Notes under the pieces: model-generated | What the model was told of the DNA's origin: nothing | Seen by the model: only the letters and a program-made list of their open reading frames with translations | Database searches by the model: none | NCBI GenBank assembly: GCA_041577335.1 | Contig: JBFGJH010000002.1 | Coordinates: forward strand, 16,389 to 80,388 | Length of the DNA stretch: 64,000 bases | Direction of reading: 5' to 3' | Origin: Acidimicrobiia bacterium | GTDB taxonomy: Bacteria > Actinomycetota > Acidimicrobiia > Spongiisociales > JAENVV01 | Shown here: positions 1 to 64,000 of the stretch, piece after piece | Layout: each line of letters begins with the position of its first letter | How positions within the stretch are numbered: the stretch's first letter is position 1 | Translations under genes and position numbers: made by a program

Positions 1-97
1 GCCAGAGTGATCGCCAACCCGACAGGCCAGACAAGCTTCATCAAGTCAGTATCCTTACCCCGGCGTTCGTGCCCTGAACTCTACCGATCATTGGCTG

Positions 98-976
98 ATG
101 TCTATGTCTGAACCCCTCCACATCCCGCCGGCCGACCCGCCGCTCGTCGACTTCGTCGTCATCGGGGCCATGAAGTCCGGCACGTCGACATTGCATGCGT
201 GGCTCGATGAGAACCCGCAAGTTTCGATGTGCTCGTGGAAGGAGCCGAGCTTCTTCTCCAACGAGGACCGTTGGGAGCGCGGCGTCGCCTGGTACGCGGG
301 TCTGTTCCCTGCTGCCGATGGCGCAAAGCGCGGCGAAGCCTCCACGAGTTACACCGACCCCCGTTTCGCGGCGGTTGCCGCAGAGCGGATAGCCGGCCTC
401 GCGCCCGACGCACGGTTGATATATCTGGTGCGCCATCCCATCGATCGGTCTCGTTCCCACTACCGACATCAGGTCCAGCGGGGCCGAGAGAAACGGCCGC
501 TGGCAGAGGCGTTTGCCGACATCGATGCGTTGTACCTCAGCCAGAGTCAGTATTGGACGTGCCTTCAGCCCTACCTGGAGCGCTTTCCCCGCGACCAGAT
601 CCTGGTGGTGCGCCTCGAGGATCTCGTCACCGAGAGTAATGCCGCCTGGGGCTCCATCCAGCGCCACGTCGGGCTCTCGTCGAGGCCGCGTCCGACCACG
701 GTCAAGAACGTCACAGCCGACAAGAGTCAGTACACGTGGCTGATGCGATGGCTCTGGGAGCGGAATCTCCTCCCGTCCACAGCACTCATACCGAAGCCGC
801 TGCGAGGCTTGGGTCGACGGGTACTGATGCGGGATGACGATGCTTACGATCGTCTCATCCAGAACTCGCACGATCCTGTCCCGGAGGAGATGACTGCTGC
901 CGTGTGGGCCGACATCTCCAACCTCGAGGAATGGCTCGGGTCCACCAAACCGCTGTGGGACAGCTCAGCTCCCTAG
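98..976 (+). CDS. Sulfotransferase family protein (PAPS-dependent)
   Basis: The N-terminus FVVIGAMKSGTSTL fits the 5'-phosphosulfate-binding loop. A downstream YLVRHPIDRSRSHY matches the sulfotransferase 3'-PB region. It runs convergently to the next sulfotransferase, overlapping it by 4 nt. Confidence 0.75.
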   Translation: MSMSEPLHIPPADPPLVDFVVIGAMKSGTSTLHAWLDENPQVSMCSWKEPSFFSNEDRWERGVAWYAGLFPAADGAKRGEASTSYTDPRFAAVAAERIAGLAPDARLIYLVRHPIDRSRSHYRHQVQRGREKRPLAEAFADIDALYLSQSQYWTCLQPYLERFPRDQILVVRLEDLVTESNAAWGSIQRHVGLSSRPRPTTVKNVTADKSQYTWLMRWLWERNLLPSTALIPKPLRGLGRRVLMRDDDAYDRLIQNSHDPVPEEMTAAVWADISNLEEWLGSTKPLWDSSAP

Positions 977-1929
977 GCCCGTGATGGCCTCGTGCGCCGC
1001 CTCAGGTTCTTCCCCTTGGCTCGAGCTCGTTGCGCCTGCCATGTGAGCCATGCAGAGGCTGCGTGAGCCAGGCTGCCCGGGGTAGGCCGCCGGCCAGATA
1101 TCTCGTAGCCGAATGATGCCAAGGTCTTGCCGGCCAGCACCTCGAAGGTGGCGGCGTCTTTCGGCGACATCTGCTCCTTCCAATTGCGCAAGCCCTTGGT
1201 GGGCGGCAAAGCCAGCGACTGGTGGGCCGTGGGGTCGGCGGTCTCTGATCGAAGCTGTTCGCCCTGTTCGAAGTAGCGAAGCATTGCTGGATCGAAATCC
1301 AGCTCCAGGAACGGACTAAGTTCTCTCACGACTCTCTCGGGATCGGAAACCAGGTCTTCGTACTTCATTTCCCGGTATCGGTCTTTGCCCAGTTTGGCCC
1401 CCGACGACCGTCCGATGGTGACTCGGCGCTGCCAATAGAGCGCACCGGCGGGAACGTCTTTGGGCCCAAACTTGGTTTCCACATAGCTCAGGGCCACTGC
1501 CCGACCGTCCCGGATGACGTGCACGAACCGGGCTTCAGGAAACAGAACCGCAAGCCGTTCCATGTGCAAGACATAGCCCGGTGATTTGTCGCCGTAGCGA
1601 GCCTTGCCGCGCGCTGCTGCGTACTGCTGGAACACGCGTCTCACGGCGTCGGCGTAGTCGGCCGGGGGTCGATCGTGGAGGTCGGAAAGGAGCGCCCGTT
1701 CGTCGATTTCGAGACGGCGATAGTCGGGGATCCGGTTGAGATCGCGCACGAACATGTCAGCCGCGAATTTGCCGTCTTTGCCATACGGCCGGTCGGCGAG
1801 GCGGGGGATGAATTGTGACTCGTGGGTAATCGCCAGATCCGGATGGGCAGAGAAGATCGCTTGCACGAGCGTCGTGCCGGATCGGCCGGAGCCGATAAAG
1901 ATCGGGAACACGGGCTGCTGAGACGACAT
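973..1929 (-). CDS. Sulfotransferase (Stf0/Sulfotransfer_3-like)
   Basis: It carries FIGSGRSGTTLV as a P-loop-like PAPS motif and FVHVIRDGRAVALS as a 3'-PB-like region. It is the last gene of the minus-strand operon. Confidence 0.75.
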   Translation of the reverse strand: MSSQQPVFPIFIGSGRSGTTLVQAIFSAHPDLAITHESQFIPRLADRPYGKDGKFAADMFVRDLNRIPDYRRLEIDERALLSDLHDRPPADYADAVRRVFQQYAAARGKARYGDKSPGYVLHMERLAVLFPEARFVHVIRDGRAVALSYVETKFGPKDVPAGALYWQRRVTIGRSSGAKLGKDRYREMKYEDLVSDPERVVRELSPFLELDFDPAMLRYFEQGEQLRSETADPTAHQSLALPPTKGLRNWKEQMSPKDAATFEVLAGKTLASFGYEISGRRPTPGSLAHAASAWLTWQAQRARAKGKNLRRRTRPSRA

Positions 1930-1936
1930 AGGGGCT

Positions 1937-2749
1937 CTAGTAGCCGCTCAGCACACCGAGTTTGCGCCCGTATTCGAGAGCTCGGCCGTACAGCCACAGC
2001 GACAGGGGAAAGACGATGACGCAGAATCCCGTGAGCGCCAGCATGGCGGTATTCGACGACATCGATGGCAGGTCGCTGCCTACCGGCATCAGGACATTGC
2101 GGAGGGCGGCGACGGCGTAGGTGTGGGGGATGAGCCACGAGATCCACTGAAGGGCGGACGGAAGCTCGGAGACAGGGAAGAACACTCCCGAGAAGATCTG
2201 AACCAGCAGTCCGTAGATGAACAGAATGGGGTCACCCTGTTTGGCGAGCACCTTGAGCGAGGCAGACAGGGTGCCGATCGCAAGGCCGGCGACGAGACCG
2301 AGGGCAACAATCAGCAGGGCTGCCCACAGCTGGTCGGTGCGGAAGCGAGCGCCGAGCGCGACACCGATGGCAGCCATCAGCAGGGCATTGACGACTCCCT
2401 GGACGGCTCGCCATTGCACCATCGATATGGGCAAGAGCCGCCAATGGACAGGCTCGACCAAGAACATCTCCAGCCATCCACGGTTGATGGCGATATCGAT
2501 CTCTGTGCTGAAGCCACGCACACCGGTGTCCATGAAGCGGGATGCGAGCAGCCCAATGATCACGAACGAGAAGTAGTCGGGCTGCTCGACGAGGCGCGAG
2601 ACGAAGTAGAAGATGAACACCGGCAGAAGTGCGCTGAACTGATTGGTGATGAAGCCAAGCGGGTAGCTGAGCTCCTGTTGGAGGCCGAGGCGAAAGAACG
2701 CTCCGGCTACCTGAAGAGAACGGCGGGTTGAGCCAATGACAGCCTGCAT
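1937..2749 (-). CDS. ABC-2 type polysaccharide export permease (Wzm/KpsM-like)
   Basis: The translated ORF is about six TM helices of hydrophobic protein. It sits immediately downstream of an ABC ATPase, the typical ABC-2 arrangement. Confidence 0.7.
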   Translation of the reverse strand: MQAVIGSTRRSLQVAGAFFRLGLQQELSYPLGFITNQFSALLPVFIFYFVSRLVEQPDYFSFVIIGLLASRFMDTGVRGFSTEIDIAINRGWLEMFLVEPVHWRLLPISMVQWRAVQGVVNALLMAAIGVALGARFRTDQLWAALLIVALGLVAGLAIGTLSASLKVLAKQGDPILFIYGLLVQIFSGVFFPVSELPSALQWISWLIPHTYAVAALRNVLMPVGSDLPSMSSNTAMLALTGFCVIVFPLSLWLYGRALEYGRKLGVLSGY

Positions 2750-2750
2750 G

Positions 2751-3857
2751 TCAGCGCCTCTGCTCGTCGGGTATCAGCATCTTGGCGAGCAGGTCACGGA
2801 GTGGCATACGCGACACCGTGATCCCGGCGATTTCGTCCAGGCGCCCGTTGGCGGCCGCGAACAGATCGCCGACACCGAGCGTGCTCGACAAAACCACCGT
2901 CTCGTCTTCGCTTCGCACGACTTCGACTCCATCGATGGAACCGAGGAGGTCGACCGCCGCCGCTGCCGCCTCCGGAGTGTTGAACTTGGCTTCGAGGCGC
3001 GGTTGTTCCCACAGGCCCCGCAGGTTGTCGAGATGCCCGTCATAGACAATCTCGCCTTCGTTGAGGAGCAGCACGTGCTCCGGTAGCGCCTCGATCTCTT
3101 CGAGGCGGTGCGAGCTGATCAACGTGGCCATACCTTGCTCAACGGTTGCCTGCTTGATGATCTCGAGGAACTGGTACGCGGCTACGGGGTCGAGTGCACC
3201 GGTCGGCTCGTCCAGGATCAGCACCCTTGGGCGGTGCAGCAGGGCCCGAGCGAGTTGCAGGCGGGCCTTCATCCCCGAGGACAGGGCGAGTGCCAGACGA
3301 CCCGCCGCTCGTTCGAGGTTCACCAATTCCAGCACGCCGCGGATACGCCGGGGCAGCGCTTTGGACGGAATGCCCTGCAGCCTGCCATGGAACATGAGGT
3401 TCTCTTTCACGCTGTGGCGGCCGAGCAGCATTCGCTCGTCTGCGGCATGAAATCCGATGACTTTGCGGACTTGGAATGATTGGGTGGTGACGTCATATCC
3501 GTGGACGAAGCCGTCCCCGGTGGTCGGCGTCGTCAGTCCGGTCAGGGTGCGGAACAACGTGGATTTGCCGGCTCCATTGGGCCCGACAATGGCACAAATC
3601 GTGCCCGGCTCGACCTGGAACGAGACTCCTTTGAGTGCGTGAACCGGCTCCTTGATCGCCGAGCGCAGCAGAACTCTCATCATCGGCGGTGACGGAATAT
3701 ACGTCTTGCTGATGTTGCGGACGTCGACGGCGAAGCGTTCGTCGCCGCCGGTGCCTCTTCTGGGCCCCCGTTGCCGGGCACCCTCATCAGTTCGTCGCAG
3801 ATCTTGTCCCACGCCTAACCCCCTTTTGGAACGCTGGATGGTACCACTGTGTGTCAA
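2751..3857 (-). CDS. ABC transporter ATP-binding protein with C-terminal extension (Wzt/KpsT-like)
   Basis: It has the Walker A motif GPNGAGKST, the signature LSSGMKARL and the Walker B motif VLILDEPT. About 100 aa of C-terminal domain is present, as in Wzt. The true start may be an internal Met. Confidence 0.85.
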   Translation of the reverse strand: MTHSGTIQRSKRGLGVGQDLRRTDEGARQRGPRRGTGGDERFAVDVRNISKTYIPSPPMMRVLLRSAIKEPVHALKGVSFQVEPGTICAIVGPNGAGKSTLFRTLTGLTTPTTGDGFVHGYDVTTQSFQVRKVIGFHAADERMLLGRHSVKENLMFHGRLQGIPSKALPRRIRGVLELVNLERAAGRLALALSSGMKARLQLARALLHRPRVLILDEPTGALDPVAAYQFLEIIKQATVEQGMATLISSHRLEEIEALPEHVLLLNEGEIVYDGHLDNLRGLWEQPRLEAKFNTPEAAAAAVDLLGSIDGVEVVRSEDETVVLSSTLGVGDLFAAANGRLDEIAGITVSRMPLRDLLAKMLIPDEQRR

Positions 3858-3863
3858 CCCCTC

Positions 3864-5063
3864 TCAGTGCCGCGGCGTCTCGATGACGGTGCGGTAGAGC
3901 TTTTCGATCTCGTGGGCGACATCATCGCTGTTGAAGTCGTCGATCATGCGCTGGCGGGCTGCCTCCCCGAGCCGGCGTCGAAGCTCGTGATCGGTGCCCA
4001 ATTCGACCACTGCCTTGGCGATCGCTGCCGGATCTTGGGCCGAGACCAACAAACCGGTGTCTCGGTCACTCACGACCTCTGTCATGGGCGGCCGATCGGT
4101 GGTGACGCAGGCCAAGCCGCTGGCCATTGCCTGAAGGAGTGAGACCCCGAGCCCTTCGTAGAGAGAAGGGAATACAAAGATGTCCGCGGCGGCGAGCAAA
4201 CGGGGGATGTCCGGTCGCACTCCGATGAGGCGCACCGAGTCGGCAAGACCCAGTTCGGCGCTCTCCGTCGTGATTGGTGATGTTTTGGCCCCGGCGCTGC
4301 CCGCCGACAAGAAAACCGCGTTGGGAAGGTGTTCAAGAATCTCCGGCATTGCCCGCACAACGTAGATTTGGCCTTTCTGGGCGACCTGACGTCCTATGTT
4401 GAAGAGCAAGAGCGTGTCTTCGGATAGGCCGAATTCGAGAAGGACGCTTCGGCGCACCTCGCCTCTTTCCTCGGGGTCCGGCAGAGTGGCCGTGTCGACG
4501 CCGCGAGGGATGACCGTGATCTTCTCGGGGGGGATGTGAACGGTCTCAGCCCACGATCGGGCCACTTCCTGGCTCAGAGCGTGAAATCGAGTGATCCACC
4601 GCATCGTCAGTCTGTCGACGGCTCTGTGGAGGGCGAGCTTGAGTGGCGTGACTGCGTCGTTGTCCACCGCATGGACAGGCTCGTGGCTGACGTTCACCAG
4701 GCTCTCGACAACGGGAACGGCAGTGAGCCGACCAGCTACCCGTGCTGCCAGCGCGGCATCCGGGAGAGCACAATGCACCAGGTCCGGCGAGCGACTTCGG
4801 AAAGCGCCGAACATGCGCCGGATGAGTCGGAGCCGATTGCGGGTGCGTTCGTGCTGCGAGTAGAGGTAGGTGATCCGGACGTGGCCGGGCACTTCGCTTT
4901 CCCTGGTGTTGCCCTCTCCGGGGTAGAGACAGAGCAGTTCGTGTTCGAATCCGGCGTCCGTGAACCTTTGAAGGTTCGTGACCAGCTGCTGCTCGGCTCC
5001 CCCTGAGCGCCCGAGGGAGTCGATGACGTGCATGATGCGCATGGGCCGTTTTGATGCGGTCAT
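3864..5063 (-). CDS. Glycosyltransferase family 4
   Basis: The N-terminus is GT4-type (MRIMHVIDSLGRSGGAEQ). The C-terminal segment FVFPSLYEGLGVSLLQAMASGLACV carries the E-x7-E motif. The six-frame ORF runs on to 5276 but that extension overlaps the upstream gene, so I chose the ATG at 5063, which overlaps the upstream stop. Confidence 0.8.
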   Translation of the reverse strand: MTASKRPMRIMHVIDSLGRSGGAEQQLVTNLQRFTDAGFEHELLCLYPGEGNTRESEVPGHVRITYLYSQHERTRNRLRLIRRMFGAFRSRSPDLVHCALPDAALAARVAGRLTAVPVVESLVNVSHEPVHAVDNDAVTPLKLALHRAVDRLTMRWITRFHALSQEVARSWAETVHIPPEKITVIPRGVDTATLPDPEERGEVRRSVLLEFGLSEDTLLLFNIGRQVAQKGQIYVVRAMPEILEHLPNAVFLSAGSAGAKTSPITTESAELGLADSVRLIGVRPDIPRLLAAADIFVFPSLYEGLGVSLLQAMASGLACVTTDRPPMTEVVSDRDTGLLVSAQDPAAIAKAVVELGTDHELRRRLGEAARQRMIDDFNSDDVAHEIEKLYRTVIETPRH

Positions 5064-6202
5064 GGGACGTGCACGATTCGGTCGTAGTGTTTCTGGACGG
5101 CTGCCGCCACGGCTTCGGTGCCATACCGTTCGCTTGCCCAGCGGCTGATGACGGCTGGTGCCGCGAACTCGTCGGTCTCGAAGCCTTTGATGATGGCCTC
5201 GGCCACCGCCACGGCACTGGGGTCGTCGAAGGCAATCCCAACATGGGCAGCGAGCTCTTCGGAAACCCCGCCGCATCTGATCGTTACCGCAGGCGTGCCA
5301 CTGAGGAGCGCCTCCACGATGGCGACCCCGAAACTCTCGCGTTCTGAGGTGTGTACGTACAGAACCGCGTCCTGGAGGAGATCGGCAATCGTTTCGCGCT
5401 TCGTCTGGCCGTGGAATGTGATCGCACTTGCGAGGCCGAGTTCAGAGGCGAGGCGTTCGAGGCTCGCTCGCTGATCTCCACCCCCGATGATGTCGAGGTG
5501 GGTGTCGGGGTACCGAGCCACGACATGTTGCAGAGCGGCAATGAGCAGGTCATGGCGCTTCCGCGTGAGCAGATGCCCGATGGTGACGATCCGCCCGCCG
5601 GTCGAAGGAAGTGGCTTGGGATGGAACAGCGATGTATCGACTGGATTGGGGATAACGTCGAATGTGCCGGTGGCTCCGAGGCGACACGCCGATTCTTTCT
5701 GCTCCTCGCCGACGAAGAAAACTGCGGCAGCCTCGGCAAAGACGAGTTTCATGATGCGTATGCCTTCCCGGCTCAGGTGATGTTCTGGGTCTGGAGCGGC
5801 GAGGCGGCTGGTGTGCTCGGTGAGGACGAACGGGATTTGTAGTTGTCTGGCGACGCTGGGGATGGCTGCGGCGCCGGCGTAGAAATGACCGTGAATGATG
5901 TCCGGGTCCCAGTTGAGGAGCGTGAGCGCTCTGCGGATGGCGGCAGCCTCCCGGCCGGCGTTCCATTTCCAGAACAGACGCACCGGGCGTAGTCGTCGTC
6001 TCCGAACGAATACCGTCGTGAAGCCGCCGACGTCTCCAAGTGCGATTCCTTTTCCGATTCGTTCGGCTTGGCGAGGCAACGTCGGCAAGACACTGAGGCC
6101 GGTAACCCGCGAGAAGCGGGCTACAGCCTTGGCCCAATCGGTGATGAATGTCGGTCCACCCAGGCCGAGCATGACGCAGTGGTATTCACGCATCGGTGCC
6201 AC
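5060..6202 (-). CDS. Glycosyltransferase family 4
   Basis: YVHTSERESFGVAIVEALLSGTPAV is a GT4 E-x7-E motif. The N-terminal GT-B domain is present. Confidence 0.8.
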   Translation of the reverse strand: MAPMREYHCVMLGLGGPTFITDWAKAVARFSRVTGLSVLPTLPRQAERIGKGIALGDVGGFTTVFVRRRRLRPVRLFWKWNAGREAAAIRRALTLLNWDPDIIHGHFYAGAAAIPSVARQLQIPFVLTEHTSRLAAPDPEHHLSREGIRIMKLVFAEAAAVFFVGEEQKESACRLGATGTFDVIPNPVDTSLFHPKPLPSTGGRIVTIGHLLTRKRHDLLIAALQHVVARYPDTHLDIIGGGDQRASLERLASELGLASAITFHGQTKRETIADLLQDAVLYVHTSERESFGVAIVEALLSGTPAVTIRCGGVSEELAAHVGIAFDDPSAVAVAEAIIKGFETDEFAAPAVISRWASERYGTEAVAAAVQKHYDRIVHVP

Positions 6203-7037
6203 CTGTCGCGCGATATCCGAGGGCCATCATTTCGGGGCGACACCGTTCTTCTATCCGCATCATGTTGGCGGTCCCGAAAAACTCGACGAGCGGAACGTTG
6301 CGATTGGCCCCTTTGGCCTGGAATTGCTGATCGACCGACGCGGAGATATCTCCGGCCATGGGGAGTCCGAGCTGCTCCGCCAATCTCGCGATGGCGGCGG
6401 TCTTGTTCGCCCGAAAATCTTCATAACGAATGAGCGTGATGTCGGCCTCGTGGTCGAGGTACACCCGGACCATATCGGCCCATCGATCGGCGATCGCTTC
6501 GAGGTAGGTACTGCGATCGAAACCGGGCCGACCTTCGCCAAGGATCAAGCGCCAAGGTTTGGGAATATCGGCCCACCGGTCTGCGGCGATGGCTTCGTCG
6601 TCACCGGCGAGATCGAGTCGGTCGAGGATGCTCCGGATGTTGTCGCGCGGGTCGCGAACCACGAATACGAACTGGGAATGCGGGAAGCGGTTGTGGAGAG
6701 CCGGGTAGATCAGTGTCAGGTTGGGGTGCTTGACGATTGGAGCCGCGAACTCGTCTCGGTTCCTTTTGATGAGGTCCTCGAGGTCGGCTTGGCCGGAAAC
6801 GATGCGGGGAATGATGAGGTCACGGATCTCCTGTTTGAGGTCGATCGTCACGTCCATGCCCGTTTGCTCACCGAGCAAGGCAGCAATGACCGAAGTGCCG
6901 GCTTTCTGGTGGCCCAGGATGAACACGGGCTGATGGCTCGGCGGGAGCGGTGGAGCGGTAAACGAACGCCATCGGGTGATCGCGGAGCGCCGGGCGCGTC
7001 CGGCGGCCGAGCGGATGCGGTGGGCAGTGATGGTCAT
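6186..7037 (-). CDS. Sulfotransferase family protein
   Basis: It has FILGHQKAGTS as the 5'-PSB P-loop and FVFVVRDPRDNIRS as the 3'-PB motif. I chose the start at MTITAH (the ATG at 7037), which overlaps the deacetylase stop by 4 nt. The longer ORF upstream of that is an out-of-frame overlap with the deacetylase gene. Confidence 0.75.
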   Translation of the reverse strand: MTITAHRIRSAAGRARRSAITRWRSFTAPPLPPSHQPVFILGHQKAGTSVIAALLGEQTGMDVTIDLKQEIRDLIIPRIVSGQADLEDLIKRNRDEFAAPIVKHPNLTLIYPALHNRFPHSQFVFVVRDPRDNIRSILDRLDLAGDDEAIAADRWADIPKPWRLILGEGRPGFDRSTYLEAIADRWADMVRVYLDHEADITLIRYEDFRANKTAAIARLAEQLGLPMAGDISASVDQQFQAKGANRNVPLVEFFGTANMMRIEERCRPEMMALGYRATGGTDA

Positions 7038-7858
7038 GGTCCGTCGTATTTGGTCAATCGGCGCCGCACATTCTCTTCCGTGCGTTGTCCCCGGCGCACC
7101 TTGCGTTTGAAGAAGATCACTCCATCGTCGAGCTGCACGGGGATCCGGTTGAGAAGGAGCGGGTCGCTGGCGCCGTCGATGGGCTGGCCCCCCCCGAGTA
7201 CTGCTGAGGCGTACTGTTCCCGAACCGCACTGTCGCATGATCGTGACCAGTAGCCCCACGGATAGGCGAAGTGGTCGGGCTTGACGCCGGTGCGGCGTTC
7301 GATGAGTTCGGTGGACAGGCCGATCTCTTCCTCTGCCTGTGGTGGTTCCAGCGTTCGGAAGTCCGGGTGGGTGTGGGTGTGGGCGCCGACGGTCACGAGA
7401 CCCGACTCCTGCATCGCATTGACCTGCTCCCAGGTGATCGGCGCCGATCGGCCGTCGTCCGACAACGGCGTCCGAGCTTCGATGGGGTGGCTGGTGAGGT
7501 AGACCGTGAATGGGATGTGGAATTCCTTGAGCAGTGGATAAGCGTTGCGGTACATATCGTCGTATCCGTCATCGAACGTGAGCACCACATGGTCAGCCGA
7601 GCCGGATTCCGCCCTCCGGTCGATCGCCTCCTCCAGGGGAAGGACCGAGAAGCCGGAGTTGGTCAAGTACTCGAGGTGACTACGGAAGTGGTCAGGGTCG
7701 AGGTCCATTTGTTTGCGGTTGCCGGCGCCGATTTGGTGATAGATGAGGATCCTGGGGCCTGGAAAGGCTCCCAAGGAAAGGTCGAGGAGCGAGAAGACCG
7801 TTTTGGCCGCCGCTCGGACGGGAGAGCCCATCAGGCGGATCCGCCGGAATCGAGCCAT
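7034..7858 (-). CDS. Polysaccharide deacetylase (CE4/NodB-homology)
   Basis: The NodB motifs are present: VVLTFDDGYDD, YLTSHPIEAR, a histidine cluster and HTHTHPDF. It is translationally coupled to the sulfotransferases on both sides. Confidence 0.85.
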   Translation of the reverse strand: MARFRRIRLMGSPVRAAAKTVFSLLDLSLGAFPGPRILIYHQIGAGNRKQMDLDPDHFRSHLEYLTNSGFSVLPLEEAIDRRAESGSADHVVLTFDDGYDDMYRNAYPLLKEFHIPFTVYLTSHPIEARTPLSDDGRSAPITWEQVNAMQESGLVTVGAHTHTHPDFRTLEPPQAEEEIGLSTELIERRTGVKPDHFAYPWGYWSRSCDSAVREQYASAVLGGGQPIDGASDPLLLNRIPVQLDDGVIFFKRKVRRGQRTEENVRRRLTKYDGP

Positions 7859-8754
7859 TGGAGGTCGTAGCCGAGGAGGGCAGCAAGGTGCTCGTTGTGT
7901 TGTCGGAAGACGTCGGCCAGATGCTCACGAATGCCCGTGTCCACGGCGAGGCTGTCGGCGCGCCCCGCTCTCCCATAGCTGTGATTGGCAAACTCGGGTG
8001 GGTGCCAGTCCTCGATTCCCAAGAACGATTCGATCGCCGAAAGGGCGTGCCGAGGGTCGGAGGTGAGGTCCTCGAACCGAACCACCATCATCTGGTCTTG
8101 GGGGTACCAGGCTTGCCACCGGATGAGCTGTTCGGCGTATTTGCCTCGCTCGACATAAGAGTACCGTCGCAGCGGCCGGGCGTGATACGTCGGGTCGTCG
8201 GCGATGCGCTCCATTTCTCGGGCAAGGCGCTCGTCCTCGCGCTGCAACGCCTCCTCGAGAGTCAGCGGTTCTTGGCCGAGGCGCCGATTGTGTCCGTATT
8301 GGGAAATCGCACGGTCGATGGGATTGCGAATGAGGGTGATGATCTTCGCTTCTGGGATCAGGTGGGCGGCCCGCTGCGCCGCCAGGGGATGCAAGAGGTA
8401 ATCGGGGGTCGCCTCGAACGCCAAGGTGGGTTGCGCGCGTCGCCTTGAACGGACAGTTCGGCTTGCGCTGAGTGGGAAATGTGCCCGGTACCAATCCTCG
8501 CCCTCGAGGAACCTCGTCGAGAAATACTCCACCTCCTTACGAAGCGATGGATACACCTGCGGATGTGCTCCGAGATATTTGTACAGCGAACTCGTCCCGG
8601 ACCGTTGGGCGCCGACGATGAGCAGGTCGGGGAGGCTGCGCGCCCGAGAAGTCAACTGGCGTGTGCGAACGCGGGTCTCGGCGAGCTGGCGGCGCCGTTT
8701 GGTCGGAGTCTTCTCCTTGATCCATCCAGCGATCGCTGGAGTCACCGCAGGCAC
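7831..8754 (-). CDS. Sulfotransferase family protein
   Basis: LLIVGAQRSGTSSLYKYL is the PAPS P-loop and ITLIRNPIDRAISQYGH is the 3'-PB motif. Confidence 0.8.
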   Translation of the reverse strand: MPAVTPAIAGWIKEKTPTKRRRQLAETRVRTRQLTSRARSLPDLLIVGAQRSGTSSLYKYLGAHPQVYPSLRKEVEYFSTRFLEGEDWYRAHFPLSASRTVRSRRRAQPTLAFEATPDYLLHPLAAQRAAHLIPEAKIITLIRNPIDRAISQYGHNRRLGQEPLTLEEALQREDERLAREMERIADDPTYHARPLRRYSYVERGKYAEQLIRWQAWYPQDQMMVVRFEDLTSDPRHALSAIESFLGIEDWHPPEFANHSYGRAGRADSLAVDTGIREHLADVFRQHNEHLAALLGYDLQWLDSGGSA

Positions 8755-8757
8755 GGC

Positions 8758-11124
8758 CTAGCGACCAGAGCTGGCGGTATCGTCGTAGGAGCTGAGACGC
8801 TGCTCTCGGGGAACCTGGGGGAGGGGCTCCATATCGTTGTATGGCCACTCTTTGATCCAGTCGACGACCGCTCGGGTGCGAGACACCGGAGTCGGATGGT
8901 TCGGGGACGCGCTGGTCGCGTCGATGGCTACCTGGTCGGTCTCGGGCGCAGAACGAGGCTTCTTCTTGGGGGGTGGCGCAGGCGGTTCGGATGGCACGTT
9001 GACGCTCTGGGGTTTCTGACTGGTGCGGCGCGAGGGTGCTGGTCCGGGTGACGATGCCGCTTCCTTCGCGGGTGCTGGCGCAGCGGGTGCTGGCACCTCG
9101 GCGGCCGGAGTATCGGATGGCTGGGCAGCCGGAACCGCGGGTGCAGGTGCGGTGGGCGCTGCGGCTTTCTTCTGCTTCTTTTCGGTTTTCTGTTCTTTCT
9201 TCTTGGCTCTGGTTGCCTTCTTGGTCTGGGTTGGACTGCTGGTCGTAGCTCGGCTCCCTTTGCGGCTCTTCGGGCGGAAGAAGTTGCGAATCCTGCCGAA
9301 GAACCCTGACGATGGTGAGCCGGTGAGCAGCGCCGCACCCAAGGCGGGAGCCAGCCCTGCATCGACGTCGGTAAGCAGTAGATCCAGGGCGGCGCGGCGG
9401 CTCACTCGCTCCAGGACCACGGCCACGACGCCGTCGACCCGCTGGCGGAGAGCCTGGGTGAGCTCGGCCGACGCAGGTGGCATGACTGCGAGGATGACGT
9501 CGAAGTGCTGACGAGCCGCGCTCATCAGATCAACGAAACCGTCGGTGAGCACAGCATCGGTGGCGTCGTCGATCATGCTCCCTGGGGCAACGACTCTCAG
9601 TTTCCTCTCCTCGGGCCCGTCGATCAGGGTTTCCTTGAAGTAGGAGTTGCCGGTCTCCCGGTCATTGCGCATGACCTGCAGGAGTTTGGAAACGGTTACG
9701 CCGCTGCTTCCTTCGTAGTGGACGGTGGTGTCGAAGTTCAGATCGACGACGAGGACGAAGCGGTCGGATGCGGCGAGGCGGTTGCCGATGTCGAGCGCCA
9801 AGATGCTCACTTCGCTGTCGTTGACGCTCACCCCAGACAGTCCGAGGACCAGCGTGGTAGGCGATGAATCGACATAGCGGAGTATTGCGTGGCGCATCTG
9901 GCGAACACCATCGGCGCGTTCGCCTGCCAATCGTCCCGAGCGGTCCGTGCTGGCGCGCCCCTTCGTCGTTGCTGCACTGGGCAGCTCGGCGATGACCGGC
10001 AGCGGAGCGATGTCGGTCGGCCCGTAGATATTGCCGCGAGCGCTCTTGGATGCAAAGAGCAGACCGACACCGAGCAGGGCCCCGGCCAGCAGTCCGAGAA
10101 CGGCGTTGAGTGGAGCGGAGACGGGCGACGGGGTGAGGTCCTCGACCTCGACGGGTACCAGGACCGCCGGAGTCTCGCTTTCCGCTTCGAGGAAAAGATC
10201 GCCGAACTCGGAGGTGAGGTCGCCGTAGCGGTCCTCGAGCGCGTCGAGCGTCAACTGATCGGTGAGACCTCCCTCCGGCACTTCGTCAGGTGTGACGTCG
10301 CGCGGATCCTGAGGCACGTTGGGCGCAGCCGGCGTTTGCGAACCTCCCTGGTTGCCCTGATTCGTCTGCGGCGTGATGTCTGCCGGGTTGAGTCCGTTCT
10401 CCAAAGCAATGACTACGAGCTCAGACCTGATCGCGGCCATCCGGAATTGGATGTCGTCGATCTGTTCTTGAATCTCCTCGGGGTCATCGACTCGTTCGTC
10501 GCCCGATTGCGCCAACACGAGGTTGACTTCGAGTTGGGTGAGCTGCTGGTCGAGGGCATCATGGAGGTCCTGGAGAGAATCGATACGAGCTTGGAGGGCG
10601 ACGCCGATGACTGGCTCCTCGACGATCAACTCGACCGGTGTCAGGCGTTCGATCTGTTGCAGGACTTCGGCAGCTTCGATGATGATCTCGTCGAGGCGTG
10701 CTTGGCGTTCATCGGCACGTGCTTGAGCCGTGCCGTTGACGTAGGCGGCGCGAAGGCTCTCGGAGGCAACCGCGGCCTCGGTCCGGTCTTCGCTTCTCGC
10801 CAAAAAGAGGAGTCGGAAGTTGGGCTCGTCGATGGCCAACTGGCCGACTCGTTGCTCGAGGGCGGTGGCGTTGTAGACACGTGCTTCTTCGGCGGCTGCC
10901 CTGACGAGTTCCAGCGTGGTGTCGCGACTCCGATCGCCCAGCTCCGATTCGAACTCGACGTAGGTGGTCGCCTCGAAGAGAGGTTTGATGGCTTGGTTGG
11001 CCCGCTCTGATATGGCGTACCCGAGCACTGCACCCACGAGCGCCAGCGCGACGACTGCCCACCACTTGCGGCGGACCATTCGAAAAAGACCTGTGAGAAC
11101 TTTCAAACCGCTCATACCCCCCAA
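8758..11124 (-). CDS. Polysaccharide co-polymerase / BY-kinase-like protein with degenerate Walker A and long K/A/P-rich tail
   Basis: An N-terminal TM helix is followed by a long coiled-coil periplasmic region and a second TM helix. The cytoplasmic domain is CpsD/Wzc-like (VLVVDLNFD and FDVILAVMPP), but the Walker A position reads GLSGVSVNDSEV, with no GKS/T. The C-terminal 150 aa or so is low complexity (KKATRAKKKEQKTEKKQKKAAAPTAPAPAVP and so on). Confidence 0.6.
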   Translation of the reverse strand: MGGMSGLKVLTGLFRMVRRKWWAVVALALVGAVLGYAISERANQAIKPLFEATTYVEFESELGDRSRDTTLELVRAAAEEARVYNATALEQRVGQLAIDEPNFRLLFLARSEDRTEAAVASESLRAAYVNGTAQARADERQARLDEIIIEAAEVLQQIERLTPVELIVEEPVIGVALQARIDSLQDLHDALDQQLTQLEVNLVLAQSGDERVDDPEEIQEQIDDIQFRMAAIRSELVVIALENGLNPADITPQTNQGNQGGSQTPAAPNVPQDPRDVTPDEVPEGGLTDQLTLDALEDRYGDLTSEFGDLFLEAESETPAVLVPVEVEDLTPSPVSAPLNAVLGLLAGALLGVGLLFASKSARGNIYGPTDIAPLPVIAELPSAATTKGRASTDRSGRLAGERADGVRQMRHAILRYVDSSPTTLVLGLSGVSVNDSEVSILALDIGNRLAASDRFVLVVDLNFDTTVHYEGSSGVTVSKLLQVMRNDRETGNSYFKETLIDGPEERKLRVVAPGSMIDDATDAVLTDGFVDLMSAARQHFDVILAVMPPASAELTQALRQRVDGVVAVVLERVSRRAALDLLLTDVDAGLAPALGAALLTGSPSSGFFGRIRNFFRPKSRKGSRATTSSPTQTKKATRAKKKEQKTEKKQKKAAAPTAPAPAVPAAQPSDTPAAEVPAPAAPAPAKEAASSPGPAPSRRTSQKPQSVNVPSEPPAPPPKKKPRSAPETDQVAIDATSASPNHPTPVSRTRAVVDWIKEWPYNDMEPLPQVPREQRLSSYDDTASSGR

Positions 11125-11303
11125 AGCAGACGAAGAGACGGACTGCCGCCTCTCACGCCACCGCCACTCTAGCCCACCTTGTCGCCCAAGTCACGAGGCC
11201 GATCTATATACCTCTCTTAACCCTCACGGCGTTGGGCGCTTAACCCACTGGTGGATAGGTTTCTCCCTAGTGGGTAGGGAGGTTCGAGACAGTCTGGCGC
11301 CGA

Positions 11304-13055
11304 TTGATCCCCGTTGCGGCGCCCCAACAATCGATGAGGTCGCTCCCCATGTCCCTTCCCATCAATCCCCGGCTGGTAGTCGCAATCGCACTCACGTTAG
11401 GTGCTTTTGCGCTCGCTTTTGGTGGCATCCAGGCAAACGCCGCCACGGTCGTCCAGATCTCCGGCGAGGTTTCCTACCCGCAGTCGACCACCGTCACATC
11501 AGACGAGGTGCTTCGCTTCGATCCCGCCCAAGACACGACGCTGGAGGTGAGCGGGAACCTCGTCATCGAGGGGACGCTCGAGATGAAACCCAATAAGGGC
11601 GTGACGCACACGCTCCGGTTCCTCGCGGTCAATGAGGCCGGCATGGTCGGCGGCGGGATGCAGGTGCTCGAATCCGATCGCGGGCTCTGGGTCGTGGGAA
11701 GCGGACAGCTCGACCTGCACGGCGAAGAAACAGTGGGTTGGAATCGCACCGGGACGGATTCCACGTGGAGCTCGAGCGACGACCTGAGGATCGCCCCCTA
11801 CCTCGCAGGTGATTACGCGTCCGGAGGATTCGACTCCTTTGCGCTCGGTTCGCCCGTGCCGGTCGCCGATCCCACACTTCCCCCAACAGAGGTCATGAAT
11901 CTGACCCGGTCGGTCAACATCGAAGGTACGCCGGGGGGACGATCCCATGTGATCGTCATGAGCTCCCAGCCGCAAGAGGTTCGCTACGCCACGTTCCGGT
12001 ACATGGGACCACGCCAGGACTCCGAGGGCGTGATGGGCAGGTATCCGATCCATTTCCACATGAACGGTGACAGCTCCCGAGGATCGATCGTCGAAGGAAA
12101 TGTGGTCCGTGAGTCAGGAAATCGCGGCATCGTCGTTCACGCGTCGCATGGCGTGATCGCACGGGGCAACGTGATCTATGACGTAGTCGACGACCCATTC
12201 TGGTGGGACCTCGGTGAGGAGAACGCCTCCCACGACGTGGTATTGGAGGGCAACCTCGCAGGTCTGGTCAAGAACGACCCCAAGAAACAGGGCTACACCC
12301 TGTCGGCATTCCACCTCGGTCGCGGTGAAGGCAACGTTGCCAACGGGAACGTTGCAGTGGGCGTCCAAGGCAACAAGAACTGCTCTGGCTTCAACTGGCC
12401 GAGTCAAGGGAGCGGCCTGTGGGAGTTCCAGGACAACGTTGCCCACAACAACAAGTGTCACGGCATCTTCGTGTGGCAGAACAGCTCCGCCAACCACCTC
12501 ATCGAGGATTTCATCGCCTACCGCAACGGGTCTACCGGCGTGAATCACGGGGCTTACACCAATGACTATGTCTACGAGAACCTCTACTTGTTCGAAAACC
12601 TGGAATACGGCGTGGTCAGCCACGCGTTCTCGCACCCGCCGCGTTCAGGGCAGCTCCAGCAAACCTGGTCGTGCGTCACAGTCGTCGGCTCGCCAGTCGG
12701 CCTGTCGGTTTCGGTTTCCAACGCCCCCGAGTTCGGGCATCCGGCGTTGTTCGACCATTTCACGGTGATCGATACGCCGGTGGCCACGCATGTCGAGCAA
12801 AACGCACTCGAAAACGGCCAGACGCTCGAAACAAGGGTGACGTTGGTGAACTTCAATGTTCCATGTGTCGGATCGCCGGTCCCTGATCCTGACGAGCCTG
12901 ATCCTGACGAGCCTGATCCTGACGAGCCTGATCCTGATCAGCCTGATCCTGATCAGCCTGATCCTGACGAGCCTGATCCTGACGATCGGCCGGAGCGGCC
13001 CGACCGGCCGCAACGTCCGCCCCGTGGTCCACGGTGGATATCGGGTACTCCGTAA
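11304..13055 (+). CDS. Secreted right-handed parallel beta-helix protein with C-terminal (PDPDEP)n tail (putative glycan hydrolase/lyase)
   Basis: It has a signal peptide (VVAIALTLGAFALAFGGIQANA) and repeated beta-helix rungs (NVVRESGNRGIVVHASHGV, NVAHNNKCHGIFVWQNSS). It is a paralogue of the next gene. The start could instead be the ATG at 11334 or 11349. Confidence 0.65.
   Translation: MIPVAAPQQSMRSLPMSLPINPRLVVAIALTLGAFALAFGGIQANAATVVQISGEVSYPQSTTVTSDEVLRFDPAQDTTLEVSGNLVIEGTLEMKPNKGVTHTLRFLAVNEAGMVGGGMQVLESDRGLWVVGSGQLDLHGEETVGWNRTGTDSTWSSSDDLRIAPYLAGDYASGGFDSFALGSPVPVADPTLPPTEVMNLTRSVNIEGTPGGRSHVIVMSSQPQEVRYATFRYMGPRQDSEGVMGRYPIHFHMNGDSSRGSIVEGNVVRESGNRGIVVHASHGVIARGNVIYDVVDDPFWWDLGEENASHDVVLEGNLAGLVKNDPKKQGYTLSAFHLGRGEGNVANGNVAVGVQGNKNCSGFNWPSQGSGLWEFQDNVAHNNKCHGIFVWQNSSANHLIEDFIAYRNGSTGVNHGAYTNDYVYENLYLFENLEYGVVSHAFSHPPRSGQLQQTWSCVTVVGSPVGLSVSVSNAPEFGHPALFDHFTVIDTPVATHVEQNALENGQTLETRVTLVNFNVPCVGSPVPDPDEPDPDEPDPDEPDPDQPDPDQPDPDEPDPDDRPERPDRPQRPPRGPRWISGTP
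12883..12990 (+). repeat. 18-bp tandem repeat (cctgatcctgacgagcct x6, minor variants) encoding PDPDEP/PDPDQP
   Basis: The repeat is directly visible in the sequence. It is in frame within the CDS 11304..13055. Confidence 0.9.
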
Positions 13056-13250
13056 TCGAAATCTCCCGGCCTGCCTGAACTCTCGCCGACTTGTTGCACG
13101 TTTAACTAAAGCGGGGAGCCTGGTTAACCGATGCTGCATGAGGGTTCAGGCGGGCTGAGGGGCAACACACATCTCCCAAGATGGGAGTGTCGCCCGCACA
13201 GGAACAGCCCACCCGGGCAAACCCAGAAAACCACGAGAGGTCGTTCTCCC

Positions 13251-15362
13251 ATGTCGTACGCCGCGAGGTTCCCCAGACTCGCTGTCAGCGTCGTATTCGT
13301 ATTGCTGGCGGCGCTCATCGCCATAGTCGGTTGGTCGCGGTCCGCCGACGCCGCGGCTGTCACAGAGGTGTCCGGTGATGTGTCCTACTCGGCCAGTACG
13401 ACAATCGCCGCCGGAGAAGTGCTGAAGTTCGATCCAGCCAAGGACACAACCCTCGAGGTCAGCGGCAACCTGGTCATCGCCGGGACCCTCGAGATGAAAC
13501 CCAACAACGGAGTCACTCACACCCTTCGATTTCTCGGCGTCGATGAGTCGAGCTTCATCGGTGGCGGCGTCGAGGTACTCGAATCTGACCGGGGACTGTG
13601 GGTGACCGGAGCGGGCAAACTCGACTTGCAGGGCGAAGAAAAGACAGGCTGGAACCGGACCGGAACCGATGCCACCTGGAAGTCGAGCGACGAACTGAAG
13701 ATCGCTCCCTATCAGATGGGTGACTATGCGGTAGATGGCTTCGACTCCTTCAGCCTGGGGTCATCGGTTCCAAAGGCCGACCCGTCTCTGCCCGCCACAG
13801 AGGTCATCAACCTCACTCGCTCAGTCAATATCGAGGGGACAAGCGGAGGAAGGTCGCACGTGACCATCATGAGCTCGGTCCCCCAAGAGGTGCGATACGT
13901 CGCGTTTCGTCACATGGGGCCCCGCCAGCCCGACGGTGACGGCGATACCGAGGGCGTGATGGGCCGCTATCCGCTGCATTTCCACACGACGGGAGACGGG
14001 TCGCGAGGGTCCGTCGTCGAAGGAAACGTCGTTCGCGACTCGGGCCACCGCGGCATTGTCGTCCACCTCTCCAACGGTGTGACTGTCTCCGACAACGTCA
14101 TCTACGACGTCTACGACGACGTGTTCTGGTGGGATCTCGGAGAAGAGAACGCCAGCGACGATGTCGTGTTCGAGGACAACTTCGTGGGTCTGGTGAGGAC
14201 CGACCCCGTGAACCAAGGTTTCACGCTCAGCGGATTCCATCTCGGTCGCGGTGAAGGCAACGTTGCCAACGGCAACGTGGTTGTGGCCGTCCTAGGCAAC
14301 AAGAACTGTTCCGGGTTTCAGTGGCCGAGCCAGGGCAGTGGGCTCTGGGAGTTCCAGGACAACGTTGCCCACAACAACAAGTGTCACGGCATCTTCGTGT
14401 GGCAGAACAGCTCCGCCAACCACCTCATCGAGGATTTCATCGCCTACCGGAACGGCACCGCGGGCGTGAGTCACGGCGCCTACACCAACGACTACGTCTA
14501 CGAAGACGTCTATCTCTTCGAGAACGAAGAGATGGGCATCATCAGTCACGCGTTCTCACACCCACCGCGGACGGGCCAGATGCAGCAGACGTGGTCATGC
14601 GTCACGGTGGTTGGCTCCCCAGTCGGCCTGACAGTGGCAGTTTCGAATGCCCCCGAGGTCGGGGATCCGGCCATCTTCAATTACTTCAAGACGGAGGACA
14701 CCCCCGTCCTCTACGAGGTCCAAGAAGCCGCCCTGGACAAGGGACAAACCATCGACGCGCGGGCAACCTTCAACAACCTGAACGTGGACTGCCCCGCCGG
14801 TGGCTTCAGCGGAACGGTCGTCGGCGAGGGCATCTTTGTCGACGATGACGCTTCGCCGCACGAAGCCAACATCGAGCTCATCGCCGAGGCCGGGATAACC
14901 GTGGGTTGCAATCCTCCCGACAACGATATGTTTTGCCCTGGTGACCCGGTGACGCGGGCGCAGATGGCGACGTTCCTCGCCCGTGCATTGGCTCTGCCGG
15001 CTCCATCGAACGACTACTTCAGAGATGATGATGCCTCGACCCATGAAGGCGGGATAAACGCCCTTGCGGCGGCCGGGATCAGCAGCGGATGCAACGAGGC
15101 AAACACCAACTACTGCCCCGGTGACCATGTGACGAGAGCGCAGATGGCCAGCTTCCTCGCACGAGCGCTGAACCTTCCCGCCGATTCTGCGAACTGGTTC
15201 GTCGATGACGACAAGTCGTCGCACGAAGCGAACATCAACGCGTTGGCGTCCGCCGAGATCACCTCGGGATGCAAGCCGGCTGATCGCCTGTTTTGCCCGG
15301 CCGACTCGGTAACCCGAGCCCAGATGGCGACGTTCCTGGTGAAGGCACTGAATCTCAACTAA
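13251..15362 (+). CDS. Secreted parallel beta-helix protein with three C-terminal SLH domains
   Basis: It has a signal peptide (VVFVLLAALIAIVGWSRSADA) and a beta-helix core about 80% identical to the upstream paralogue. Three C-terminal repeats of about 55 aa (F.DDD.S.HE..I..LA.AGI..GC....FCP...VTRAQMA.FL..AL.L) match the S-layer-homology domain pattern. Confidence 0.7.
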   Translation: MSYAARFPRLAVSVVFVLLAALIAIVGWSRSADAAAVTEVSGDVSYSASTTIAAGEVLKFDPAKDTTLEVSGNLVIAGTLEMKPNNGVTHTLRFLGVDESSFIGGGVEVLESDRGLWVTGAGKLDLQGEEKTGWNRTGTDATWKSSDELKIAPYQMGDYAVDGFDSFSLGSSVPKADPSLPATEVINLTRSVNIEGTSGGRSHVTIMSSVPQEVRYVAFRHMGPRQPDGDGDTEGVMGRYPLHFHTTGDGSRGSVVEGNVVRDSGHRGIVVHLSNGVTVSDNVIYDVYDDVFWWDLGEENASDDVVFEDNFVGLVRTDPVNQGFTLSGFHLGRGEGNVANGNVVVAVLGNKNCSGFQWPSQGSGLWEFQDNVAHNNKCHGIFVWQNSSANHLIEDFIAYRNGTAGVSHGAYTNDYVYEDVYLFENEEMGIISHAFSHPPRTGQMQQTWSCVTVVGSPVGLTVAVSNAPEVGDPAIFNYFKTEDTPVLYEVQEAALDKGQTIDARATFNNLNVDCPAGGFSGTVVGEGIFVDDDASPHEANIELIAEAGITVGCNPPDNDMFCPGDPVTRAQMATFLARALALPAPSNDYFRDDDASTHEGGINALAAAGISSGCNEANTNYCPGDHVTRAQMASFLARALNLPADSANWFVDDDKSSHEANINALASAEITSGCKPADRLFCPADSVTRAQMATFLVKALNLN

Positions 15363-15410
15363 CCAAAACTCGCCCTATGGGTTGGCCTTGTCGCCGCTTA
15401 TGCTGGCGTC

Positions 15411-16847
15411 GTGGTGATCGACGACAAGGAAGCAGCGAAGCCGGGGTTGGCAGCGTTCGTTCCGAGCCAAACCGCCCCGCCGCGTCTGCCGTGGGGCCTC
15501 TGGGCCATCCTGGCTGTGCTCTTCATGGCCTTGGTCGGTTCGTTTGCCTTCGGCGCTACCGAAGCAGGAACGTTCGCGCTTCTCATCCTCCTGGCGTTTC
15601 CGATTGCACTCATGGCCAAGAACGCCGCCAGCCCACTCGATTCGCAATGGATACCGAATTGGATCATGGCGGGTTGGGCGGCCAAGCTGGCAGCTTCGAT
15701 CGGCCGTTATTGGGCGCTCGAGGTTTTGTACAACGGTGTCGGTGATGCCACCGGGTATCACAATTTCGGAACTCGCTACGCCGACATGTGGCGAGCGTTG
15801 GAAGTCCCGCCCTTCGGGACCGGAACCGAATTCATCCAATGGGCCACCGGCGTGCTCTACATTCCGTACACGCCGACCAAGCTCGGCGGGTTCGTGCTGT
15901 TCGCCACGATTGCCTTCGTCGGACAGATCTTGCTCTATCTGGCGTTTCGGCGAGCCCGGCCCCATGCAAGGCTCAAATGGTACGCCGGACTGATCTTCTT
16001 CTTCCCGAACATCGTCTACTGGCCTTCCAGCATCGGCAAAGAGTCGCTGATGATCTTCTTCATCGGCATCGCCGCCTACGGAGCCGTGAGGATGTTTGCC
16101 GAGTACCAGGCGATGTGGATGGCTGTGGTGGCCATCGGGCTGGTGGGCACCGGCGTGATTCGATCGCATATTGCCCTACTCATCATCGGGTCGCTGACGG
16201 TGGCAGTTGTCTTTGGAAGGGGCCCAGAGAACGCCCCCGCCCGAATGCGGCGCCTCATCTCGGCGGTCGTTGCCGTGATCTTGTTGGTTGGCGTGGGAGC
16301 GTGGGCAATCCAAGACTTTGGCATCGATCTCAGTAGCGGTGTCAGTGACGAACTTCTCACCGAGGAGCTCGACCCGATCTTCGCAGGCGTCGAAGAGCAG
16401 ACCGACAAGGGCGGCTCGGCCGTCGAGGGCAGCGCCATCCGCTCGCCGCTCGATGTTCCCGAAGCCGTGCTGCGGGTTGTGTTTCAGCCACTTCCGTGGG
16501 ATGCCCACAACACTCAGGCGCTGGTGAACAGCTTTGTCGAGGGCATGTTCCTGCTGTTGCTGTTCATATGGAGGCTTCCCGCCATAGCGCGGGGCTTCTT
16601 CCGGAAGGCGCGAGACCCGTATGTGATGTTTTCGCTCGTGTATACGGCAGGGTTCATCTTTGGGCACAGCGCGGTCCTGAATCTCGGCATCATGGCTCGG
16701 CAACGGTCTCAGCTCATTCCGTTCGTGCTGGTGATCCTCGTTGCGATGGGAATGAACGACTCGGGGAAAGACGTTGCCGAGCTCGAAGACACGTCGGCCA
16801 AATCGCCATTACCACCCAAGACACTTGTGGTCGTAGAATCGCCCTAG
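15411..16847 (+). CDS. Polytopic integral membrane protein, putative glycan polymerase/ligase or GT-C-like
   Basis: It has ten or more predicted TM segments, a large central loop (DLSSGVSDELLTEELDPIFAGVEEQTDKGG) and sits within the glycan locus. I recognise no specific family motif. Confidence 0.35.
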   Translation: MVIDDKEAAKPGLAAFVPSQTAPPRLPWGLWAILAVLFMALVGSFAFGATEAGTFALLILLAFPIALMAKNAASPLDSQWIPNWIMAGWAAKLAASIGRYWALEVLYNGVGDATGYHNFGTRYADMWRALEVPPFGTGTEFIQWATGVLYIPYTPTKLGGFVLFATIAFVGQILLYLAFRRARPHARLKWYAGLIFFFPNIVYWPSSIGKESLMIFFIGIAAYGAVRMFAEYQAMWMAVVAIGLVGTGVIRSHIALLIIGSLTVAVVFGRGPENAPARMRRLISAVVAVILLVGVGAWAIQDFGIDLSSGVSDELLTEELDPIFAGVEEQTDKGGSAVEGSAIRSPLDVPEAVLRVVFQPLPWDAHNTQALVNSFVEGMFLLLLFIWRLPAIARGFFRKARDPYVMFSLVYTAGFIFGHSAVLNLGIMARQRSQLIPFVLVILVAMGMNDSGKDVAELEDTSAKSPLPPKTLVVVESP

Positions 16848-17033
16848 TGCTCGGAGATACCGAGCACCGAATCGAGCGACGCAGCACTGGTATTCGTGTG
16901 AATCCGTTGCTACGCTCGGTGGCAAGGGATTGGGACTGTGAACAGATCGGGGTCGCTCCGCTGGCTATCGACAACGCCACCTGAGCGGGCATCTTCTGGT
17001 CCCACTCACGACACGTAAAGAGGGGTTATTGAC

Positions 17034-18284
17034 GTGAGAACACAGGTTGCCATTGTTGGGGGTGGTCCGGGAGGCGCGGCGAGCGCGCTTTTCCTGGGGG
17101 AGCACGGCATCGACTCGATCATCATCGAAGCTGAGTCGTTTCCGCGGTTTCATATCGGCGAATCGATGACTGGTTGGGTCGCCGAGAAGATACGCGGATG
17201 GGGCCTCGAATCCGCCATGAAAGAGAACCGTTTTCCGATCAAACGAGCCGGCACCGTCTACGGGTCGTCGGGTTCGAACCGGTACGACGTGCCCATCACC
17301 GCACGGGTGGCCGGCACCGAGCGCCGACAGGTGGAGACGTGGCAGGTTCGCCGGTCCGTGTTCGACAAGATGCTCTTGGACGTTGCTGTCGAGCGGGGCG
17401 CCCGGCTGGTACACGGGAAAGCCATCGAACCGATCTTCGACGACGAGGGCGCTGTCTCGGGAGTCACCGTGCAGCTGGCGTCGGGCGATACCACCACGAT
17501 CGAGGCCGACGGCATCATCGACGCATCCGGACGCAAGACCTGGATGTCGAGCCTCGGCTTCGCAGGCAAGAAGGAACGCGGCGGTTACGAGAGCCAGATC
17601 GCTGTCTTCAGCCATGTGAAGGGGGGGATCCGCAACGGTGAGATGGAGGAGGGAAACACGCTGCTGTTCTACCGAGAGGTCGATCACTGGTCGTGGTTCA
17701 TTCCCGTCGACGACGAGACCGTGTCCATTGGAATCGTCACTCCTGCGTCCTATTACAAGTCGATGAAGGAATCCAAAGAAGAGTTCTTTGCTCGCGAATG
17801 TCGCGAGCTGAATCCCAACCTGGCCGAACGCCTGGCAGATGTCGAATTGGTGGAACCGGTGACGGCCACCGCCAACTTCTCCTACAAGATTCCCGAATTC
17901 ACGGGCAAGGGCTGGATGTGCGTCGGTGATGCCCACCGATTCATCGACCCGTTCTTTTCGTTTGGCATCCACCTTGCATTGTCGGAAGCTGAGAAGGCAG
18001 CCGAATACATGGCGTCCTATCTCGGCGGTGAGTTGGACGGCGCCGACCCGTTCGCTGAGTATGCAGCTATATGCGAGCGAGGGATGGATACCGTGCAAAC
18101 GCTGATGGACTCCTTCTGGGCCAATCCGCTCGGCTGGGGCTACATGCTCCACTACACGGATCACGGGGGCGACGTGCTCGACATGTTCGGCGGCCGCATC
18201 TACGAGGAGGAGCCGCTTCCGGCGTTGCTTTCGATGCGTGAGATGGTGGCCCGCTCGGACAGAGGACTCGTTCCCGTTTCGTAG
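17034..18284 (+). CDS. Flavin-dependent halogenase-like FAD monooxygenase
   Basis: It has the FAD motif IVGGGPGGAASA, a WxWxIP motif (HWSWFIPV) and an FxxPxxSxG motif (FIDPFFSFG), which together diagnose flavin-dependent halogenases. The start codon is GTG, preceded by the RBS agagggg. Confidence 0.65.
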   Translation: MRTQVAIVGGGPGGAASALFLGEHGIDSIIIEAESFPRFHIGESMTGWVAEKIRGWGLESAMKENRFPIKRAGTVYGSSGSNRYDVPITARVAGTERRQVETWQVRRSVFDKMLLDVAVERGARLVHGKAIEPIFDDEGAVSGVTVQLASGDTTTIEADGIIDASGRKTWMSSLGFAGKKERGGYESQIAVFSHVKGGIRNGEMEEGNTLLFYREVDHWSWFIPVDDETVSIGIVTPASYYKSMKESKEEFFARECRELNPNLAERLADVELVEPVTATANFSYKIPEFTGKGWMCVGDAHRFIDPFFSFGIHLALSEAEKAAEYMASYLGGELDGADPFAEYAAICERGMDTVQTLMDSFWANPLGWGYMLHYTDHGGDVLDMFGGRIYEEEPLPALLSMREMVARSDRGLVPVS

Positions 18285-18296
18285 CGGTCGCACGCC

Positions 18297-19445
18297 ATGG
18301 ATTTCTCAATAACCCAAGAGCAACAGGCGTTCCGCGAGTCGATCTTGGGGTTCGGGCGCGACTACCTCGACTATGACATGGTCGACCATGACGACCAGCA
18401 CCGGTTCAACAGTGATGCCTGGAAGAGGTGTGCCGAGTTCGGCATTCAGGGCTTGTGCGTACCCGAGGAATACGGTGGCCAGGAGGCCGATCCGATCACG
18501 ATCATCCTGGCGATGGAGGCGCTCGGCTACGCCTGCCGCGACAACGGTCTGCTGTTCTCCCTGAACGCTCAGATGTGGTCGGCGGAGATACCGATCATCC
18601 GGTTCGGCAATGAAGAACAGAAACAGAGGTACCTGCCCGGCCTCGTCGATGGCAGCATCGTGGGTGTGCAAGGTATGTCCGAGCCGGATGCTGGGTCCGA
18701 TGCGTTCGGAAGCATGGCGACCTCCGCAGTGGTCGACGGCGATGACTACGTCATCAACGGCTCGAAGACGTGGATCACCAATGCGCCGATCGCCAACATG
18801 TTCGTTCTGTTCGCGGTGACCGACGCATCGAAAGGCTCGTTTGGGTTGTCTGCTTTCTTGATCGATCGGGATACGCCTGGGCTCACCGTAGGCGCTCCTT
18901 TCAAGAAGATGGGGCTTCGCACCTCACCGATGAGCGAGCTGGTGTTCTCCGATTGCCGGGTACCGGCGACCAGCCTGTTGGGAAAACCCGGCTCGGGCAT
19001 GGCGATCTTCAACCATTCGATGGATTGGGAACGGGGCGTGATCCTCGCCAGTTCAGTCGGAACCATGCAACGCCAGCTCGAAACGTCGGTCGCCTATGCC
19101 AAAGAGCGGAAACAGTTCGGTCAGGCCATCGGCAAGTTCCAAGCTGTATCGCACCGTCTCGTCGACATGAAGGTGCGGCTCGAGGCTGCCCGCCTGCTCC
19201 TGTACCACCTCGGGTGGTCGATGACCCAGCGCACGTCCAACAACATGGAATCGGCGATGGTCAAGCTCTTCTTGTCGGAGGCTTTCGTGCAATCGAGCCT
19301 CGACACGATTCAGACGCACGGCGGGATGGGATACATGGCCGAAGCGGGTATCGAGCGCGAGCTCAGAGACGCGATCGCCGGCCGGATCTACTCCGGGACG
19401 TCCGATATCCAGAAGAACCTGATCGCCCGTCATATGGGCCTGTGA
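18297..19445 (+). CDS. Acyl-CoA dehydrogenase family protein
   Basis: It has the ACAD fold signatures GMSEPDAGSD, TKTWITNA and YSGTSDIQKN. Its stop overlaps the start of the next gene (TGATG). Confidence 0.85.
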   Translation: MDFSITQEQQAFRESILGFGRDYLDYDMVDHDDQHRFNSDAWKRCAEFGIQGLCVPEEYGGQEADPITIILAMEALGYACRDNGLLFSLNAQMWSAEIPIIRFGNEEQKQRYLPGLVDGSIVGVQGMSEPDAGSDAFGSMATSAVVDGDDYVINGSKTWITNAPIANMFVLFAVTDASKGSFGLSAFLIDRDTPGLTVGAPFKKMGLRTSPMSELVFSDCRVPATSLLGKPGSGMAIFNHSMDWERGVILASSVGTMQRQLETSVAYAKERKQFGQAIGKFQAVSHRLVDMKVRLEAARLLLYHLGWSMTQRTSNNMESAMVKLFLSEAFVQSSLDTIQTHGGMGYMAEAGIERELRDAIAGRIYSGTSDIQKNLIARHMGL

Positions 19446-21019
19446 TGGCTCATCTCCTACATGGTCTTCTGGAAGCCTCCTGTGAGAGTGATCCGACCCG
19501 CGTAGCCGTCGTGGACGGGGAGCGGCGCTACACCTACGAAGAGCTGGACGGCGACGCCAACCGCGTCGCCCATCTGCTGATCGAGGCGGGCGTTCGACCC
19601 GGTGATCGAGTCGGCCTGTATCTCGACAAGTCCCTGGAAGCGGTGGTAGCCATCTATGGGATCCTCAAGGCGGGCGCTGTCTACGTTCCCCTGGACTCGC
19701 GGGCTCCGGCGATTCGCTTGAGCTACATCGTGCGCGACTGCGGTATCCGCCATCTCGTCACCATGTCCAAGCTGGAGAATGGCTGGTCGGATATGGCCGC
19801 AGAAGGGGTTCCGCTCGAGACCATCGTGGTGATGGACGGCGCCGGAGAGCTGACTCCCATCGACGGGATGACCTTCCGTGACGGTGCCGTCCTTGGTGGC
19901 TATTCCCCAGATCGGCCCGGGGTTCGAAGAATCGACGAGGACCTCGCCTACATCCTCTACACGTCCGGGTCGACTGGCGCTCCCAAGGGAGTGATGCTGT
20001 CGCATCGCAACGCCCTCGCTTTTGTGGAATGGGCGAGAGACGAGGTGGGCCTCACGGCCGACGACCGGCTTTCCAGTCACGCACCCTTCCACTTCGACCT
20101 TTCGACCTTTGACCTGTTCTCTGCGGCGGCGGCCGGCGCGTCGGTCACCCTCGTCCCTCGGGCAACATCGGTCTTCCCGATCGAGGTTGCCCGCTTCATC
20201 GACCGCCACGAGATCACGGTGTGGTATTCGGTGCCGTCGATCCTCTCGCTGCTCACACAGCACGGCAACCTCGCCGAGGGAGCGCTGCCCTCGCTTCGCA
20301 CCGTGATCTTCGCCGGCGAAGTGTTCCCATCGAAATACCTTTCATCGCTCATGGCACAGCTCCCGGACGTGGAGTTTCACAACTGGTACGGCCCGACCGA
20401 GACAAACGTGTGCACTGCCTTCCGGGTGTCCGAGCCGCCGGCTCCCGACGGCGGGGACATTCCCATAGGCAAGGCCATCGCAAACGTTGAGACGTTCGTG
20501 GTTGGCGAGGACGGCACCCTGGTTCCGCCAGGAGAGCGGGGCGAGCTGTATGTGCGGGGCGCCACCGTCATGCACGGTTACTGGGGAGATCCAGAGAAGA
20601 CAGCCGCCCGCCTGGTGGCCCACCCACGCGGAGCCGGCACCACCGATCTGGCATATGCGACGGGCGATCTCGTGTCAGAACTGCCGTCTGGCGACTACAA
20701 GTTTCTGGGACGCAAGGACCATCAGATCAAGAGTCGCGGCTACCGGATCGAACTGGGAGAGATCGAGACGGCGCTGAACGCTCATCCCGGCGTCAAAGAG
20801 GCCGTGGTGGTTGCCATCCCCGACGACGTCGTGTCGAACCGTATCCGCGCCTACGTGGTGGTCAGCGGGGACGAGACCAAAAACGAGCTGGTGGCTTGGT
20901 GTGGGGAACGGGTTCCCAAATACATGATCCCTGAATCCTTCGATTTCGAGGATGTGCTCCCCAAGACCTCAACCGGCAAGATCGACCGCCAAGCTCTCCA
21001 GACAGCCGCCACCTCGTAG
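19445..21019 (+). CDS. Stand-alone adenylation enzyme (AMP-binding, amino-acid-activating type)
   Basis: The core A-domain motifs are present: A3 LAYILYTSGSTGAPKG, A4 FDLS, A5 NWYGPTETN, A7 YATGDL, A8 GRKDHQIKSRGYRIELGEIE and A10 PKTSTGKIDR. No PCP or condensation domain follows. The upstream N-terminal part of the 749-aa six-frame ORF is an overlap artefact. Confidence 0.85.
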   Translation: MAHLLHGLLEASCESDPTRVAVVDGERRYTYEELDGDANRVAHLLIEAGVRPGDRVGLYLDKSLEAVVAIYGILKAGAVYVPLDSRAPAIRLSYIVRDCGIRHLVTMSKLENGWSDMAAEGVPLETIVVMDGAGELTPIDGMTFRDGAVLGGYSPDRPGVRRIDEDLAYILYTSGSTGAPKGVMLSHRNALAFVEWARDEVGLTADDRLSSHAPFHFDLSTFDLFSAAAAGASVTLVPRATSVFPIEVARFIDRHEITVWYSVPSILSLLTQHGNLAEGALPSLRTVIFAGEVFPSKYLSSLMAQLPDVEFHNWYGPTETNVCTAFRVSEPPAPDGGDIPIGKAIANVETFVVGEDGTLVPPGERGELYVRGATVMHGYWGDPEKTAARLVAHPRGAGTTDLAYATGDLVSELPSGDYKFLGRKDHQIKSRGYRIELGEIETALNAHPGVKEAVVVAIPDDVVSNRIRAYVVVSGDETKNELVAWCGERVPKYMIPESFDFEDVLPKTSTGKIDRQALQTAATS

Positions 21020-21176
21020 CCTCGCCTTCTCCGCCCCTTCCGTCCTCGGCTTTTCGCCGAGTCCAGCTCCGCAACCCTCTGTCAAGGCCTCGGTGGAGGA
21101 GAAGATTGGGTCGTTTCACCCTGCCGCATGCAGAGCCGAACTGCGAACTTCGGCGAGAGTTCCTGTTCTCCAACGT

Positions 21177-21262
21177 CTTGAAGCCTCTGGCTTCAAGAAG
21201 CGACGATGCGCTCTGGGCTCCAACTTCTTGAAGCCTCTGGCTTCAAGAAGCGACGATGCGCT
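21177..21262. repeat. Tandem 36-bp direct repeat (period 50 bp), each copy containing a 9-bp-stem hairpin (tcttgaagcc-tctg-ggcttcaaga); the second copy spans the stop codon of the CapD-like gene
   Basis: Copies at 21177-21212 and 21227-21262 are identical. Each contains an internal palindrome. They lie between convergent genes, so a bidirectional terminator is likely. Confidence 0.7.
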
Positions 21263-23231
21263 TCGTGCCGTCGGCGACGACGAGCGGCTCCGGCTGCCAG
21301 TCGCGCGAGCTGACTGCGAGGAGGCGTTCCCGCAGGCCGTCCTGGTCGCCTTCGGCGGCCATGCGGATCAAGGCGTTGACGGTATTCATCAGGGCGACCG
21401 AACCGGGCCAACCCTGATCGGCGATGCTGATCCTGGGATGAACGCTGGGGCGGAGTGGCACCGTTGCGAGGATCTCATGGAGTTTCTCGCCGGGGCGCTT
21501 GCCCGTGAAGCGCACCTCGATGTCGCGGACGGGCACCAGTCCCGCCATCCGAATGAGACGATGTGCCAGGTCGACGATCCGCACGGGCTCACCCATGTCG
21601 AGCACGAGCACTTCACCGCCCTTGGCTGTGGCGGAGCCCTGCAGCACCAGTTCTACCGCTTCGGCGATCGTCATGAAGTATCGGGTCATCTCGGGATCGG
21701 TGACCGTGACCGGTCCGCCTCTCTTGATCTGATTGACGAACGTCGGCACTACCGAGCCGCGGCTGCCGAGCACATTGCCGAACCTCACGGCCGAGTAGAC
21801 GCATTCGGGATGGTCGACGGCGGCTGACTGGACCAGCATCTCGGCGACTCTCTTCGAGGCGCCCATGACGCCGATGGGGTCACACGCCTTGTCGGTGGAG
21901 ATGAGGACGAACCGGTCGACGCCCGATCGTTGGCACCCTTCCAAGAGATACTCGGTGCCGAGCACGTTGGTCTTCACGGCCTCCTCGGGATAACTCTCCA
22001 GGATGGGCACGTGCTTGTGGGCGGCGGCGTGGAACACGACCTCAGGCTTGTGTTCATCGAAGACGCGCAGCACCCTGCGACGATCGCGGATATCACAGAG
22101 AATCGCCTGCACCTCGACACCGGAGCCGCCCCACATGGACAGCGCTTCGTGGAGGTGGGTTTCGTCGTTGTCCAAGACATACAGAGTCGAGGGTTTGAAC
22201 CGGATGATCTGGCGGACGAGCTCGGAACCGATCGAACCGCCGGCACCGGTAACGAGCACACGACGACCTTCGAGGCTCTCCGACACCAGACCGAGGTCGG
22301 TTTGCACCGGTGCTCGCTCCAGGAGGTCTTCTGGTTCCAAGTCTCTGACGTCCTGGATGTTGGTGTCATCCTGCATGATCGACTCGATGTCGGGCAGAAT
22401 CCGGAGGCGAACATCGACCATGAGGCACATGTCGACGAGCCGGCGGACGATATGAGACCCGTCGTTCGAAGCAACGATGATTTCGTCGACGTCATAGGCG
22501 TCAACCAACTTGGGAATCGATTCCAGGGAGCCAAGCACTTCGAGCCCGGCGAGCCGGCGATTCGTCTTGATGGGCTCGGCCGTCACAAACCCGACCACCT
22601 GGATGCGCTCACCGCTGGTGGTGAGGTGGCGCGCCAGGTTGGCAGCCGCGCGTCCTTGACCTACGACGAGCACACGCCGCATTGCTCCCGGCGTATGGCT
22701 CGCCTTGTTGAACGAGAACAATCGGGTGCGGAAGCGCACGGCTCCGGTGAGCATCACCGTGAGTAATGCGCCGAGTGCGAGTGAGCCAATTGGCACCGGC
22801 CCGCTCATCGAGAATATGGAACGCGCCAGAATCATGGTCGTGAGGAGGACCGCTCCTGCCATCATCGACGCGAGGATGATGCGGATGGCTTCGGCGATGC
22901 TGGCGTGTTCCCACACGTGACCATAGGTGCCGAATGCGATGTTCGAGATGATGTGTACCGCCACGATGATCGGCAGTACCCACAGAAAATCTCGCCACCA
23001 GCGGGGCGGCACGCCGGAGGTCTGGTCGACGAATCTCAGAATGAGAGCTGCCGAATAGGCGGCGGCGACGAGGAGTGCATCCACGACCGCGAAAGAAACA
23101 TCGGTGCGCACCGATGCCAATGTCTGCGCTATCAAGCGGGATCTATCGACCCCAGCCCGCTCCCGTGTCGTAAACGACAAAATCCACCCCTTAGTGAATG
23201 GCTCAAGATGAGCCAGGCCCCAACCTACCAC
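21243..23231 (-). CDS. Membrane-anchored UDP-sugar 4,6-dehydratase/epimerase (CapD/WbpM/PglF family)
   Basis: It has N-terminal TM helices and the Rossmann motif VLVTGAGGSIGSEL. The length and layout are typical of polysaccharide biosynthesis protein CapD. Confidence 0.85.
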   Translation of the reverse strand: MVGWGLAHLEPFTKGWILSFTTRERAGVDRSRLIAQTLASVRTDVSFAVVDALLVAAAYSAALILRFVDQTSGVPPRWWRDFLWVLPIIVAVHIISNIAFGTYGHVWEHASIAEAIRIILASMMAGAVLLTTMILARSIFSMSGPVPIGSLALGALLTVMLTGAVRFRTRLFSFNKASHTPGAMRRVLVVGQGRAAANLARHLTTSGERIQVVGFVTAEPIKTNRRLAGLEVLGSLESIPKLVDAYDVDEIIVASNDGSHIVRRLVDMCLMVDVRLRILPDIESIMQDDTNIQDVRDLEPEDLLERAPVQTDLGLVSESLEGRRVLVTGAGGSIGSELVRQIIRFKPSTLYVLDNDETHLHEALSMWGGSGVEVQAILCDIRDRRRVLRVFDEHKPEVVFHAAAHKHVPILESYPEEAVKTNVLGTEYLLEGCQRSGVDRFVLISTDKACDPIGVMGASKRVAEMLVQSAAVDHPECVYSAVRFGNVLGSRGSVVPTFVNQIKRGGPVTVTDPEMTRYFMTIAEAVELVLQGSATAKGGEVLVLDMGEPVRIVDLAHRLIRMAGLVPVRDIEVRFTGKRPGEKLHEILATVPLRPSVHPRISIADQGWPGSVALMNTVNALIRMAAEGDQDGLRERLLAVSSRDWQPEPLVVADGTKRIVAS

Positions 23232-23501
23232 TCAGTGTGAGAGCACGCCACAGCGATTTAGCTCCGATTAAGGATTCAGGTCGTCTGGCGGAGGTCGCCC
23301 ATTCCCGGGCTGCCGGCGGTGCGTGACATGCCCACCACCACATGTGGCAAGGGGTGACGGGTGCGATGCGGCCGCCATTGAGCCACGCGCCGGGATCGGG
23401 CGGCGACACTATCATCCGGCCCCGGTTGTCCAATGGAGGGGTGGATGGACGCACCGCCGAATCACGAAAGTCCTGAGCCCGGCTCGGCGCGCCCTCGCCT
23501 C

Positions 23502-24584
23502 ATGGTGCTCGTGACGAGCGGTCAGCGACGCGGCGCCGAGGTGTTTGGGGAGCGCCTCGCGGTCGGTCTGCCCGATCACGGTTGGGACGTTGATTTTATT
23601 GCGCTGGCCGCAGGTCCGGAAGAGGTCGCTGCTTCGGTGGCGGCAGTTCCGCTGAGCGCGGTGGCCCCCGGCCATCTTCGTCGCCTCGACCTCACGATCG
23701 TCAGGGCGCTTCGCGGCCGTCTCAGAAGCCACGGCACCGAGGTGCTTCTCGCCAATGGGTCCTCGACGCTTCATTACGGCGTGGCTGCTGCCCGAACGAT
23801 GGGTCGACGACCGGCGATCGCGTACGGCAGCATCGGTGAGCCGACGTACTGGGCTCGGTCTCCTCGCCAGCGGGCCTCCTACCAGCTCTTTCTGCGCTTG
23901 GTCGATCGAGTGTTTTCTGTATCTGAGCAAACCGGTCGGCAACTGGTCGACCATTTCGGCGTGAGCCCCGAGAAACTCCGTGTGCTCCATACCGGGGTAC
24001 CGCAATCCCTTCTCGATGTCTCGCCACTTCCTCGTGGGGGCGAATTGCATCTGCTGTTCATGGGAAGCCTCTCGGCCGAAAAGGACCCGCTCGCCGCGAT
24101 CGAGATTCTGCGCCAAGTGCGCGACACGATGCCGGCTCGCCTACGGCTCGTAGGCATTGGGCCTCTGGCCGCCGACATTTCGGCGGCTGCTACTGCCGTC
24201 GGCATGGATGGCGCAGTGGAGATGGTGGGATCTGTCGACGATGTCGAACCGCATCTGGCCTGGGCTGACGTCCTGCTCCTCACGTCCAAAACCGAAGGTC
24301 TCCCGGCCGCCCCTCTCGAGGCGGCGGCCGCTTCGGTCCCGGTGGTTGCATACGACGTGGGTGGAGTCGCCGAGACGCTCGTCGATGGCTCAACGGGCCG
24401 CCTCGTACCTGCGGGTGACGTCGTCGCGGCCGCCAAGGCCGTCGTCGAGTTGGCCGAGGATGAGCAAGCACGTCAGGCCGCCGGGCAAGCTGCCCGGTCG
24501 TTCATTCTCAATGGTTTCACCGTCCAAGACGCTGTTCGGCGGTACGACACGGCGTTGCGTGAGCTCCTGCGGAGTGGACGATGA
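23502..24584 (+). CDS. Glycosyltransferase family 4
   Basis: It has a GT-B C-terminal domain with LLLTSKTEGLPAAPLEAAAASVPVV (E-x7-E). I chose the start at MVLVTSG. The ORF track extends to 23433. Confidence 0.75.
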   Translation: MVLVTSGQRRGAEVFGERLAVGLPDHGWDVDFIALAAGPEEVAASVAAVPLSAVAPGHLRRLDLTIVRALRGRLRSHGTEVLLANGSSTLHYGVAAARTMGRRPAIAYGSIGEPTYWARSPRQRASYQLFLRLVDRVFSVSEQTGRQLVDHFGVSPEKLRVLHTGVPQSLLDVSPLPRGGELHLLFMGSLSAEKDPLAAIEILRQVRDTMPARLRLVGIGPLAADISAAATAVGMDGAVEMVGSVDDVEPHLAWADVLLLTSKTEGLPAAPLEAAAASVPVVAYDVGGVAETLVDGSTGRLVPAGDVVAAAKAVVELAEDEQARQAAGQAARSFILNGFTVQDAVRRYDTALRELLRSGR

Positions 24585-26341
24585 AGGTCGCTCACCTGAC
24601 GACGGTCGACCTCAGCCTCCGGTATCTGGTGTTCGCCCAGCTGAAGTCGATTCGCCAGATCGGCGGTGAGTCGATCGGTATCAGTGCGCCCGGGCCGTGG
24701 GTCGAAGAGATCGAAGCGGCCGGTATCACCCATATTGCGCTGCCGGCTTCGACGCGAGGAATCGCCCCGTTCGCCGATGTCAAAGCTGCCTGGCAACTCT
24801 GGAAGATCCTTCGAGCCGACCCGCCCGATATTCTCCACACCCATAACCCCAAGCCAGGTCTCTACGGGCGGATACTGGGTCGGCTCGCCGGCGTGCCCGT
24901 CGTGATCAACACCGTTCATGGCCTCTACGCGGCTCCCGATGATCCGCTGATCAAGAAGGCCATCGTTTACGTTCTCGAGGCCATCGCCGCTCGCTTCTCT
25001 GATCGGGAGCTCGTACAGAGCCGCGAGGACCTGGCGCTCATGGAACGGCTGCACATGGTCCGTCGTGGTCAGGGACAACTGCTCGGCAACGGCGTGGACC
25101 TGGTCAAGTTCGATCCCGACCGCACCGATCTGCCTGGTCGGGCCGAGATGCGCGCTCAGCTGGCTGTGTCGGACGACCAGATCGTTGTGGGGATGGTTGG
25201 TCGTCTGGTGGCTGAGAAGGGGTACCCCGAGCTGTTCGAGGCGGCAGCGGTGTTGCCCGACCGTTATGTGGTGGTGGCGATTGGGCCAGACGATCCTGAC
25301 AAACCCGACGCGCTGCCCCGCGAGGTGGTCGAATCAGCGGAACGGGCCGGGGTCCGGTTCTTGGGAATGCGCACGGACGTGGATGCCCTCTACCGGGCGT
25401 TGGACATCTTCGTGCTGCCGTCGCACCGTGAGGGTTTCCCCCGTGCCGCAATGGAGGCCGCCGCAATGGGGCTGCCGGTGATCGCGACGGACATTCGCGG
25501 CTGCCGTGAGGTGGTCGACGACGGTATCAATGGGGTCTTGATCCCCGTCAGGTCCCCCAACGCGCTGAAGGCCGCCATCGAGCGGATCGGGTCGGACGCT
25601 GAAGCCCGACAACGGATGGGGTCGGCCAGCTGGCGGAAAGCGCAGCTGGCGTTTGACGAACAGATCGTGGTCCATCGGGTTCTCGAGGCTTACCGCACGG
25701 TCACTGCCGAGAAGGGACTGACCGCAATGGGCGAGGCGCTCGGCAGCGGGTCCGGTGTCGCCGAGCTGCGGCCGGCGGTCGCAGCAGATGCTGCAGCGCT
25801 GGCACGGATGCACATCGAAGGCATTGGCACGGGGTTCCTTCCCCGGCTGGGGCCCCGATTCATGCGGCTTTTGTATGAAGCGTTGATTGGCTATGGCGAG
25901 GCCGTGGTGTTGGTCGCCGACAGCGGCGGGGGGGCGATTGGGTTTGTGGCCGGGGTTGCCGATACGGGTGCCTTCTACAAGCACTTTGTTCGCAGGTACG
26001 GCGTCGGCGCAGGCGTACGGGCCTTGCCCGCAGCCATGCGGCCGAGCAACCTTCGGCGGGGATGGGAAACCGCCCGGTACGGTGGCGGAGACGACGGTGT
26101 GAGAGCCGAGCTCCTCTCGATGGCCGTGGATACTGCCTGGCGGGGAAAGGGCATCGCGCTTCGTCTGGGCCGCGCCTTCCTCGCAGAGATGGCAGCCCGG
26201 GACGTTGACTCGGTGAAAGTGGTGGTTGGCATGCGCAACGAGATTGCCCAACGCGCCTACCAGCGGATGGGATTCGTGGAAGCGGGAACCGAAGAGGTGC
26301 ATCCCGGGGAGACATCGATGGTCCTGGTGTGGTCGGCATAG
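24581..26341 (+). CDS. Glycosyltransferase family 4 fused to C-terminal GNAT N-acetyltransferase domain
   Basis: The GT4 part reads FVLPSHREGFPRAAMEAAAMGLPVIATD. A C-terminal domain of about 170 aa carries GNAT motifs (ELLSMAVDTAWRGKGIALRL ... AYQRMGF). Confidence 0.75.
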   Translation: MKVAHLTTVDLSLRYLVFAQLKSIRQIGGESIGISAPGPWVEEIEAAGITHIALPASTRGIAPFADVKAAWQLWKILRADPPDILHTHNPKPGLYGRILGRLAGVPVVINTVHGLYAAPDDPLIKKAIVYVLEAIAARFSDRELVQSREDLALMERLHMVRRGQGQLLGNGVDLVKFDPDRTDLPGRAEMRAQLAVSDDQIVVGMVGRLVAEKGYPELFEAAAVLPDRYVVVAIGPDDPDKPDALPREVVESAERAGVRFLGMRTDVDALYRALDIFVLPSHREGFPRAAMEAAAMGLPVIATDIRGCREVVDDGINGVLIPVRSPNALKAAIERIGSDAEARQRMGSASWRKAQLAFDEQIVVHRVLEAYRTVTAEKGLTAMGEALGSGSGVAELRPAVAADAAALARMHIEGIGTGFLPRLGPRFMRLLYEALIGYGEAVVLVADSGGGAIGFVAGVADTGAFYKHFVRRYGVGAGVRALPAAMRPSNLRRGWETARYGGGDDGVRAELLSMAVDTAWRGKGIALRLGRAFLAEMAARDVDSVKVVVGMRNEIAQRAYQRMGFVEAGTEEVHPGETSMVLVWSA

Positions 26342-27279
26342 CAGTCGCGTTCTTCGTCGCGGTGGTGGTCGGCCTCATTGTGCGCCGCATCGGCCCAACG
26401 CTCGGGTATGTGGACCGGCCCGATGATCCGACCCTCAAGGTTCATACCCAGGCTGCGGTTCCGCTCGGCGGTGTTGCGGTGTTTGCGGGGCTCCACATCG
26501 GATTGGTGGTGGCCGACAGGTTCGATCTGACGCTGTTCGTGGCGACCAGCGTGCTTCTCGCGTTGGGCCTTGCCGACGACCGTCTGGGTCTCGATCCCAA
26601 GGTCCGGCTGGCCGTCGAGGCCGTTGCCGGGATCATCCTGGCGATCGGTCTGTATGAGGATGCTGGTGTCGCCGTTGCGGTGTTGGTGGCCGTATTGGTG
26701 GTTGTGTCGGTGAATGCCGTGAATCTCTTCGACGGCCTCGACGGATTGGCCGGCTCGACTGCGTTGTTGTCGGCGGCAGGTGCTTCCGTGTTCGCCGTCA
26801 TCCGGTCGGCTGGAGCTGTGCCGGCGTTGATCGTGGTCGCTGCTTTGGCAGGTTTCTTGGTGTTCAACTGGCATCCGGCCAAGCTCTTCCTCGGCGACAA
26901 CGGCGCCTACTTCGTGGGACTGACTCTCGTGGCCCTCTACGCCTTTCCGAGTGAGGGGATCCCCGCCGTCATCATCGGCACCGGGCTGTTGGGCCTGTTC
27001 CTGGTCGACCTCGTCTCGACCGTCCTCCGCCGGAGGATCGCCGGCACCCCGATGTTCTTGGGCGACCGCAGCCACATCTACGACCGAATCCACGCCCAAG
27101 GCCGGCCGGTCCCGTCGGTCGTGTTGATCGTGGCGGCAATGCACATCGTCGTGATCGGAGCAGTCCTCCTCGCCGACTGGCTCCTCGCCCCAGGCTGGGC
27201 CGCAACGGCCACGGTGATGGTGGGCGTTGCAGCGATCGCGGTCGCCACCCGGGGCGCCGGCCAGGCGACCAAGAAGTAG
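26329..27279 (+). CDS. Polyprenyl-phosphate N-acetylhexosamine-1-phosphate transferase (WecA/WbpL/MraY family)
   Basis: It is a multi-TM protein with the family motif VNAVNLFDGLDGLA and a DDxxD-like motif LADDRLGLD. Confidence 0.85.
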   Translation: MVGIAVAFFVAVVVGLIVRRIGPTLGYVDRPDDPTLKVHTQAAVPLGGVAVFAGLHIGLVVADRFDLTLFVATSVLLALGLADDRLGLDPKVRLAVEAVAGIILAIGLYEDAGVAVAVLVAVLVVVSVNAVNLFDGLDGLAGSTALLSAAGASVFAVIRSAGAVPALIVVAALAGFLVFNWHPAKLFLGDNGAYFVGLTLVALYAFPSEGIPAVIIGTGLLGLFLVDLVSTVLRRRIAGTPMFLGDRSHIYDRIHAQGRPVPSVVLIVAAMHIVVIGAVLLADWLLAPGWAATATVMVGVAAIAVATRGAGQATKK

Positions 27280-27317
27280 GGACGGTTGCTGGGGGGGAAA
27301 GATCATTGGTTTCAGCC

Positions 27318-28268
27318 CTACAGCAGCTCGAGGTCTCCCAGGCCGATGTGCCAGTTGGAAGGGTCACTGACGTCGAGGGGGAGGTCTCGCAATGGTCTGG
27401 CCACCAGGGTCAGCGCCGACACTCTCGGCACCGGCACGAGCCCGGCTCTCATGGCGAGCGCTCTCTCTTCGGTTCCCTCCGAGAACCAGCCGGCCGTATA
27501 GGCGGGCCGGAGTTGTTTGATCAGCGCCCTGGCCGCCCGGGGAGCGCCGGCGCCCACCAACTCCGACATCACCAGCTCTCGCCGGTCGCTTCGCCGGTTG
27601 AGGCGGGCGATGGCTGCGCCGCCTTCCGTGGTGGCCACGGCATACTGCCCGGTCGGATGAGCGCCGAATCTCCAGCGCAGGTAGTCCAAGGTGCGAGGGG
27701 TCCTCAGGCCGTGCCGTGTCCCTTTGCTGAACAGGTCGGCCAACTCGGAATCGATCGCGGATGGCGCATCAAGGGCGGGGACGGTATTCCATTCTGCCTT
27801 CGGCGAGGCCAGCCCCAATCCCGGACGGGCCATGATCCCGATCGGGTCAACCGACAGCCAGCCCATTTTCAAGTAGCCGGCTCCCGACTTCTCGTTGGGC
27901 GTGTTGAAGATCATGTCGACGCCGTCTTCGGTGGCGAGCTCGATGCCGGCCAGGGTCAGGTTCTTGAAGATGCCGCGTCTTTGAAAGTCCGGGTGGGTGG
28001 CTGTGTCGACCGCTCGGACGCAGCGCAGTGTTTTCCCGTCCGGCGTCACCATATCCCAGCGCATGAACGCCCGGAATCCTGCGACTTCTCCACCGGCGTC
28101 GGCGACGAGCATCACTGATCTTCCGAAAGGGTTGTCGAGATGCTTCCACGCAAACAGGTCAGGAGTTCGACCCAGGCCCGGTGGTTCTCCGAGTGCGGCC
28201 CGCATGGTGTCGAGCACGGCCTCGAGGTCGGAGTCTCGGTAGGGGCGGATCTCGATGTCGTCAGCCAC
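27318..28268 (-). CDS. GNAT family N-acetyltransferase
   Basis: The segment VRAVDTATHPDFQRRGIFKNLTLAGIELA matches the acetyl-CoA binding motifs A/B. There is extra C-terminal sequence of unknown function. Confidence 0.6.
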   Translation of the reverse strand: MADDIEIRPYRDSDLEAVLDTMRAALGEPPGLGRTPDLFAWKHLDNPFGRSVMLVADAGGEVAGFRAFMRWDMVTPDGKTLRCVRAVDTATHPDFQRRGIFKNLTLAGIELATEDGVDMIFNTPNEKSGAGYLKMGWLSVDPIGIMARPGLGLASPKAEWNTVPALDAPSAIDSELADLFSKGTRHGLRTPRTLDYLRWRFGAHPTGQYAVATTEGGAAIARLNRRSDRRELVMSELVGAGAPRAARALIKQLRPAYTAGWFSEGTEERALAMRAGLVPVPRVSALTLVARPLRDLPLDVSDPSNWHIGLGDLELL

Positions 28269-29361
28269 TGAGCAACCTTTGGTAGATGTCCTCGAATGCT
28301 TCGATCATCGGCGCCATTCCGTGGTCTCTCGCCACCGCCGCGGCAGCCGCCGCTCCGACGGTGGTCCGTAGATGGGGGTCTTCGAGAAGCCGCACGATGG
28401 CACCGGCCAAGCCGTCCGGATCGCCCGGCGCTGCCAGCAACCCGGTCTCGCCATCTTCGATGACGCTGGGTACGCCACCGACCGCGGTGGCGGCGATCGC
28501 CCGGCCCATGGCCATCGCCTCGAGGATGACCACAGGCAGCCCTTCGACGTCGGAGGGGTTCACGAACACGTCGGCCGCCGCAATGAACTCCCGAGCGTTC
28601 TCCTTGCGGCCCAGGAACCGGATGGTGTCCGTGACCCCGGCCGCCTCAGCGGCTTCTTTGAGTCGGTCGAGGTCACCGGGGTACTTCTCGCCACCGATCG
28701 ACACGACCAACGCTTGTGGTCGTTTCTCCTTCAGCACCGCCGCGGTCTCAACCAGGTTCTGATGGCCCTTGTGAGGGCGGATGTTGCCGACGGCCACGAC
28801 AAGTTCGGTGGCCTCGTCGATCGACAACTCGGCTCGGGCGGCCGACACCTCGGCCGGGTCAACGGTCACCGAGACCCCGTTGGGCACCACCGCCGCGGCT
28901 GGCCCGCCGAAGGCGGCAACCGACTCGGCCACCGCCGCCGACACAGCCGTGACTGCGGCGTTCCGGGAGTACGTCATCTTGTTCAGGGTGCGGGTTGGTT
29001 GACGATAGGAATCACCCAAGTTGTGCTCGGTGTAGACGATCGGGGCCGGCGAAACCATCCGAGCCACGACGGCGGTGGCAGGGGAGTGGGCATGCACGAT
29101 CGCAGCCTCGGTCTCTCTGATGTGCGACCGCAGCCGGATCGCCGACAGGGGATCCATGCCTCGGCTTCCGCCCAAGAAGGCGACCGGCACATTCGCCTCC
29201 TCCAGCTCCGGTACCAGCTGGTTCTTCCACGGCACGAAGTACGCCACGCGATAGTCGAAGGTGTCGCGGTCCCAGAACGGGATCGCCTCACTGATCAGGC
29301 GTTCGGCGCCGCCGATTCCCAGGCCTTTGATGATGACCAGGATGACCGGCCGCGCTGGCAT
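28261..29361 (-). CDS. Glycosyltransferase family 4
   Basis: FVNPSDVEGLPVVILEAMAMGRAIAAT is a GT4 E-x7-E motif. The N-terminus is GT4-type (ILVIIKGLGIGGAERL). Confidence 0.8.
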   Translation of the reverse strand: MPARPVILVIIKGLGIGGAERLISEAIPFWDRDTFDYRVAYFVPWKNQLVPELEEANVPVAFLGGSRGMDPLSAIRLRSHIRETEAAIVHAHSPATAVVARMVSPAPIVYTEHNLGDSYRQPTRTLNKMTYSRNAAVTAVSAAVAESVAAFGGPAAAVVPNGVSVTVDPAEVSAARAELSIDEATELVVAVGNIRPHKGHQNLVETAAVLKEKRPQALVVSIGGEKYPGDLDRLKEAAEAAGVTDTIRFLGRKENAREFIAAADVFVNPSDVEGLPVVILEAMAMGRAIAATAVGGVPSVIEDGETGLLAAPGDPDGLAGAIVRLLEDPHLRTTVGAAAAAAVARDHGMAPMIEAFEDIYQRLLSG

Positions 29362-29371
29362 GCGTTGTTCC

Positions 29372-30256
29372 TCAGCCGGAGGCTTCGACAGAGTCCATCA
29401 GTTCCGCCAGACCCTCGTCGAAGGGGGTCTCGGCCTTCCAACCCAACAGTTCCTCTGCCTTGGCGGCGGATACAGCCGCGGGAGGCACGTCTCCGGGCCG
29501 CGGCGGCCCAAATGTGAGCTCGGTGGGGAAGCGGGCGACGACCAACTCGGCCAGCTCTTTGATCGAGACCGCTTCCGGTGCGACCGTGTTCAAGGCAACT
29601 TCTCGAAGATCGGAGCGGCACGCCATCGAGAATGCACGGGCAATGTCGCGGGCGTGGGTGAACTGCCGTGACTGTGCGCCATCTCCTTGGATGGTGATCG
29701 GTTCACTAGCACGGGCTCGGTCGATGAAGATCCGGAACACCGAGTTGGCTCGCAGGCCGACGCCGTATGCGGTGCCAAGACGAAGTGCCATCGTGGGTAC
29801 GTCGTGGAGGCGGTCGGCGGCGAACAGCATGCTCTCGCCGGCCAGCTTGGTGATGTTGTAGGGGTGGTCTGGGTTGGTGGGGTGGGTCTCGTCGAGCGGC
29901 TGATACTCCGGCTCGCCGTAGACCTCCCATGTCGATGCGTACACCACCCGCGCCCCAGCCTTGGCGGCCGCGACAGCGATGTTGGCGGTGCCGGTCACGT
30001 TGACGGATGCAGCGAGCGCCGGCTCGTTGCCTGCCAGGTAGACGTCTCCTATGGCGCCGATGTGGCAGACGACGTCGACTTCTGCGACGGCTTTGTTGAC
30101 GTCGGCGGCGTCGGTGAGATCTCCGACGATGGACCGTACTCCCGGAATATCGACTTCCTGCAGGTCGAATGCGGCGACGTCGAAGCCATCGGCGATGAGC
30201 CGATCGATGACGTGCGGACCGATGAAACCGGCCGCGCCGGTAACAAGTGCTTTCAA
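29372..30256 (-). CDS. NAD-dependent epimerase/dehydratase (SDR, UDP-sugar 4-epimerase-like)
   Basis: It has the Rossmann motif LVTGAAGFIG and a YxxxK region. The likely start is TTG (MKALVTG), preceded by the RBS gggaggg. The six-frame ORF extends to 30361. Confidence 0.75.
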   Translation of the reverse strand: MKALVTGAAGFIGPHVIDRLIADGFDVAAFDLQEVDIPGVRSIVGDLTDAADVNKAVAEVDVVCHIGAIGDVYLAGNEPALAASVNVTGTANIAVAAAKAGARVVYASTWEVYGEPEYQPLDETHPTNPDHPYNITKLAGESMLFAADRLHDVPTMALRLGTAYGVGLRANSVFRIFIDRARASEPITIQGDGAQSRQFTHARDIARAFSMACRSDLREVALNTVAPEAVSIKELAELVVARFPTELTFGPPRPGDVPPAAVSAAKAEELLGWKAETPFDEGLAELMDSVEASG

Positions 30257-30743
30257 GATTCCCTCCCTTATTGGGGTGAACGATATCAGTGACCCCAAAG
30301 GGTGAGCAAGACCTCGGTGCAGATATGGGCCGGGAGCCTCATCCGGCCGGCCCAGATCCAACGAACGGGCGGCGGCGAGGCCTCCCGTCCTCTCTTCTGC
30401 AACAGAAGGGCTAGATGCTGAAGAGTGGCATTGCCGGCTCGCCGACGAAGTCGGGAAGTGCGGTTGCGCCCGTCAGGTTGCGCCGCGATATTGGCGCGAT
30501 AGCTGATCCGTCAGGTGCTCGTACGTTCAACGCAAGTCGGGAGAGGTGGTGATTTCACGCCACGGACGGGTTGCGACGACCTTGCTCGGCCAGGAGGCTG
30601 CCCGATACATCGCCAATGTCAGCGAGACCAACGCTCAGGGCCTCATGGCTCGGCTCACCGGCAATACAAACGCAGCAACGAGAGGTGAGCACTCCGGCTT
30701 TGACGTAGCTTTGCCGTGTGGCGTACCATTGCTGCGCAAGCGA

Positions 30744-30817
<74 letters not shown>

Positions 30818-30825
30818 CGAATCGA

Positions 30826-30862
30826 GAATCCCGAGCCTGATGGTTCGGGATTTCTCTTTTTT
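30826..30862 (+). terminator. Rho-independent terminator after tRNA
   Basis: The stem gaatcccg / cgggatt (with one bulge) has a 12-nt loop and is followed by ctcttttttcgg. Confidence 0.6.
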
Positions 30863-31107
30863 CGGTTGCGGAATCGAATAGAAGAAACGGCGTGCGTCCC
30901 TGAATGCCTCACGGCCGGTGAGCGCCTTTCGGGGTCTGTGTTACCGATCTAGCTGCCGCCACTGGGTGTTCCTGAGCACGTCGTGTGATCCACCTCGCTT
31001 ACGATGTCGTGGATGGGACTTCCCGATGATCGCTGGGCTCCGCCGACGCGGGCCGCACCCGTAGTCTGGGGCGCTACGGCAAGTCGAGCGGAGCGTGGTG
31101 TGAGTTC

Positions 31108-33006
31108 GTGAGCGGCTCGGAGAAGCTTCGATCGGCTGCGGCCGATGCCCTGCCGATCATGCGATGGCTTCCACAGTATGACCGAAGCCGTCTGCGGAGG
31201 GATGTCCTCGCCGGTGCGATCGTCGCTGCGCTCCTCATTCCGCAGTCGCTCGGGTACGCACGCATTGCGGGCGTCCCGGTGGAGGTCGGCCTGTATGCCG
31301 TGCCTCTCGCGTTACTCGCGTACGCAGTCCTGGGCTCGTCGCCCCAGCTCATCGTCGGTCCCGCCTCGACAGTTGCCATCGTCTCGGGATCGCTCGTCCT
31401 CGAGATTGCACGAGACAACCCCGAGGACACCGTTGCCATCACAGCCGGGCTCGCGATCACGGCCGGCATCATCTTGATGGCCGTGGGACTGCTGAGGATG
31501 GGTTGGATCGCCGAGTTCCTCTCGAAACCGATCGTGACGGGATTCGTATTCGGCCTCACGCTCACGATCGTCATCGGCGAGCTACCTACCCTGTTGGGAA
31601 TACCGAAGCCACCGGGTGACCTCATTGGTGTCTTCGTCCGCACACTGGCGAGGCTCGGCGACACCAGCACCGCCACCGCCCTCGTCGGCGCCACGGCTCT
31701 GGTCATCCTGCTCGGTGGCCGGCGCTTGAACCGACGCGTCCCGTGGGGCTTGTTGACGGTCGTCGGCGCAGTGGTGGCATCGACCGCGCTCGATCTCGCA
31801 GCGTTGGGGGTTGCGACGATCGGCGAGGTGCCGGCGGGATTGCCTCCGCTCGGCCTGCCGCTGATACCGCGCCACGACCTCGCAGCTGTGGCTGTCGGCG
31901 GTGCGTCCCTTGCGCTCGTCGCGATGGCCGAAGGCCTTGCGGCAACCCGCCTCTTCGCGAGCCGCGGAGGATATCGGGTGGAAACGGGGCGTGAATTGGT
32001 CGGGATGGGCGCAGCCAATGTCGGCGCCGGTATGTTTGGTGGGTTGAGTGTGGCGGGAAGCCTCTCCAAGACGGCGGCTGCCGACAGTGCCGGGAGCCAC
32101 AGCCAGGTAACGGGCCTGGCAGCGGCCGGTCTGGTCGTCATCGTGCTGCTCGCATTCACGTGGGTCTTCGAGGAGCTCCCCCAGGCGGTCCTCAGCGCGG
32201 TCGTCATCGCTGCCGTCTGGGGGCTCATGGATGTCGCGGCCCTCCGTCGTTATCGCAGGGTCCGACGGGCAGACTTCGTCGCCGCGATCGTTGCCATCGC
32301 GGGCGTCGTGTTTCTTGGACCCCTCCCCGGTCTGGGAGTCGCCATCGTGACTTCGCTGCTGGCGATCATCTATCGATCGAGCGCACCGCGAATGGAAGTA
32401 CTCGGCAAGATTGGCGAAGAGAAGGCGGCGTGGGGCCGCTTGCGCAGCCACACGCGCCGCAAGACGGTTCCTGGGGTCGTCGTCATCCGCCTCGACGTGC
32501 CCCTGTTCTGGGTAAATGCGACCGAGATCGAGGATCGCTTGCTCGCCGAACTCGACAAGTGGCCCGACACACGCGCTCTCGTGCTCGATCTCGAGGCGAC
32601 CTCACAGCTCGACACGACGAGTGTTGACATGCTCGAGCATCTCCACGCAGAACTGGCGGCGGCGGACATCAGGCTTTACCTGGCCCGTGTGATTCACCGG
32701 GTCTCCGATGTCCTCGACCGATCCGGCTTCCTCGACACGCTCGGCGACGAACACATATGGCACAGCATTTCGCAATGCGTCCGCGCCGCCCGGCGCGCGA
32801 CCGGCCTCAAGGGGGGCGCAGCCGGGGGATCCGAGGCACGCAGTGACAGCCCGGAGACTCCGGCCGGACCCGCCAATGGCGAGGACGCGATCGACGTTCT
32901 CGAGGAAGAGGCCGAGACCCAGGTGCTCGATGATGAAGATGACGAAGAAGCTCCTGAAGTTCGCCGGTGGCCCTGGCAGCTCCCCCGGGGGCGAGAACCG
33001 CGGTGA
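31108..33006 (+). CDS. SulP family sulfate permease with C-terminal STAS domain
   Basis: The N-terminal SulP signature is LPQYDRSRLRRDVLAGAIVAALLIPQSLGYARIAG. Many TM helices are present. The C-terminal STAS-like region (VVIRLDVPLFWVNATEIEDRL) is followed by an acidic tail. Confidence 0.85.
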   Translation: MSGSEKLRSAAADALPIMRWLPQYDRSRLRRDVLAGAIVAALLIPQSLGYARIAGVPVEVGLYAVPLALLAYAVLGSSPQLIVGPASTVAIVSGSLVLEIARDNPEDTVAITAGLAITAGIILMAVGLLRMGWIAEFLSKPIVTGFVFGLTLTIVIGELPTLLGIPKPPGDLIGVFVRTLARLGDTSTATALVGATALVILLGGRRLNRRVPWGLLTVVGAVVASTALDLAALGVATIGEVPAGLPPLGLPLIPRHDLAAVAVGGASLALVAMAEGLAATRLFASRGGYRVETGRELVGMGAANVGAGMFGGLSVAGSLSKTAAADSAGSHSQVTGLAAAGLVVIVLLAFTWVFEELPQAVLSAVVIAAVWGLMDVAALRRYRRVRRADFVAAIVAIAGVVFLGPLPGLGVAIVTSLLAIIYRSSAPRMEVLGKIGEEKAAWGRLRSHTRRKTVPGVVVIRLDVPLFWVNATEIEDRLLAELDKWPDTRALVLDLEATSQLDTTSVDMLEHLHAELAAADIRLYLARVIHRVSDVLDRSGFLDTLGDEHIWHSISQCVRAARRATGLKGGAAGGSEARSDSPETPAGPANGEDAIDVLEEEAETQVLDDEDDEEAPEVRRWPWQLPRGREPR

Positions 33007-33248
33007 GGAGCCGGTGACCCTGGGTACCGAGACCACGGGTACACCTCGTCGAAAACGCGACCTGAGGTGCAAACCATGCCAGGACGCACGGAAGCCAGGA
33101 CTTTCGTCGAACGGACTTGGCTGCTGGGCCGACGAACTTGTGCGATCAACGGTCGGGATCTCGGCCGGACTGGATCAATGGTCGCCGCCGTCGGCGATCC
33201 CATCTCCCGACACTTCGCCTGCCTGATCTGGCGATCCTTCGCGGTCGG

Positions 33249-33376
33249 TTTTGGGGGCCCTCGAGCCCCAGCCCAGTTCGCTGGCGGGGACCATCAAGTC
33301 CTCCATTGGCGGGGTGGTTTTCGGGGCCCTCGAACCCCAGCCAAGTTCAGTGGCGCCTACCGCCAAGTCGTCTACT
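33249..33376. repeat. Imperfect tandem direct repeat (~64 bp x2, ~75% identity) in non-coding region
   Basis: The first copy is ttttgggggccctcgagccccagcccagttcgctggcgggg... and the second is ttttcggggccctcgaaccccagccaagttcagtggcgcc... Confidence 0.5.
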
Positions 33377-33515
33377 GGCACGTTCTTGCCCCTGCTGGCA
33401 AAGGTATCGGTCAACCAGAACTTGAGCGACTTCCAGAACTTCCTCATGTTCCAACGATACCGACCAGGGCGATATCCTGGGGCGGAGCCAGTCTTCGAAG
33501 ATACCTGCCGTGGAC

Positions 33516-33710
33516 CTAGGCGACCTCCTCGACGACGAGGGATGTGGGATCGATGCGAAGATCCCACCACCGGTAGGCGAAGGCTCCGGCGACGAGAACG
33601 ACCGCTGCCGCCGAGAATGCCACCACGTAGTCGAACCCGTCGATGAGGAAGCCGACGGCTGGTGCCCCAACGAGAAGCGCAACGTCGAAGATCGAGGTGA
33701 ACGTGGCCAT
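33516..33710 (-). pseudogene. Possible C-terminal remnant of an MFS-type transporter
   Basis: The 64-aa hydrophobic ORF (FTSIFDVALLVGAPAVGFLIDGF...VLVAGAFAY) resembles the last two TM helices of an MFS protein. There is no room upstream for the rest of the gene. Confidence 0.25.
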
Positions 33711-33848
33711 CGCCGAGCCACGCTCTGCCCCCGGGTCGCACCAAACCGGTTGGTCGACATCAGGCCGGGCACGCTAGTGATAGGCGTCCCGTGAGGCGGT
33801 GGAATTGCGGAGCCGATCCTCCGATCGCTGCTTGTCGGGACAACTGTG

Positions 33849-34529
33849 TCAGGCGCGCGACCGCATCTGGCTCTTCGGTGGTCTCGAGATGTCTCTGAGT
33901 GGTTCGACGGGGCTGTCGACTGGCATTTGGCTGATTTTTTCGATGGCCTTCTTATTCTTCTCTTCGGACGGTGCGAGATCGTCCCACGTCTCGACCTCCG
34001 CCAGGGTGCGGTCGACCCAGGCTTCGACCGTTTTCAAGTGGCTCACGAAGAAGTCGACGGGCAGGGCTCTGATGTAGGCCTGGTCTTGGGTTGGGTTGAT
34101 GCCATCGATGAACTCTTGTTTCACCTCGCCGGCGAACTTGAGCATCTCTTGCGCGTCGGCGTGGACCTGTCTGAGCGTGTTGACGAGCTCGTCTTTGGTT
34201 CCGAGGGGAGCGACGAAGATGCGCAGTATCGCTTCGAACTCCATCGAAAACGGGGCGACGGGACTTCCCAGCCATTCGCGTAACGCTTCCCTGCCGGCTT
34301 CGGTGATCGAGTAGACGGTTCGGGCTCTCTTGCCGGTGTATTCCTTGTTGCCTTCGATGAGTCCCATCGAGGCAAGCCGTTTGGCTTCTCGGTAGATGGC
34401 GCTCTCGGCGGCCGGCCAGACGTATCGGAGGTAGCGAACTCGTTGCTGAGCCAGCTCATAGGTGGACCATGGTCGCACCCCTACTTGAGTGAGCACCGCG
34501 TACGAGGTGGTCGTCAATTGATCTTTCAT
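33849..34529 (-). CDS. PadR family transcriptional regulator
   Basis: The PadR winged-helix signature is YAVLTQVGVRPWSTYELAQQ...YREAKRLASMGLIEG...RTVYSITEAGREAL. A C-terminal extension is present. Confidence 0.85.
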   Translation of the reverse strand: MKDQLTTTSYAVLTQVGVRPWSTYELAQQRVRYLRYVWPAAESAIYREAKRLASMGLIEGNKEYTGKRARTVYSITEAGREALREWLGSPVAPFSMEFEAILRIFVAPLGTKDELVNTLRQVHADAQEMLKFAGEVKQEFIDGINPTQDQAYIRALPVDFFVSHLKTVEAWVDRTLAEVETWDDLAPSEEKNKKAIEKISQMPVDSPVEPLRDISRPPKSQMRSRA

Positions 34530-34538
34530 TTTTGCCTC

Positions 34539-34584
34539 TTGACTTACTCCAAATGAGAGTATATGTTTACTCCAACTTGGAGTA
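34539..34584 (+). promoter_or_regulatory. Divergent promoter/operator: -35 TTGACT (34539-44), 17-bp spacer containing palindrome TACTC-N7-GAGTA, -10 TATGTT (34562-67), then perfect palindrome TACTCCAA-C-TTGGAGTA (34568-84); RBS aaggagg at 34607-13
   Basis: All elements are directly visible in the sequence. They lie between a PadR gene and the gene it probably regulates. Confidence 0.65.
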
Positions 34585-34621
34585 TAGTCGATTCAAGCGC
34601 TGATAAGAAGGAGGCAAGGCC

Positions 34622-35773
34622 ATGGCTGATGGAAGCGGAAGCAAGAATGTGGGGACTCTCGTCATCGGGGGCGGTCAAGCCGGGCTTTCCATGGCGTATC
34701 GCCTCTCCCAACGTGGGCTGCCATATGCGATCGTCGACGCCAACGACCGGATCGGCGATGCCTGGCGCAATCGGTGGGACTCGTTGCGGCTGTTCACTCC
34801 GAGCCGACTCGACGGGCTCCCCGGCATGCCATTCCCCGGATACCACTGGGGGTTTCCGAGCAAAGACGAGTTCGCTGACTACCTGGAGTCCTACGCCGAA
34901 CGTTTCGACATCGACGTGAAGACTGGGGTCAGGGTGGATAAACTGTTCAGAGATGGTGACGTCTTCGTGGCAATCGCCGGAGATCGACGGTTTGAGGCCG
35001 ACAACGTGGTGGTTGCGATGTCGAGCTGGCAGAAACCTCGGATGCCGGAGTTCGCCAATGATCTCGACCCAAGCATCGTTCAGCTTCACGTCGCCGACTA
35101 TCGCAACCCCAGCCAGCTCCAGGAGGGACCCGTCCTCGTAGTGGGAGCCGGGAACTCCGGAGCAGAAGTCGCCAAGGAACTGGCGAGAACTCACGACGTC
35201 TGGTTGTCTGGTCCCAGCACTGGAAAGCTCCCATTCCGCCCCGAAAGCGTGGCGGCTCGAGTGCTCATGCCGTTCGTTGGACGGGTCATCTTTCACCGAG
35301 TGCTGACCACCAGTACGCCCATAGGACGAAAGGCCCGGCCCAAGATGGTGTCCACCGGCGAGCCCCTGATCAGGGTCAAACCCAAAGACTTGGAGGAAGG
35401 CGGCGTGGAACGCGTTCCCAGGGTCACCGGGGTCCAGCACGGACAACCTCACCTCGAGGACGGCCGTCGTCTCGATCCGGCCAATCTTGTCTGGTGCACC
35501 GGATTCAAGCCAGAGTTCTCATGGATCGATCTTCCAGAGGTGGATCGAGAGAATCCCGAACCGAACCACGATCGGGGCGCCGTGGAGGGGGTTCCTGGGC
35601 TCTACTTCCTCGGCCTCAAATTCCTCCACTCGGTCTCATCGGAACAAATCCACGGTGTCGGTCGGGATGCAGCTCACATCGCCGAGGCGATCGGGGCCAG
35701 GAATACGAAAGACAGGCCTGGCCTCCAAGCAGCCAATCCAAAACTGGAGGCGGCCCGGCCGGGCCGCAACTAG
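34622..35773 (+). CDS. Flavin-containing monooxygenase / FAD-NAD(P)-binding oxidoreductase (CzcO-like)
   Basis: It has the FAD motif GGGQAGLSMAY and a second Rossmann motif VVGAGNSGAEVA. It is divergent from the PadR gene. Confidence 0.75.
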   Translation: MADGSGSKNVGTLVIGGGQAGLSMAYRLSQRGLPYAIVDANDRIGDAWRNRWDSLRLFTPSRLDGLPGMPFPGYHWGFPSKDEFADYLESYAERFDIDVKTGVRVDKLFRDGDVFVAIAGDRRFEADNVVVAMSSWQKPRMPEFANDLDPSIVQLHVADYRNPSQLQEGPVLVVGAGNSGAEVAKELARTHDVWLSGPSTGKLPFRPESVAARVLMPFVGRVIFHRVLTTSTPIGRKARPKMVSTGEPLIRVKPKDLEEGGVERVPRVTGVQHGQPHLEDGRRLDPANLVWCTGFKPEFSWIDLPEVDRENPEPNHDRGAVEGVPGLYFLGLKFLHSVSSEQIHGVGRDAAHIAEAIGARNTKDRPGLQAANPKLEAARPGRN

Positions 35774-35836
35774 AGAATCGGTGGCAGGCCAGGTGCCCGA
35801 ACCCGACTGCTGACTCGATCGATTCACCCATCAAAC

Positions 35837-36121
35837 ATGCCTTCACTCATCACTTTTGCCATGGCAGTGAGCAGCGTCAGTCTGTGGACGCTGCGCGTGG
35901 CCCTCACAGCCCGGGGCAGCCGCGCGCTCGGTTCGACGATCGCCGCCACCGAGGCCGTGGTCTTCGTTCTGGCGTTCTCCCACGTCACCGGGTCGCTCGA
36001 TGCGCCCATCCAGATCTCCATCTACGGAGGCGGCGTCGGGTTCGGCACCTACCTTGGCCTGATGATTGACCGCACGATGAGAAAGCGCGTCGACCAGCCG
36101 ACCGAGGCTTCGATTTCGTGA
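35837..36121 (+). CDS. Small membrane protein, function unknown
   Basis: It is 94 aa with two or three hydrophobic helices. Confidence 0.35.
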   Translation: MPSLITFAMAVSSVSLWTLRVALTARGSRALGSTIAATEAVVFVLAFSHVTGSLDAPIQISIYGGGVGFGTYLGLMIDRTMRKRVDQPTEASIS

Positions 36122-36158
36122 TAGGCGGGCCGAGCTCTAGCGTCGTGGTCTTCGACGT

Positions 36159-36629
36159 CTAGCGATTCGAGGCTTCATTCAAGGCAGCGGCGGCCCGAAC
36201 GAGACTTCTGAAAGCGTCTTCGTCGATGTCGTCGCCTTCGAAGAAGTCGATGGCCCGCCGGGTGTTGCCCTCGAGGCTCGAATTGAAGATACCGGTCGGG
36301 TCGTCCACAGAGGCACCCCTGGCGAAGGTCAGCTTCACCTTGTCTTTGTAGGTCTCGCCGGTACAGACGATCCCGTCATGCGACCAGACAGGGACACCCA
36401 AGGGGTTCGACGGCTTTCTCCATTTCACCTCCTCGACCACGTCGGGGTCGGCTTCTTTGATCGCGGCGCGCAGCCGAGCGAGCATCGCGCCTCGCCAGTC
36501 GCCCAGGCCGTCGATGTGGGCGTCGATCAGCTCTGAGGGAGATCTCGCTTCACCGGGTTGGCTCGTTGTCACGTCGTCTCCTCTGACCGGCGGCAGGCTC
36601 GTCTCGTGCGGCTGCCGTGCCCAGCGCAT
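36159..36629 (-). CDS. DUF1801 (YdhG-like) domain protein
   Basis: The C-terminal region GIVCTGETYKDKVKLTFARGASVDDPTGIFNSSLEGNTRRAIDF is typical of the family. The start is uncertain. Confidence 0.5.
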   Translation of the reverse strand: MRWARQPHETSLPPVRGDDVTTSQPGEARSPSELIDAHIDGLGDWRGAMLARLRAAIKEADPDVVEEVKWRKPSNPLGVPVWSHDGIVCTGETYKDKVKLTFARGASVDDPTGIFNSSLEGNTRRAIDFFEGDDIDEDAFRSLVRAAAALNEASNR

Positions 36630-36753
36630 AGGACTCTCACTGTTTCCGTCGACAAAAGATACCTCGGCGGGAGGTCTTTGCCCGCCACTCAGATATGCAA
36701 CGGCGTCGGGCGCCAGGAAGACGGAGTCAGTGGCGGGGAACTAGTTTTCCCGA

Positions 36754-39108
36754 ATGCATAGCGCCGACACTCACGACCTGATCCGGGTCACCGGGGCACG
36801 CGAGAACAACCTCAAGGACGTCAGCATCGAGCTCCCCAAACGCCGCCTGACCGTGTTCACCGGCGTCTCAGGATCGGGCAAGAGCTCCCTCGTCTTCGAC
36901 ACCATCGCTGCCGAATCACAGCGACTCATCAACGAGACCTACAGCGCCTTCCTCCAGGGCTTCATGACGACGCTGGCACGACCAGACGTCGACGTCCTCG
37001 AAGGATTGACGACCGCGATCACGGTCGATCAAGAGCAGATGGGTGGCAATCCCCGCTCCACGGTCGGAACCGCCACCGATGCCAACGCCTTGCTGCGCAT
37101 CCTCTTCAGTCGACTCGGCGAGCCGCATATTGGACCTCCGACCGCCTTCGCTTTCAACGTCCCGACCCGCAAGGCGAGCGGGTCCATGACCGTCGACAGG
37201 GGCAAAGGGGAGCGGATCGTGGTGCGCAACGTCGTGTACCACGGCGGTATGTGCCCGCGCTGTGAAGGCATGGGCACGGTCAATGACATCGACCTGACCC
37301 AGCTCTACGACGACTCCAGGTCGCTCGCCGAGGGTGCAATCACCATTCCCGGCTACAAGCCGGGCGGTTGGTCGGTTCGCGAATTCATGGAATCGGGCTT
37401 CCTCGACCCGGACAAACCGATCCGCAAGTACACCAAGAAAGAGCTGCACGACTTCCTCTACAAGAAGCCGGTCAAGATCAAGTTTGCCGGCATCAACAAA
37501 ACCTATGAGGGCCTCATCCCGCGGGTCCAGAAGTCCTTTTTTTCCAAGGACCGGGATTCGCTTCAGCCTCACATCCGGGCGTTCGTCGAGAGAGCCGCCA
37601 CGTTCACCGCCTGCGGGGACTGTGGCGGGACCCGGCTCAGCGAAGCGGCCAGGTCGTCCAAGATCGAGGGCATCAACATCGCCGAGGCCTGCTCGATGCA
37701 AATCGGCGACCTGGCCGTGTGGGTGGGCAAACTGAAGGAGCCGTCGGTGGCGCCGCTGCTGGCGGCTTTGGGACACACCCTCGAATCGTTCGACGAGATC
37801 GGGCTGGGCTACCTCTCGCTCGACCGGCCGGCCGGCACGCTGTCAGGCGGTGAAGCGCAACGCACAAAGATGATCCGCCACCTCGGGTCTTCACTCACCG
37901 ACGTCACCTACGTATTCGATGAGCCCACCATCGGCTTGCACCCCCACGATATTCAGCGGATGAACGAGCTGCTGATACAGCTGCGAGACAAGGGAAACAC
38001 GGTGCTGGTCGTGGAGCACAAACCAGAGACGATCGCCATCGCCGACCACATCGTCGATCTCGGCCCTGGCGCCGGGACAGCCGGCGGCACCATCTGCTTC
38101 GAGGGCACCCTCAACGAGCTGCGTGCCAGCAACACCGTCACCGGCCACCATCTCGACCACCGGGCTGCCCTCAAGGAGACGGTGCGGGCCCCTGCCGGGG
38201 TGCTGGAGGTGCGCGGTGCCGACCTGCACAACCTCCAGGACGTCGACGTCGACATCCCTCTCGGCGTGTTGGCGGTGGTGACCGGCGTGGCCGGGTCAGG
38301 AAAGAGCTCACTCGTTCACGGCTCGGTGTCGGGTCGGGACGGGGTGGTGGCGTTCGACCAAACCCCCATTCGTGGCTCACGACGGAGCAACCCGGCAACG
38401 TATACCGGACTCCTCGACCCGATCCGCAAAGCCTTCGCCAAGGCCAACGGCGTGAAGCCGGCCCTCTTCAGCGCCAACTCTGAGGGCGCCTGTCCCACCT
38501 GCAATGGCGCAGGCGTCATCTACACCGAACTCGGCTTCATGGAAACCGTCGCCACCACGTGCGAGGACTGCGAGGGGAAGCGGTTCGACGCATCGGTTCT
38601 CGAGTTTCACCTGGCCGGCCGAGACATCAGCGAGGTGCTGGCGATGTCGGCAACCGAGGCCGAGGAGTTTTTTGAGGACGGCGAGGCGCGAACGCCCGCT
38701 GCCCACAAGATCCTCGCCCGCCTCGTCGACGTCGGACTGGGCTACCTCAGCCTTGGCCAGCCACTTCCCACGCTGTCGGGTGGCGAGCGGCAACGGCTGA
38801 AGCTGGCCATCGAAATGGCCGAGCAAGGGCGGATCTACGTGCTCGATGAGCCAACCACCGGCCTCCACCTCGCCGATGTCGACCATCTGCTCAGTCTCCT
38901 CGACCGGCTGGTCGACTCGGGCAAGTCGGTCATCGCGATCTCGCACCACCAGGCGGTGATGGCCCACGCCGACTGGATCATCGACCTGGGCCCCGGCGCC
39001 GGCCACGACGGTGGCCAGGTCGTGTTCGAGGGCATCCCGGCCGACCTGGTTGCCGCTGTTTCGACCCTCACCGGTCAGCATCTCGCCGACTATGTGGGTT
39101 CGCCCTAG
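36754..39108 (+). CDS. UvrA-like ABC ATPase, short (class II) paralogue of excinuclease subunit A
   Basis: It has two ABC modules with Walker A GVSGSGKSSL and GVAGSGKSSL and signature motifs. The zinc-finger modules are CPRCEGMG and CPTCNGAG. At 784 aa it is shorter than canonical UvrA. Confidence 0.85.
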   Translation: MHSADTHDLIRVTGARENNLKDVSIELPKRRLTVFTGVSGSGKSSLVFDTIAAESQRLINETYSAFLQGFMTTLARPDVDVLEGLTTAITVDQEQMGGNPRSTVGTATDANALLRILFSRLGEPHIGPPTAFAFNVPTRKASGSMTVDRGKGERIVVRNVVYHGGMCPRCEGMGTVNDIDLTQLYDDSRSLAEGAITIPGYKPGGWSVREFMESGFLDPDKPIRKYTKKELHDFLYKKPVKIKFAGINKTYEGLIPRVQKSFFSKDRDSLQPHIRAFVERAATFTACGDCGGTRLSEAARSSKIEGINIAEACSMQIGDLAVWVGKLKEPSVAPLLAALGHTLESFDEIGLGYLSLDRPAGTLSGGEAQRTKMIRHLGSSLTDVTYVFDEPTIGLHPHDIQRMNELLIQLRDKGNTVLVVEHKPETIAIADHIVDLGPGAGTAGGTICFEGTLNELRASNTVTGHHLDHRAALKETVRAPAGVLEVRGADLHNLQDVDVDIPLGVLAVVTGVAGSGKSSLVHGSVSGRDGVVAFDQTPIRGSRRSNPATYTGLLDPIRKAFAKANGVKPALFSANSEGACPTCNGAGVIYTELGFMETVATTCEDCEGKRFDASVLEFHLAGRDISEVLAMSATEAEEFFEDGEARTPAAHKILARLVDVGLGYLSLGQPLPTLSGGERQRLKLAIEMAEQGRIYVLDEPTTGLHLADVDHLLSLLDRLVDSGKSVIAISHHQAVMAHADWIIDLGPGAGHDGGQVVFEGIPADLVAAVSTLTGQHLADYVGSP

Positions 39109-39136
39109 AGGCTGCGCCCAGGTCGACGGTGAGATT

Positions 39137-39717
39137 TCAAGCGACAGGGCCTGCTGAAGCGAGCGCTCTCGAGGGAACGTCGCGGAGTGTCAGCAGCGCT
39201 TCTTCGAGCTGGGCTTGGAGATCGGGGTTCGACAGTCGGCCTTCCGCTGTGTCGAAGTTCTGGCCAAAGCTGGGCACCGACATGCTCGCCTTGACCTCGG
39301 TGCCGTAAAAGGGAGCGGAGCCGAGGGCGGTTGCCAGAACGCTGCGGCCGCCGCCGGGACCCATCGACGCCGAGAGCATGACGCTCGGGGTGTCTTGGAA
39401 GACCCGGCTGTCGATTCGGGATGCCCAGTCGTACAGGTTCTTGTAGGCGGCGGTGTAGGAGCCGTTGTGCTCGGCGAAGCTGATGAGGAGGGCGTCGGCT
39501 TCTGTGATCTTGTCGAAGAACCGCTGAGCATTGGCCGGAATGCCGAGTTCGCTCTCGCGGTCGACGCTGTAGAGCGGCAACTCGTAGTCGTTGAGATCGA
39601 TCAGCTCCACTCGCGCGTCGGGAATCAGGCCATCCTCGATGGTTCGAGCTGCGTGCGCAGCGAGGGCTTTGTTGATCGAGGACCGGCTCGTCGTCGCTGC
39701 AAAAGCGAGGATGTTCA
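39137..39717 (-). CDS. NAD(P)H-dependent FMN reductase
   Basis: MNILAFAATTSRSSINKALA...ISFAEHNGSYTAAYKNLYDW is a flavodoxin-like FMN reductase pattern. I chose the start at the ATG 39717. The upstream part of the six-frame ORF overlaps the next gene. Confidence 0.75.
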
Positions 39718-39834
39718 TGTGAGTTCCCTTATCTCGGTGTGATCTTTCACCATGAATACGGCGCCGTGGCCCAATTGGACGACCCGCCTCGGTGTACGAA
39801 CCGCCGGCTCTGCACGTGGCGACCCCTGGCGAGT

Positions 39835-40720
39835 TCATGAGGGCGGCCGGCGCGGGAGACGCAGCAGCAACGCCGGAGTGGCTTGGGTGTACGCCTGGAA
39901 CGCTGGGTCGCCGCCCCAGCGTTCCACGGCGCGGGCTTCGAGCATCGGGATTCCGCTTATGCGGGTGAGCAACACAAAGACGAACAACGGGGAGATCAGG
40001 GTGACCCACCGCCAGCCCGACAGCACCGGAATGGCGATGATGGCGATACCGGCCCAGAGGGTGATCTCGCCGAAGTAGTTGGGGTGGCGGGACCACGCCC
40101 ACAGGCCCGATGTGATGAAGCGGTCTTTGTTGGAAGGCTTCTTCTTGAACGATGATTTCTGCCGGTCGGCGATCACCTCGATGGTGAACCCGCCGAGCCA
40201 GATGACCGCCCCGATCGCTGCCGGAAAACCGATCGCACGTCGATCGGTGCCGGTGATGACGGCCAGCGCACACGCCAACGTGAGGAACACCCACAGGCCC
40301 TGCACCGTCCAGGCCATGAGGAACCGCAGTGGGTCCATCTTGATCTCGTCGAACCGTCGATCAGCTCCCTCTCGGGTGATGCGTCGGAAGAGGAACGAAC
40401 CCAGCCGCAATGCCCACACCACCACCATGAGCGCCACGATCGCAGCCCGAGCGTCGAGGTCGCCGCTGAACACCACTGCCGTGGCGATCACGACGACATA
40501 GGTGATGCTGCCCGTGAGGTCGTAATAGCGCTCGGTCTTCAGCAGGTTGGAGGGCACGAACGCCACCCAGTTGATGACGTAGGCGAGCAGACCACAAAGG
40601 GCGAACACGGCGATCCCTCCCAGCTGGGCACTCCCGTCGCTCCCAGCAAAGGCGACAAGTGAGCCGACCAGCAGGCTGCCGGCGATTCCTGCCAGCGCGG
40701 TGCGTCTCTGCGGTGTCATG
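39835..40720 (-). CDS. DUF1295 / steroid 5-alpha-reductase-ICMT-like membrane protein
   Basis: It is a multi-TM protein with GLWAWSRHPNYFGEITLW, the HPNYFGE motif of that superfamily. Confidence 0.7.
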
Positions 40721-40904
40721 GCGAGAACCCTAGGGCACACGCTTCGCGTCAATCGGCGCTCCGCTTTTCCGACGGGCACTCCCTCCCCATCTCCCGGAGA
40801 TCTGGCACGCGGATCAGCGAGGCTTCAGACGTGCTGGGTGAGCGAAGCCGGCAGACGGTTCCAATCAATGGCCGGGTTGCCCGAGATGCTTCTAGTGTTG
40901 GTTC

Positions 40905-41507
40905 ATGAATGAGCCGACGTTCGACACATTGGAGCTTCGTTGGTTTGTGCCAGGCATGTTGCCGGAGGAATTGGTCGATTGGTTCTCTGGCGATGGCACG
41001 ATGGGGGTCGTCGAACATCGCGTCGACACCTACTGGCATGTTGATCGAGATGACCTCGGACTCAAGCGGCGCGATCGGGGAGTCTGGGAGATGAAGCTGC
41101 TTCGCGATTGGCACATCGAAGCGCTACCGACCGGACGGACTGCCCGCGTCGAGCAGTGGAGCAAATGGATGCCCGCTCAAGGAGGTGCGAAAGCTCCCGG
41201 CGCACACGTCGAGATCGACAAAACCATCATTACGAGGACGTTCGGGCCGGAAGGCGAAGTAGCGGCCGGTCCTGTGGACGGCTCATTGCCTCGAACGGAG
41301 GTGGAGCTGGCGGCGATACTGGCCGATGATGAGCCCTGGTGGACTCTCGCCTTCGAGGCCAGCGGACCGGAGGCGCTTCGCCCGACAGGCCTCGCGAGCG
41401 CGGTGGACACGATGTTCTCTCCCCGCCTCAGCGATCTCGTGGACGACGTGTGGAATCTCGGTTACCCGGCCTGGCTCATCGCCATCAGGCACCCTGAACA
41501 CGTCTGA
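40905..41507 (+). CDS. Hypothetical protein (possibly CYTH-like)
   Basis: There is an N-terminal ExE-like strand (TLELRWFV) and a C-terminal VELAAIL. The similarity is weak. Confidence 0.3.
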   Translation: MNEPTFDTLELRWFVPGMLPEELVDWFSGDGTMGVVEHRVDTYWHVDRDDLGLKRRDRGVWEMKLLRDWHIEALPTGRTARVEQWSKWMPAQGGAKAPGAHVEIDKTIITRTFGPEGEVAAGPVDGSLPRTEVELAAILADDEPWWTLAFEASGPEALRPTGLASAVDTMFSPRLSDLVDDVWNLGYPAWLIAIRHPEHV

Positions 41508-41670
41508 GAGACACGCCGGAACCGTTCCTCGCTGCCGTGGCGAAGGCATTCTGCAGCAGCCTGTGTCCGTGGTCGATCGAGAGGCGCTCGGCCATGATCC
41601 CCGACTGACGATGGCAGCCAGCACGAAGGCCGTGCCGACGAACTCGGCGCGGGGCGCCTCGACAGCAGCA

Positions 41671-42102
41671 TCAGTGGTCCACAACATCGAGGCTGTCGAG
41701 CAGGCCACGAACTCGTTGCCCGATCTCGTCGCGCACCTCCCGGACCACACCAATGTCCTGCCCGGCGGGGTCGGCCAGTTCCCAATCTTCGTACTGCTTA
41801 CCCGGGTACACGGGGCACACATCGCCGCACCCCATCGTCACCACAACGTCGGCCGCGCGGACGGCATCCTCGGTCCACGGCCTTGGGGTCTCATTGGCGA
41901 TGTCGATTCCGACCTCGGCCATGGCTTCTACTGCCACCTGGTTCACGCCACCAGCCGGCTCCGATCCCCCGGAGAAGACCGCGACGGTTTCTCCGGCGAG
42001 ATGACGAAGCCATCCGGCCGCCATCTGCGAGCGCCCGGCGTTGTGGACGCACACAAACAGCACGGCAGGTCGTTCGTCAGACGCCCGATGATTCGCATTC
42101 AT
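41671..42102 (-). CDS. arsC: Arsenate reductase, thioredoxin-coupled LMW-PTP type (ArsC)
   Basis: It has the CX5R P-loop CVHNAGRSQMA and the downstream Cys pair in MGCGDVCPV. Confidence 0.75.
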   Translation of the reverse strand: MNANHRASDERPAVLFVCVHNAGRSQMAAGWLRHLAGETVAVFSGGSEPAGGVNQVAVEAMAEVGIDIANETPRPWTEDAVRAADVVVTMGCGDVCPVYPGKQYEDWELADPAGQDIGVVREVRDEIGQRVRGLLDSLDVVDH

Positions 42103-42272
42103 CGGACGATCATAAGGCCCCTTGGGTTATCGGTCGGTGCTTTCGAATGAACCTTTCTGCTTGCGATACACGGGGCACCGTCCGGCCGGCCCTCGATGGA
42201 TCTTCTGGTCGCGTCGGGCTACGAAAGCATGGCAGTGGGGCCCGGGTCGGGCCCCACTACAGATCGGGCCCA

Positions 42273-43748
42273 CTACGGCCGGGTGACTCCGGCGGCGGCT
42301 ACGGCGTTGATGTCGGCTTCGAAAATCGAACCATTGTCGTCGCTGAAGTAGTCCGTGCTGGTTGCGGGCAAGTCGAATGCCCTGACAGTCCACGCGGCGA
42401 GCTGCCCGCGAGTGAGAATGCCGGTCGGGCAGAACTTGGTGCCCCCATCGCACGCGCCCGCGATACCGGCTGTTGCCAAACGGTTGATGTCGGCTTCGAA
42501 GATCGATCCGGCGTCGTCACTGAACCAGTCCTTGCCGCCGTCGCCGGTCAGGGCCAACGCCCGGCTGAACCAAGCGGCTGCCATCGCTCGTGACGCCAAC
42601 TGGTCGGGGCACGCCAAGGTGTTGTCAGGTGGATTGCAGCCCACGATGATTCCGGCGGCGGCGAGGCGGTTGAGGTCCTCTTCGAAAACGGAACCGTCAT
42701 CGTCGGTGAACCAGTCTTTGCCGCCGGTGTCTTTCAGGCCCGCCGCCCGGGAGATGAACGCCGCCACCGCCCCCCGGCTGACGCCGAGGCCCGGGCAGTA
42801 GGTGGCGCTGTCGGGACGGCATGCAGTTGCGACCGGCGCCGGCTGGAGCTCGAGGTAGGCAGCGCTCACCCAGCCGAGAGTTCCGCCAATCAGCTCGACC
42901 TGCCGCCACACACCCCCACTCACCTCGGCGCGCTTGCCCGTTGTCACGAGGTCGGTGGCATCGAAAGCCAACGTGGCGATCACGTCGGTGTGGATGCCGG
43001 GTCCCTTACGGACGTTGACACTGCCGCTGCTGAGCCCGGTCACCTGGTAGGTGGCCGGTGTGTCATCGGACAAGTAGACGACCTCAGGTGTGAGGTAGGA
43101 CCCATTGACCCAGCCTGTGCTGTCAGCGGTCAGTTGGATTTCGACCCACACTGCACCTTGCACCTCGGCCCGATGGCCGGTCGACCGTACAGTGGCTCCG
43201 TTCGTCAAGGTCGAGATGACGGCGTGGTCCACGCCCGCATGTGAGCGAACGTTGAGGCTGCCGCCACTCACCACGAAATTGGCCGGCTTGGCACTGTCCA
43301 ATGTGGTGATCTGATGCACCAACACCTGCGCATCGATCCAAGCCTCGGCGCCACCAACAAGCTCGATCTCGAAGTAGATCTTGCCCTTTACGGAGGCTCT
43401 TCTACCTGTGGTTTCGATATTGCGGCTCTCGGAATCCAACAGCGTCTGCCGCGAACTCGAATCACCCGGAATCTCTGTCACCGTGACATGCTCCGTCGAG
43501 ACACCAAAGATTTGATAGACGGCGGGTGCCATGTCGGACAGGTACGACACAAGCACCTGTGGCACCGTGGCCGGGGGCGCTGTGACGGGTGGAGTCGTCT
43601 GAGCCGTCGGAAGGGTTGTGGTGGTTGACGCTTCCGATGGGAGCGTTGCGGGAGGAAAGGGCCCGGGCGGCTGTAGGCCACCGGCCTGACAAGCTGCGGC
43701 AATCATGGCGATCACAATCGCAGCCAAGAGATACTTCATAGAGCGCAT
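42273..43748 (-). CDS. Lipoprotein with three SH3b-like repeats and three C-terminal SLH domains
   Basis: It has a lipobox (IAAACQ), a Thr/Pro-rich linker and three repeats of about 70 aa of the type SGGSLNVRSHAG...GWVNGSYL. Three SLH-like repeats follow (DWFTDDDGSVFEEDLNRLAAAGI..GC..). Confidence 0.7.
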   Translation of the reverse strand: MRSMKYLLAAIVIAMIAAACQAGGLQPPGPFPPATLPSEASTTTTLPTAQTTPPVTAPPATVPQVLVSYLSDMAPAVYQIFGVSTEHVTVTEIPGDSSSRQTLLDSESRNIETTGRRASVKGKIYFEIELVGGAEAWIDAQVLVHQITTLDSAKPANFVVSGGSLNVRSHAGVDHAVISTLTNGATVRSTGHRAEVQGAVWVEIQLTADSTGWVNGSYLTPEVVYLSDDTPATYQVTGLSSGSVNVRKGPGIHTDVIATLAFDATDLVTTGKRAEVSGGVWRQVELIGGTLGWVSAAYLELQPAPVATACRPDSATYCPGLGVSRGAVAAFISRAAGLKDTGGKDWFTDDDGSVFEEDLNRLAAAGIIVGCNPPDNTLACPDQLASRAMAAAWFSRALALTGDGGKDWFSDDAGSIFEADINRLATAGIAGACDGGTKFCPTGILTRGQLAAWTVRAFDLPATSTDYFSDDNGSIFEADINAVAAAGVTRP

Positions 43749-44172
43749 TCGTGCGTCTCCTTCTTGCAGGGTGCCTTCATGGCACCAACGTGAGGTTTGC
43801 GTCTCGCAGCCGGAGTGAGCTCTTACCGGTGTCCGTCAGCTTTCGAGTTGCGCATGTGACGTGCATAGGGGCGCCTCAGTTCCCGTGTCTTGGACCCTTT
43901 TGAACGCCCGCATGGGTAGTGGTGGCCGGGCGTGGTTCGGCAATTTCCGGAGCGTCATCGACCAGCCTCGAGGCCAGGGCCCGAAAGCCTCGACAGGCAA
44001 TGCCATGACAGAGAAATGGGATGGCACGCAGCCTCGAGGTCATGAGGCCCGTCGGGTCACGGTCGGGCCGGAGCCCGATGTGAATAGGCAGCCGCTCGAA
44101 TGTCGTCCAGCCTGTGAGGGTGTGGCGCCGGCTGGCGTTTTGTTCCGTCGGTGACCAGCTGCGAGCACTAGG

Positions 44173-45297
44173 TTGCTCGTCATGACAAAAGACCGCAGTG
44201 CCAGCTTTGTCGAGTTGTTCTTCGACCTCGTCTTCGTGTTCGGGATCACCCAGGTGGCGGCCTTCATTCACGGGCACCTCGACTGGCCCACGTTGTGGCG
44301 TGCCGCCATCGTGCTCGCCCTTTTGTGGTGGGCTTGGACGCAGTACACCTGGACCGCCGGCAGCGCCGACTTTGACGAGCTGCGGCCGCGCATCGTCATG
44401 TTGTTGGCTACCGCCGGTTCCTTCGTTGTGGCTGCGGCGGTGCAAGGGGCATGGCACGACGATGGTGCGAGGTTCGCTTTGGGCTACTTCGCAGTGATGG
44501 CGCTTGCCGCGGTATTCCTCTTTCTCCGGACCCTGGGGACCGATCGGACCGCCGGCGTCGTCGTCTATCTGTCGCAGATGATGGCGGGGTCGGTTTTGGT
44601 TCTGGTGGGGGGCTTCGTCTCTGTCGACGTTCGTCCCTGGTTCTGGGTTGGGGCGGTCGTGGTCAACATCCTCAGCTCTGTCGCGGTGGAGAGCTACGAG
44701 TTTGATATCGCCGCCGGCCACTTCGCCGAGCGCCACGGGCTTTTCGTGATCATCGTGCTCGGTGAGGCGCTCATCGCCATCGGCGTCGGTGTTGTCGGCC
44801 GGTCCGGGTCGGTCGCATTCTTCGTCGCGGGCACCTCGATGCTGCTCACCGCGCTGGCAATGTGGTGGTCATATTTCGACTGGCTGTTCCAGATCGGCGA
44901 GCGTGCGCTGAAGGCCGCTACGGGTATCGCCAAAGGCCGGTTGGCCCGTGACGCCTACACGCTCAGCCATTATCCAATCGTGGCGGGTGTGATCATGTTT
45001 GCGGTTGGCGCCGAAGAGGTGTTGGCCCATCCCGATGCAGTGATGGACGGCCCAACGCGATGGGCCTTCGTCGGCGGCCTCATTCTGTTCCTCGCCGCAG
45101 AATCAGCAATGGTGGCGCGGTTGACTGGATCGCTGGCTCGGGAGCGCTTCGTTCTCATCGGATCGCTTGGAATCGGTGGCTTGGTTCTGGGCGGCCTGAA
45201 TGCAGCAGCGCTCGCTTCTGTGGTGTTGGTGATGATGGTGGTGGCCCTCGGTGTTGAGACCGCTCGGTACCGTGAACCACTCAGCCAGCTTCGGTAG
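44173..45297 (+). CDS. Low temperature requirement A (LtrA) family membrane protein
   Basis: The N-terminus SFVELFFDLVFVFGITQV is the LtrA signature. There are ten or more TM helices. Confidence 0.75.
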   Translation: MLVMTKDRSASFVELFFDLVFVFGITQVAAFIHGHLDWPTLWRAAIVLALLWWAWTQYTWTAGSADFDELRPRIVMLLATAGSFVVAAAVQGAWHDDGARFALGYFAVMALAAVFLFLRTLGTDRTAGVVVYLSQMMAGSVLVLVGGFVSVDVRPWFWVGAVVVNILSSVAVESYEFDIAAGHFAERHGLFVIIVLGEALIAIGVGVVGRSGSVAFFVAGTSMLLTALAMWWSYFDWLFQIGERALKAATGIAKGRLARDAYTLSHYPIVAGVIMFAVGAEEVLAHPDAVMDGPTRWAFVGGLILFLAAESAMVARLTGSLARERFVLIGSLGIGGLVLGGLNAAALASVVLVMMVVALGVETARYREPLSQLR

Positions 45298-45351
45298 CGT
45301 CGGCCCCGACACCGACCTCGGCGCAGGGCGTTTGTTAGCCTTTCTGCCTAG

Positions 45352-46911
45352 ATGACCTTCGTTCTGGGTCCGGCCTCCACCGGACTGACGCTTCAGCCTG
45401 GGAGCGATGAGGAGCTGGCGCGATTCGAAGAGCTCCAACGGACTTTCCCAGAGATGTATGAGCGCGTCTTTCAGGATCCCAAAGCGGAGCGGACCGTGAT
45501 AGTGATTCCGTCGCTCAGCCTCGATCCGGACGAGCTCGAGAAGATCGCCGGGGTGATCCATTACGAGGAGCGCCTGCTTTGCCTGCTCATGCTGCTGCGG
45601 ATGCCGCGAACTCAGCTGATCTACGTGACCAGCCTGCCGGTCGAGGATGCGGTCATCGATTATTACCTTCATCTCCTCCCTGGCGTGCCCTCGGCCCACG
45701 CCCGGGCGAGGCTGGAGATGATCAGCATCGACGATGCCGCAGTTACCTCGTTGTCCCAGAAGATTCTCGACCGCCCCGACATCCTCGACCGTATTCGCCG
45801 GTCGATACAGCATCCAACGGCCGCTCACTTGTCGTGCTTCAATTCCACCGCAGCCGAGAGGTCTCTGGCGGTCCGACTCGGCGTTCCGATGTACGCAGCC
45901 GATCCGATGTTGTCGCACCTCGGGAGCAAATCGATGAGTCGGAGCCTGATGCGAGATGTGGGCCTGACCGTCCCCGACGGCTTCGAGCAACTCCGGGACC
46001 GGGGAGATGTCGTCGATGCGTTACTGGCCCTCCACCAACAGCACACCGGGTTGGAACATGCCCTGGTGAAACTCGATGAGGGCTTCTCGGGTGAAGGAAA
46101 CGCAGTTCTGAGCCTCTCCGGTGTCGAAGACGCCGTCGACGCTCGCGCTGAGATCAACCGGCGGCTCGACAGCGAACTCAGGTGTGTTGCTCCCGGCGAG
46201 GATTGCCAGTCGTTTCTCGAGAAACTGGCCACCATGGGCGGGGTGGTGGAAGTGATGGTCGAAGGTCCCCGAAAACGATCTCCGTCGGTGCAGATGCGAA
46301 TTGACCCGACCGGTCGTCTGCAGCTTGTTTCGACCCATGATCAGGTGCTGGGTGGGTCCGATGGTCAGGTGTTCGAGGGTTGTACCTTTCCGGCGAGACG
46401 CCCCTACCGGGTCGACCTCCACGAGGCTGGCTTCCTGGTGGGAGCCGAGTTGCGAGACCGGGGCGTCATCGGCCGGTTTGGGATCGATTTCGTCTCGGTG
46501 CAGCACGACGGACAGTGGGTCCACAACGCCATAGAGATCAACCTGCGCAAAGGCGGGACGACCCTGCCGTATCTGATGCTCGAGTTCCTCACCAACGGTA
46601 CGTACGACAGCGAGACCGGGAGATTCCGGACGCCCACCGGTGCCACCAGGGGCTATTACGCCACCGACAACCTCGTCGATCCTCGTTATCTGGGGCTGAC
46701 GCCTGCTGAGCTCATCGACATGGCGGTTGTGAACGACCTGCATTTCGACGCCGCGTCGCAGGAAGGGACTGTGTTTCACCTCCTGGGCGCGGTCACCGAC
46801 TACGGCAAGGTGGGCATGCTGTCGATCGCCAAGAACCGGCGGGCTGCCATCAAACGCCACCAGGGTGCCGTTGCTGCGCTGACCCGGGAGGCGAAGGCAA
46901 GAGCTCGATGA
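45352..46911 (+). CDS. Hypothetical protein, possibly pre-ATP-grasp/ATP-grasp fold
   Basis: It is 519 aa with no clear motif beyond a general resemblance to ATP-grasp ligases (GRFGIDFVSVQHDGQWVHNAIEINLRKGG). Confidence 0.3.
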   Translation: MTFVLGPASTGLTLQPGSDEELARFEELQRTFPEMYERVFQDPKAERTVIVIPSLSLDPDELEKIAGVIHYEERLLCLLMLLRMPRTQLIYVTSLPVEDAVIDYYLHLLPGVPSAHARARLEMISIDDAAVTSLSQKILDRPDILDRIRRSIQHPTAAHLSCFNSTAAERSLAVRLGVPMYAADPMLSHLGSKSMSRSLMRDVGLTVPDGFEQLRDRGDVVDALLALHQQHTGLEHALVKLDEGFSGEGNAVLSLSGVEDAVDARAEINRRLDSELRCVAPGEDCQSFLEKLATMGGVVEVMVEGPRKRSPSVQMRIDPTGRLQLVSTHDQVLGGSDGQVFEGCTFPARRPYRVDLHEAGFLVGAELRDRGVIGRFGIDFVSVQHDGQWVHNAIEINLRKGGTTLPYLMLEFLTNGTYDSETGRFRTPTGATRGYYATDNLVDPRYLGLTPAELIDMAVVNDLHFDAASQEGTVFHLLGAVTDYGKVGMLSIAKNRRAAIKRHQGAVAALTREAKARAR

Positions 46912-47116
46912 CCGAGGCGGCGCCAAGACCTGGTGCCAGGCGACACGTCGTGCTGATAGTTCTGGCCTTCGCGGCGTGGATATACAGATCGACCAGAGAA
47001 TCGCATCTGTCGATTGATGCCTCGCCAGATGCCGGCCCGCACCGACTCTTTGGACGGGTGTGCTGTACGACTCGGCCTCGTGCTCGACGGTAGTCTGGAC
47101 GGATAGTGGGCATGGG

Positions 47117-47608
47117 ATGACGCACGCGGCCGAGGAGGAGAAGACTGTGGCAGACACCTACGTCGTTGAGCGCTCAATGACGATCAACGCATCGCCGGCG
47201 GATCTCTACGGAAGGATCTCGAACTTACGGAACTGGACCGAGTGGTCTCCCTGGGAAGACCTTGATCCGGATATGCAACAGGATTACGTCGGCGACGACG
47301 GCACTGTGGGATCTGGCTACAGATGGAAAGGCAACCGCAAGGCCGGCCAGGGTCGGATGCGGATCACGGACCTCGAGGCCCCGGATCGGGTCACCATCGA
47401 CCTGCAGTTCGAGAAGCCGTTCAAGTCGCAGAGCGTCACCGAGTTTGCACTCACCCCTGATGGGGATGGCACGAAGGTGACGTGGAATCTGACGGGGACG
47501 CACAACTGGATGTCCAAGGTCATGGGGATCTTCATGAGCATGGACAAGATGTTGGGTAAGGACTTCGAGAAGGGCCTGCAGAACCTGAAATCAGTGTCAG
47601 AGGGCTAG
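47117..47608 (+). CDS. SRPBCC (polyketide cyclase/AHSA1-like) domain protein
   Basis: YVVERSMTINASPADLYGRISNLRNWTEWSPW is a typical SRPBCC N-terminus. Confidence 0.7.
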   Translation: MTHAAEEEKTVADTYVVERSMTINASPADLYGRISNLRNWTEWSPWEDLDPDMQQDYVGDDGTVGSGYRWKGNRKAGQGRMRITDLEAPDRVTIDLQFEKPFKSQSVTEFALTPDGDGTKVTWNLTGTHNWMSKVMGIFMSMDKMLGKDFEKGLQNLKSVSEG

Positions 47609-47625
47609 AGCGCCTCCTTCGAGCG

Positions 47626-48189
47626 GTGCAGGTAACCGTGGGGGTACTGTCAACTATGGCCTCAGTCGTCCGCACCCACTTTGAGCTTGGTAGTCGAGCT
47701 GGTGTCACGACCTTGGAGCAGCAGTTTCGTTTCGATGGTGAAGGCGCTGATGCTGCCAGTATCGCTGGATTGCTTCTCACGGCTCCACTCACCGGAGCGG
47801 CTTCCGTCTTTGGCGACCGGCCAGGGGAAGAGGGCCCTCGCACAGAGTCTTCCCGGTCGCTGCGAGGCTTTTCCCCTGCCCCTGGGTTCCGCTTCGATGT
47901 CGACCTGACTCTCAGGGGAGCGGGGGCCTTCGTGGTGCGGTTCTCGCAGCCGGGCCGGGATGCTCCTTATTTGCAGGGTCATCTCCTTTGGACGATCTCG
48001 AATGATGGCGACGGAGCTCTATTCTACGAGCAGATCAACACCGAAAAAGCGCTCGAGGTTGCGAGTGAACCTCTCAGCGGTCCCCGGCCATCACTGCGCC
48101 GGTGGCTGTTCTTTCGGGCGGGCCACAAGCAAGTCATGGCTCGAGCGACGAATAATCTTGCAGTACTCCTCGGAAGCCAGGAACTCTAG
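47626..48189 (+). CDS. Hypothetical protein
   Basis: It is an ORF of plausible size and codon usage with no recognisable motif. Confidence 0.3.
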   Translation: MQVTVGVLSTMASVVRTHFELGSRAGVTTLEQQFRFDGEGADAASIAGLLLTAPLTGAASVFGDRPGEEGPRTESSRSLRGFSPAPGFRFDVDLTLRGAGAFVVRFSQPGRDAPYLQGHLLWTISNDGDGALFYEQINTEKALEVASEPLSGPRPSLRRWLFFRAGHKQVMARATNNLAVLLGSQEL

Positions 48190-49027
48190 GCTCGCGGCCG
48201 GAAAGCCCGCCCGGCTCGCCCTTCCGCATGGGGTCTTCGTTGATCGCCAACCGGCGTGGTCGCCAACACTCAGCCTTCACCGCGGGGCCTGGCCGTGGTC
48301 GAATCGCGCCATTGCCGGAAGGCACCCGTATGTGCCCAACCCGCCGGTCGCATCGTTTCGATGCTGTGGGCGGTCAGCGGGTCCAGGCGCACCTCGAAGA
48401 CAGACCTAGGAATTGGGTCGAAGTCCTCTGGTCGGTGGTCGGATGCGGGAACATGATCATCCCAGGTGATGCATATGTTGGATGTTTTGCTTGGTGCGCT
48501 ACTTCTTGCTCTCGGCGGTTTGGCCGCCCTCAATTCCCTGACAGTCGTGAGGCGGGCGGTGCGTGTGTGGCCGCGACCTCTCGAAAGGCGCGGCGGCGAG
48601 GCCATGGCCTCATACGAATTCCTGGTGCGGTTCATAGGCCTGATGGTTGCTCTCCTGGGCCTCGGGTTGATCTTGTTTGAGACCCTCTAGGCAGAACCTT
48701 CCCCGAGTGCCGGACGCCTGCTGGACATGGAGCAATTGCTGGCAGGTCCCGCCGTGAAACGCACTCAGCGACTCGGCGTTGCGAAGCTGCTCGTCACGGC
48801 TTTCCCCGAACTGTCCTGAAAGACGTAGTCCGATTCCTGCGGAGTCGCGCCTCGGCGAAGCCAGGTCACCATCCGCCTGAGCACCCAGAGCCATGCGGCA
48901 ATTGACAGCGAGCGGTGGGTTGGAGTACGGCCATGCCGGAAGACCCAGGCCGGCCGCTCATTGCGCGGCGGCGAGCCTGCGGGAATGGCCAGAACGGTAG
49001 TGTCGGCAACCAGAGGAGGAGGCGTTC

Positions 49028-49381
49028 GTGCGAATTCAGACTGGCCAACTCGTCAGCCTCGGCTACGGGAAATACGTTCGTTCCGACGATGTCGTCGCAG
49101 TGGAGCCGATAGTTGAGGGCCGCGGGCCGGGCAAGCGCACACGGCTGTGGGTGCGCGGCGTCCCGGACCCGATCGAAGCCTCCCGGGCCGAAGGCTCCAT
49201 CGTCGACGACCTGGTGACCCCCGCAGAAGAAGCGGCCCGCATGCGCCAGCAGCGGGCGATGCTGGCCAAGCTGGCGTCGGCCATCGAGGCGGTTTCCCCG
49301 GCGCTGCGGCGCGTCATCGTGGAGGAAAGCGATACTGATCTCACTGCGCTGGCGAGCGAAGCACGCCGGGTGCTCGGATAG
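49028..49381 (+). CDS. Hypothetical protein (remote resemblance to DUF370/RemA-like small regulators)
   Basis: The N-terminus LVSLGYGKYVRSDDVVAVEP resembles the RemA-family pattern (GFGN..V....V.AVV.P). The match is weak. Confidence 0.3.
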   Translation: MRIQTGQLVSLGYGKYVRSDDVVAVEPIVEGRGPGKRTRLWVRGVPDPIEASRAEGSIVDDLVTPAEEAARMRQQRAMLAKLASAIEAVSPALRRVIVEESDTDLTALASEARRVLG

Positions 49382-49431
49382 CCGGCCGGAGGCGCTCAAC
49401 CCGCCTCCGGCCGGTCCCGATTGTTTCAGTC

Positions 49432-50283
49432 TCAGCGAATCTTCTCAACGGTCTTGTAGCGGAACGTCCCGAACCCACCGTATGCCTCGTCGTCGGGCTC
49501 GTCGTCGAATCCCATCGCTCCGATGGCACCCGAGACGGTCCCTCCGTAGTAGTCGGTTCCTTCGCTCCAGTAGGAGTAGCGGTAGCCCTGACCCCAATAC
49601 GAGTAGGAGCTCTCGTACTTTTGCCATTCACCGCCTGTGATCGTGAGGTTGATGGGCGGTGTCCCCAGGACTTCGCTCGGCTCACCGTGGCCGCCTCCGG
49701 CCACCGTCAGAGTTCCGGATACCTGGACGACCTGGGCCCTGATATCAACCGTGAACGTGACTGTGTCTGTGCCGTCCAGGAAGCGGTCCTGGATGTAGTC
49801 GCAGGTGGGTATCTCCTCCTCGATCTCTTCGGCTATCGCGGCAGGAACCGCTTCGGAGAGCCGTTCTTGCACGGCCTCGATCACTTCGTTCGCATCGATG
49901 ACGCTTGCTCCGGAGTCGACGATTGCATCGACGGCATCTTGGGCTGACGCCTCGGCGGTCTTGGCGCCTTCCTCAGCGATGGTTTCGACAATGCCGTGGC
50001 CGCCCCACGGGCTCTCGCCCTCATCGCAGTCGAAGTCGGTGACGTTGCCGTAGAAATACGTCCCGTACTGGTCTGACCATCCGGAGAGATAGCCGATGTG
50101 CACGTTGCCGGGAAGCCCGAGCGCGTCGTCGGCGTCGTACTCGGTCCAGCTCGTATAGAAATGCTTGCCGGAACCGCTTGTTCGATACTCGTCTGCTCCA
50201 ACGGGCGCGGCCAGCAGAGCAGTGCTCAAGAGCCCCACAGCGGTCGCCGCTACGAACTTGCCTCTAGCGGGTGGTGTCCTCAA
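49432..50283 (-). CDS. Secreted hypothetical protein
   Basis: It has a signal peptide (KFVAATAVGLLSTALLAAPVGA) and an acidic, Tyr/Gly-rich mature part. Confidence 0.45.
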   Translation of the reverse strand: MRTPPARGKFVAATAVGLLSTALLAAPVGADEYRTSGSGKHFYTSWTEYDADDALGLPGNVHIGYLSGWSDQYGTYFYGNVTDFDCDEGESPWGGHGIVETIAEEGAKTAEASAQDAVDAIVDSGASVIDANEVIEAVQERLSEAVPAAIAEEIEEEIPTCDYIQDRFLDGTDTVTFTVDIRAQVVQVSGTLTVAGGGHGEPSEVLGTPPINLTITGGEWQKYESSYSYWGQGYRYSYWSEGTDYYGGTVSGAIGAMGFDDEPDDEAYGGFGTFRYKTVEKIR

Positions 50284-50427
50284 CTCGTTCTCCCTCGCTT
50301 GTGATTGCTTCGTCGGAATATACTCGCTTATTGGTCGACCGTTAAGTCTTTTCTTGTCGTTCGTCCAGCTAACATTCCGTGTATGACGCCGGCGCGATCA
50401 CTCCGGCGTCGGTACAAAGGTGATCCG

Positions 50428-50943
50428 ATGACCAGCCGACCAACCGAGAGGCGAGACGCGATCGTTGCGGTGGCGCGGCGGACGTTCACGACCCTCGGCT
50501 ACGACGGAACGACCATCGGCAACATCGCCAATGAGTTGGACATCTCCAAGGCGGCCATCGCCTATTACTTCCCCACCAAGGACACATTCCTGGATGAATT
50601 CGTACCGCCGTTTCTGGAAGCGCTCGAGACAGGCGTGGAGACAGCGACGGACGCTCGCGCCGCGCTATCCGGGTATCTGACTGCTCTGACGAAACACCAC
50701 GATGTTGCCGTGTGGATGGACACGGACCCTGTCCTGCAAGGCCATCCTGTTCATGGCGCTCGCCTCGCCGGGATCAACCAGCGAACGATCGCCGTCGTGA
50801 CGGCTGGGAGCCGCAAACAGAAGGACCATGTCAGGGCGCTGGGAGTCCTGGGCGGTTTGTGGCGGCCGGTGCGGGAGTTAGAGGTGAGCGACCTCGAGGC
50901 TCTCCATGAAGAGATCGTCGAGGCGGCACTCGCCAGCTATTGA
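50428..50943 (+). CDS. TetR/AcrR family transcriptional regulator
   Basis: The HTH region is VARRTFTTLGYDGTTIGNIANELDISKAAIAYYF. I chose the start at MTSRPTERR. Confidence 0.8.
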   Translation: MTSRPTERRDAIVAVARRTFTTLGYDGTTIGNIANELDISKAAIAYYFPTKDTFLDEFVPPFLEALETGVETATDARAALSGYLTALTKHHDVAVWMDTDPVLQGHPVHGARLAGINQRTIAVVTAGSRKQKDHVRALGVLGGLWRPVRELEVSDLEALHEEIVEAALASY

Positions 50944-50974
50944 TCGAGAGGCGGTCGATAGGCCGTGGGAGGCA

Positions 50975-51625
50975 CTATCGATTCACAGCGTCTCGTGGCT
51001 CTTCCGCCGACTCGGATGCTTCTGACCAGTTTTCCCAGGCTTCGCGAGCCGCCGCCCCCGCCACCAGGAGGGCCGCGGCCGGATCGGCCCACCACCACCC
51101 TATGACGGCATTCAGGAGCAGGCCAACCATGGTCGCAGTCGAGAGCATGCCGTCCAGGAATGTCATCGACGCCTCCGACGCCAGCGGCGACGAGCCGAGC
51201 CGGTTCGCGACGCGACGCTTCGCCGTCGCCAAGCCGAACATGACGAGCGCCGTGATTGCCAGGTAGACGATTCCCCAAAAGGACGCGTCGGGTTGTCGGC
51301 CGGTCACCAGGTCGCGAACACTTGCGACCATCAACGTCACCGTGAGGGCTCCGAAAGCGATGGCGACCAATCGATGTGCCCGTGCAGTCCGCTCGGAGGT
51401 GGACGCCTCGTATTCGGGTCGAAGATGCCATACGACGACCGCCGACGCGAAGACCTCGATGACGGAGACCGTTCCGAATCCGATCAATGCCAACGATGAG
51501 GCGATGGCACCCAGGGCGAGGGTGAGTACGGCTTCACCGACATTCCAGGCAACCGTTCCATACTCGAGCCGCAACGCCGTGCGCCGGAGCGTCGCAATGT
51601 CGTCTTCGGCAGGCATCAACACCAC
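50975..51625 (-). CDS. Cation-efflux (CDF-like) membrane protein, TM domain only
   Basis: It has six TM helices with a pattern of the type ALGAIASSLALIGFG...VVVWHL. Confidence 0.5.
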   Translation of the reverse strand: MVLMPAEDDIATLRRTALRLEYGTVAWNVGEAVLTLALGAIASSLALIGFGTVSVIEVFASAVVVWHLRPEYEASTSERTARAHRLVAIAFGALTVTLMVASVRDLVTGRQPDASFWGIVYLAITALVMFGLATAKRRVANRLGSSPLASEASMTFLDGMLSTATMVGLLLNAVIGWWWADPAAALLVAGAAAREAWENWSEASESAEEPRDAVNR

Positions 51626-51717
51626 AAGCCTCTCATGAGCTGCGAGACCGCCGGGGCCGTCGGGTCATCGGAGGGCGACCAGCGTGCAGGCCGGGGTCCG
51701 CGGATGGGCATCGCAGG

Positions 51718-52134
51718 TCAGGCTGCTCCACCTTTCCAGTCGAGGATCTGGCGCTGAACGTTGGCGGCGTCGAACCAGGCGTTCTCGTAGCTGATGAGGC
51801 CCTCGCGGAGCTCAAAGATATGGAGAATTCGTACCTCGACCGGTGCGCCTCCACCGTTCATTCCTGCCCATTCGCCGTGCACATGTCCGGTCAAGATGGA
51901 CTCGTCGACGACGTATTTGCCGTCGTTTCCGGAGAAACGCTTGACCGTCGTGAGCACGATGTCCGGGATGGCGTCGATGATCGACGAGTACACGTTTGCC
52001 ACCGATTCTTTTCCATAGAACGGCGCGTCGGGATGGGTGACGTCGTCCCAGACGATGTCGTCCGTGTAGGTGTCAAGTGTCGCCTGAACGTCGTGAGCGT
52101 TCTCGGCTGCAAAGTGTCGGTCGATGATGTCCAT
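51718..52134 (-). CDS. SnoaL-like / NTF2-fold protein
   Basis: IIDRHFAAENAHDVQATLDTYTDDIVWDD is a typical SnoaL_2 N-terminus. Confidence 0.7.
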   Translation of the reverse strand: MDIIDRHFAAENAHDVQATLDTYTDDIVWDDVTHPDAPFYGKESVANVYSSIIDAIPDIVLTTVKRFSGNDGKYVVDESILTGHVHGEWAGMNGGGAPVEVRILHIFELREGLISYENAWFDAANVQRQILDWKGGAA

Positions 52135-52362
52135 CGAGAGCCTCCTGACCAGTTATCGCAGGGCACGCGCGGTTTCGCCAAGTGAAAGGCTAATGGCTCT
52201 GACCACTGCCAAGGCCGAGCCGGCAAGCCGCCCAACGGAGTCTGGCCCGGAGGTAATGTGAGCGGATCCAGCGTTCGCGGATCTGACCATCGCCTAGTCC
52301 CACGGCCCTGCGGCTGAGTCCACGATGAGGTCGCGAAAGCATTCCACCAGAGGAAGTGAAGC

Positions 52363-52839
52363 GTGCCCCGGATCATCCCCAACCTGTGGTTCGACACCGA
52401 GAGTGAGGAGGCTGCCGCCTTCTATGTCTCGGTGTTTCCCAACTCGAAGATCACCAACACGACCTACTACACAGAGTCCGGACGCAGGGACGCAGGCATG
52501 GTCATGACCGTCGACTTCGTGCTCGACAGTCAGCCCTATACGGCCATCAACGGTGGTCCCCAGTTCTCATTCTCCGAGGCAATCTCGCTACTGGTCACCT
52601 GTGCCGATCAGGGCGAAGTGGACTATTACTGGGAGAGGCTCACCGATGGTGGCGAAGAGGTGCAGTGTGGCTGGCTCAAGGATCGGTTCGGCCTCTCGTG
52701 GCAGATCGTCCCTGAGGGCTTGGCCGAACTGCTGTCTGATCCTGACGGCGGGCGGGCAAGACGTGCCATGGAAGCCATGTTGGCGATGAAGAAGCTCGAT
52801 CTGACTGCACTTCTGGGCGCCGCCGACCGGGCTGACTGA
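52363..52839 (+). CDS. VOC (glyoxalase/PhnB-like) family protein
   Basis: The N-terminus IIPNLWFDTESEEAAAFYVSVFPNS is the PhnB-like/3-demethylubiquinone-9 methyltransferase-domain pattern. Confidence 0.7.
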   Translation: MPRIIPNLWFDTESEEAAAFYVSVFPNSKITNTTYYTESGRRDAGMVMTVDFVLDSQPYTAINGGPQFSFSEAISLLVTCADQGEVDYYWERLTDGGEEVQCGWLKDRFGLSWQIVPEGLAELLSDPDGGRARRAMEAMLAMKKLDLTALLGAADRAD

Positions 52840-53020
52840 AGCTGGGGTCGCCCCGTCGAGACCCATCGCGCCGCGACTCCGTTGCAGAATCCGAGGTTTC
52901 CCTATTCCTCGCCGACAGAGTTCGGGATCATCACGTAGAGTGACGCTGCTGACACGCTATTTGGGAGGAGTGCCGCGTGCATCGAAAGAAAAGGCCGCTG
53001 TGGCGAGTTGGAGGGTGCGA

Positions 53021-54727
53021 ATGATGATACGAACGCGGAAAGGGTCGCTGCGGCGCCTTCTTGTCTTGGCGGCGGTCACCTCCGTCGTTGCGCTTGCCTT
53101 GGGAGCGCCGGCCGGCGCCGGCAAAGGTGACAACAATGGCAAGGGAGAGGAGAACTCGAAAGAGGTCAACCTCCAGATCCTGGCCATCAACGACTTCCAC
53201 GGGAACATCGCGACATCGTCTGGCAGCTTTGGTGGAACGGGCCGGGCCGACTACCTGGCGGCCAACATCGCCGCACGAGAGGCTGAAGCTGACAACTCGA
53301 TCTTCGTCTCTGCCGGCGACCTGATTGGCGCATCGCCGCTGATCTCGGCGCTGTTCCATGACGAGCCGACGATCGAAGCCATGAACCTGCTCGGCTTGGA
53401 TATCAACGGTGTTGGTAACCACGAATTCGACGAGGGCCCCGAAGAGCTGCTTCGCATGGCCAATGGCGGGAGCCATCCAGTCGACGGCGATCTCGACGGT
53501 GACGGCTTCGCCGGCGCCGACTTCGAGTTCCTCGCTGCCAACGTCGTGGTCGACGCGACGGGCGAGACGCTCTTCCCGGCATACACCGTCAAGAACTACC
53601 AGGGCGTGAAGGTTGCCTTCATCGGCATGACCCTCGAAGGCACACCGTCGATCGTGACACCCAGCGGCGTCGCCGGTCTGACGTTCAAAGACGAAGCCGA
53701 AACCGTGAACGCGCTCATCCCGCAGCTCCAGAAGAACAACATCGAGTCGTTCGTCATCCTGCTGCACGAGGGCGGCCAATCAGACGGCGGCCAAAACGAC
53801 TGCGGCACAGAGCTCACCGGCCCGATCGCCGAGATCGTCCCGCTGCTCGACGACGCGGTCGACCTGGTCATCGCCGGGCACACCAACGACGAGTTCGTCT
53901 GTGAGATCGACGGCAAATGGGTGACGATGGCCGACAACCGTGGCCGGCTGTTCACCGACATTGACGTGACGTTGAACCGTGTGACGAAGGACATGACCGT
54001 GCAGTCGATCGAAAACGTCGCCAATCTGCAGGCCGGGGTCACGCCCGATCCGGAGGTCACTGCGTTGATCGACAAGTACGACGCAGCGTCAGCGCCGCTC
54101 GCCAACGCAGTGATCGGGTCGATCACGGCCGACATCCTGCGGGCGAACAACGCCGCCGGCGAGTCGGCCCTCGGTGACGTCATCGCCGATGTCCAGCTCG
54201 ACGCTACCGACGATCCAGGGTTCGGCGACGCCGTCGTGGCATTCATGAACCCCGGCGGGATCCGCGACGACATGCTCTTCGCCGAGATCTCGGGCGGCGA
54301 GGCGGCTGGCGAGGTCACCTTCGGAGAGGCGTTCAGCGTCCAGCCGTTCGGCAACAGCCTGGTGACCATGACACTGACCGGTGCGCAAATCTACGATCTG
54401 TTGGAAGAACAGTGGTTAGACCAGCCGTTCCCCCGCATCCTGCAACCCTCTGCCGGATTCACCTACACGTGGGACGCGAATGAGCCCGACGGCGCCAAAG
54501 TTGTCGCCGGCTCGGTCGAGATCGGTGGCGTGCCCATCGACGCCGGAACTGGCTACCGGGTCACAGTGAATAGCTTCCTGGCCGATGGAGGCGACAACTT
54601 CGCCACCCTCGTCGACGGTACGAACCGACTCGGCGGCGAAGTCGACATCGACGCCCTTGTGACGTACTTCGGTGCGAACTCGCCGGTGGCGCCCGGAGCG
54701 CAAGACCGGATCACGGTTCTGCCGTAG
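53021..54727 (+). CDS. Secreted bifunctional metallophosphatase/5'-nucleotidase
   Basis: It has a signal peptide, the calcineurin-like motifs LAINDFHGN, GDLIGASP and GNHEFD, and a C-terminal 5'-nucleotidase domain. Confidence 0.85.
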   Translation: MMIRTRKGSLRRLLVLAAVTSVVALALGAPAGAGKGDNNGKGEENSKEVNLQILAINDFHGNIATSSGSFGGTGRADYLAANIAAREAEADNSIFVSAGDLIGASPLISALFHDEPTIEAMNLLGLDINGVGNHEFDEGPEELLRMANGGSHPVDGDLDGDGFAGADFEFLAANVVVDATGETLFPAYTVKNYQGVKVAFIGMTLEGTPSIVTPSGVAGLTFKDEAETVNALIPQLQKNNIESFVILLHEGGQSDGGQNDCGTELTGPIAEIVPLLDDAVDLVIAGHTNDEFVCEIDGKWVTMADNRGRLFTDIDVTLNRVTKDMTVQSIENVANLQAGVTPDPEVTALIDKYDAASAPLANAVIGSITADILRANNAAGESALGDVIADVQLDATDDPGFGDAVVAFMNPGGIRDDMLFAEISGGEAAGEVTFGEAFSVQPFGNSLVTMTLTGAQIYDLLEEQWLDQPFPRILQPSAGFTYTWDANEPDGAKVVAGSVEIGGVPIDAGTGYRVTVNSFLADGGDNFATLVDGTNRLGGEVDIDALVTYFGANSPVAPGAQDRITVLP

Positions 54728-54855
54728 GACGAGCAACGAACCGACAGTGCCCGGCCCCCAGGGGCCGGGCACTTCTGTTCAACCCCTCGCCAGCGATGCC
54801 GGGGCCCTTGTGGGCACCGGCATCGTTTGGCGCTCCGGGGGCTGCCGTGCCTAAC

Positions 54856-55530
54856 TCAGATGCTCGGCACGGGCGAGTCCTCGAGAGCCTGCTCGAGGAC
54901 CGGGCGGAACTCTGAGAGGGTGGCCGAGTCCCACGAGCTTTGATCGTCCCGGCCGGGACAGCCGCCTTCGTCATAGGCGATGGCCGTGATGGAAATGATC
55001 TGATCGCCCACGATGGTCGCGTATTGCAGATTGAGCTCGGACGGAGATCCATCGGGCAGCGTGCCGACAAACCCGTAGAACGTCCCCGGGCCTTCGCCCA
55101 GTGCGAACTCATCGGGCCCCAACCGCTCAAAACCGTAGTCGGCACCGCACGTTGCCAAGCGATCCGAGCTGAGCGCCTCGTGAAATCCACCGGCCAGCTC
55201 CGACAAGTTGTTCGCAGGGTCGCCGGTGGGGTCGAGAGCGTCAAACGATGACACGGGATAGGCAATGATCTCCAGCGCGCCCACCGGGGAACCGTCCCGT
55301 TCGACACACATGAACGGCGCCTCACCCTCACACTTGCGAATCGACCATCCATCTGGGAGAAGCGTGGCCTTGGTTGGATCATCCCAACTGATCGCGACCG
55401 GCGCGGAAGTCGATTTGGGTGACACGTCTGGTTCGTTGGCAGCAGCGTCGTTGCCGAGGCACGATGCCAGGAGCACGGCCAGCGCTCCGATGGCGATGAC
55501 GATCTTCTTGCTGTACACAGGCTCCTCCAT
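54856..55530 (-). CDS. Lipoprotein, function unknown
   Basis: It has a signal peptide with the lipobox LLASCLG. Confidence 0.5.
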   Translation of the reverse strand: MEEPVYSKKIVIAIGALAVLLASCLGNDAAANEPDVSPKSTSAPVAISWDDPTKATLLPDGWSIRKCEGEAPFMCVERDGSPVGALEIIAYPVSSFDALDPTGDPANNLSELAGGFHEALSSDRLATCGADYGFERLGPDEFALGEGPGTFYGFVGTLPDGSPSELNLQYATIVGDQIISITAIAYDEGGCPGRDDQSSWDSATLSEFRPVLEQALEDSPVPSI

Positions 55531-55829
55531 TGGGTGCGTCGGGTCCTTCGTCACCCCCGGGTGAGGGATCTTGAACCCGTCTCTGACGTCGGGGCGACCT
55601 GGGTGGTTCCCGGCCTGCGATGTAATGAGGGACGATGGCGCCGGGCTCGGAGGCGGCTCGCCTTTCCGTTGTTCGCACTGTCCGGGTCCTGCAGTGCTGG
55701 CCGGATTGGGTGTGCCGACAGAGAAGGTCCTCCGTAGATGAGGAAAGCGCCCGCATGAGGCCCTTTGGTTGCGGCTCGCTCAACCATTGCTCCTGGCTAG
55801 CCTCGACTCGGCAGTATTGTGTCCGTCTC

Positions 55830-57302
55830 ATGGCTCGCATACTCGTCACCGGCGCGACCGGCTACATCGGAGGCCGGCTGGTTCCCAGACTGTTGGAAGC
55901 CGGGCACGAAGTTCGCTGCATGACCCGGGTCCCGTCTCGGCTCGACCTCGACCCATGGCGAAACCAGGTTGAAGTCGTTACGGGCAACGTGCTCGACCTC
56001 GAATCTCTCAAGGCGGCGTTGCAGGGGTGCGACTTCGCCTTCTACTTCGTGCATTCGCTCGGCGACGCCGCCGACTTCGAGGCGGCCGATCGAGCCGGGG
56101 CCGAGAACTTCCGAATCGCAGCTGATGCGAACGCTCTTCAGCGCATCATCTACTTGGGCGGCCTTGGCGAAGACGAGTCGGAGCTGTCGGCTCACCTCGA
56201 ATCTCGCCACGAGGTCGGCAAGGTGCTCGCCTCTGGATCCACGCCGGTGACTGAGATCCGTGCTGCGGTGATCATCGGCTCAGGTTCGGTTTCGTTCGAG
56301 ATGCTCCGCTACCTGACCGAGGTATTGCCGGCGATGACGACGCCGAAATGGGTCCGATCGATGTGCCAGCCGATCGCCATTCGTGATGTTCTCACGATTC
56401 TCGTAGCCGTGCTCGAGCGCCATCATCCAGGAAGCGAAGTCATCGAGGTCGGCGGACCCGATGTCCTCTCCTACCAGGACATGATGCAGACCTACGCCGA
56501 AGTCGCCGGCCTGCGCAAACGACTGATCGTTCCTGTCCCGGTGCTCAGCCCCGGGTTGTCATCGCTGTGGATAGGTCTCGTCACGCCGCTTCCGTCCGGA
56601 GTGGCGCGACCGCTCGTCGACAGTCTCAAACATGACGTCGTCGTGCGTGACGGCCAAGCCCAGTCCGAGCTCCTGGATCATCCGCTGTCCTTCAGGGAAG
56701 CTGTGAGATTGGCCTTGGCTCGTTACGAGAACGGAGAAGTGGTCACTCGGTGGTCCGACGCCGAGGCCAGCCCCGCGCTGCCCATCCCGTCGGATCCCGA
56801 TTGGGCCGGAGGCAGCGTCCTTATCGATGAGCAAGGCGTCGTGACCTCGGCGCCGCCCGAAGACGTTTTCTGGGCGGTGAGCCGGATCGGCGGAACAGTC
56901 GGGTACTACGTCTTTGACTGGGCGTGGGCCGTGCGCGGGTGGTTCGACACTCTCATCGGTGGCATTGGATTGAGACGTGGCCGCCGCCACCCCGAGGTTC
57001 TCCATGAGGGGGAATCGCTCGATTTCTGGCGAGTGAGCGTCGTGGATCCGCCGCATCGGCTCCTCCTGCGGGCAGAGATGAAAGTGCCAGGAGAAGCGTT
57101 TCTCGAATGGGTCATCACGCCTGACGGCGATGAAACGGCGATCAAGCAGACGGCCTACTTCGCACCCCGTGGCTTGTTTGGGAGGCTGTACTGGTTTGCG
57201 CTTGTCCCAATTCACGCAGCGATATTTGGCCCAATGGCCCGCAGGATCGCCGACTCGGCGGTCACCCACGGCCGTGATCGCCAGATCGGCGACTCCACCT
57301 AG
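55830..57302 (+). CDS. NAD(P)-binding SDR/NmrA-like protein fused to DUF2867
   Basis: The start is MARILVTGATGYIGGRLV, at the ATG 55830. The C-terminal domain of about 170 aa is DUF2867-type. Confidence 0.7.
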   Translation: MARILVTGATGYIGGRLVPRLLEAGHEVRCMTRVPSRLDLDPWRNQVEVVTGNVLDLESLKAALQGCDFAFYFVHSLGDAADFEAADRAGAENFRIAADANALQRIIYLGGLGEDESELSAHLESRHEVGKVLASGSTPVTEIRAAVIIGSGSVSFEMLRYLTEVLPAMTTPKWVRSMCQPIAIRDVLTILVAVLERHHPGSEVIEVGGPDVLSYQDMMQTYAEVAGLRKRLIVPVPVLSPGLSSLWIGLVTPLPSGVARPLVDSLKHDVVVRDGQAQSELLDHPLSFREAVRLALARYENGEVVTRWSDAEASPALPIPSDPDWAGGSVLIDEQGVVTSAPPEDVFWAVSRIGGTVGYYVFDWAWAVRGWFDTLIGGIGLRRGRRHPEVLHEGESLDFWRVSVVDPPHRLLLRAEMKVPGEAFLEWVITPDGDETAIKQTAYFAPRGLFGRLYWFALVPIHAAIFGPMARRIADSAVTHGRDRQIGDST

Positions 57303-57562
57303 ATCCCAGACTGTGGGTCTTCGATGAGTTGATGATCCGAGTCGCTAATCGAATAGACGGCAAGTGAGCCCAAGCGGCCGGCGAACCGCCACGTCGGTAG
57401 CGCCAAGAAGGGCGGTCTCAACCGCGAACGTCCACGTCGCCTATCTCGACGAGAACGCTGTCTTTGCGCATCTCCGGTGTGAGGACATAGCTCGCCCGGC
57501 TTCGTGCATCTTCGCCGGTGAGATGGGACCGCACCCTGGCACTCACGCCTTCTACCACCGGG

Positions 57563-57883
57563 TCAGGTCTCACGGTCGGCACGCGACAGTGCTGGCGAAT
57601 CGTTGCCCTCGACGAGGACCCGCAGGAGGGTACCGATGGCGAGATGATCTTCGAGCGGATGGCGCAGGGGAAGATCGGTGTGCACGTCGTACAGATTCCG
57701 GCGCCCAACCTTCACGTGAGACAGATAACCGGCCTCCTCCAACTCGGCGACAATCCGCTGGGTGGCTCGTTCGGTGATGCCGACCAGATCGGCAACATCG
57801 CGTAGCCGCACGCCAGGATCGGCTGCAATACAGAGGAGCACGTGGGCGTGATTCGTGAGGAAGGTCCATCGGTTTTCAGCCAT
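57563..57883 (-). CDS. HTH transcriptional regulator (ArsR/MarR-like)
   Basis: The HTH segment is LRDVADLVGITERATQRIVAELEEAGYL. Confidence 0.65.
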   Translation of the reverse strand: MAENRWTFLTNHAHVLLCIAADPGVRLRDVADLVGITERATQRIVAELEEAGYLSHVKVGRRNLYDVHTDLPLRHPLEDHLAIGTLLRVLVEGNDSPALSRADRET

Positions 57884-57903
57884 GACTGCATCATCTTACG
57901 TCG

Positions 57904-58767
57904 TTAGTTACGTGATTCGAATGACGCTTGCTCGAGCGGCCGGCCGTAAGCAGCCGCAATTCTGTTTTCCATTTCGCCGATCTTGGCGATGACTTCGTCC
58001 GGTTCGTCGGTTGTCAACACGTGAACGTAGAGATGGTCATCCCGGATCTCCAACGCAACCGAGCCAGGCGAGAACGAGATCGCGTTCATGAGGAGCATGA
58101 TCTCGCTGCGAGAACGAAGCCGGAGCGGAGCCTCGACGACGGCAGGGCGGATTTCGTCCACTGGGAGCGCCATCGTGCGGATCACCTGCAACGTTCCCGC
58201 TATGACTTGACTGGCGAAATACCAGGCGAATGCGGCCGTCGCGATCGGGTGTTTCAGCACCTCGGGCCATCGAGGCGCCAGAGCTCGAAGTTGCAGCGCC
58301 AGCACTCCTGAGACGACGAGCCCGCTTGCGATCACGTTCGGCCGCAATGATCCAAAAAGCGCTATCCACGCAATCAGCAGGATGAGCGCGAGCATGGGGG
58401 GCGAGCCTCTCTTTTGCCGCGCGCTCGTTGATTCCCTCCGTGAGCGCTCGAGATCCACAGCCGCCATACGGGACGGCCTGGGCGTCTCTGGGTCGTAGAG
58501 AGCAGCTCGGGCGAGGAGGCTCATTCCCAATGGTGCTGAGATGAAAAGGAGCGCGACAACCAGAACCACGACCAGCGCTCCGGCAACGCCACCCGCTTCG
58601 ATTGCGGTCCCGATCATGACGCCGATGACGCCGACGGTGGCTGCCTTGGTGGAGGCATGCATCCGGGCAAAAACGTCGGGGAACCGAAGGAGCCCCACTC
58701 CGCCGAGCGAGGCAGCCAACGCGCCCCCCACGACGAAGACCGCAGCGATCCAATCGGCGACACTCAT
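57904..58767 (-). CDS. mrpGE: Mrp antiporter subunits G and E in one continuous reading frame (mrpG-mrpE fusion or read-through)
   Basis: The N-terminal part LLRFPDVFARMHASTKAATVG is the MnhG signature. The C-terminal part ALPVDEIRP...MNAISFSPGSVALEIRDDHLYVHVL is the MnhE signature. No stop codon lies between them. Confidence 0.65.
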   Translation of the reverse strand: MSVADWIAAVFVVGGALAASLGGVGLLRFPDVFARMHASTKAATVGVIGVMIGTAIEAGGVAGALVVVLVVALLFISAPLGMSLLARAALYDPETPRPSRMAAVDLERSRRESTSARQKRGSPPMLALILLIAWIALFGSLRPNVIASGLVVSGVLALQLRALAPRWPEVLKHPIATAAFAWYFASQVIAGTLQVIRTMALPVDEIRPAVVEAPLRLRSRSEIMLLMNAISFSPGSVALEIRDDHLYVHVLTTDEPDEVIAKIGEMENRIAAAYGRPLEQASFESRN

Positions 58768-59027
58768 CGCTTGGTCTCCGCCTCGATGTAACGCGCAACG
58801 ACGATCGTCCCGATGAACGCGATCACGACAGCGACCACCATGAGTGGCAGGTAGGTCGTGTCGCCGCTGCGGACGATATACACGCCGATCCCACCGACGC
58901 CGAGATGGAGCAGGGTGTCGACTGCCACCATCCGGTCGGCGACCGAAGGTCCTCGAACCGCGCGGACGAGCGCGGCGGCACCTCCGACGATGAGCAAGAC
59001 AGTCGCGATCGTCGTTGCCAGGATCAT
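58764..59027 (-). CDS. mrpF: Mrp antiporter subunit F
   Basis: It is 87 aa, with GPSVADRMVAVDTL as the MnhF signature. Confidence 0.75.
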   Translation of the reverse strand: MILATTIATVLLIVGGAAALVRAVRGPSVADRMVAVDTLLHLGVGGIGVYIVRSGDTTYLPLMVVAVVIAFIGTIVVARYIEAETKR

Positions 59028-60496
59028 GCCGGCGATCCCAGGACAAAGGCACGGTACGCGCCAGGTTCGAGCAGGTCGATTGCCGCCTGTTGCGCATAGT
59101 CGAGCAGCGGCTGTGCCGCGAGTGCAATGAACAAACCCACCACCACCATGCCGGCGGTGGCGCCGATCATCCCGGTCGGGAGGCGGCGAATCTCACCGTC
59201 GGCTGGTGTGCCCCAAAATACACCGGACCATATCTTGGTCATCGAAAAGAGCGTGAGCACACTGGCGAGAAGCGACACGCCCACGACAGCCCATTGCTCG
59301 ATTGCGAAGCCTGCCTCGACGAGAGCGAGCTTGCCCACGAATCCAGAAAACGGTGGGAAGCCGGCGAGGCTGAACGCCGCAGGGAGAAACAATGCGGCAA
59401 CGACCGGGCTGCGCCTGGCGACACCGTTGACGCGGTCGATGACTCCGGTGCCTTCCGACGCTTCGACGAGACCGCCAACGAGGAACAGCGACGCCTTCAC
59501 GATGATCTGGTGGACGACGAACACGACCGCCGCCGTGACGCCGGCAACCGTGAAGAAGCCAAGCCCCATGATCATGTAGCCGATCTGACTCACGATGTGG
59601 AAGGAAAGGATTCGTTTCACATCCTTCTGCGCAATTGCGCCGAGGACTCCGACGACCATGGTCAGACCGGCGATGATGAGCATCAGCGTCGAAGGGCCGT
59701 CGCTCGGGAAGATCAATGTTTGGGTTCGAATGATTGCGTACACGCCGATCTTCGTGAGCAGCCCGGCAAAGACGGCAGTCACCGGCGTTGGAGCTACCGG
59801 ATAGGAGTCGGGAAGCCAGAAGAAGAGCGGAAAGATGGCCGCCTTGATTCCGAAAACCAGGAACAACATCCAGCCGATACCAGCCCTGAGACCGCTCGGC
59901 ACCTGGCCGAGCTTCGTCGTCAGGTCAGCAATGTTGACGGTCCCGGCCACCGAGTAGATGAGAGCGATGCATGTCAGAAGAAGTGCTGACGCCACGAGTC
60001 CAATCACGACATAGCTGATCGTCGCCCGGGTCTGAGCGCCACCTGCTCGGTAGGTGAGGAGAACGTAGCTCGCCGTCAACATGATCTCAAACGCCACAAA
60101 CAGCGTGAAAAGATCTCCCGTCAGGAGCGCGAGGGCCACGCCGGCCGCGAGCATCTGATAGACCGCATGGAAGCCGCGAAGCTCCTCATCGGTGGCTCGC
60201 TGGCTCACCGCAAAGACCAAAACCAGGACGAGGGCGACCGCCGACGTGAAGAGCAGCAGGGCAGCCAAACGGTCAGCGACGAGGACAATTCCAAACGGCG
60301 CCTCCCACCCCGCGACGTTGGCGACGATGGGTCCGGAGTTGCCCACAGTGAGGAGGAGCCAGCCTGCTACCGAGGCGAGTCCAAGTGATGCGGCTATGCC
60401 GATGATGCGCTGCCCAGTCAGGCTGCGCAGCGCCACTAGCGACATCGCAGCACCAAGGAGAGGAATGGCGACGGGGAGAGTGGCCACAGTGCTCAT
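59024..60496 (-). CDS. mrpD: Mrp antiporter subunit D (NuoN/ND2-like)
   Basis: It is a 490-aa polytopic proton-pumping-antiporter-module protein that follows MrpC. Confidence 0.85.
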   Translation of the reverse strand: MSTVATLPVAIPLLGAAMSLVALRSLTGQRIIGIAASLGLASVAGWLLLTVGNSGPIVANVAGWEAPFGIVLVADRLAALLLFTSAVALVLVLVFAVSQRATDEELRGFHAVYQMLAAGVALALLTGDLFTLFVAFEIMLTASYVLLTYRAGGAQTRATISYVVIGLVASALLLTCIALIYSVAGTVNIADLTTKLGQVPSGLRAGIGWMLFLVFGIKAAIFPLFFWLPDSYPVAPTPVTAVFAGLLTKIGVYAIIRTQTLIFPSDGPSTLMLIIAGLTMVVGVLGAIAQKDVKRILSFHIVSQIGYMIMGLGFFTVAGVTAAVVFVVHQIIVKASLFLVGGLVEASEGTGVIDRVNGVARRSPVVAALFLPAAFSLAGFPPFSGFVGKLALVEAGFAIEQWAVVGVSLLASVLTLFSMTKIWSGVFWGTPADGEIRRLPTGMIGATAGMVVVGLFIALAAQPLLDYAQQAAIDLLEPGAYRAFVLGSPA

Positions 60497-60855
60497 TGGC
60501 GCCTCCCGGCCAAGCCCACAATCCGCCTGTCTTCGATGTCGTCTTCCACCTCATCGGAGCCCTGCTCGCTCCACGACCGATAGGCGAGGGCCAACAGAAA
60601 CGCCGTGATGCCGAAAGTGATCACGATGGCGGTGAGCACGAGGGCCTGCTCGAGCGGGTCCGAGACCGCAGCCGGGTTGAGCCCATCGATGATGGGCGGT
60701 GCTCCTGGCCTTCCGCCCGAACCGAGAATCAGAAGGTTGGCCGCATGCGCGATCAGGCCGAGACCGACGATGATCCGACTGAGGAGCTTCTGCAGCACGA
60801 GGTACGTCCCCGCGCCGAAGAGCACTCCTGCTGCAAGGGCGATAGCAAGGGTCAT
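60493..60855 (-). CDS. mrpC: Mrp antiporter subunit C (NuoK-like)
   Basis: It is 120 aa with three TM helices, and LIAHAANLLILG is NuoK-like. Confidence 0.8.
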   Translation of the reverse strand: MTLAIALAAGVLFGAGTYLVLQKLLSRIIVGLGLIAHAANLLILGSGGRPGAPPIIDGLNPAAVSDPLEQALVLTAIVITFGITAFLLALAYRSWSEQGSDEVEDDIEDRRIVGLAGRRQ

Positions 60856-61283
60856 GACGGCTCCTCTTCGCCGAGGCGCAGGATGCCGGTTGCCACGAGC
60901 CCAACTACGACCAGATACACCCCGGCGTCGAAGACCAGCACCGACGTGAGCTTGACGACGCCGATCGCCGGGACTGTGAAAGAAGCTGAGAGTGCTGCGA
61001 GGAACTGTTCGCCGATGACCAAACCGAGCGCTCCGGCTGCGAAAGCCGTCGTCAGGCCGATCCCGGTGATGACCTCGGGGTCGACGTGGAGCGCTTTGCG
61101 GAGTCCGCGATGTCCGTAGGCCAGATAGATCAAGAGCACAGCCGCGGCAGCCGCAAGCCCGCCTGCGAACCCTCCCCCTGGAGCGTCGTGGCCAACGACC
61201 AGTAGGTAGATGGAGAACACAAGGAGAATCGGGATCATCGTCCGTGCTCCTGTAGCGAGGAGGGGCGAAAAGCGGACCTGCAT
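60852..61283 (-). CDS. mrpB: Mrp antiporter subunit B
   Basis: GHDAPGGGFAGG is the MnhB motif. Confidence 0.8.
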   Translation of the reverse strand: MQVRFSPLLATGARTMIPILLVFSIYLLVVGHDAPGGGFAGGLAAAAAVLLIYLAYGHRGLRKALHVDPEVITGIGLTTAFAAGALGLVIGEQFLAALSASFTVPAIGVVKLTSVLVFDAGVYLVVVGLVATGILRLGEEEPS

Positions 61284-63553
61284 CAGCTGCCTACCTTCGG
61301 CTCTTTGCGTTGGCGTGCGTTGCCGGCCAAGCCGAGCGCGCCGATGCCAATGGCAGCTGCCGCCAAGACCGTGATCTCGCCAAGCGTGTCGAGCGCACGG
61401 AAATCCGTCAGAATCACGTTGACCACGTTGCGTCCCCCGGCCTCGACGGCGTTGTTTGTGTAGAACTCGGCGACAGAGCGGTCAGGCGTCACCGAGGTCG
61501 CCGCCAGAGCCGCCGCAGTCACGAATGCGCCGGCGAGAATTGCCACCGCAAGGCGAATAGGGCGAGAGAGCGACCTGGGCTCGGCTCCGAAGCGGCGGGG
61601 CAATTTGGCCAGCACCAAGGCAAACAACGCGACAGTGAAGGTCTCAATCAGAAGTTGGGTGAGCGCCAAGTCCGGGGCGCCAAAACTGAGGTAGATCCCG
61701 GCCACCATGTAGCCCACCGCGCCGAGGAGGAGGACTGCTGCCATTCTGCGCCGAGCCCGGGTGGCTGCGATGGCCGATACGATCGCGGCGGTGGCCAGCG
61801 CCAATTCGACAGGATTGTTCGCCAGCCTCCAGGTGAATTCGGCATCGAATCCTGTGAGAGCCACCGCAGCGGGAACCACGAACACCGTGGTCAAGATCAC
61901 AGCGACGTACACCGGAAGCGAGCCGTTCTGGACGATGGCGGTCACCACATCGGCCCCATGGTTCAGTCCTTGAATTGTGGATCTATAGGCCTTTTGGGCG
62001 TCAGGAAACCGAGCCACGCCGAGTCTCGCCATCGATGCGCCCGGGCGCGCCACCCATACATACACTCCCGCGCCCACCGCCAGAACCAATGCTGAGACCG
62101 CCAAGGCCGGCTTGAACCCGGGCCAGAGAACCAATTTGATGCTTTCGTCCACTGCGGACGAAATCACGCCTTCGAGCGGCTCAGGAAACAGGCCGAATAT
62201 GATCGAGGCTGCTGCGAGTAAACCGGGAGGCAGGACGAGGAGCCACGGGGCCGGCGTCGGTCTTGCCAATCCGGCGTCGGGTGAGCGACCACCGAACGCT
62301 CCAAGCCAGAAACGCGCCGTATAAGCAACGGTGAGCGCGGATGCCAAGGCTGAAACCAACAGAGGCAGCCAATCGCCGTTGCTGATCAAACCGTCGAAAG
62401 CCGCCTCTTTTGAGACGAACCCCAACAGTGGCGGCGCGCCGGCCATGGACAGCGCGCATGCAGCTCCGATTGCGGCCAGGCCTCGATGTGATTTCCCAAG
62501 GCCGTTGAGCCTGCGGATGTCCCTCGTCCCCTCTAGGTTGTCGATGGTGCCGACAACCAGGAACAGCGCCGCTTTGAAGACCGCATGAGCAACGAGCACA
62601 GCCACAGTCAGCCCAACGGCGCCAAGCCCGATGAGCGCCACCATGAACCCGAGCTGGCTGACCGTGCCGTGGGCAAGGAGAAGCTTCAGGTCGTGTTGGC
62701 GCATAGCTTGCCAGGCGCCAAGCATCATGGTGAAGAGCCCGACACCCGTCACTGCATATAGCCAGATCGGTTCGCTCGAGAAGCCGGGGGCAAGCAGCAC
62801 CAGAAGCACGATTCCGGCTTTCACCATGGTTGCGGAGTGCAGGTAGGCAGAGGCTGGAGTGGGCGCGGCCATCGCTCCGGGCAACCAGAAATGGAACGGG
62901 AACTGCGCTGATTTCGTAAAGGCACCAAGCAGGATGAGGCCAATGGCAACCGATGTGGCAGTGCCGGTAGGAGGGGCGGCGACGATCTCCGGGATCGACG
63001 TCGATCTAGACACATCGGCAAGCAACACAAAACCCGCGAGCATGGTTAAGCCGCCGGCGGTTGTCACAAGCACTGCTTGGACCGCGGCCCCGCGAGCCGC
63101 CGCTTTCTCGCTGTCGAATCCGATCAGGAGGAACGACGCAATAGTGGTGATCTCCCAGAAGATGAAAAGTCCGAACAACTGGTCGGATGCAACGATGCCG
63201 GCCATCCCCCCGGAGAAGAGCAGCATGAGAGCGAGAAATCTCACCCGTTTGCGTGGGTCAGTCATATAGCCCCAGGTGTAAATCGCGATGAGCAGGCCGA
63301 TGGCCGCAACGACGGTGGTGAGCAAGAGGCTCAAGGAGTCGATCTCGATGCCAACGGTCACACCGAGCGACGGAATCCAATCGAGCGATGCGGAGGAGGG
63401 AAGGGGTTCAGCGGCGAGAAACCCGACCGTAATGAGTTGGGCGACGAAGGGGGCGAGCGCGATTGCCGGTGCGGCTTTGCGAAGGCGGACGCCCGCCACG
63501 CCGAGCAGCGCGGCGGCGACGAAGTAGGTAGCAATGGATATCAACAACGGCAT
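61283..63553 (-). CDS. mrpA: Mrp antiporter subunit A (NuoL/ND5-like with C-terminal MrpB-like domain)
   Basis: It is a 756-aa polytopic protein with NuoL-like core motifs (WLPGAMAAPTPASAYLHSATMV). Confidence 0.85.
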   Translation of the reverse strand: MPLLISIATYFVAAALLGVAGVRLRKAAPAIALAPFVAQLITVGFLAAEPLPSSASLDWIPSLGVTVGIEIDSLSLLLTTVVAAIGLLIAIYTWGYMTDPRKRVRFLALMLLFSGGMAGIVASDQLFGLFIFWEITTIASFLLIGFDSEKAAARGAAVQAVLVTTAGGLTMLAGFVLLADVSRSTSIPEIVAAPPTGTATSVAIGLILLGAFTKSAQFPFHFWLPGAMAAPTPASAYLHSATMVKAGIVLLVLLAPGFSSEPIWLYAVTGVGLFTMMLGAWQAMRQHDLKLLLAHGTVSQLGFMVALIGLGAVGLTVAVLVAHAVFKAALFLVVGTIDNLEGTRDIRRLNGLGKSHRGLAAIGAACALSMAGAPPLLGFVSKEAAFDGLISNGDWLPLLVSALASALTVAYTARFWLGAFGGRSPDAGLARPTPAPWLLVLPPGLLAAASIIFGLFPEPLEGVISSAVDESIKLVLWPGFKPALAVSALVLAVGAGVYVWVARPGASMARLGVARFPDAQKAYRSTIQGLNHGADVVTAIVQNGSLPVYVAVILTTVFVVPAAVALTGFDAEFTWRLANNPVELALATAAIVSAIAATRARRRMAAVLLLGAVGYMVAGIYLSFGAPDLALTQLLIETFTVALFALVLAKLPRRFGAEPRSLSRPIRLAVAILAGAFVTAAALAATSVTPDRSVAEFYTNNAVEAGGRNVVNVILTDFRALDTLGEITVLAAAAIGIGALGLAGNARQRKEPKVGS

Positions 63554-63612
63554 GGGGAGAAACCACCATCGGTAGAGGAACCAGCGACGGCCCCGTCAGA
63601 AGCATTCGTTGC

Positions 63613-63981
63613 TCAGGGAGTTTCGGATGCCTGCAACCGAGCAAGGTGCCGGTAGTCGGGCCGGCCCAGGGCGATCACTCGGTCCTCGGGATCCAGATCG
63701 CTGTCAGCTGAGAACAACTCCGTGTAGCCGTTTCTCTTCACCACGAGCGGGAGCGTGACGAGTTGAGCTTGTTGTGGTTCTACTGGGGTGCCTTCCGCCA
63801 TGAGGGACTCGGGATCCGCCACCACGTACTTGAGCTCCGTTGTCCGATCCTGATCCAGGTCTGCGTCCCAGGCGGCCAAATCGATATCTCTGCCAAAGAG
63901 AAGCTGGCCTCCCAACTCCTCGAGCATGGCGACCATCGACTGCGTGGTGCCTTGTGGCAGTGCTGCGTAGATCTCGGGCAC
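63613..63981 (-). CDS. Hypothetical protein
   Basis: It is a 122-aa acidic ORF near the window edge. Confidence 0.3.
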   Translation of the reverse strand: MPEIYAALPQGTTQSMVAMLEELGGQLLFGRDIDLAAWDADLDQDRTTELKYVVADPESLMAEGTPVEPQQAQLVTLPLVVKRNGYTELFSADSDLDPEDRVIALGRPDYRHLARLQASETP

Positions 63982-64000
63982 TCCGAGCTTTCCGGAAGCA

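Follow-up and report, generated by a model that had tools for sequence, protein, structure and literature searches.

In the genome of an uncultured member of the Acidimicrobiia, two tandem paralogous genes encode secreted proteins with a beta-helix. Sequence and model comparisons identify these as bacterial homologues, in minimal form, of the CEMIP/TMEM2 beta-helix rather than generic lyases. The genes belong to an ABC-transporter-dependent sulfated-glycan cluster, of which the beta-helix gene is a conserved part in Acidimicrobiia, and their products most likely trim or modify the polymer of that locus at the cell surface. The window (the whole 64-kb stretch of DNA analysed, part of a metagenome-assembled genome, MAG) holds the following features around them.

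8758..11124, - strand: divergent neighbour, Wzz/PCP-like protein with two TM segments (residues 21-39 and 341-359); weak Wzz and weak BY-kinase matches
11349..13055, + strand: copy 1, CEMIP-type beta-helix protein without SLH (P0001, 568 aa); ORF, NCBI product, PF24606, AF2 model and fold match
11349..11441, + strand: predicted Sec-type signal peptide of copy 1, MSLPINPRLVVAIALTLGAFALAFGGIQANA then ATVV; one N-terminal hydrophobic segment (residues 9-27), then A-N-A
12036..12059, + strand: GRYPIHFH motif of copy 1 (R231, Y232, H235, H237); columns invariant in 82 family members, aligning to MGRYPVHFH of TMEM2
12420..12523, + strand: gene-conversion tract, copy 1 side, spanning the invariant AHNN (H366) and FVWQN (W376) blocks; identical to 14346-14449
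12882..12985, + strand: acidic (PDPDE/Q)n linker of copy 1, 15-nt unit x 6.9; TRF score 180, 95% matches
12986..13052, + strand: basic Pro/Arg-rich C-terminal peptide of copy 1, RPERPDRPQRPPRGPRWISGTP; kept in the L001 orthologue
13251..15362, + strand: copy 2, CEMIP-type beta-helix protein with three C-terminal SLH domains (P0002, 703 aa); ORF, Pfam and NCBI product
13251..13352, + strand: predicted Sec-type signal peptide of copy 2, ...GWSRSADA then AAVT; hydrophobic segment (residues 10-28), then A-D-A
13962..13985, + strand: GRYPLHFH motif of copy 2
14346..14449, + strand: gene-conversion tract, copy 2 side; identical to 12420-12523
14835..15359, + strand: three SLH repeats of copy 2, starting at 14835, 15018 and 15198, with two conserved Cys each; Pfam SLH 1.1e-13
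15411..16847, + strand: downstream neighbour, orphan polytopic membrane protein of GT-C (STT3/PglB/AftA/ArnT-like) fold; AF2 and Foldseek

Both genes are real and lie on the + strand, although the sequence-only reading had begun them at the longest ORFs (TTG at 11304 and ATG at 13131). Translation most likely begins at 11349 and 13251, since these starts yield the 568-aa and 703-aa products of the NCBI record. A Shine-Dalgarno-like element, GAGGTCG, precedes each start and is kept in all four upstream regions compared (the window and the related locus L001). Secretion signals are predicted on both copies, with cleavage sites read directly off the sequence.

The predicted beta-helix fold was borne out by the AF2 model of copy 1, a right-handed beta-helix (pLDDT 94.8, pTM 0.91) whose structural neighbours are polysaccharide-active proteins. 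The family, however, is neither PL nor GH28, the enzyme types with which the sequence-only reading had suggested comparing the fold: these proteins have no Pfam match to PL or GH28 families, and both exceed the gathering threshold for PF24606 (CEMIP_beta-hel; 62.3 bits in copy 1, cut-off 27.3). TMEM2 is the top PDB fold match of copy 1 (8c6i, E 8.5e-11, TMq 0.60) and the only PDB sequence match (E 3e-5 with a single sequence, 1e-18 with a profile), followed in the fold search by capsule lyases, tailspike depolymerases, AlgE4/AlgG epimerases, GH110 and PL6. Weak Pfam NosD/Beta_helix (CASH-type) matches are also present.

CEMIP (HYBID/KIAA1199) and TMEM2 (CEMIP2; PDB 8C6I) are hyaluronan-depolymerising proteins of animals. 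They share with the window proteins, besides PF24606 and the best sequence and fold match, a G8-like N-terminal cap continuous with the PbH1 beta-helix, the motifs LTRN..I.G, GRYPxHFH and a next-coil His, and an extracellular role tied to a glycosaminoglycan-type polymer. However, the window proteins have about 500 aa against 1,300-1,400 in animals, lack the GG/lectin-like domains, are bacterial and encoded within a biosynthetic locus, use SLH instead of a transmembrane helix as anchor, and presumably act on a sulfated bacterial glycan instead of hyaluronan. Their C-terminal half (AHNN, FVWQN and HGAY blocks) has no HMM alignment to TMEM2. No catalytic site has been assigned for CEMIP/TMEM2 (PMC10206443, PMC12423501), and the mutations that abolish their activity all map to the GG/lectin-like domains (PMC10206443). 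Our literature search found no paper on bacterial homologues of this family.

Across 82 homologues (38-72% identity), 26 columns are invariant, including R231, H235, H237, H264, D287, H366, W376 and Y403, and all 26 residues are kept in both copies. The R-Y-P-x-H-F-H block and the His of the next coil are common to TMEM2 despite an overall identity of 13%. Furthermore, dN/dS values of 0.04-0.13 in orthologue and paralogue pairs indicate purifying selection. The invariant residues H200, R231/Y232, H235, H237, H264 and D287 may form a polar ladder along one face of the beta-helix, a clustering of invariant His/Asp deduced solely from the strand register of the AF2 model. Near this His ladder D287 is the sole invariant acidic residue, an arrangement not typical of classical glycoside hydrolases with two carboxylates.

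The proposed sulfated-polymer context was confirmed. In loci L001, L002 and L003, the PCP-like and GT-C genes flank the beta-helix gene, with sulfotransferases, an ABC-2 transporter, GT4s and a CE4 deacetylase nearby, and in L004 (43% identical) the beta-helix gene still stands beside ABC transporter, sulfotransferase, ACAD and AMP-ligase genes. The GT-C-fold neighbour has no match in Pfam or NCBIfam; its model (AF2 pLDDT 89.7) retrieves only GT-C enzymes as top Foldseek matches (prob 1.00, TMq 0.36-0.45), and about 14 of 83 loci contain its gene together with the beta-helix gene. The family is nevertheless not exclusively tied to sulfated-glycan loci, as tblastn found none of these neighbours at about half of the family loci (e.g., Kitasatospora). 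Because no UDP-sugar 6-dehydrogenase was found within the 64-kb window, the locus gives no evidence of the uronic acids that a lyase requires. A separate observation is an NDST-like deacetylase/sulfotransferase gene pair nearby, which together with the CEMIP link makes up the two interesting parts of this finding.

The paralogues differ in their C-terminal modules, and both modules had been recognised correctly in the sequence-only reading. The SLH module of copy 2 (Pfam 51.3 bits in three stretches) matches by profile the Sap SLH structures 6bt4/3pyw of B. anthracis, and it resembles the three-repeat C-terminal module of SLH-anchored enzymes of Gram-positive bacteria (SLH-bearing glycoside hydrolases), from which it differs in the two Cys conserved in each repeat. 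A further difference is that no csaB pyruvyltransferase gene, which could point to the wall ligand of copy 2, was found within the 64-kb window. Copy 1 ends instead in the PDPDEP-type repeat, replaced by a (PGD)n linker at the equivalent place of its L001 orthologue, and in a basic tail that this orthologue conserves as ...RPPRGPRWITGTP; the SLH-less copies of locus L051 have similar acidic-repeat and basic tails. Single SLH-less copies account for 57 of 84 loci, and tandem pairs of SLH and SLH-less genes occur in 8 of the 13 multi-copy loci. Since these pairs arose from at least three independent duplications, the idea of a cell-bound protein with a second form is supported. Its other half, a released copy 1, does not necessarily follow, because the conserved basic tail could bind an anionic polymer.

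Taken together, we consider it fairly probable that these are Sec-exported enzymes of CEMIP/TMEM2 type that process the sulfated, amino-sugar-containing glycan of their own locus at the cell surface. Both copies, built of a G8-like cap and PbH1 coils without lectin-like GG domains, would form the extracytoplasmic processing module of the locus. The exported polymer would bind along the helix face that bears the putative ladder and would then be cleaved, controlling chain length or release, or be otherwise modified; we infer both the catalytic activity and this choice of substrate, and the chemistry of cleavage likewise. The SLH domains would hold copy 2 on the wall, and copy 1 would act free or loosely bound to the anionic polymer, given its acidic PD-repeat spacer and short basic tail. 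A precedent is VexL, a beta-helix lyase of the Vi antigen whose gene lies in the ABC-transporter-dependent capsule loci of Burkholderiales (PMC6003464). Likenesses are the right-handed beta-helix, the type of locus, signal-peptide export and, by analogy here, a depolymerase role on the product of the own locus during or after export. However, VexL is a pectate-lyase (PL) homologue of the Gram-negative periplasm, whereas the window proteins are a CEMIP-family pair, wall-anchored or free, of a presumably monoderm actinobacterium. Dedicated extracytoplasmic enzymes are likewise encoded in the biosynthetic operons of AlgL, PslG, PelA and BcsZ (hydrolases/lyases) and of AlgG/AlgE (C5-epimerases). 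The window proteins belong to none of these sequence families, the folds of AlgL, PslG and BcsZ differ from theirs, and the locus has no alginate-type genes; AlgG/AlgE share the beta-helix fold and are among the fold matches.

Alternatively, the proteins could act within the wall space on polymer that has been exported and modify it without cutting the chain, for example as AlgG/AlgE-like C5-epimerases. Epimerised uronic acids are common in GAG-type sulfated polymers, the fold matches to AlgE4, AlgE6 and AlgG are significant (2pyg TMt 0.46, 5lw3 0.45, 4ozy 0.41), the CASH-type matches point the same way, and an invariant His/Asp/Tyr set in place of paired carboxylates suits proton-abstraction chemistry. 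Nevertheless, TMEM2 is by far the closest relative, ahead of the epimerases, the DPHD-type motif of AlgG/AlgE is not evident, and the window has no uronic-acid-forming dehydrogenase, so that we regard epimerisation as rather unlikely. Slightly less unlikely is a non-catalytic role as S-layer-like proteins, adhesins or polymer-binding scaffolds, or even as acceptor glycoproteins for the adjacent, co-occurring STT3/PglB/AglB-like GT-C protein. It would agree with the SLH anchoring of copy 2, and the activity of human TMEM2 itself is disputed, two studies reporting it inactive (PMC10206443, PMC10276149) against PMC10474455. On the contrary, S-layer and adhesin proteins evolve fast and would not usually show polar residues that are invariant in thousands of homologues across kingdoms, under strong purifying selection. 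An anchor is also absent from most family members, no conserved glycosylation sequon was seen, and the NLTR motif does not contain its N in TMEM2.

Secreted beta-helix depolymerases are also common in foraging, and the two proteins could be catabolic or competitive enzymes against foreign polysaccharides, such as environmental sulfated glycans or the matrix of another organism. Many members (Kitasatospora, Minicystis, Chitinophagaceae) indeed have no adjoining biosynthetic genes by tblastn. However, within the clade the place of the gene in the biosynthetic locus stays the same down to 43% identity, and its immediate neighbours include no sugar-uptake or catabolic genes, making a foreign target improbable.

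The two copies also share a record of recombination. The sequence-only reading had put core identity at about 80%, which is valid for the protein (79% amino-acid identity), whereas nucleotide identity outside the tract is 74%. Its identical stretch of about 100 nt is real, measuring exactly 104 nt (12420-12523 = 14346-14449, encoding WEFQDNVAHNNKCHGIFVWQNSSANHLIEDFIAY), although the copy-2 coordinates it gave (14341-14443) were about 5 nt off and mismatch. This identity is greater than expected by chance. Within the tract, 32 of 32 degenerate codons for the same amino acid are identical, against 50% elsewhere (per-amino-acid product P ~3e-8), and the longest identical run in 10,000 codon-column permutations was 62 nt. 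A conservative estimate based on the divergence of the tract itself in other pairs gives P ~1e-4 to 7e-4.

The suspected gene conversion was upheld when the corresponding gene pair of the related genome (L001) was compared. The window copies (W1 and W2) differ at 0 of 102 tract positions (pS 0) and every other pair at 9-11 (pS 0.36-0.51), and the informative sites favour grouping by genome 6:0:0. By sequence comparison, the tandem duplication nevertheless took place before the L001 lineage split off; the identity thus reflects a recent conversion. An assembly or polishing artefact of the MAG, or extreme purifying selection with codon bias, could be invoked since no other block of the four sequences is as conserved as the tract (~90% nt in any pair vs 72-79% elsewhere), which is also rich in two-fold-degenerate, C-ending codons. 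Such explanations are highly improbable, given the differences of the same block in all other pairs (P ~1e-4) and the genome-wise grouping of all six sites. Assembly collapse in particular is unlikely, as common reads and k-mers span more than 104 nt and the flanks of the tract diverge immediately and normally; the independent L001 assembly shows raised paralogue similarity at the same place, without identity. Short-tract gene conversion is known from bacterial tandem paralogues, e.g., tuf genes and surface-protein families, and is by itself ordinary. The window shares with such cases a short identical tract in otherwise diverged copies and phylogenetic incongruence; it differs in showing a single short, recent tract and no sign of a programmed variation system. 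The paralogues still exchange sequence through short tracts, the latest event having homogenised 104 nt across their most conserved block.

The two tandem genes encode bacterial members of the CEMIP_beta-hel family, a placement established by both sequence and fold. Pfam PF24606 (CEMIP_beta-hel) scores 62.3 bits against copy 1 and 56.9 bits against copy 2, with a gathering cut-off of 27.3, and most homologues carry a precomputed PF24606 record. The generic Pfam Beta_helix and NosD matches fall short of their cut-offs in both copies, Pfam contains no pectate lyase, GH28 or related family match to either copy, and NCBIfam returns only generic parallel-beta-helix repeats. The sole solved structure found by sequence is the ectodomain of human TMEM2 (8C6I; E 3e-5 with a single sequence, 1e-18 with the family profile), and the aligned motifs comprise LTRN.xIxG, an invariant His, GRYPxHFH and the VH..G of the next coil. 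The AlphaFold model, based on 82 homologues (pLDDT 94.8, pTM 0.91), forms a right-handed beta-helix with about ten coils of three strands each. Foldseek ranks TMEM2 (8c6i_A) first, with E 8.5e-11, probability 1.00 and TMq 0.60, and the next matches are at E ~1e-5. The lower matches include K1 capsule lyase, P22-type tailspikes, the AlgE4, AlgE6 and AlgG epimerases, GH110 and PL6, of which P22 tailspike, PL6 and GH110, together with 7w1c, lie at E 1e-5 to 1e-4. The sequence-only reading had suggested a fold search for homology to polysaccharide lyases or GH28-type enzymes; polysaccharide-active neighbors do appear at the level of fold, but sequence places neither protein in a PL or GH28 family. 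A specific viral relative was also considered and rejected, as a BFVD fold search gave generic phage depolymerase and tailspike beta-helices with low TM scores.

CEMIP and TMEM2 have two lectin-like GG domains, whereas the window proteins have no inserted or C-terminal lectin domain. Their mature domain is about 480 aa long, and the TMEM2 alignment spans the beta-helix coils only. The G8 domain of TMEM2 belongs to its beta-helix (PMC10206443); PF10162 (G8) gives no match at E<=0.1 in either window protein and is precomputed for the homologues P0046, P0079, P0089, P0098, P0099 and P0109. Judged from these comparisons, the bacterial proteins represent a minimal core of the CEMIP/TMEM2-type beta-helix. 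Across homologues at 38-72% identity, 26 alignment columns are invariant, including (copy 1 numbering) R231, H235, H237, H264, D287, W350, H366, W376 and Y403, and each copy retains 26/26 of these residues. The alignment thereby shows an invariant ladder of His, Asp, Arg and Tyr. Strand register in the model would place H200, H235/H237 and H264 at or beside the first strand of three successive coils, with D287 in the next coil, an arrangement that would suit a substrate groove or a metal site.

The family is large, with 2,019 cluster representatives (50% identity) matching at E<=1e-30, and is centered on Acidimicrobiia and Actinomycetota MAGs; cultured carriers occur in Kitasatospora, Wenjunlia (W. 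tyrosinilytica), Minicystis (M. rosea DSM 24000), Tahibacter (T. soli) and Chitinophagaceae. Source names are "hypothetical" or mis-annotations throughout. One 62%-identical homologue from an NCBI MAG (P0010) is called "manganese catalase family protein, partial," which is probably a mis-annotation, its only recorded domain being the CEMIP beta-helix. A literature search for bacterial CEMIP/G8 homologues found no paper.

The two copies are adjacent plus-strand open reading frames. The longest frames begin at 11304 (TTG) and 13131 (ATG), and the NCBI products of 568 and 703 aa imply the starts used here:

11349-13055 (+), copy 1 (P0001), 568 aa
12882-12985 (+), tandem repeat of 15 nt x 6.9 encoding (PDPDE/Q)n, end of copy 1
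13251-15362 (+), copy 2 (P0002), 703 aa
14835-15359 (+), three SLH repeats starting at 14835, 15018 and 15198, C-terminus of copy 2

A GAGGTCG(C/T)TC element precedes both starts and is kept in 4/4 upstream regions of the window and of L001, a locus of a related genome with the same tandem pair. In the codon-level alignment, amino acid identity in the beta-helix core is 79% and nucleotide identity outside the identical tract described below is 74%; the previously noted value of about 80% thus stands for the protein but not for the nucleotide sequence. Values of dN/dS are 0.04-0.13 across all pairs, and therefore both copies are under strong purifying selection. The upstream regions (11150-11348 and 13056-13250) have in common a TTAACC-containing element and a GAGGTCG..CC-ATG ribosome-binding context, and each is conserved with its L001 orthologue. 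Consequently, the duplication took in the regulatory region, and the upstream sequences suggest that each copy probably has its own promoter. These two regions show no sigma-70-like consensus, the promoter and terminator scan gave nothing above shuffle expectation, and an Rfam scan of 10500-17200 gave no match. Open reading frames on the minus strand (12645-13139 and 14595-15224) and on the plus strand (12856-13158) were rejected as genes, since all overlap the two genes or the repeat, the minus-strand pair as shadow frames.

The gene conversion proposed from the sequence alone is upheld by comparison with L001 (ENA ERZ25039499 contig_24690; ~78% nucleotide identity). The exact run of identity is 104 nt (12420-12523 in copy 1, 14346-14449 in copy 2); the stretch had been recognized correctly, but its position in copy 2 had been put about 5 nt off. 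Within it, 32/32 degenerate codons for the same amino acid are identical vs 50% elsewhere, the chance product from per-amino-acid codon-match rates is ~3e-8, and the longest run in 10,000 codon-column permutations was 62 nt. Protein identities between the window and L001 are 84-85% for orthologues and 70-74% for paralogues; thus, the duplication is older than the split of the two genomes. Nevertheless, the window copies differ at 0/102 tract sites vs 9-11/102 in every other pair (P ~1e-4 with lambda = 9), and tract pS is 0 vs 0.36-0.51. Parsimony-informative sites in the tract divide 6:0:0 (genome : orthology : cross), so that all of them group by genome. Over the whole core the counts are 44:75:14 (genome : orthology : third topology), which suggests background concerted evolution or a shared mutational bias. 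The tract coincides with AHNN...FVWQN, the best-conserved block in the family, where H366, G372 and W376 are invariant. This explains the ~90% tract identity found in all pairs but leaves complete identity unexplained by conservation. We conclude that a recent short-tract gene conversion took place in the lineage of the window; an assembly artefact is an unlikely cause. At the nine tract sites where the L001 paralogues differ, our reading of the alignment gives five copy 2-like and four copy 1-like states in the window, which favors neither copy as donor. Synonymous sites are saturated (dS 1.5-2.3), so that dS gives no date for the duplication. Gene conversion between tandem paralogues is ordinary, textbook biology.

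The copies also differ in their C-terminal ends, and here the earlier description of both tails was accurate. Only copy 2 matches Pfam SLH (51.3 bits vs a cut-off of 20.8), in three stretches, and its profile matches Sap SLH structures; copy 1 ends in the (PDPDE/Q)n repeat followed by the basic peptide RPERPDRPQRPPRGPRWISGTP. Among multi-copy loci, 8/13 combine one copy that has SLH domains with one that lacks them, in variable gene order. Pairwise identities indicate at least three independent duplications, in the window/L001 clade, in the clade of L017, L018, L036, L037 and L044, and in L051. The SLH-less copies of the window, L001 and L051 independently have an acidic repeat of Pro-Asp or Pro-Gly-Asp and, after it, a short basic C-terminus rich in Pro and Arg. 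This combination lies at 12876-13052 (+) in the window, in the copy 1 tail of L001, and at 7583-9418 and 9600-11477 in L051. The repeat unit is PDPDE in the window vs PGD in L001, but conservation returns over the final 13 residues (PPRGPRWI[ST]GTP). Two differently localized forms are thus supported by sequence, as the recurrent pairing agrees with the cell-bound and released enzymes first envisaged. Copy 1 need not be "released," however, as its basic tail suggests that it may associate with an anionic polymer rather than being simply shed. The repeated, independent rise of an anchored and an unanchored copy suggests a division of labor at the cell surface. Each SLH repeat of copy 2 has a conserved pair of cysteines (G-C-x8-9-C-P), as does the L001 orthologue (L001 11585-12109). 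Such cysteines are unusual for SLH domains and suggest one disulfide per repeat. No csaB/PS_pyruv_trans gene was found among the ~55 window genes scanned.

The pair sits within a polysaccharide locus at ~1-33 kb of the window. This locus holds four sulfotransferases, an ABC-2 Wzm/Wzt transporter, several GT4 glycosyltransferases, a CE4 deacetylase, a Wzz/PCP-like protein, a WecA-type initiating transferase, a CapD-type 4,6-dehydratase, an epimerase, GNAT acetyltransferases and a SulP sulfate permease. Export signals are absent from the deacetylase and from the sulfotransferases, which fits PAPS-dependent cytoplasmic steps. Both beta-helix proteins, read from sequence, have an N-terminal hydrophobic segment and an AxA site, and are predicted to be exported. 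The same arrangement surrounds the single beta-helix gene (63% identity) of two other loci, L002 and L003, with sulfotransferases, ABC-2, GT4, deacetylase and PCP on one side and a 470-aa membrane protein, an acyl-CoA dehydrogenase (ACAD) and an AMP-ligase on the other. It is partly kept in L004 (43% identity), on a 3.7-Mb Acidimicrobiia chromosome, and the position of the beta-helix gene is conserved in L001-L004 and many GTDB loci. The sulfated-polymer context first read from the window is confirmed.

Neighbors of the beta-helix gene within 10 kb in 83 fetched loci (tblastn with window proteins)
GT4 glycosyltransferase: ~35/83 loci
CE4 deacetylase: ~22/83 loci
Sulfotransferase: ~16/83 loci
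Membrane protein (15411-16847): ~14/83 loci
ABC-2 transporter: ~13/83 loci

Kitasatospora and other distant members have none of these neighbors within 10 kb by tblastn; therefore, the family also extends beyond loci of this type.

The sulfotransferases lie at 98-976 (+), 973-1929 (-), 6186-7259 (-) and 7831-8754 (-), and the SulP/STAS permease at 31108-33006 (+); the window showed no genes for PAPS synthesis (CysC/CysDN). For the enzyme at 973-1929, the nearest matches are tyrosylprotein sulfotransferases and the CurM sulfotransferase, not carbohydrate sulfotransferases. The best PDB match of that at 7831-8754 is the N-sulfotransferase domain of NDST1 (1nst, E 2e-24), with HS 3-O-sulfotransferases next. 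It adjoins the cytoplasmic, PgaB/IcaB-like (NCBIfam) CE4 N-deacetylase (7034-7858, -), and this gene pair is kept in L001-L003. By its sequence the pair resembles an NDST divided between two bacterial genes, and suggests that the locus polymer is N-sulfated and GAG-like; it bears on work that aims to construct bacterial NDST activity (PMC13353177). Sulfated polysaccharides from bacteria are rare and in demand, and many uncultured Acidimicrobiia keep this locus, in which the four sulfotransferases come with a sulfate permease and a deacetylase/NDST-like sulfotransferase pair. A literature search found no report on Acidimicrobiia sulfated polysaccharides.

Directly downstream of copy 2, 15411-16847 (+) encodes a polytopic membrane protein of 478 aa, an orphan that neither Pfam nor NCBIfam matches. 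All fold matches of its AF2 model (pLDDT 89.7) are GT-C enzymes (STT3, PglB, AglB, AftA, DPY19 and ArnT; probability 1.00, TMq 0.36-0.45), and K92, R99, Y107, D112, Y116, R251 and H253 are invariant. From the model, it seems to be an undescribed GT-C family without the OST periplasmic domain. NLTR and ENAS were rejected as N-glycosylation sequons for this enzyme, the positions not being conserved as sequons in the family or in TMEM2.

Taken together, a working scheme would have the glycan assembled and sulfated in the cytoplasm and exported via the ABC transporter, with both beta-helix enzymes acting on it outside the membrane, copy 2 held at the wall and copy 1 either mobile or bound to the polymer. 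By analogy, they would most probably cleave the glycan for chain-length control or release. The closest functional analogues are the VexL-type locus-encoded depolymerases, VexL itself cleaving in ABC-dependent Vi-antigen loci (PMC6003464). A rival is a non-cleaving modifying enzyme, such as an epimerase. A His/Asp ladder with no paired carboxylates among the invariant residues points more towards elimination, epimerase-like or metal-assisted chemistry; however, the window has no uronate-forming dehydrogenase, which counts against epimerase or elimination chemistry. Other rivals would make the proteins non-catalytic surface proteins, possibly glycosylated by the adjacent GT-C enzyme, or depolymerases used in foraging. 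Cleavage of the locus polymer is the reading that we prefer.

For CEMIP and TMEM2 themselves, hyaluronan cleavage is a matter of debate, the active site is unassigned, and the results for human TMEM2 conflict (PMC10206443, PMC10276149, PMC10474455, PMC12423501); the TMEM2 papers do not name catalytic residues. The bacterial core, which has the most conserved motif in common with them, comprises ~480 residues without lectin domains and would be tractable for mutagenesis and crystallography. Speculatively, together with its place beside the NDST-like pair, this compactness could make the question of CEMIP/TMEM2 activity testable. A broader and rather improbable reading joins these observations: Acidimicrobiia would make a GAG-like, N-sulfated surface polymer via the split NDST counterpart (cytoplasmic CE4 N-deacetylase plus NDST-like sulfotransferase) and remodel it extracellularly with minimal CEMIP/TMEM2 homologues. 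These would be the ancestral, catalytically self-sufficient core, whose invariant His-His-His-Asp ladder (GRYPxHFH and the next coils) would be the CEMIP/TMEM2 active or metal site. If true, the ladder would mark the long-sought site of the animal hyaluronan-depolymerizing family.

Two further neighbors deserve mention. Behind the glycan genes, 17034-21019 (+) encodes an FAD-dependent halogenase/geranylgeranyl-reductase-like protein, an acyl-CoA dehydrogenase and an AMP-binding (acyl-AMP ligase) protein. These three genes stay in the neighborhood of the beta-helix gene as far as L004 (43% identity), which suggests a lipid or acyl moiety on the locus product. The PCP/Wzz-like protein at 8758-11124 (-) has two TM segments, a marginal BY-kinase match (TIGR01007, E 0.005) and, at its end, a long Lys/Ala/Pro-rich low-complexity tail of ~200 aa.

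Follow-up and report, generated by a model that had tools for sequence, protein, structure and literature searches.

Three adjacent pathway genes and their glycan surroundings

The window, which is the whole 64-kb stretch of DNA analysed here, comes from an uncultured marine Acidimicrobiia bacterium and contains three intact, adjacent genes on its forward strand. They encode a halogenase, Hal1 (17034-18284, 416 aa), a dehydrogenase of the ACAD fold (18297-19445, 382 aa) and a stand-alone adenylation (A) enzyme (19445-21019, 524 aa), exactly where the earlier note had placed three open reading frames. Hal1 and the ACAD gene are 12 bases apart, the ACAD stop overlaps the A start (TGATG, 19443-19447), and Hal1-ACAD-A follow one another in the order of the bmp2-bmp3-bmp4 numbering. 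Across MAGs, the trio shows 99.9-100% identity, and the identical Hal1 protein occurs in three NCBI MAGs.

Hal1 is a flavin-dependent halogenase of the pyrrolyl-S-carrier-protein class by its Pfam matches (FAD_binding_3 and Trp_halogenase), PDB relatives and motifs. Its top PDB match is Bmp2 (5bva, 246 bits), which spans Hal1 residues 4-410 and is thus full-length, followed by Mpy16 (5buk) and PltA (5dbj). The QhpG and geranylgeranyl reductase models of NCBIfam are also listed, all far under their cut-offs. Besides GxGxxG, Hal1 has the WxWxIP (HWSWFIP) and FxxPxxSxG (FIDPFFSFG) motifs that had been noticed earlier, and K70 (FPIKRAG) is the aligned counterpart of the Bmp2 Lys in FPDKPG. The catalytic Lys proposed as a check is therefore in place, but the Lys/Glu pair is an unsuitable test for this subclass, since Phe precedes the conserved Ser of FxxPxxSxG in Hal1 and equally in Bmp2 and Mpy16, both characterised pyrrolyl-carrier halogenases. 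The positions of Bmp2 Y302/F306/A345 are F/L/V in Hal1. Hal1 identity among related loci drops to 63%. The 186-bp gap on its 5' side (16848-17033) holds no ORF and no PCP, in line with the view that it is too short for one, and no consensus promoter was found in it. In the related locus L042, a membrane-protein gene directly abuts the ACAD gene, which suggests that Hal1 and the gap were gained or lost in individual lineages.

The ACAD-fold protein is a prolyl-S-carrier-protein dehydrogenase according to NCBIfam and PDB comparisons. The PigA (460.6 bits, cut-off 500) and RedW (415 bits, cut-off 650) models match it below both equivalog cut-offs, and its PDB matches are AnaB (4irn, 429.5 bits), a PigA-type enzyme (5zw0, 335 bits) and Bmp3 (6cxt_B, 319 bits). 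AnaB is a two-electron oxidase. Identity of the ACAD among related loci drops to ~61%. The A enzyme matches TIGR01733 (417 bits), its top single-domain PDB match is PltF (6o6e_B, 330.7 bits), and no fused carrier domain was found in it. The analogy to PltA/PltE/PltF drawn in the earlier note is right, and these scores sharpen it. The A enzyme retains Asp235 and Lys517 and is of the amino-acid type, as the earlier note had it, with the extracted specificity code DLFYIAWVCK, which we take to be proline-type. The code is shared as DLFY[IVL]A[WL]VCK in glycan-type loci and is also kept in an NRPS-type locus, L008. Given its family, its partners and this code, the A enzyme is probably an L-Pro:carrier-protein ligase.

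Pfam annotation of the window agrees with the earlier description of the cassette as embedded among polysaccharide genes. The first complete gene encodes a sulfotransferase (104-976, + strand; Sulfotransfer_1/3), whose exact protein is also found on L022, a contig of the same population. Next are a sulfotransferase, an ABC-2 permease and an ABC ATPase of a Wzm/Wzt-like exporter (973-3863, - strand), collinear with L021, L022 and L023, and then two GT4 enzymes, a polysaccharide deacetylase, a sulfotransferase and a 788-aa protein with a weak Wzz-like N-terminus (3864-11124, - strand; gene calls taken from L022 and L023). Two paralogous CEMIP-type beta-helix proteins follow (11304-15362, + strand), the second with SLH domains; a homologue is found in nearly all related loci. 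The gene upstream of Hal1 encodes a polytopic membrane protein of 478 aa (15411-16847, + strand), which has no Pfam, NCBIfam or PDB match. Its family has 2752 representatives, with a weak PMT_2 match in 2 of 34 members, and gene context links it to ACAD-A in three lineages, including L042, where it is contiguous with them, and L005, where it lies upstream of the trio.

Downstream, a tandem 50-nt repeat (21163-21262) lies where the A-enzyme and dehydratase genes converge. Its two copies are 94% identical, each with a 12-bp hairpin, and none is expected by chance. The dehydratase is a PglF/CapD-like membrane-anchored UDP-HexNAc 4,6-dehydratase (21243-23231, - strand; Polysacc_synt_2 356.7 bits in Pfam; PseB 193 bits in NCBIfam, below cut-off). 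Beyond it are a GT4, a GT4-GNAT fusion, a WecA/MraY-family initiating transferase, a GNAT, a GT4 and an NAD-dependent epimerase (23433-30361; Pfam), collinear with L005. On the right, the locus is bordered by a STAS-domain SulP sulfate permease (31030-33006, + strand; Sulfate_transp 297 bits). Neither the window nor L024, a contig that extends it, was found to contain NRPS or PKS genes.

The carrier-protein module beyond the left end

The earlier note had stated that no carrier protein accompanies the trio. This holds for the 64-kb window, where none was found by a PROSITE-type motif scan, by phmmer and family HMM searches in six frames, or by Pfam searches of all large ORFs, but not for the locus, as the region immediately beyond the left end encodes a PigG/PltL-like PCP and another halogenase, Hal2. 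The window was extended leftwards with MAG contigs from its own population, at 99.7-100% identity. L024 overlaps window positions 1-297 at 100%, L022 overlaps positions 1-6460 at 99.74%, and the two contigs overlap each other over 3956 nt at 99.95%. L024 encodes an 83-aa type II PCP at the equivalent of window positions -6886 to -6635, ~6.9 kb left of position 1 and ~23.9 kb upstream of Hal1, within the same glycan locus. The absence of a carrier protein is thus mostly a window-edge effect. The PCP is also present in run SRR25158358, which has the identical Hal1, and the intact module is supported by L024, L025, L026 and L029/L030.

The top PDB matches of the PCP are PigG, the Bmp1 ACP domain and PltL. 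Its neighbours are two SGNH-fold proteins (p330 and p221), a GT4, a sulfotransferase and Hal2, and no recognised glycan acyltransferase (MBOAT, AT3 or LbH N-acyltransferase) was found next to it. In p330, Cys72/Asp73 and Asp304/His307 are invariant; the nucleophile is ambiguous in the structural model, in whose active site Cys72 could not be placed. In L042 and L053/L059, the 10 kb on either side of the PCP yielded neither p221 nor p330. The module is joined to the window by p408, a secreted, membrane-anchored 408-aa protein whose 5' end occupies positions 1-41 (- strand) and whose gene continues off-window. Positions 3-41 (- strand) translate to MKLVWPVGLAITL, the N-terminus of L024 6752-7978 (- strand). 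The p408 protein combines a signal peptide with a C-terminal anchor, has no Pfam, NCBIfam or PDB match, and belongs to the family that is the most constant PCP neighbour among related loci.

L022 differs at this place. Where L024 and L023 have GT4-p330-p221-PCP, it has a sulfotransferase without its first ~78 codons joined to an M23 peptidase fragment. This odd junction lies 628 nt from the contig end in a fragmented MAG, and the window begins to its right. Either an assembly error or a variant strain that lacks the PCP would account for it.

Conservation and related systems

The carrier protein, A enzyme and ACAD are kept inside glycan loci in at least nine diverged Acidimicrobiia-type contig lineages. 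Linkage to glycan genes is seen in window/L024, L023, L021, L015, L007/L012, L005/L009, L038/L039, L042, L053/L059/L050 and L055/L058. The pathway genes fall into two groups separated by ~24 kb, both surrounded by glycan genes that also fill the interval, and many diverged lineages retain this interleaving. A DegT gene adjoins the pathway genes in L005, L007/L012, L023, L040 and L042.

In Pseudoalteromonas, Bmp1-Bmp4 lead to tetrabromopyrrole (PMC5577590). The present locus resembles this tetrabromopyrrole/pentabromopseudilin system in its halogenase, prolyl-carrier dehydrogenase and proline adenylation enzyme, encoded in the same order, in the matches of Hal1 to Bmp2, its top solved relative, and of the PCP to Bmp1, and in its marine origin. 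It differs in having two halogenases, a free carrier instead of a Bmp1-type ACP-thioesterase fusion, no bmp5-10 and a polysaccharide-locus setting. The pyoluteorin (PltF/PltL/PltE/PltA) and prodiginine (PigI/PigG/PigA, RedM/RedO/RedW) pathways likewise combine a stand-alone A enzyme, a small PCP and an ACAD-fold four-electron oxidase, with PltF, PigG and PltL among the top matches here, and the pyoluteorin halogenase also works on a tethered pyrrole. However, their pyrrolyl unit goes to a PKS or KS, whereas the present locus has no PKS, NRPS or KS gene.

To our knowledge, the clorobiocin and coumermycin systems (CloN/CouN) provide the only known transfer of a pyrrolyl-S-PCP unit to a sugar hydroxyl. 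There, CloN1-N7/CouN1-N7 bring the proline-derived unit to a deoxysugar (PMC11218499). L009, a more distant relative, is similar in encoding a second carrier protein, two alpha/beta hydrolases and a methyltransferase, whereas the window's lineage has neither the second carrier nor the alpha/beta hydrolases. Moreover, the aminocoumarin acceptor is a small glycoside and not a polymer, and the transfer enzymes CloN2 and CloN7 are not SGNH proteins. The proposed scheme shares with DltABCD, which D-alanylates teichoic acid, the modification of a cell-surface polymer by means of a stand-alone A enzyme and a small carrier, and in both systems the carrier gene lies beside one for a secreted or anchored partner. 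Unlike in that system, no MBOAT (DltB) was detected here, the carrier-bound acyl group would undergo oxidation and halogenation, and the candidate transferases are cytoplasmic. SsfX3, the salicylyl transferase of the tetracycline SF2575, and the glycan O-acetyltransferases PatB/OatA are distant from the putative transferase p330, with 9-15% sequence identity, and p330 differs by additional N-terminal sequence and by the invariant Cys-Asp pair. No glycan bearing a pyrrole-2-carboxyl group was found in the literature searched.

A proposed pathway and its alternatives

The trio may be the enzymatic core of a type II proline-to-halopyrrole pathway within a ~40-kb sulfated cell-surface polysaccharide locus, with the acyl group passed to the glycan, a reading to which we give about an even chance. 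The A enzyme would adenylate L-proline and load the PCP, and the ACAD-fold enzyme would carry out a four-electron oxidation of prolyl-S-PCP to pyrrolyl-2-carboxyl-S-PCP. In the window's lineage, the tethered pyrrole would then be halogenated by Hal1 and by Hal2, which adjoins the PCP module; we infer both the halide, bromide or chloride, either being possible in a marine sediment organism, and the number of halogens. Neither thioesterase release nor passage to an NRPS or PKS is envisaged for the acyl group. Instead, p221 and p330, encoded directly after the PCP and put forward as transferases for their fold and adjacency, may pass it to a cytoplasmic sugar acceptor. As acceptor, a 4-amino-4,6-dideoxy-HexNAc, the expected product of the PglF-like dehydratase together with a DegT aminotransferase, would be likeliest; otherwise, the unit may go to a hydroxyl on the nascent glycan. 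The ABC-2 exporter would release the decorated, sulfated glycan. Several observations were weighed against the glycan reading: the literature searched gave no pyrrole-carboxylated glycan, the nucleophile of p330 is ambiguous, p221 and p330 were missing near the PCP in L042 and L053/L059, the L022 junction lacks the PCP, AnaB is the top ACAD match, and neither the window nor L024 showed a DegT gene.

Alternatively, the product could be a free small molecule, a halogenated pyrrole or pyrrole-2-carboxylic acid, released as p330 or p221 hydrolyses the PCP thioester, with the glycan context functionally meaningless; tetrabromopyrrole formation by Bmp1-4 follows this logic. Thioesterases do occur within the SGNH fold, E. 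coli TesA being one, and the closeness of Hal1 to Bmp2, the bmp-like gene order and the want of a recognised acyltransferase beside the PCP fit this proposal. A hitch-hiking cassette would not be expected to persist in many lineages as two distant groups interleaved with glycan genes, however, and there is no Bmp1-type thioesterase domain. Furthermore, a halopyrrole cannot be the conserved product, since no halogenase was found within 10 kb in L053/L059 and L055/L058, where PCP, A and ACAD remain. A free product is accordingly rated as rather unlikely. Acylation outside the cytoplasm in the manner of Dlt, from the PCP through the 478-aa membrane protein and secreted p408 to the exported glycan, is less probable again. 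The DltA model gives the A enzyme 288 bits, the PCP motif EEEIIDSLG is DltC-like by eye, although NCBIfam DltC matches are weak, and the 478-aa gene is linked to ACAD-A in the window, L005 and L042. By eye, p408, with its signal peptide, anchor and constancy beside the PCP, also has GxSxT and DxxH-like motifs. Yet Pfam, NCBIfam and the PDB gave no match for p408, and MBOAT and AT3 signatures are absent from the membrane protein, whose sole family hint is the weak one to PMT_2 (GT-C) and whose single-sequence model is unusable (pLDDT 44). The cytoplasmic SGNH proteins adjoining the PCP offer a simpler route.

The junction on L022, exactly at the place of the PCP module, would suit a decaying or silent cassette, in which the module was deleted from the window's genome and the trio is a relic without a carrier. 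We consider this quite improbable: the ORFs of the trio, Hal2, p143 and p408 are intact, the trio is nearly invariant across MAGs, L024, L025, L026 and L029/L030 back an intact module, and a junction so near the end of a contig is typical of chimeric ends. It is very doubtful that no (halo)pyrrole is made, whether through Hal1 being an ordinary monooxygenase or reductase, as the low-scoring QhpG and geranylgeranyl reductase models might hint, or through the ACAD stopping at pyrroline-5-carboxyl-S-PCP, the chemistry of its top match AnaB. Both halogenase motifs, the aligned Lys and the full-length Bmp2 match speak against the former, and the PigA score, close to the required 500 bits, against the latter; a pyrrolyl-carrier halogenase adjoining the dehydrogenase is sensible only if a pyrrole is formed.

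Transfer of a proline-derived pyrrole-2-carboxyl unit to a glycan thus appears the preferable reading, and the earlier idea of a glycan-linked decoration is strengthened by pathway genes conserved inside the sulfated-glycan loci of many diverged relatives and by the lack of NRPS and PKS genes in the window and L024. The recurrence of the arrangement in many relatives suggests a pyrrole-acylated surface glycan. Known chemistry, the conversion of proline to a halopyrrole on a carrier protein, would here be found in a new setting, a sulfated-polysaccharide gene cluster.

The trio and its carrier protein

The halogenase Hal1, the prolyl-carrier dehydrogenase (ACAD) and the adenylation enzyme (A enzyme) are encoded by three plus-strand open reading frames whose boundaries coincide with those in the earlier note. 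Hal1 (17034-18284) begins at a GTG preceded by an AGAGGGG box, ACAD (18297-19445) follows after 12 bases, and the ATG of the A enzyme (19445-21019) overlaps the ACAD stop codon (TGATG). With this spacing and overlap, the trio looks like one operon. A scan around the three genes found no consensus promoters or terminators; G+C content of the window is about 62%. The same genes, identical or nearly so (99-100%), occur on short contigs from three NCBI metagenome-assembled genomes (MAGs) and one SRA run. A 50-nt unit is duplicated in tandem at 21163-21262 (copies 94% identical, each with a 12-bp GC-rich hairpin), where the A-enzyme and dehydratase genes converge; the repeat overlaps the 3' end of the dehydratase gene and has no other occurrence in the window.

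No carrier protein is encoded in the window itself. A PROSITE-type motif scan gave nothing plausible, phmmer with two carrier proteins (PCPs) and an iterated 67-member family HMM found none in six frames, and Pfam found no PP-binding domain in any large open reading frame. Contig L007, whose halogenase is 66% identical (tblastn), has an 81-aa PCP 9.5 kb upstream, and a search with this PCP retrieved 67 relatives, several sharing contigs with halogenase homologues. Two contigs of the same population extend the window leftwards. L022, an exact match to the window's first gene, overlaps window 1-6460 at 99.74% identity and reaches 4.3 kb further left. Among GTDB representatives, the first sulfotransferase as query retrieved just two distant loci, L013 and L014. 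L024 (GCA_041614195.1), an exact match to the PCP P0134, overlaps L022 over 3956 nt (99.95%) and window 1-297 (100%). It encodes an 83-aa PCP at 1051-1302 (approximately window -6886 to -6635) with the Ser attachment motif IIDSLG, whose best PDB matches are PigG, 6cxt_A, which we take to be the acyl carrier protein (ACP) domain of Bmp1, and PltL. From left to right, L024 carries a gene of the p408 type (a secreted, membrane-anchored 408-aa protein; minus strand), the PCP, the SGNH-fold proteins p221 and p330, a GT4 glycosyltransferase, a sulfotransferase, the second halogenase Hal2, the neighbour gene p143 and p408 (minus strand), whose first 13 codons are window 41-3.

The same SRA run (SRR25158358) contains an identical PCP and an identical Hal1. 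The lack of a carrier protein on which the earlier note remarks is thus mostly explained by the position of the window's left edge. One contig conflicts with this arrangement. Left of Hal2 in L022 stands a sulfotransferase gene that is missing ~78 codons at its 5' end and borders directly on a fragment of an M23 peptidase gene, 628 nt short of the end of the contig. Positions 1-700 of L022 and 4102-4971 of L024 disagree, as L024 runs on into the GT4, p330, p221 and PCP genes instead of the M23 fragment. The L022 junction may have arisen by chimeric assembly at a MAG contig end, or it may mark a strain that has lost the PCP module; as window position 1 lies further right, the window is compatible with both. 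More generally, a partner gene that seems to be missing may sit just past a window edge.

Predicted activities of the pathway enzymes

Hal1 scores above cut-off for both FAD_binding_3 and Trp_halogenase in Pfam. It carries VGGGPGG (residues 8-14; the GxGxxG FAD fold), HWSWFIP (WxWxIP, the motif blocking monooxygenation) and FIDPFFSFG (FxxPxxSxG). Its best match among solved structures is the pyrrolyl-S-ACP brominase Bmp2 (residues 4-410, 246 bits), followed by Mpy16, the halogenase 8zop, ChlB4, PltA, CndH and CmlS. The marks used for the pyrrole class were FxxPxxSxG and a Lys about 26-30 residues past the GES/GEA loop, and Hal1 has both. The Lys, K70 (FPIKRAG), aligns with the Lys of Bmp2 (FPDKPG), Mpy16 (FPKKFG) and 8zop (FQRKYG), presumably the catalytic Lys. 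Of the conserved Lys/Glu pair on which the earlier note had made halogenase function depend, only the Lys is found. The Trp halogenases PrnA and RebH have their Glu just before the Ser of FxxPxxSxG, where Hal1 has Phe. The characterized enzymes Bmp2 (PIFSYG) and Mpy16 (PIFSSG) carry Phe there too, and so this Glu is not a valid criterion for the pyrrole subclass. The role of the catalytic Lys has been described in general terms, and mutation of Bmp2 Y302, F306 and A345 alters the number of halogens added (PMC5577590). Hal1 has F, L and V at these three positions. Its predicted activity is that of a carrier-protein-dependent pyrrole flavin halogenase of the Bmp2/Mpy16/PltA class.

The gene for Hal2 lies a short way beyond the left window edge, flanked by a sulfotransferase gene and p143 (L024 5067-6287, approximately window -2870 to -1650; L022 1416-2636). 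The 406-aa protein is 49% identical to Hal1 and has the same motifs; its orthologues (P0018, P0019 and P0017) form a clade apart from Hal1.

ACAD has a full-length fold with three ACAD Pfam domains. It scores 460.6 bits on the NCBIfam model for PigA (cut-off 500) and 415.1 bits on that for RedW (cut-off 650), and so belongs to the family but is an equivalog of neither. Its structural matches are AnaB (4irn, 429.5 bits), the PigA-type 5zw0 (335 bits) and 6cxt_B (319 bits), all above butyryl-CoA dehydrogenases. The last of these was deposited under the name "Butyryl-CoA dehydrogenase"; we take it to be Bmp3, complexed with the Bmp1 ACP domain (6cxt_A).

The A enzyme (524 aa) consists of AMP-binding and AMP-binding_C domains only, standing alone without C or T domains. 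It passes TIGR01733, and among solved single-domain structures PltF comes closest (330.7 bits). D218 and K512 occupy the code positions Asp235 and Lys517, which argues that the enzyme activates an alpha-amino acid. The specificity code, taken from core motifs A4, A5 and A10 (FDxS, NxYGPTE and GKxDR) with PheA numbering, is DLFYIAWVCK. Every glycan-type locus, as well as the Chloroflexi contig L008, has DLFY[IV]AWVCK or DLFYLALVCK. The latter, which we assume to be the code of the Pro enzymes of pyrrole pathways, occurs in L008, a halogenase-linked locus of NRPS type, and in four glycan-type loci. A literature search for the code string gave no match. The likening of the trio to PltA, PltE and PltF in the earlier note is thus borne out at the family level, by the matches to Bmp2/Mpy16/PltA, AnaB/PigA/Bmp3 and PltF, respectively. 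The trio adds a new member to the families of the Bmp1-4, PltFLEA, PigIGA and RedMOW modules, whose enzymology it shares.

The glycan locus and the possible fate of the pyrrolyl unit

Window 1-33000 is a polysaccharide locus, and the remaining 31 kb hold unrelated housekeeping genes. By Pfam, the locus opens with two sulfotransferases, an ABC-2 permease and its ATPase, two GT4 glycosyltransferases, and a deacetylase with a sulfotransferase. These are followed by a 788-aa protein with a weakly Wzz-like N-terminus, two CEMIP-type beta-helix proteins (one with SLH domains), a 478-aa membrane protein and the trio. Beyond the trio come a PglF-like 4,6-dehydratase, a GT4, a GT4-GNAT fusion, a WecA-family transferase, a GNAT protein, a further GT4, an epimerase and a SulP permease. 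The ABC-2 permease and ATPase, WecA-family initiator, glycosyltransferases and sulfotransferases are those of an ABC-transporter-dependent sulfated polysaccharide locus. At least four sulfotransferase genes lie in the window (104-8757) and more on L024, and a SulP/STAS sulfate permease (31030-33006) stands at the locus border; together they point to a heavily sulfated polymer.

Several features of the region deserve separate mention. The CEMIP-type genes (11304-13055 and 13131-15362) are tandem paralogues with ~75% identical DNA. A long (PDPDE/Q)n repeat closes the first protein. The second terminates in three SLH domains, an apparently unusual feature for an actinobacterial lineage; homologues occur in almost every related locus. 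The GT4 at 24581-26341 has a fused C-terminal GNAT acetyltransferase domain. An ATP-grasp protein (45352-46911; IQCH-like ATP-grasp and PGM1 C-terminal domains) is followed by an SRPBCC/polyketide-cyclase-like protein (47018-47608), and this pair appears unrelated to the pathway.

Next to the carrier protein, p330 (L024 1968-2960; paralogues at 2396-4437 of the related contig L023) belongs to an SGNH-fold family of Acidimicrobiia that has not been described before. Each locus has one to three copies, next to the carrier-protein gene. Nearly all of the 234 relatives are unnamed proteins from Acidimicrobiia or Actinomycetota. An alignment-based AF2 model of the family is confident (pLDDT 87.2, pTM 0.85). 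Invariant residues include G70, C72, D73, R171, D184, N257, D304 and H307; GGCDLPS is an invariant motif of the family, with C72 a candidate nucleophile, and D304 and H307 lie in DFAH, a block-V-like DxxH. By eye, p330 has no signal peptide. The C-terminal part of p330 is shared by p221, and neither p221 nor p408 has a family or PDB match in Pfam, NCBIfam or the PDB. Judged by size and position, p221 was considered as a phosphopantetheinyl transferase; this was rejected, as there is no ACPS match even at E<=1 and its domain is common with p330.

Sulfotransferases and an ABC-2 exporter imply that the sulfated glycan would be finished in the cytoplasm before export. In that case, the simplest route would hand the acyl group over in the cytoplasm, from pyrrolyl-S-PCP to either a nucleotide-activated amino sugar or a lipid-linked glycan. 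To our knowledge, the sole precedent is CloN1-N7. These proteins move a pyrrolyl-S-PCP unit to the sugar in clorobiocin (PMC11218499). In a Dlt-like route, the 478-aa membrane protein and p408, which is secreted, would instead relay the acyl group. The former, a polytopic protein (15411-16847), belongs to a family of 2752 representatives, with invariant residues including K210, R251, H253, N424 and R430, and three lineages show close linkage of its gene to ACAD-A. The Dlt-like route, which we consider possible but unlikely, found no support. At the sequence level, the membrane protein and its family show no MBOAT or AT3 signature in Pfam, NCBIfam or a PDB profile search, p408 has no DltD match, and the MBOAT DltB plus DltD pair of a Dlt-type system was not recovered by sequence search. 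For the 478-aa protein, neither family searches (Pfam at E<=1, NCBIfam) nor a profile run against PDB sequences was informative, and the same holds for Pfam on 34 members of its family: it has no PDB relative, and a weak PMT_2 match appears in just two of the 34 members. A single-sequence AF2 model (pLDDT 44) was discarded, and the fold may be either MBOAT-like or Wzy/GT-C-like.

The main rival to a glycan-bound product is a free halopyrrole, which we consider unlikely. No NRPS/PKS domain (condensation, ketosynthase or thioesterase) that could take the pyrrolyl unit is found in the window, L022 or L024. In contrast, related genes occur in classical contexts elsewhere: on L008, C-A-T-TE genes surround the trio, a PCP and a further halogenase, and L044, L074 and L079 have compact ACAD-A-PCP operons with extra A domains. 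Gene content, synteny and fold make a halogenated acyl decoration on a glycan the best-supported reading, with a probability that we put near even. A decoration of this kind was suggested in the earlier note; the product and the transfer step are what we infer from these features.

Conservation and significance

The contexts of relatives were collected by exact protein look-up, and further contigs by a metagenome scan with a PCP alignment. L005/L006 are syntenic with window 7-30 kb and have a DegT gene between the membrane protein and the halogenase. In the same organism, a more distant relative, L009 places the PCP at the opposite end of the locus, beside sulfotransferases and an ABC-2 gene. 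Besides homologues of p221, p143 and p330, its carrier module (12521-15504) encodes a methyltransferase, a second carrier protein of 84 aa and two alpha/beta hydrolases, an arrangement that recalls the two-carrier CloN logic of clorobiocin. L023 (74% nucleotide identity) follows the gene order of L022 and the window; to the left of Hal2 it has DegT, p143, two p330 paralogues, p408, PCP, p221, p330, GT4 and a sulfotransferase. L038/L039 hold, within 20 kb, ACAD-A-Hal, p408, PCP-p221-p143-p330, a beta-helix protein, sulfotransferases and ABC-2 genes. L042 combines DegT, PCP and sulfotransferases with a membrane-protein gene contiguous with ACAD-A. PCP, A and ACAD lie among genes for a beta-helix protein, ABC components, PglF, GT4 and p408 in L053/L059/L050, and among those for a beta-helix protein, ABC components and p221/p330 in L055/L058. 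No halogenase is found within 10 kb in either group. The conserved unit in the clade is thus PCP, A and ACAD within a sulfated-glycan locus. Halogenases are a variable addition, with two here and none in some lineages.

Four features are new. The setting is a glycan locus without a thiotemplate downstream partner; the pathway is split between two gene groups separated by ~24 kb; its genes are associated with a secreted partner protein and a hitherto undescribed SGNH family; and many uncultured Acidimicrobiia keep the arrangement. A full-text search, whose incomplete coverage makes it weak evidence of novelty, returned no paper on pyrrole-2-carboxyl groups on a bacterial polysaccharide. We tentatively propose, at somewhat less than an even chance, that marine sediment Acidimicrobiia decorate a sulfated surface polysaccharide with pyrrole-2-carboxyl groups made from proline, to which some lineages would add one or several halogens. 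They would draw for this on a carrier-protein pathway taken over from secondary metabolism and on a new family of SGNH acyltransferases that bear Cys and His.

For researchers on halogenases and glycans, the loci define a conserved set: PCP, A enzyme, ACAD, zero to two halogenases, p221, p330, a PglF-like dehydratase and DegT. Even with a free halopyrrole as product, Bmp-type chemistry would extend to uncultured Actinomycetota. If the pyrrolyl unit lands on the polysaccharide, it would represent a new class of glycan modification, bringing to bacterial glycans their first halogenated substituent and their first pyrrole acyl group. This would tie thiotemplate natural-product enzymology directly to cell-envelope biogenesis and may reveal an unrecognized organohalogen sink in marine sediments.
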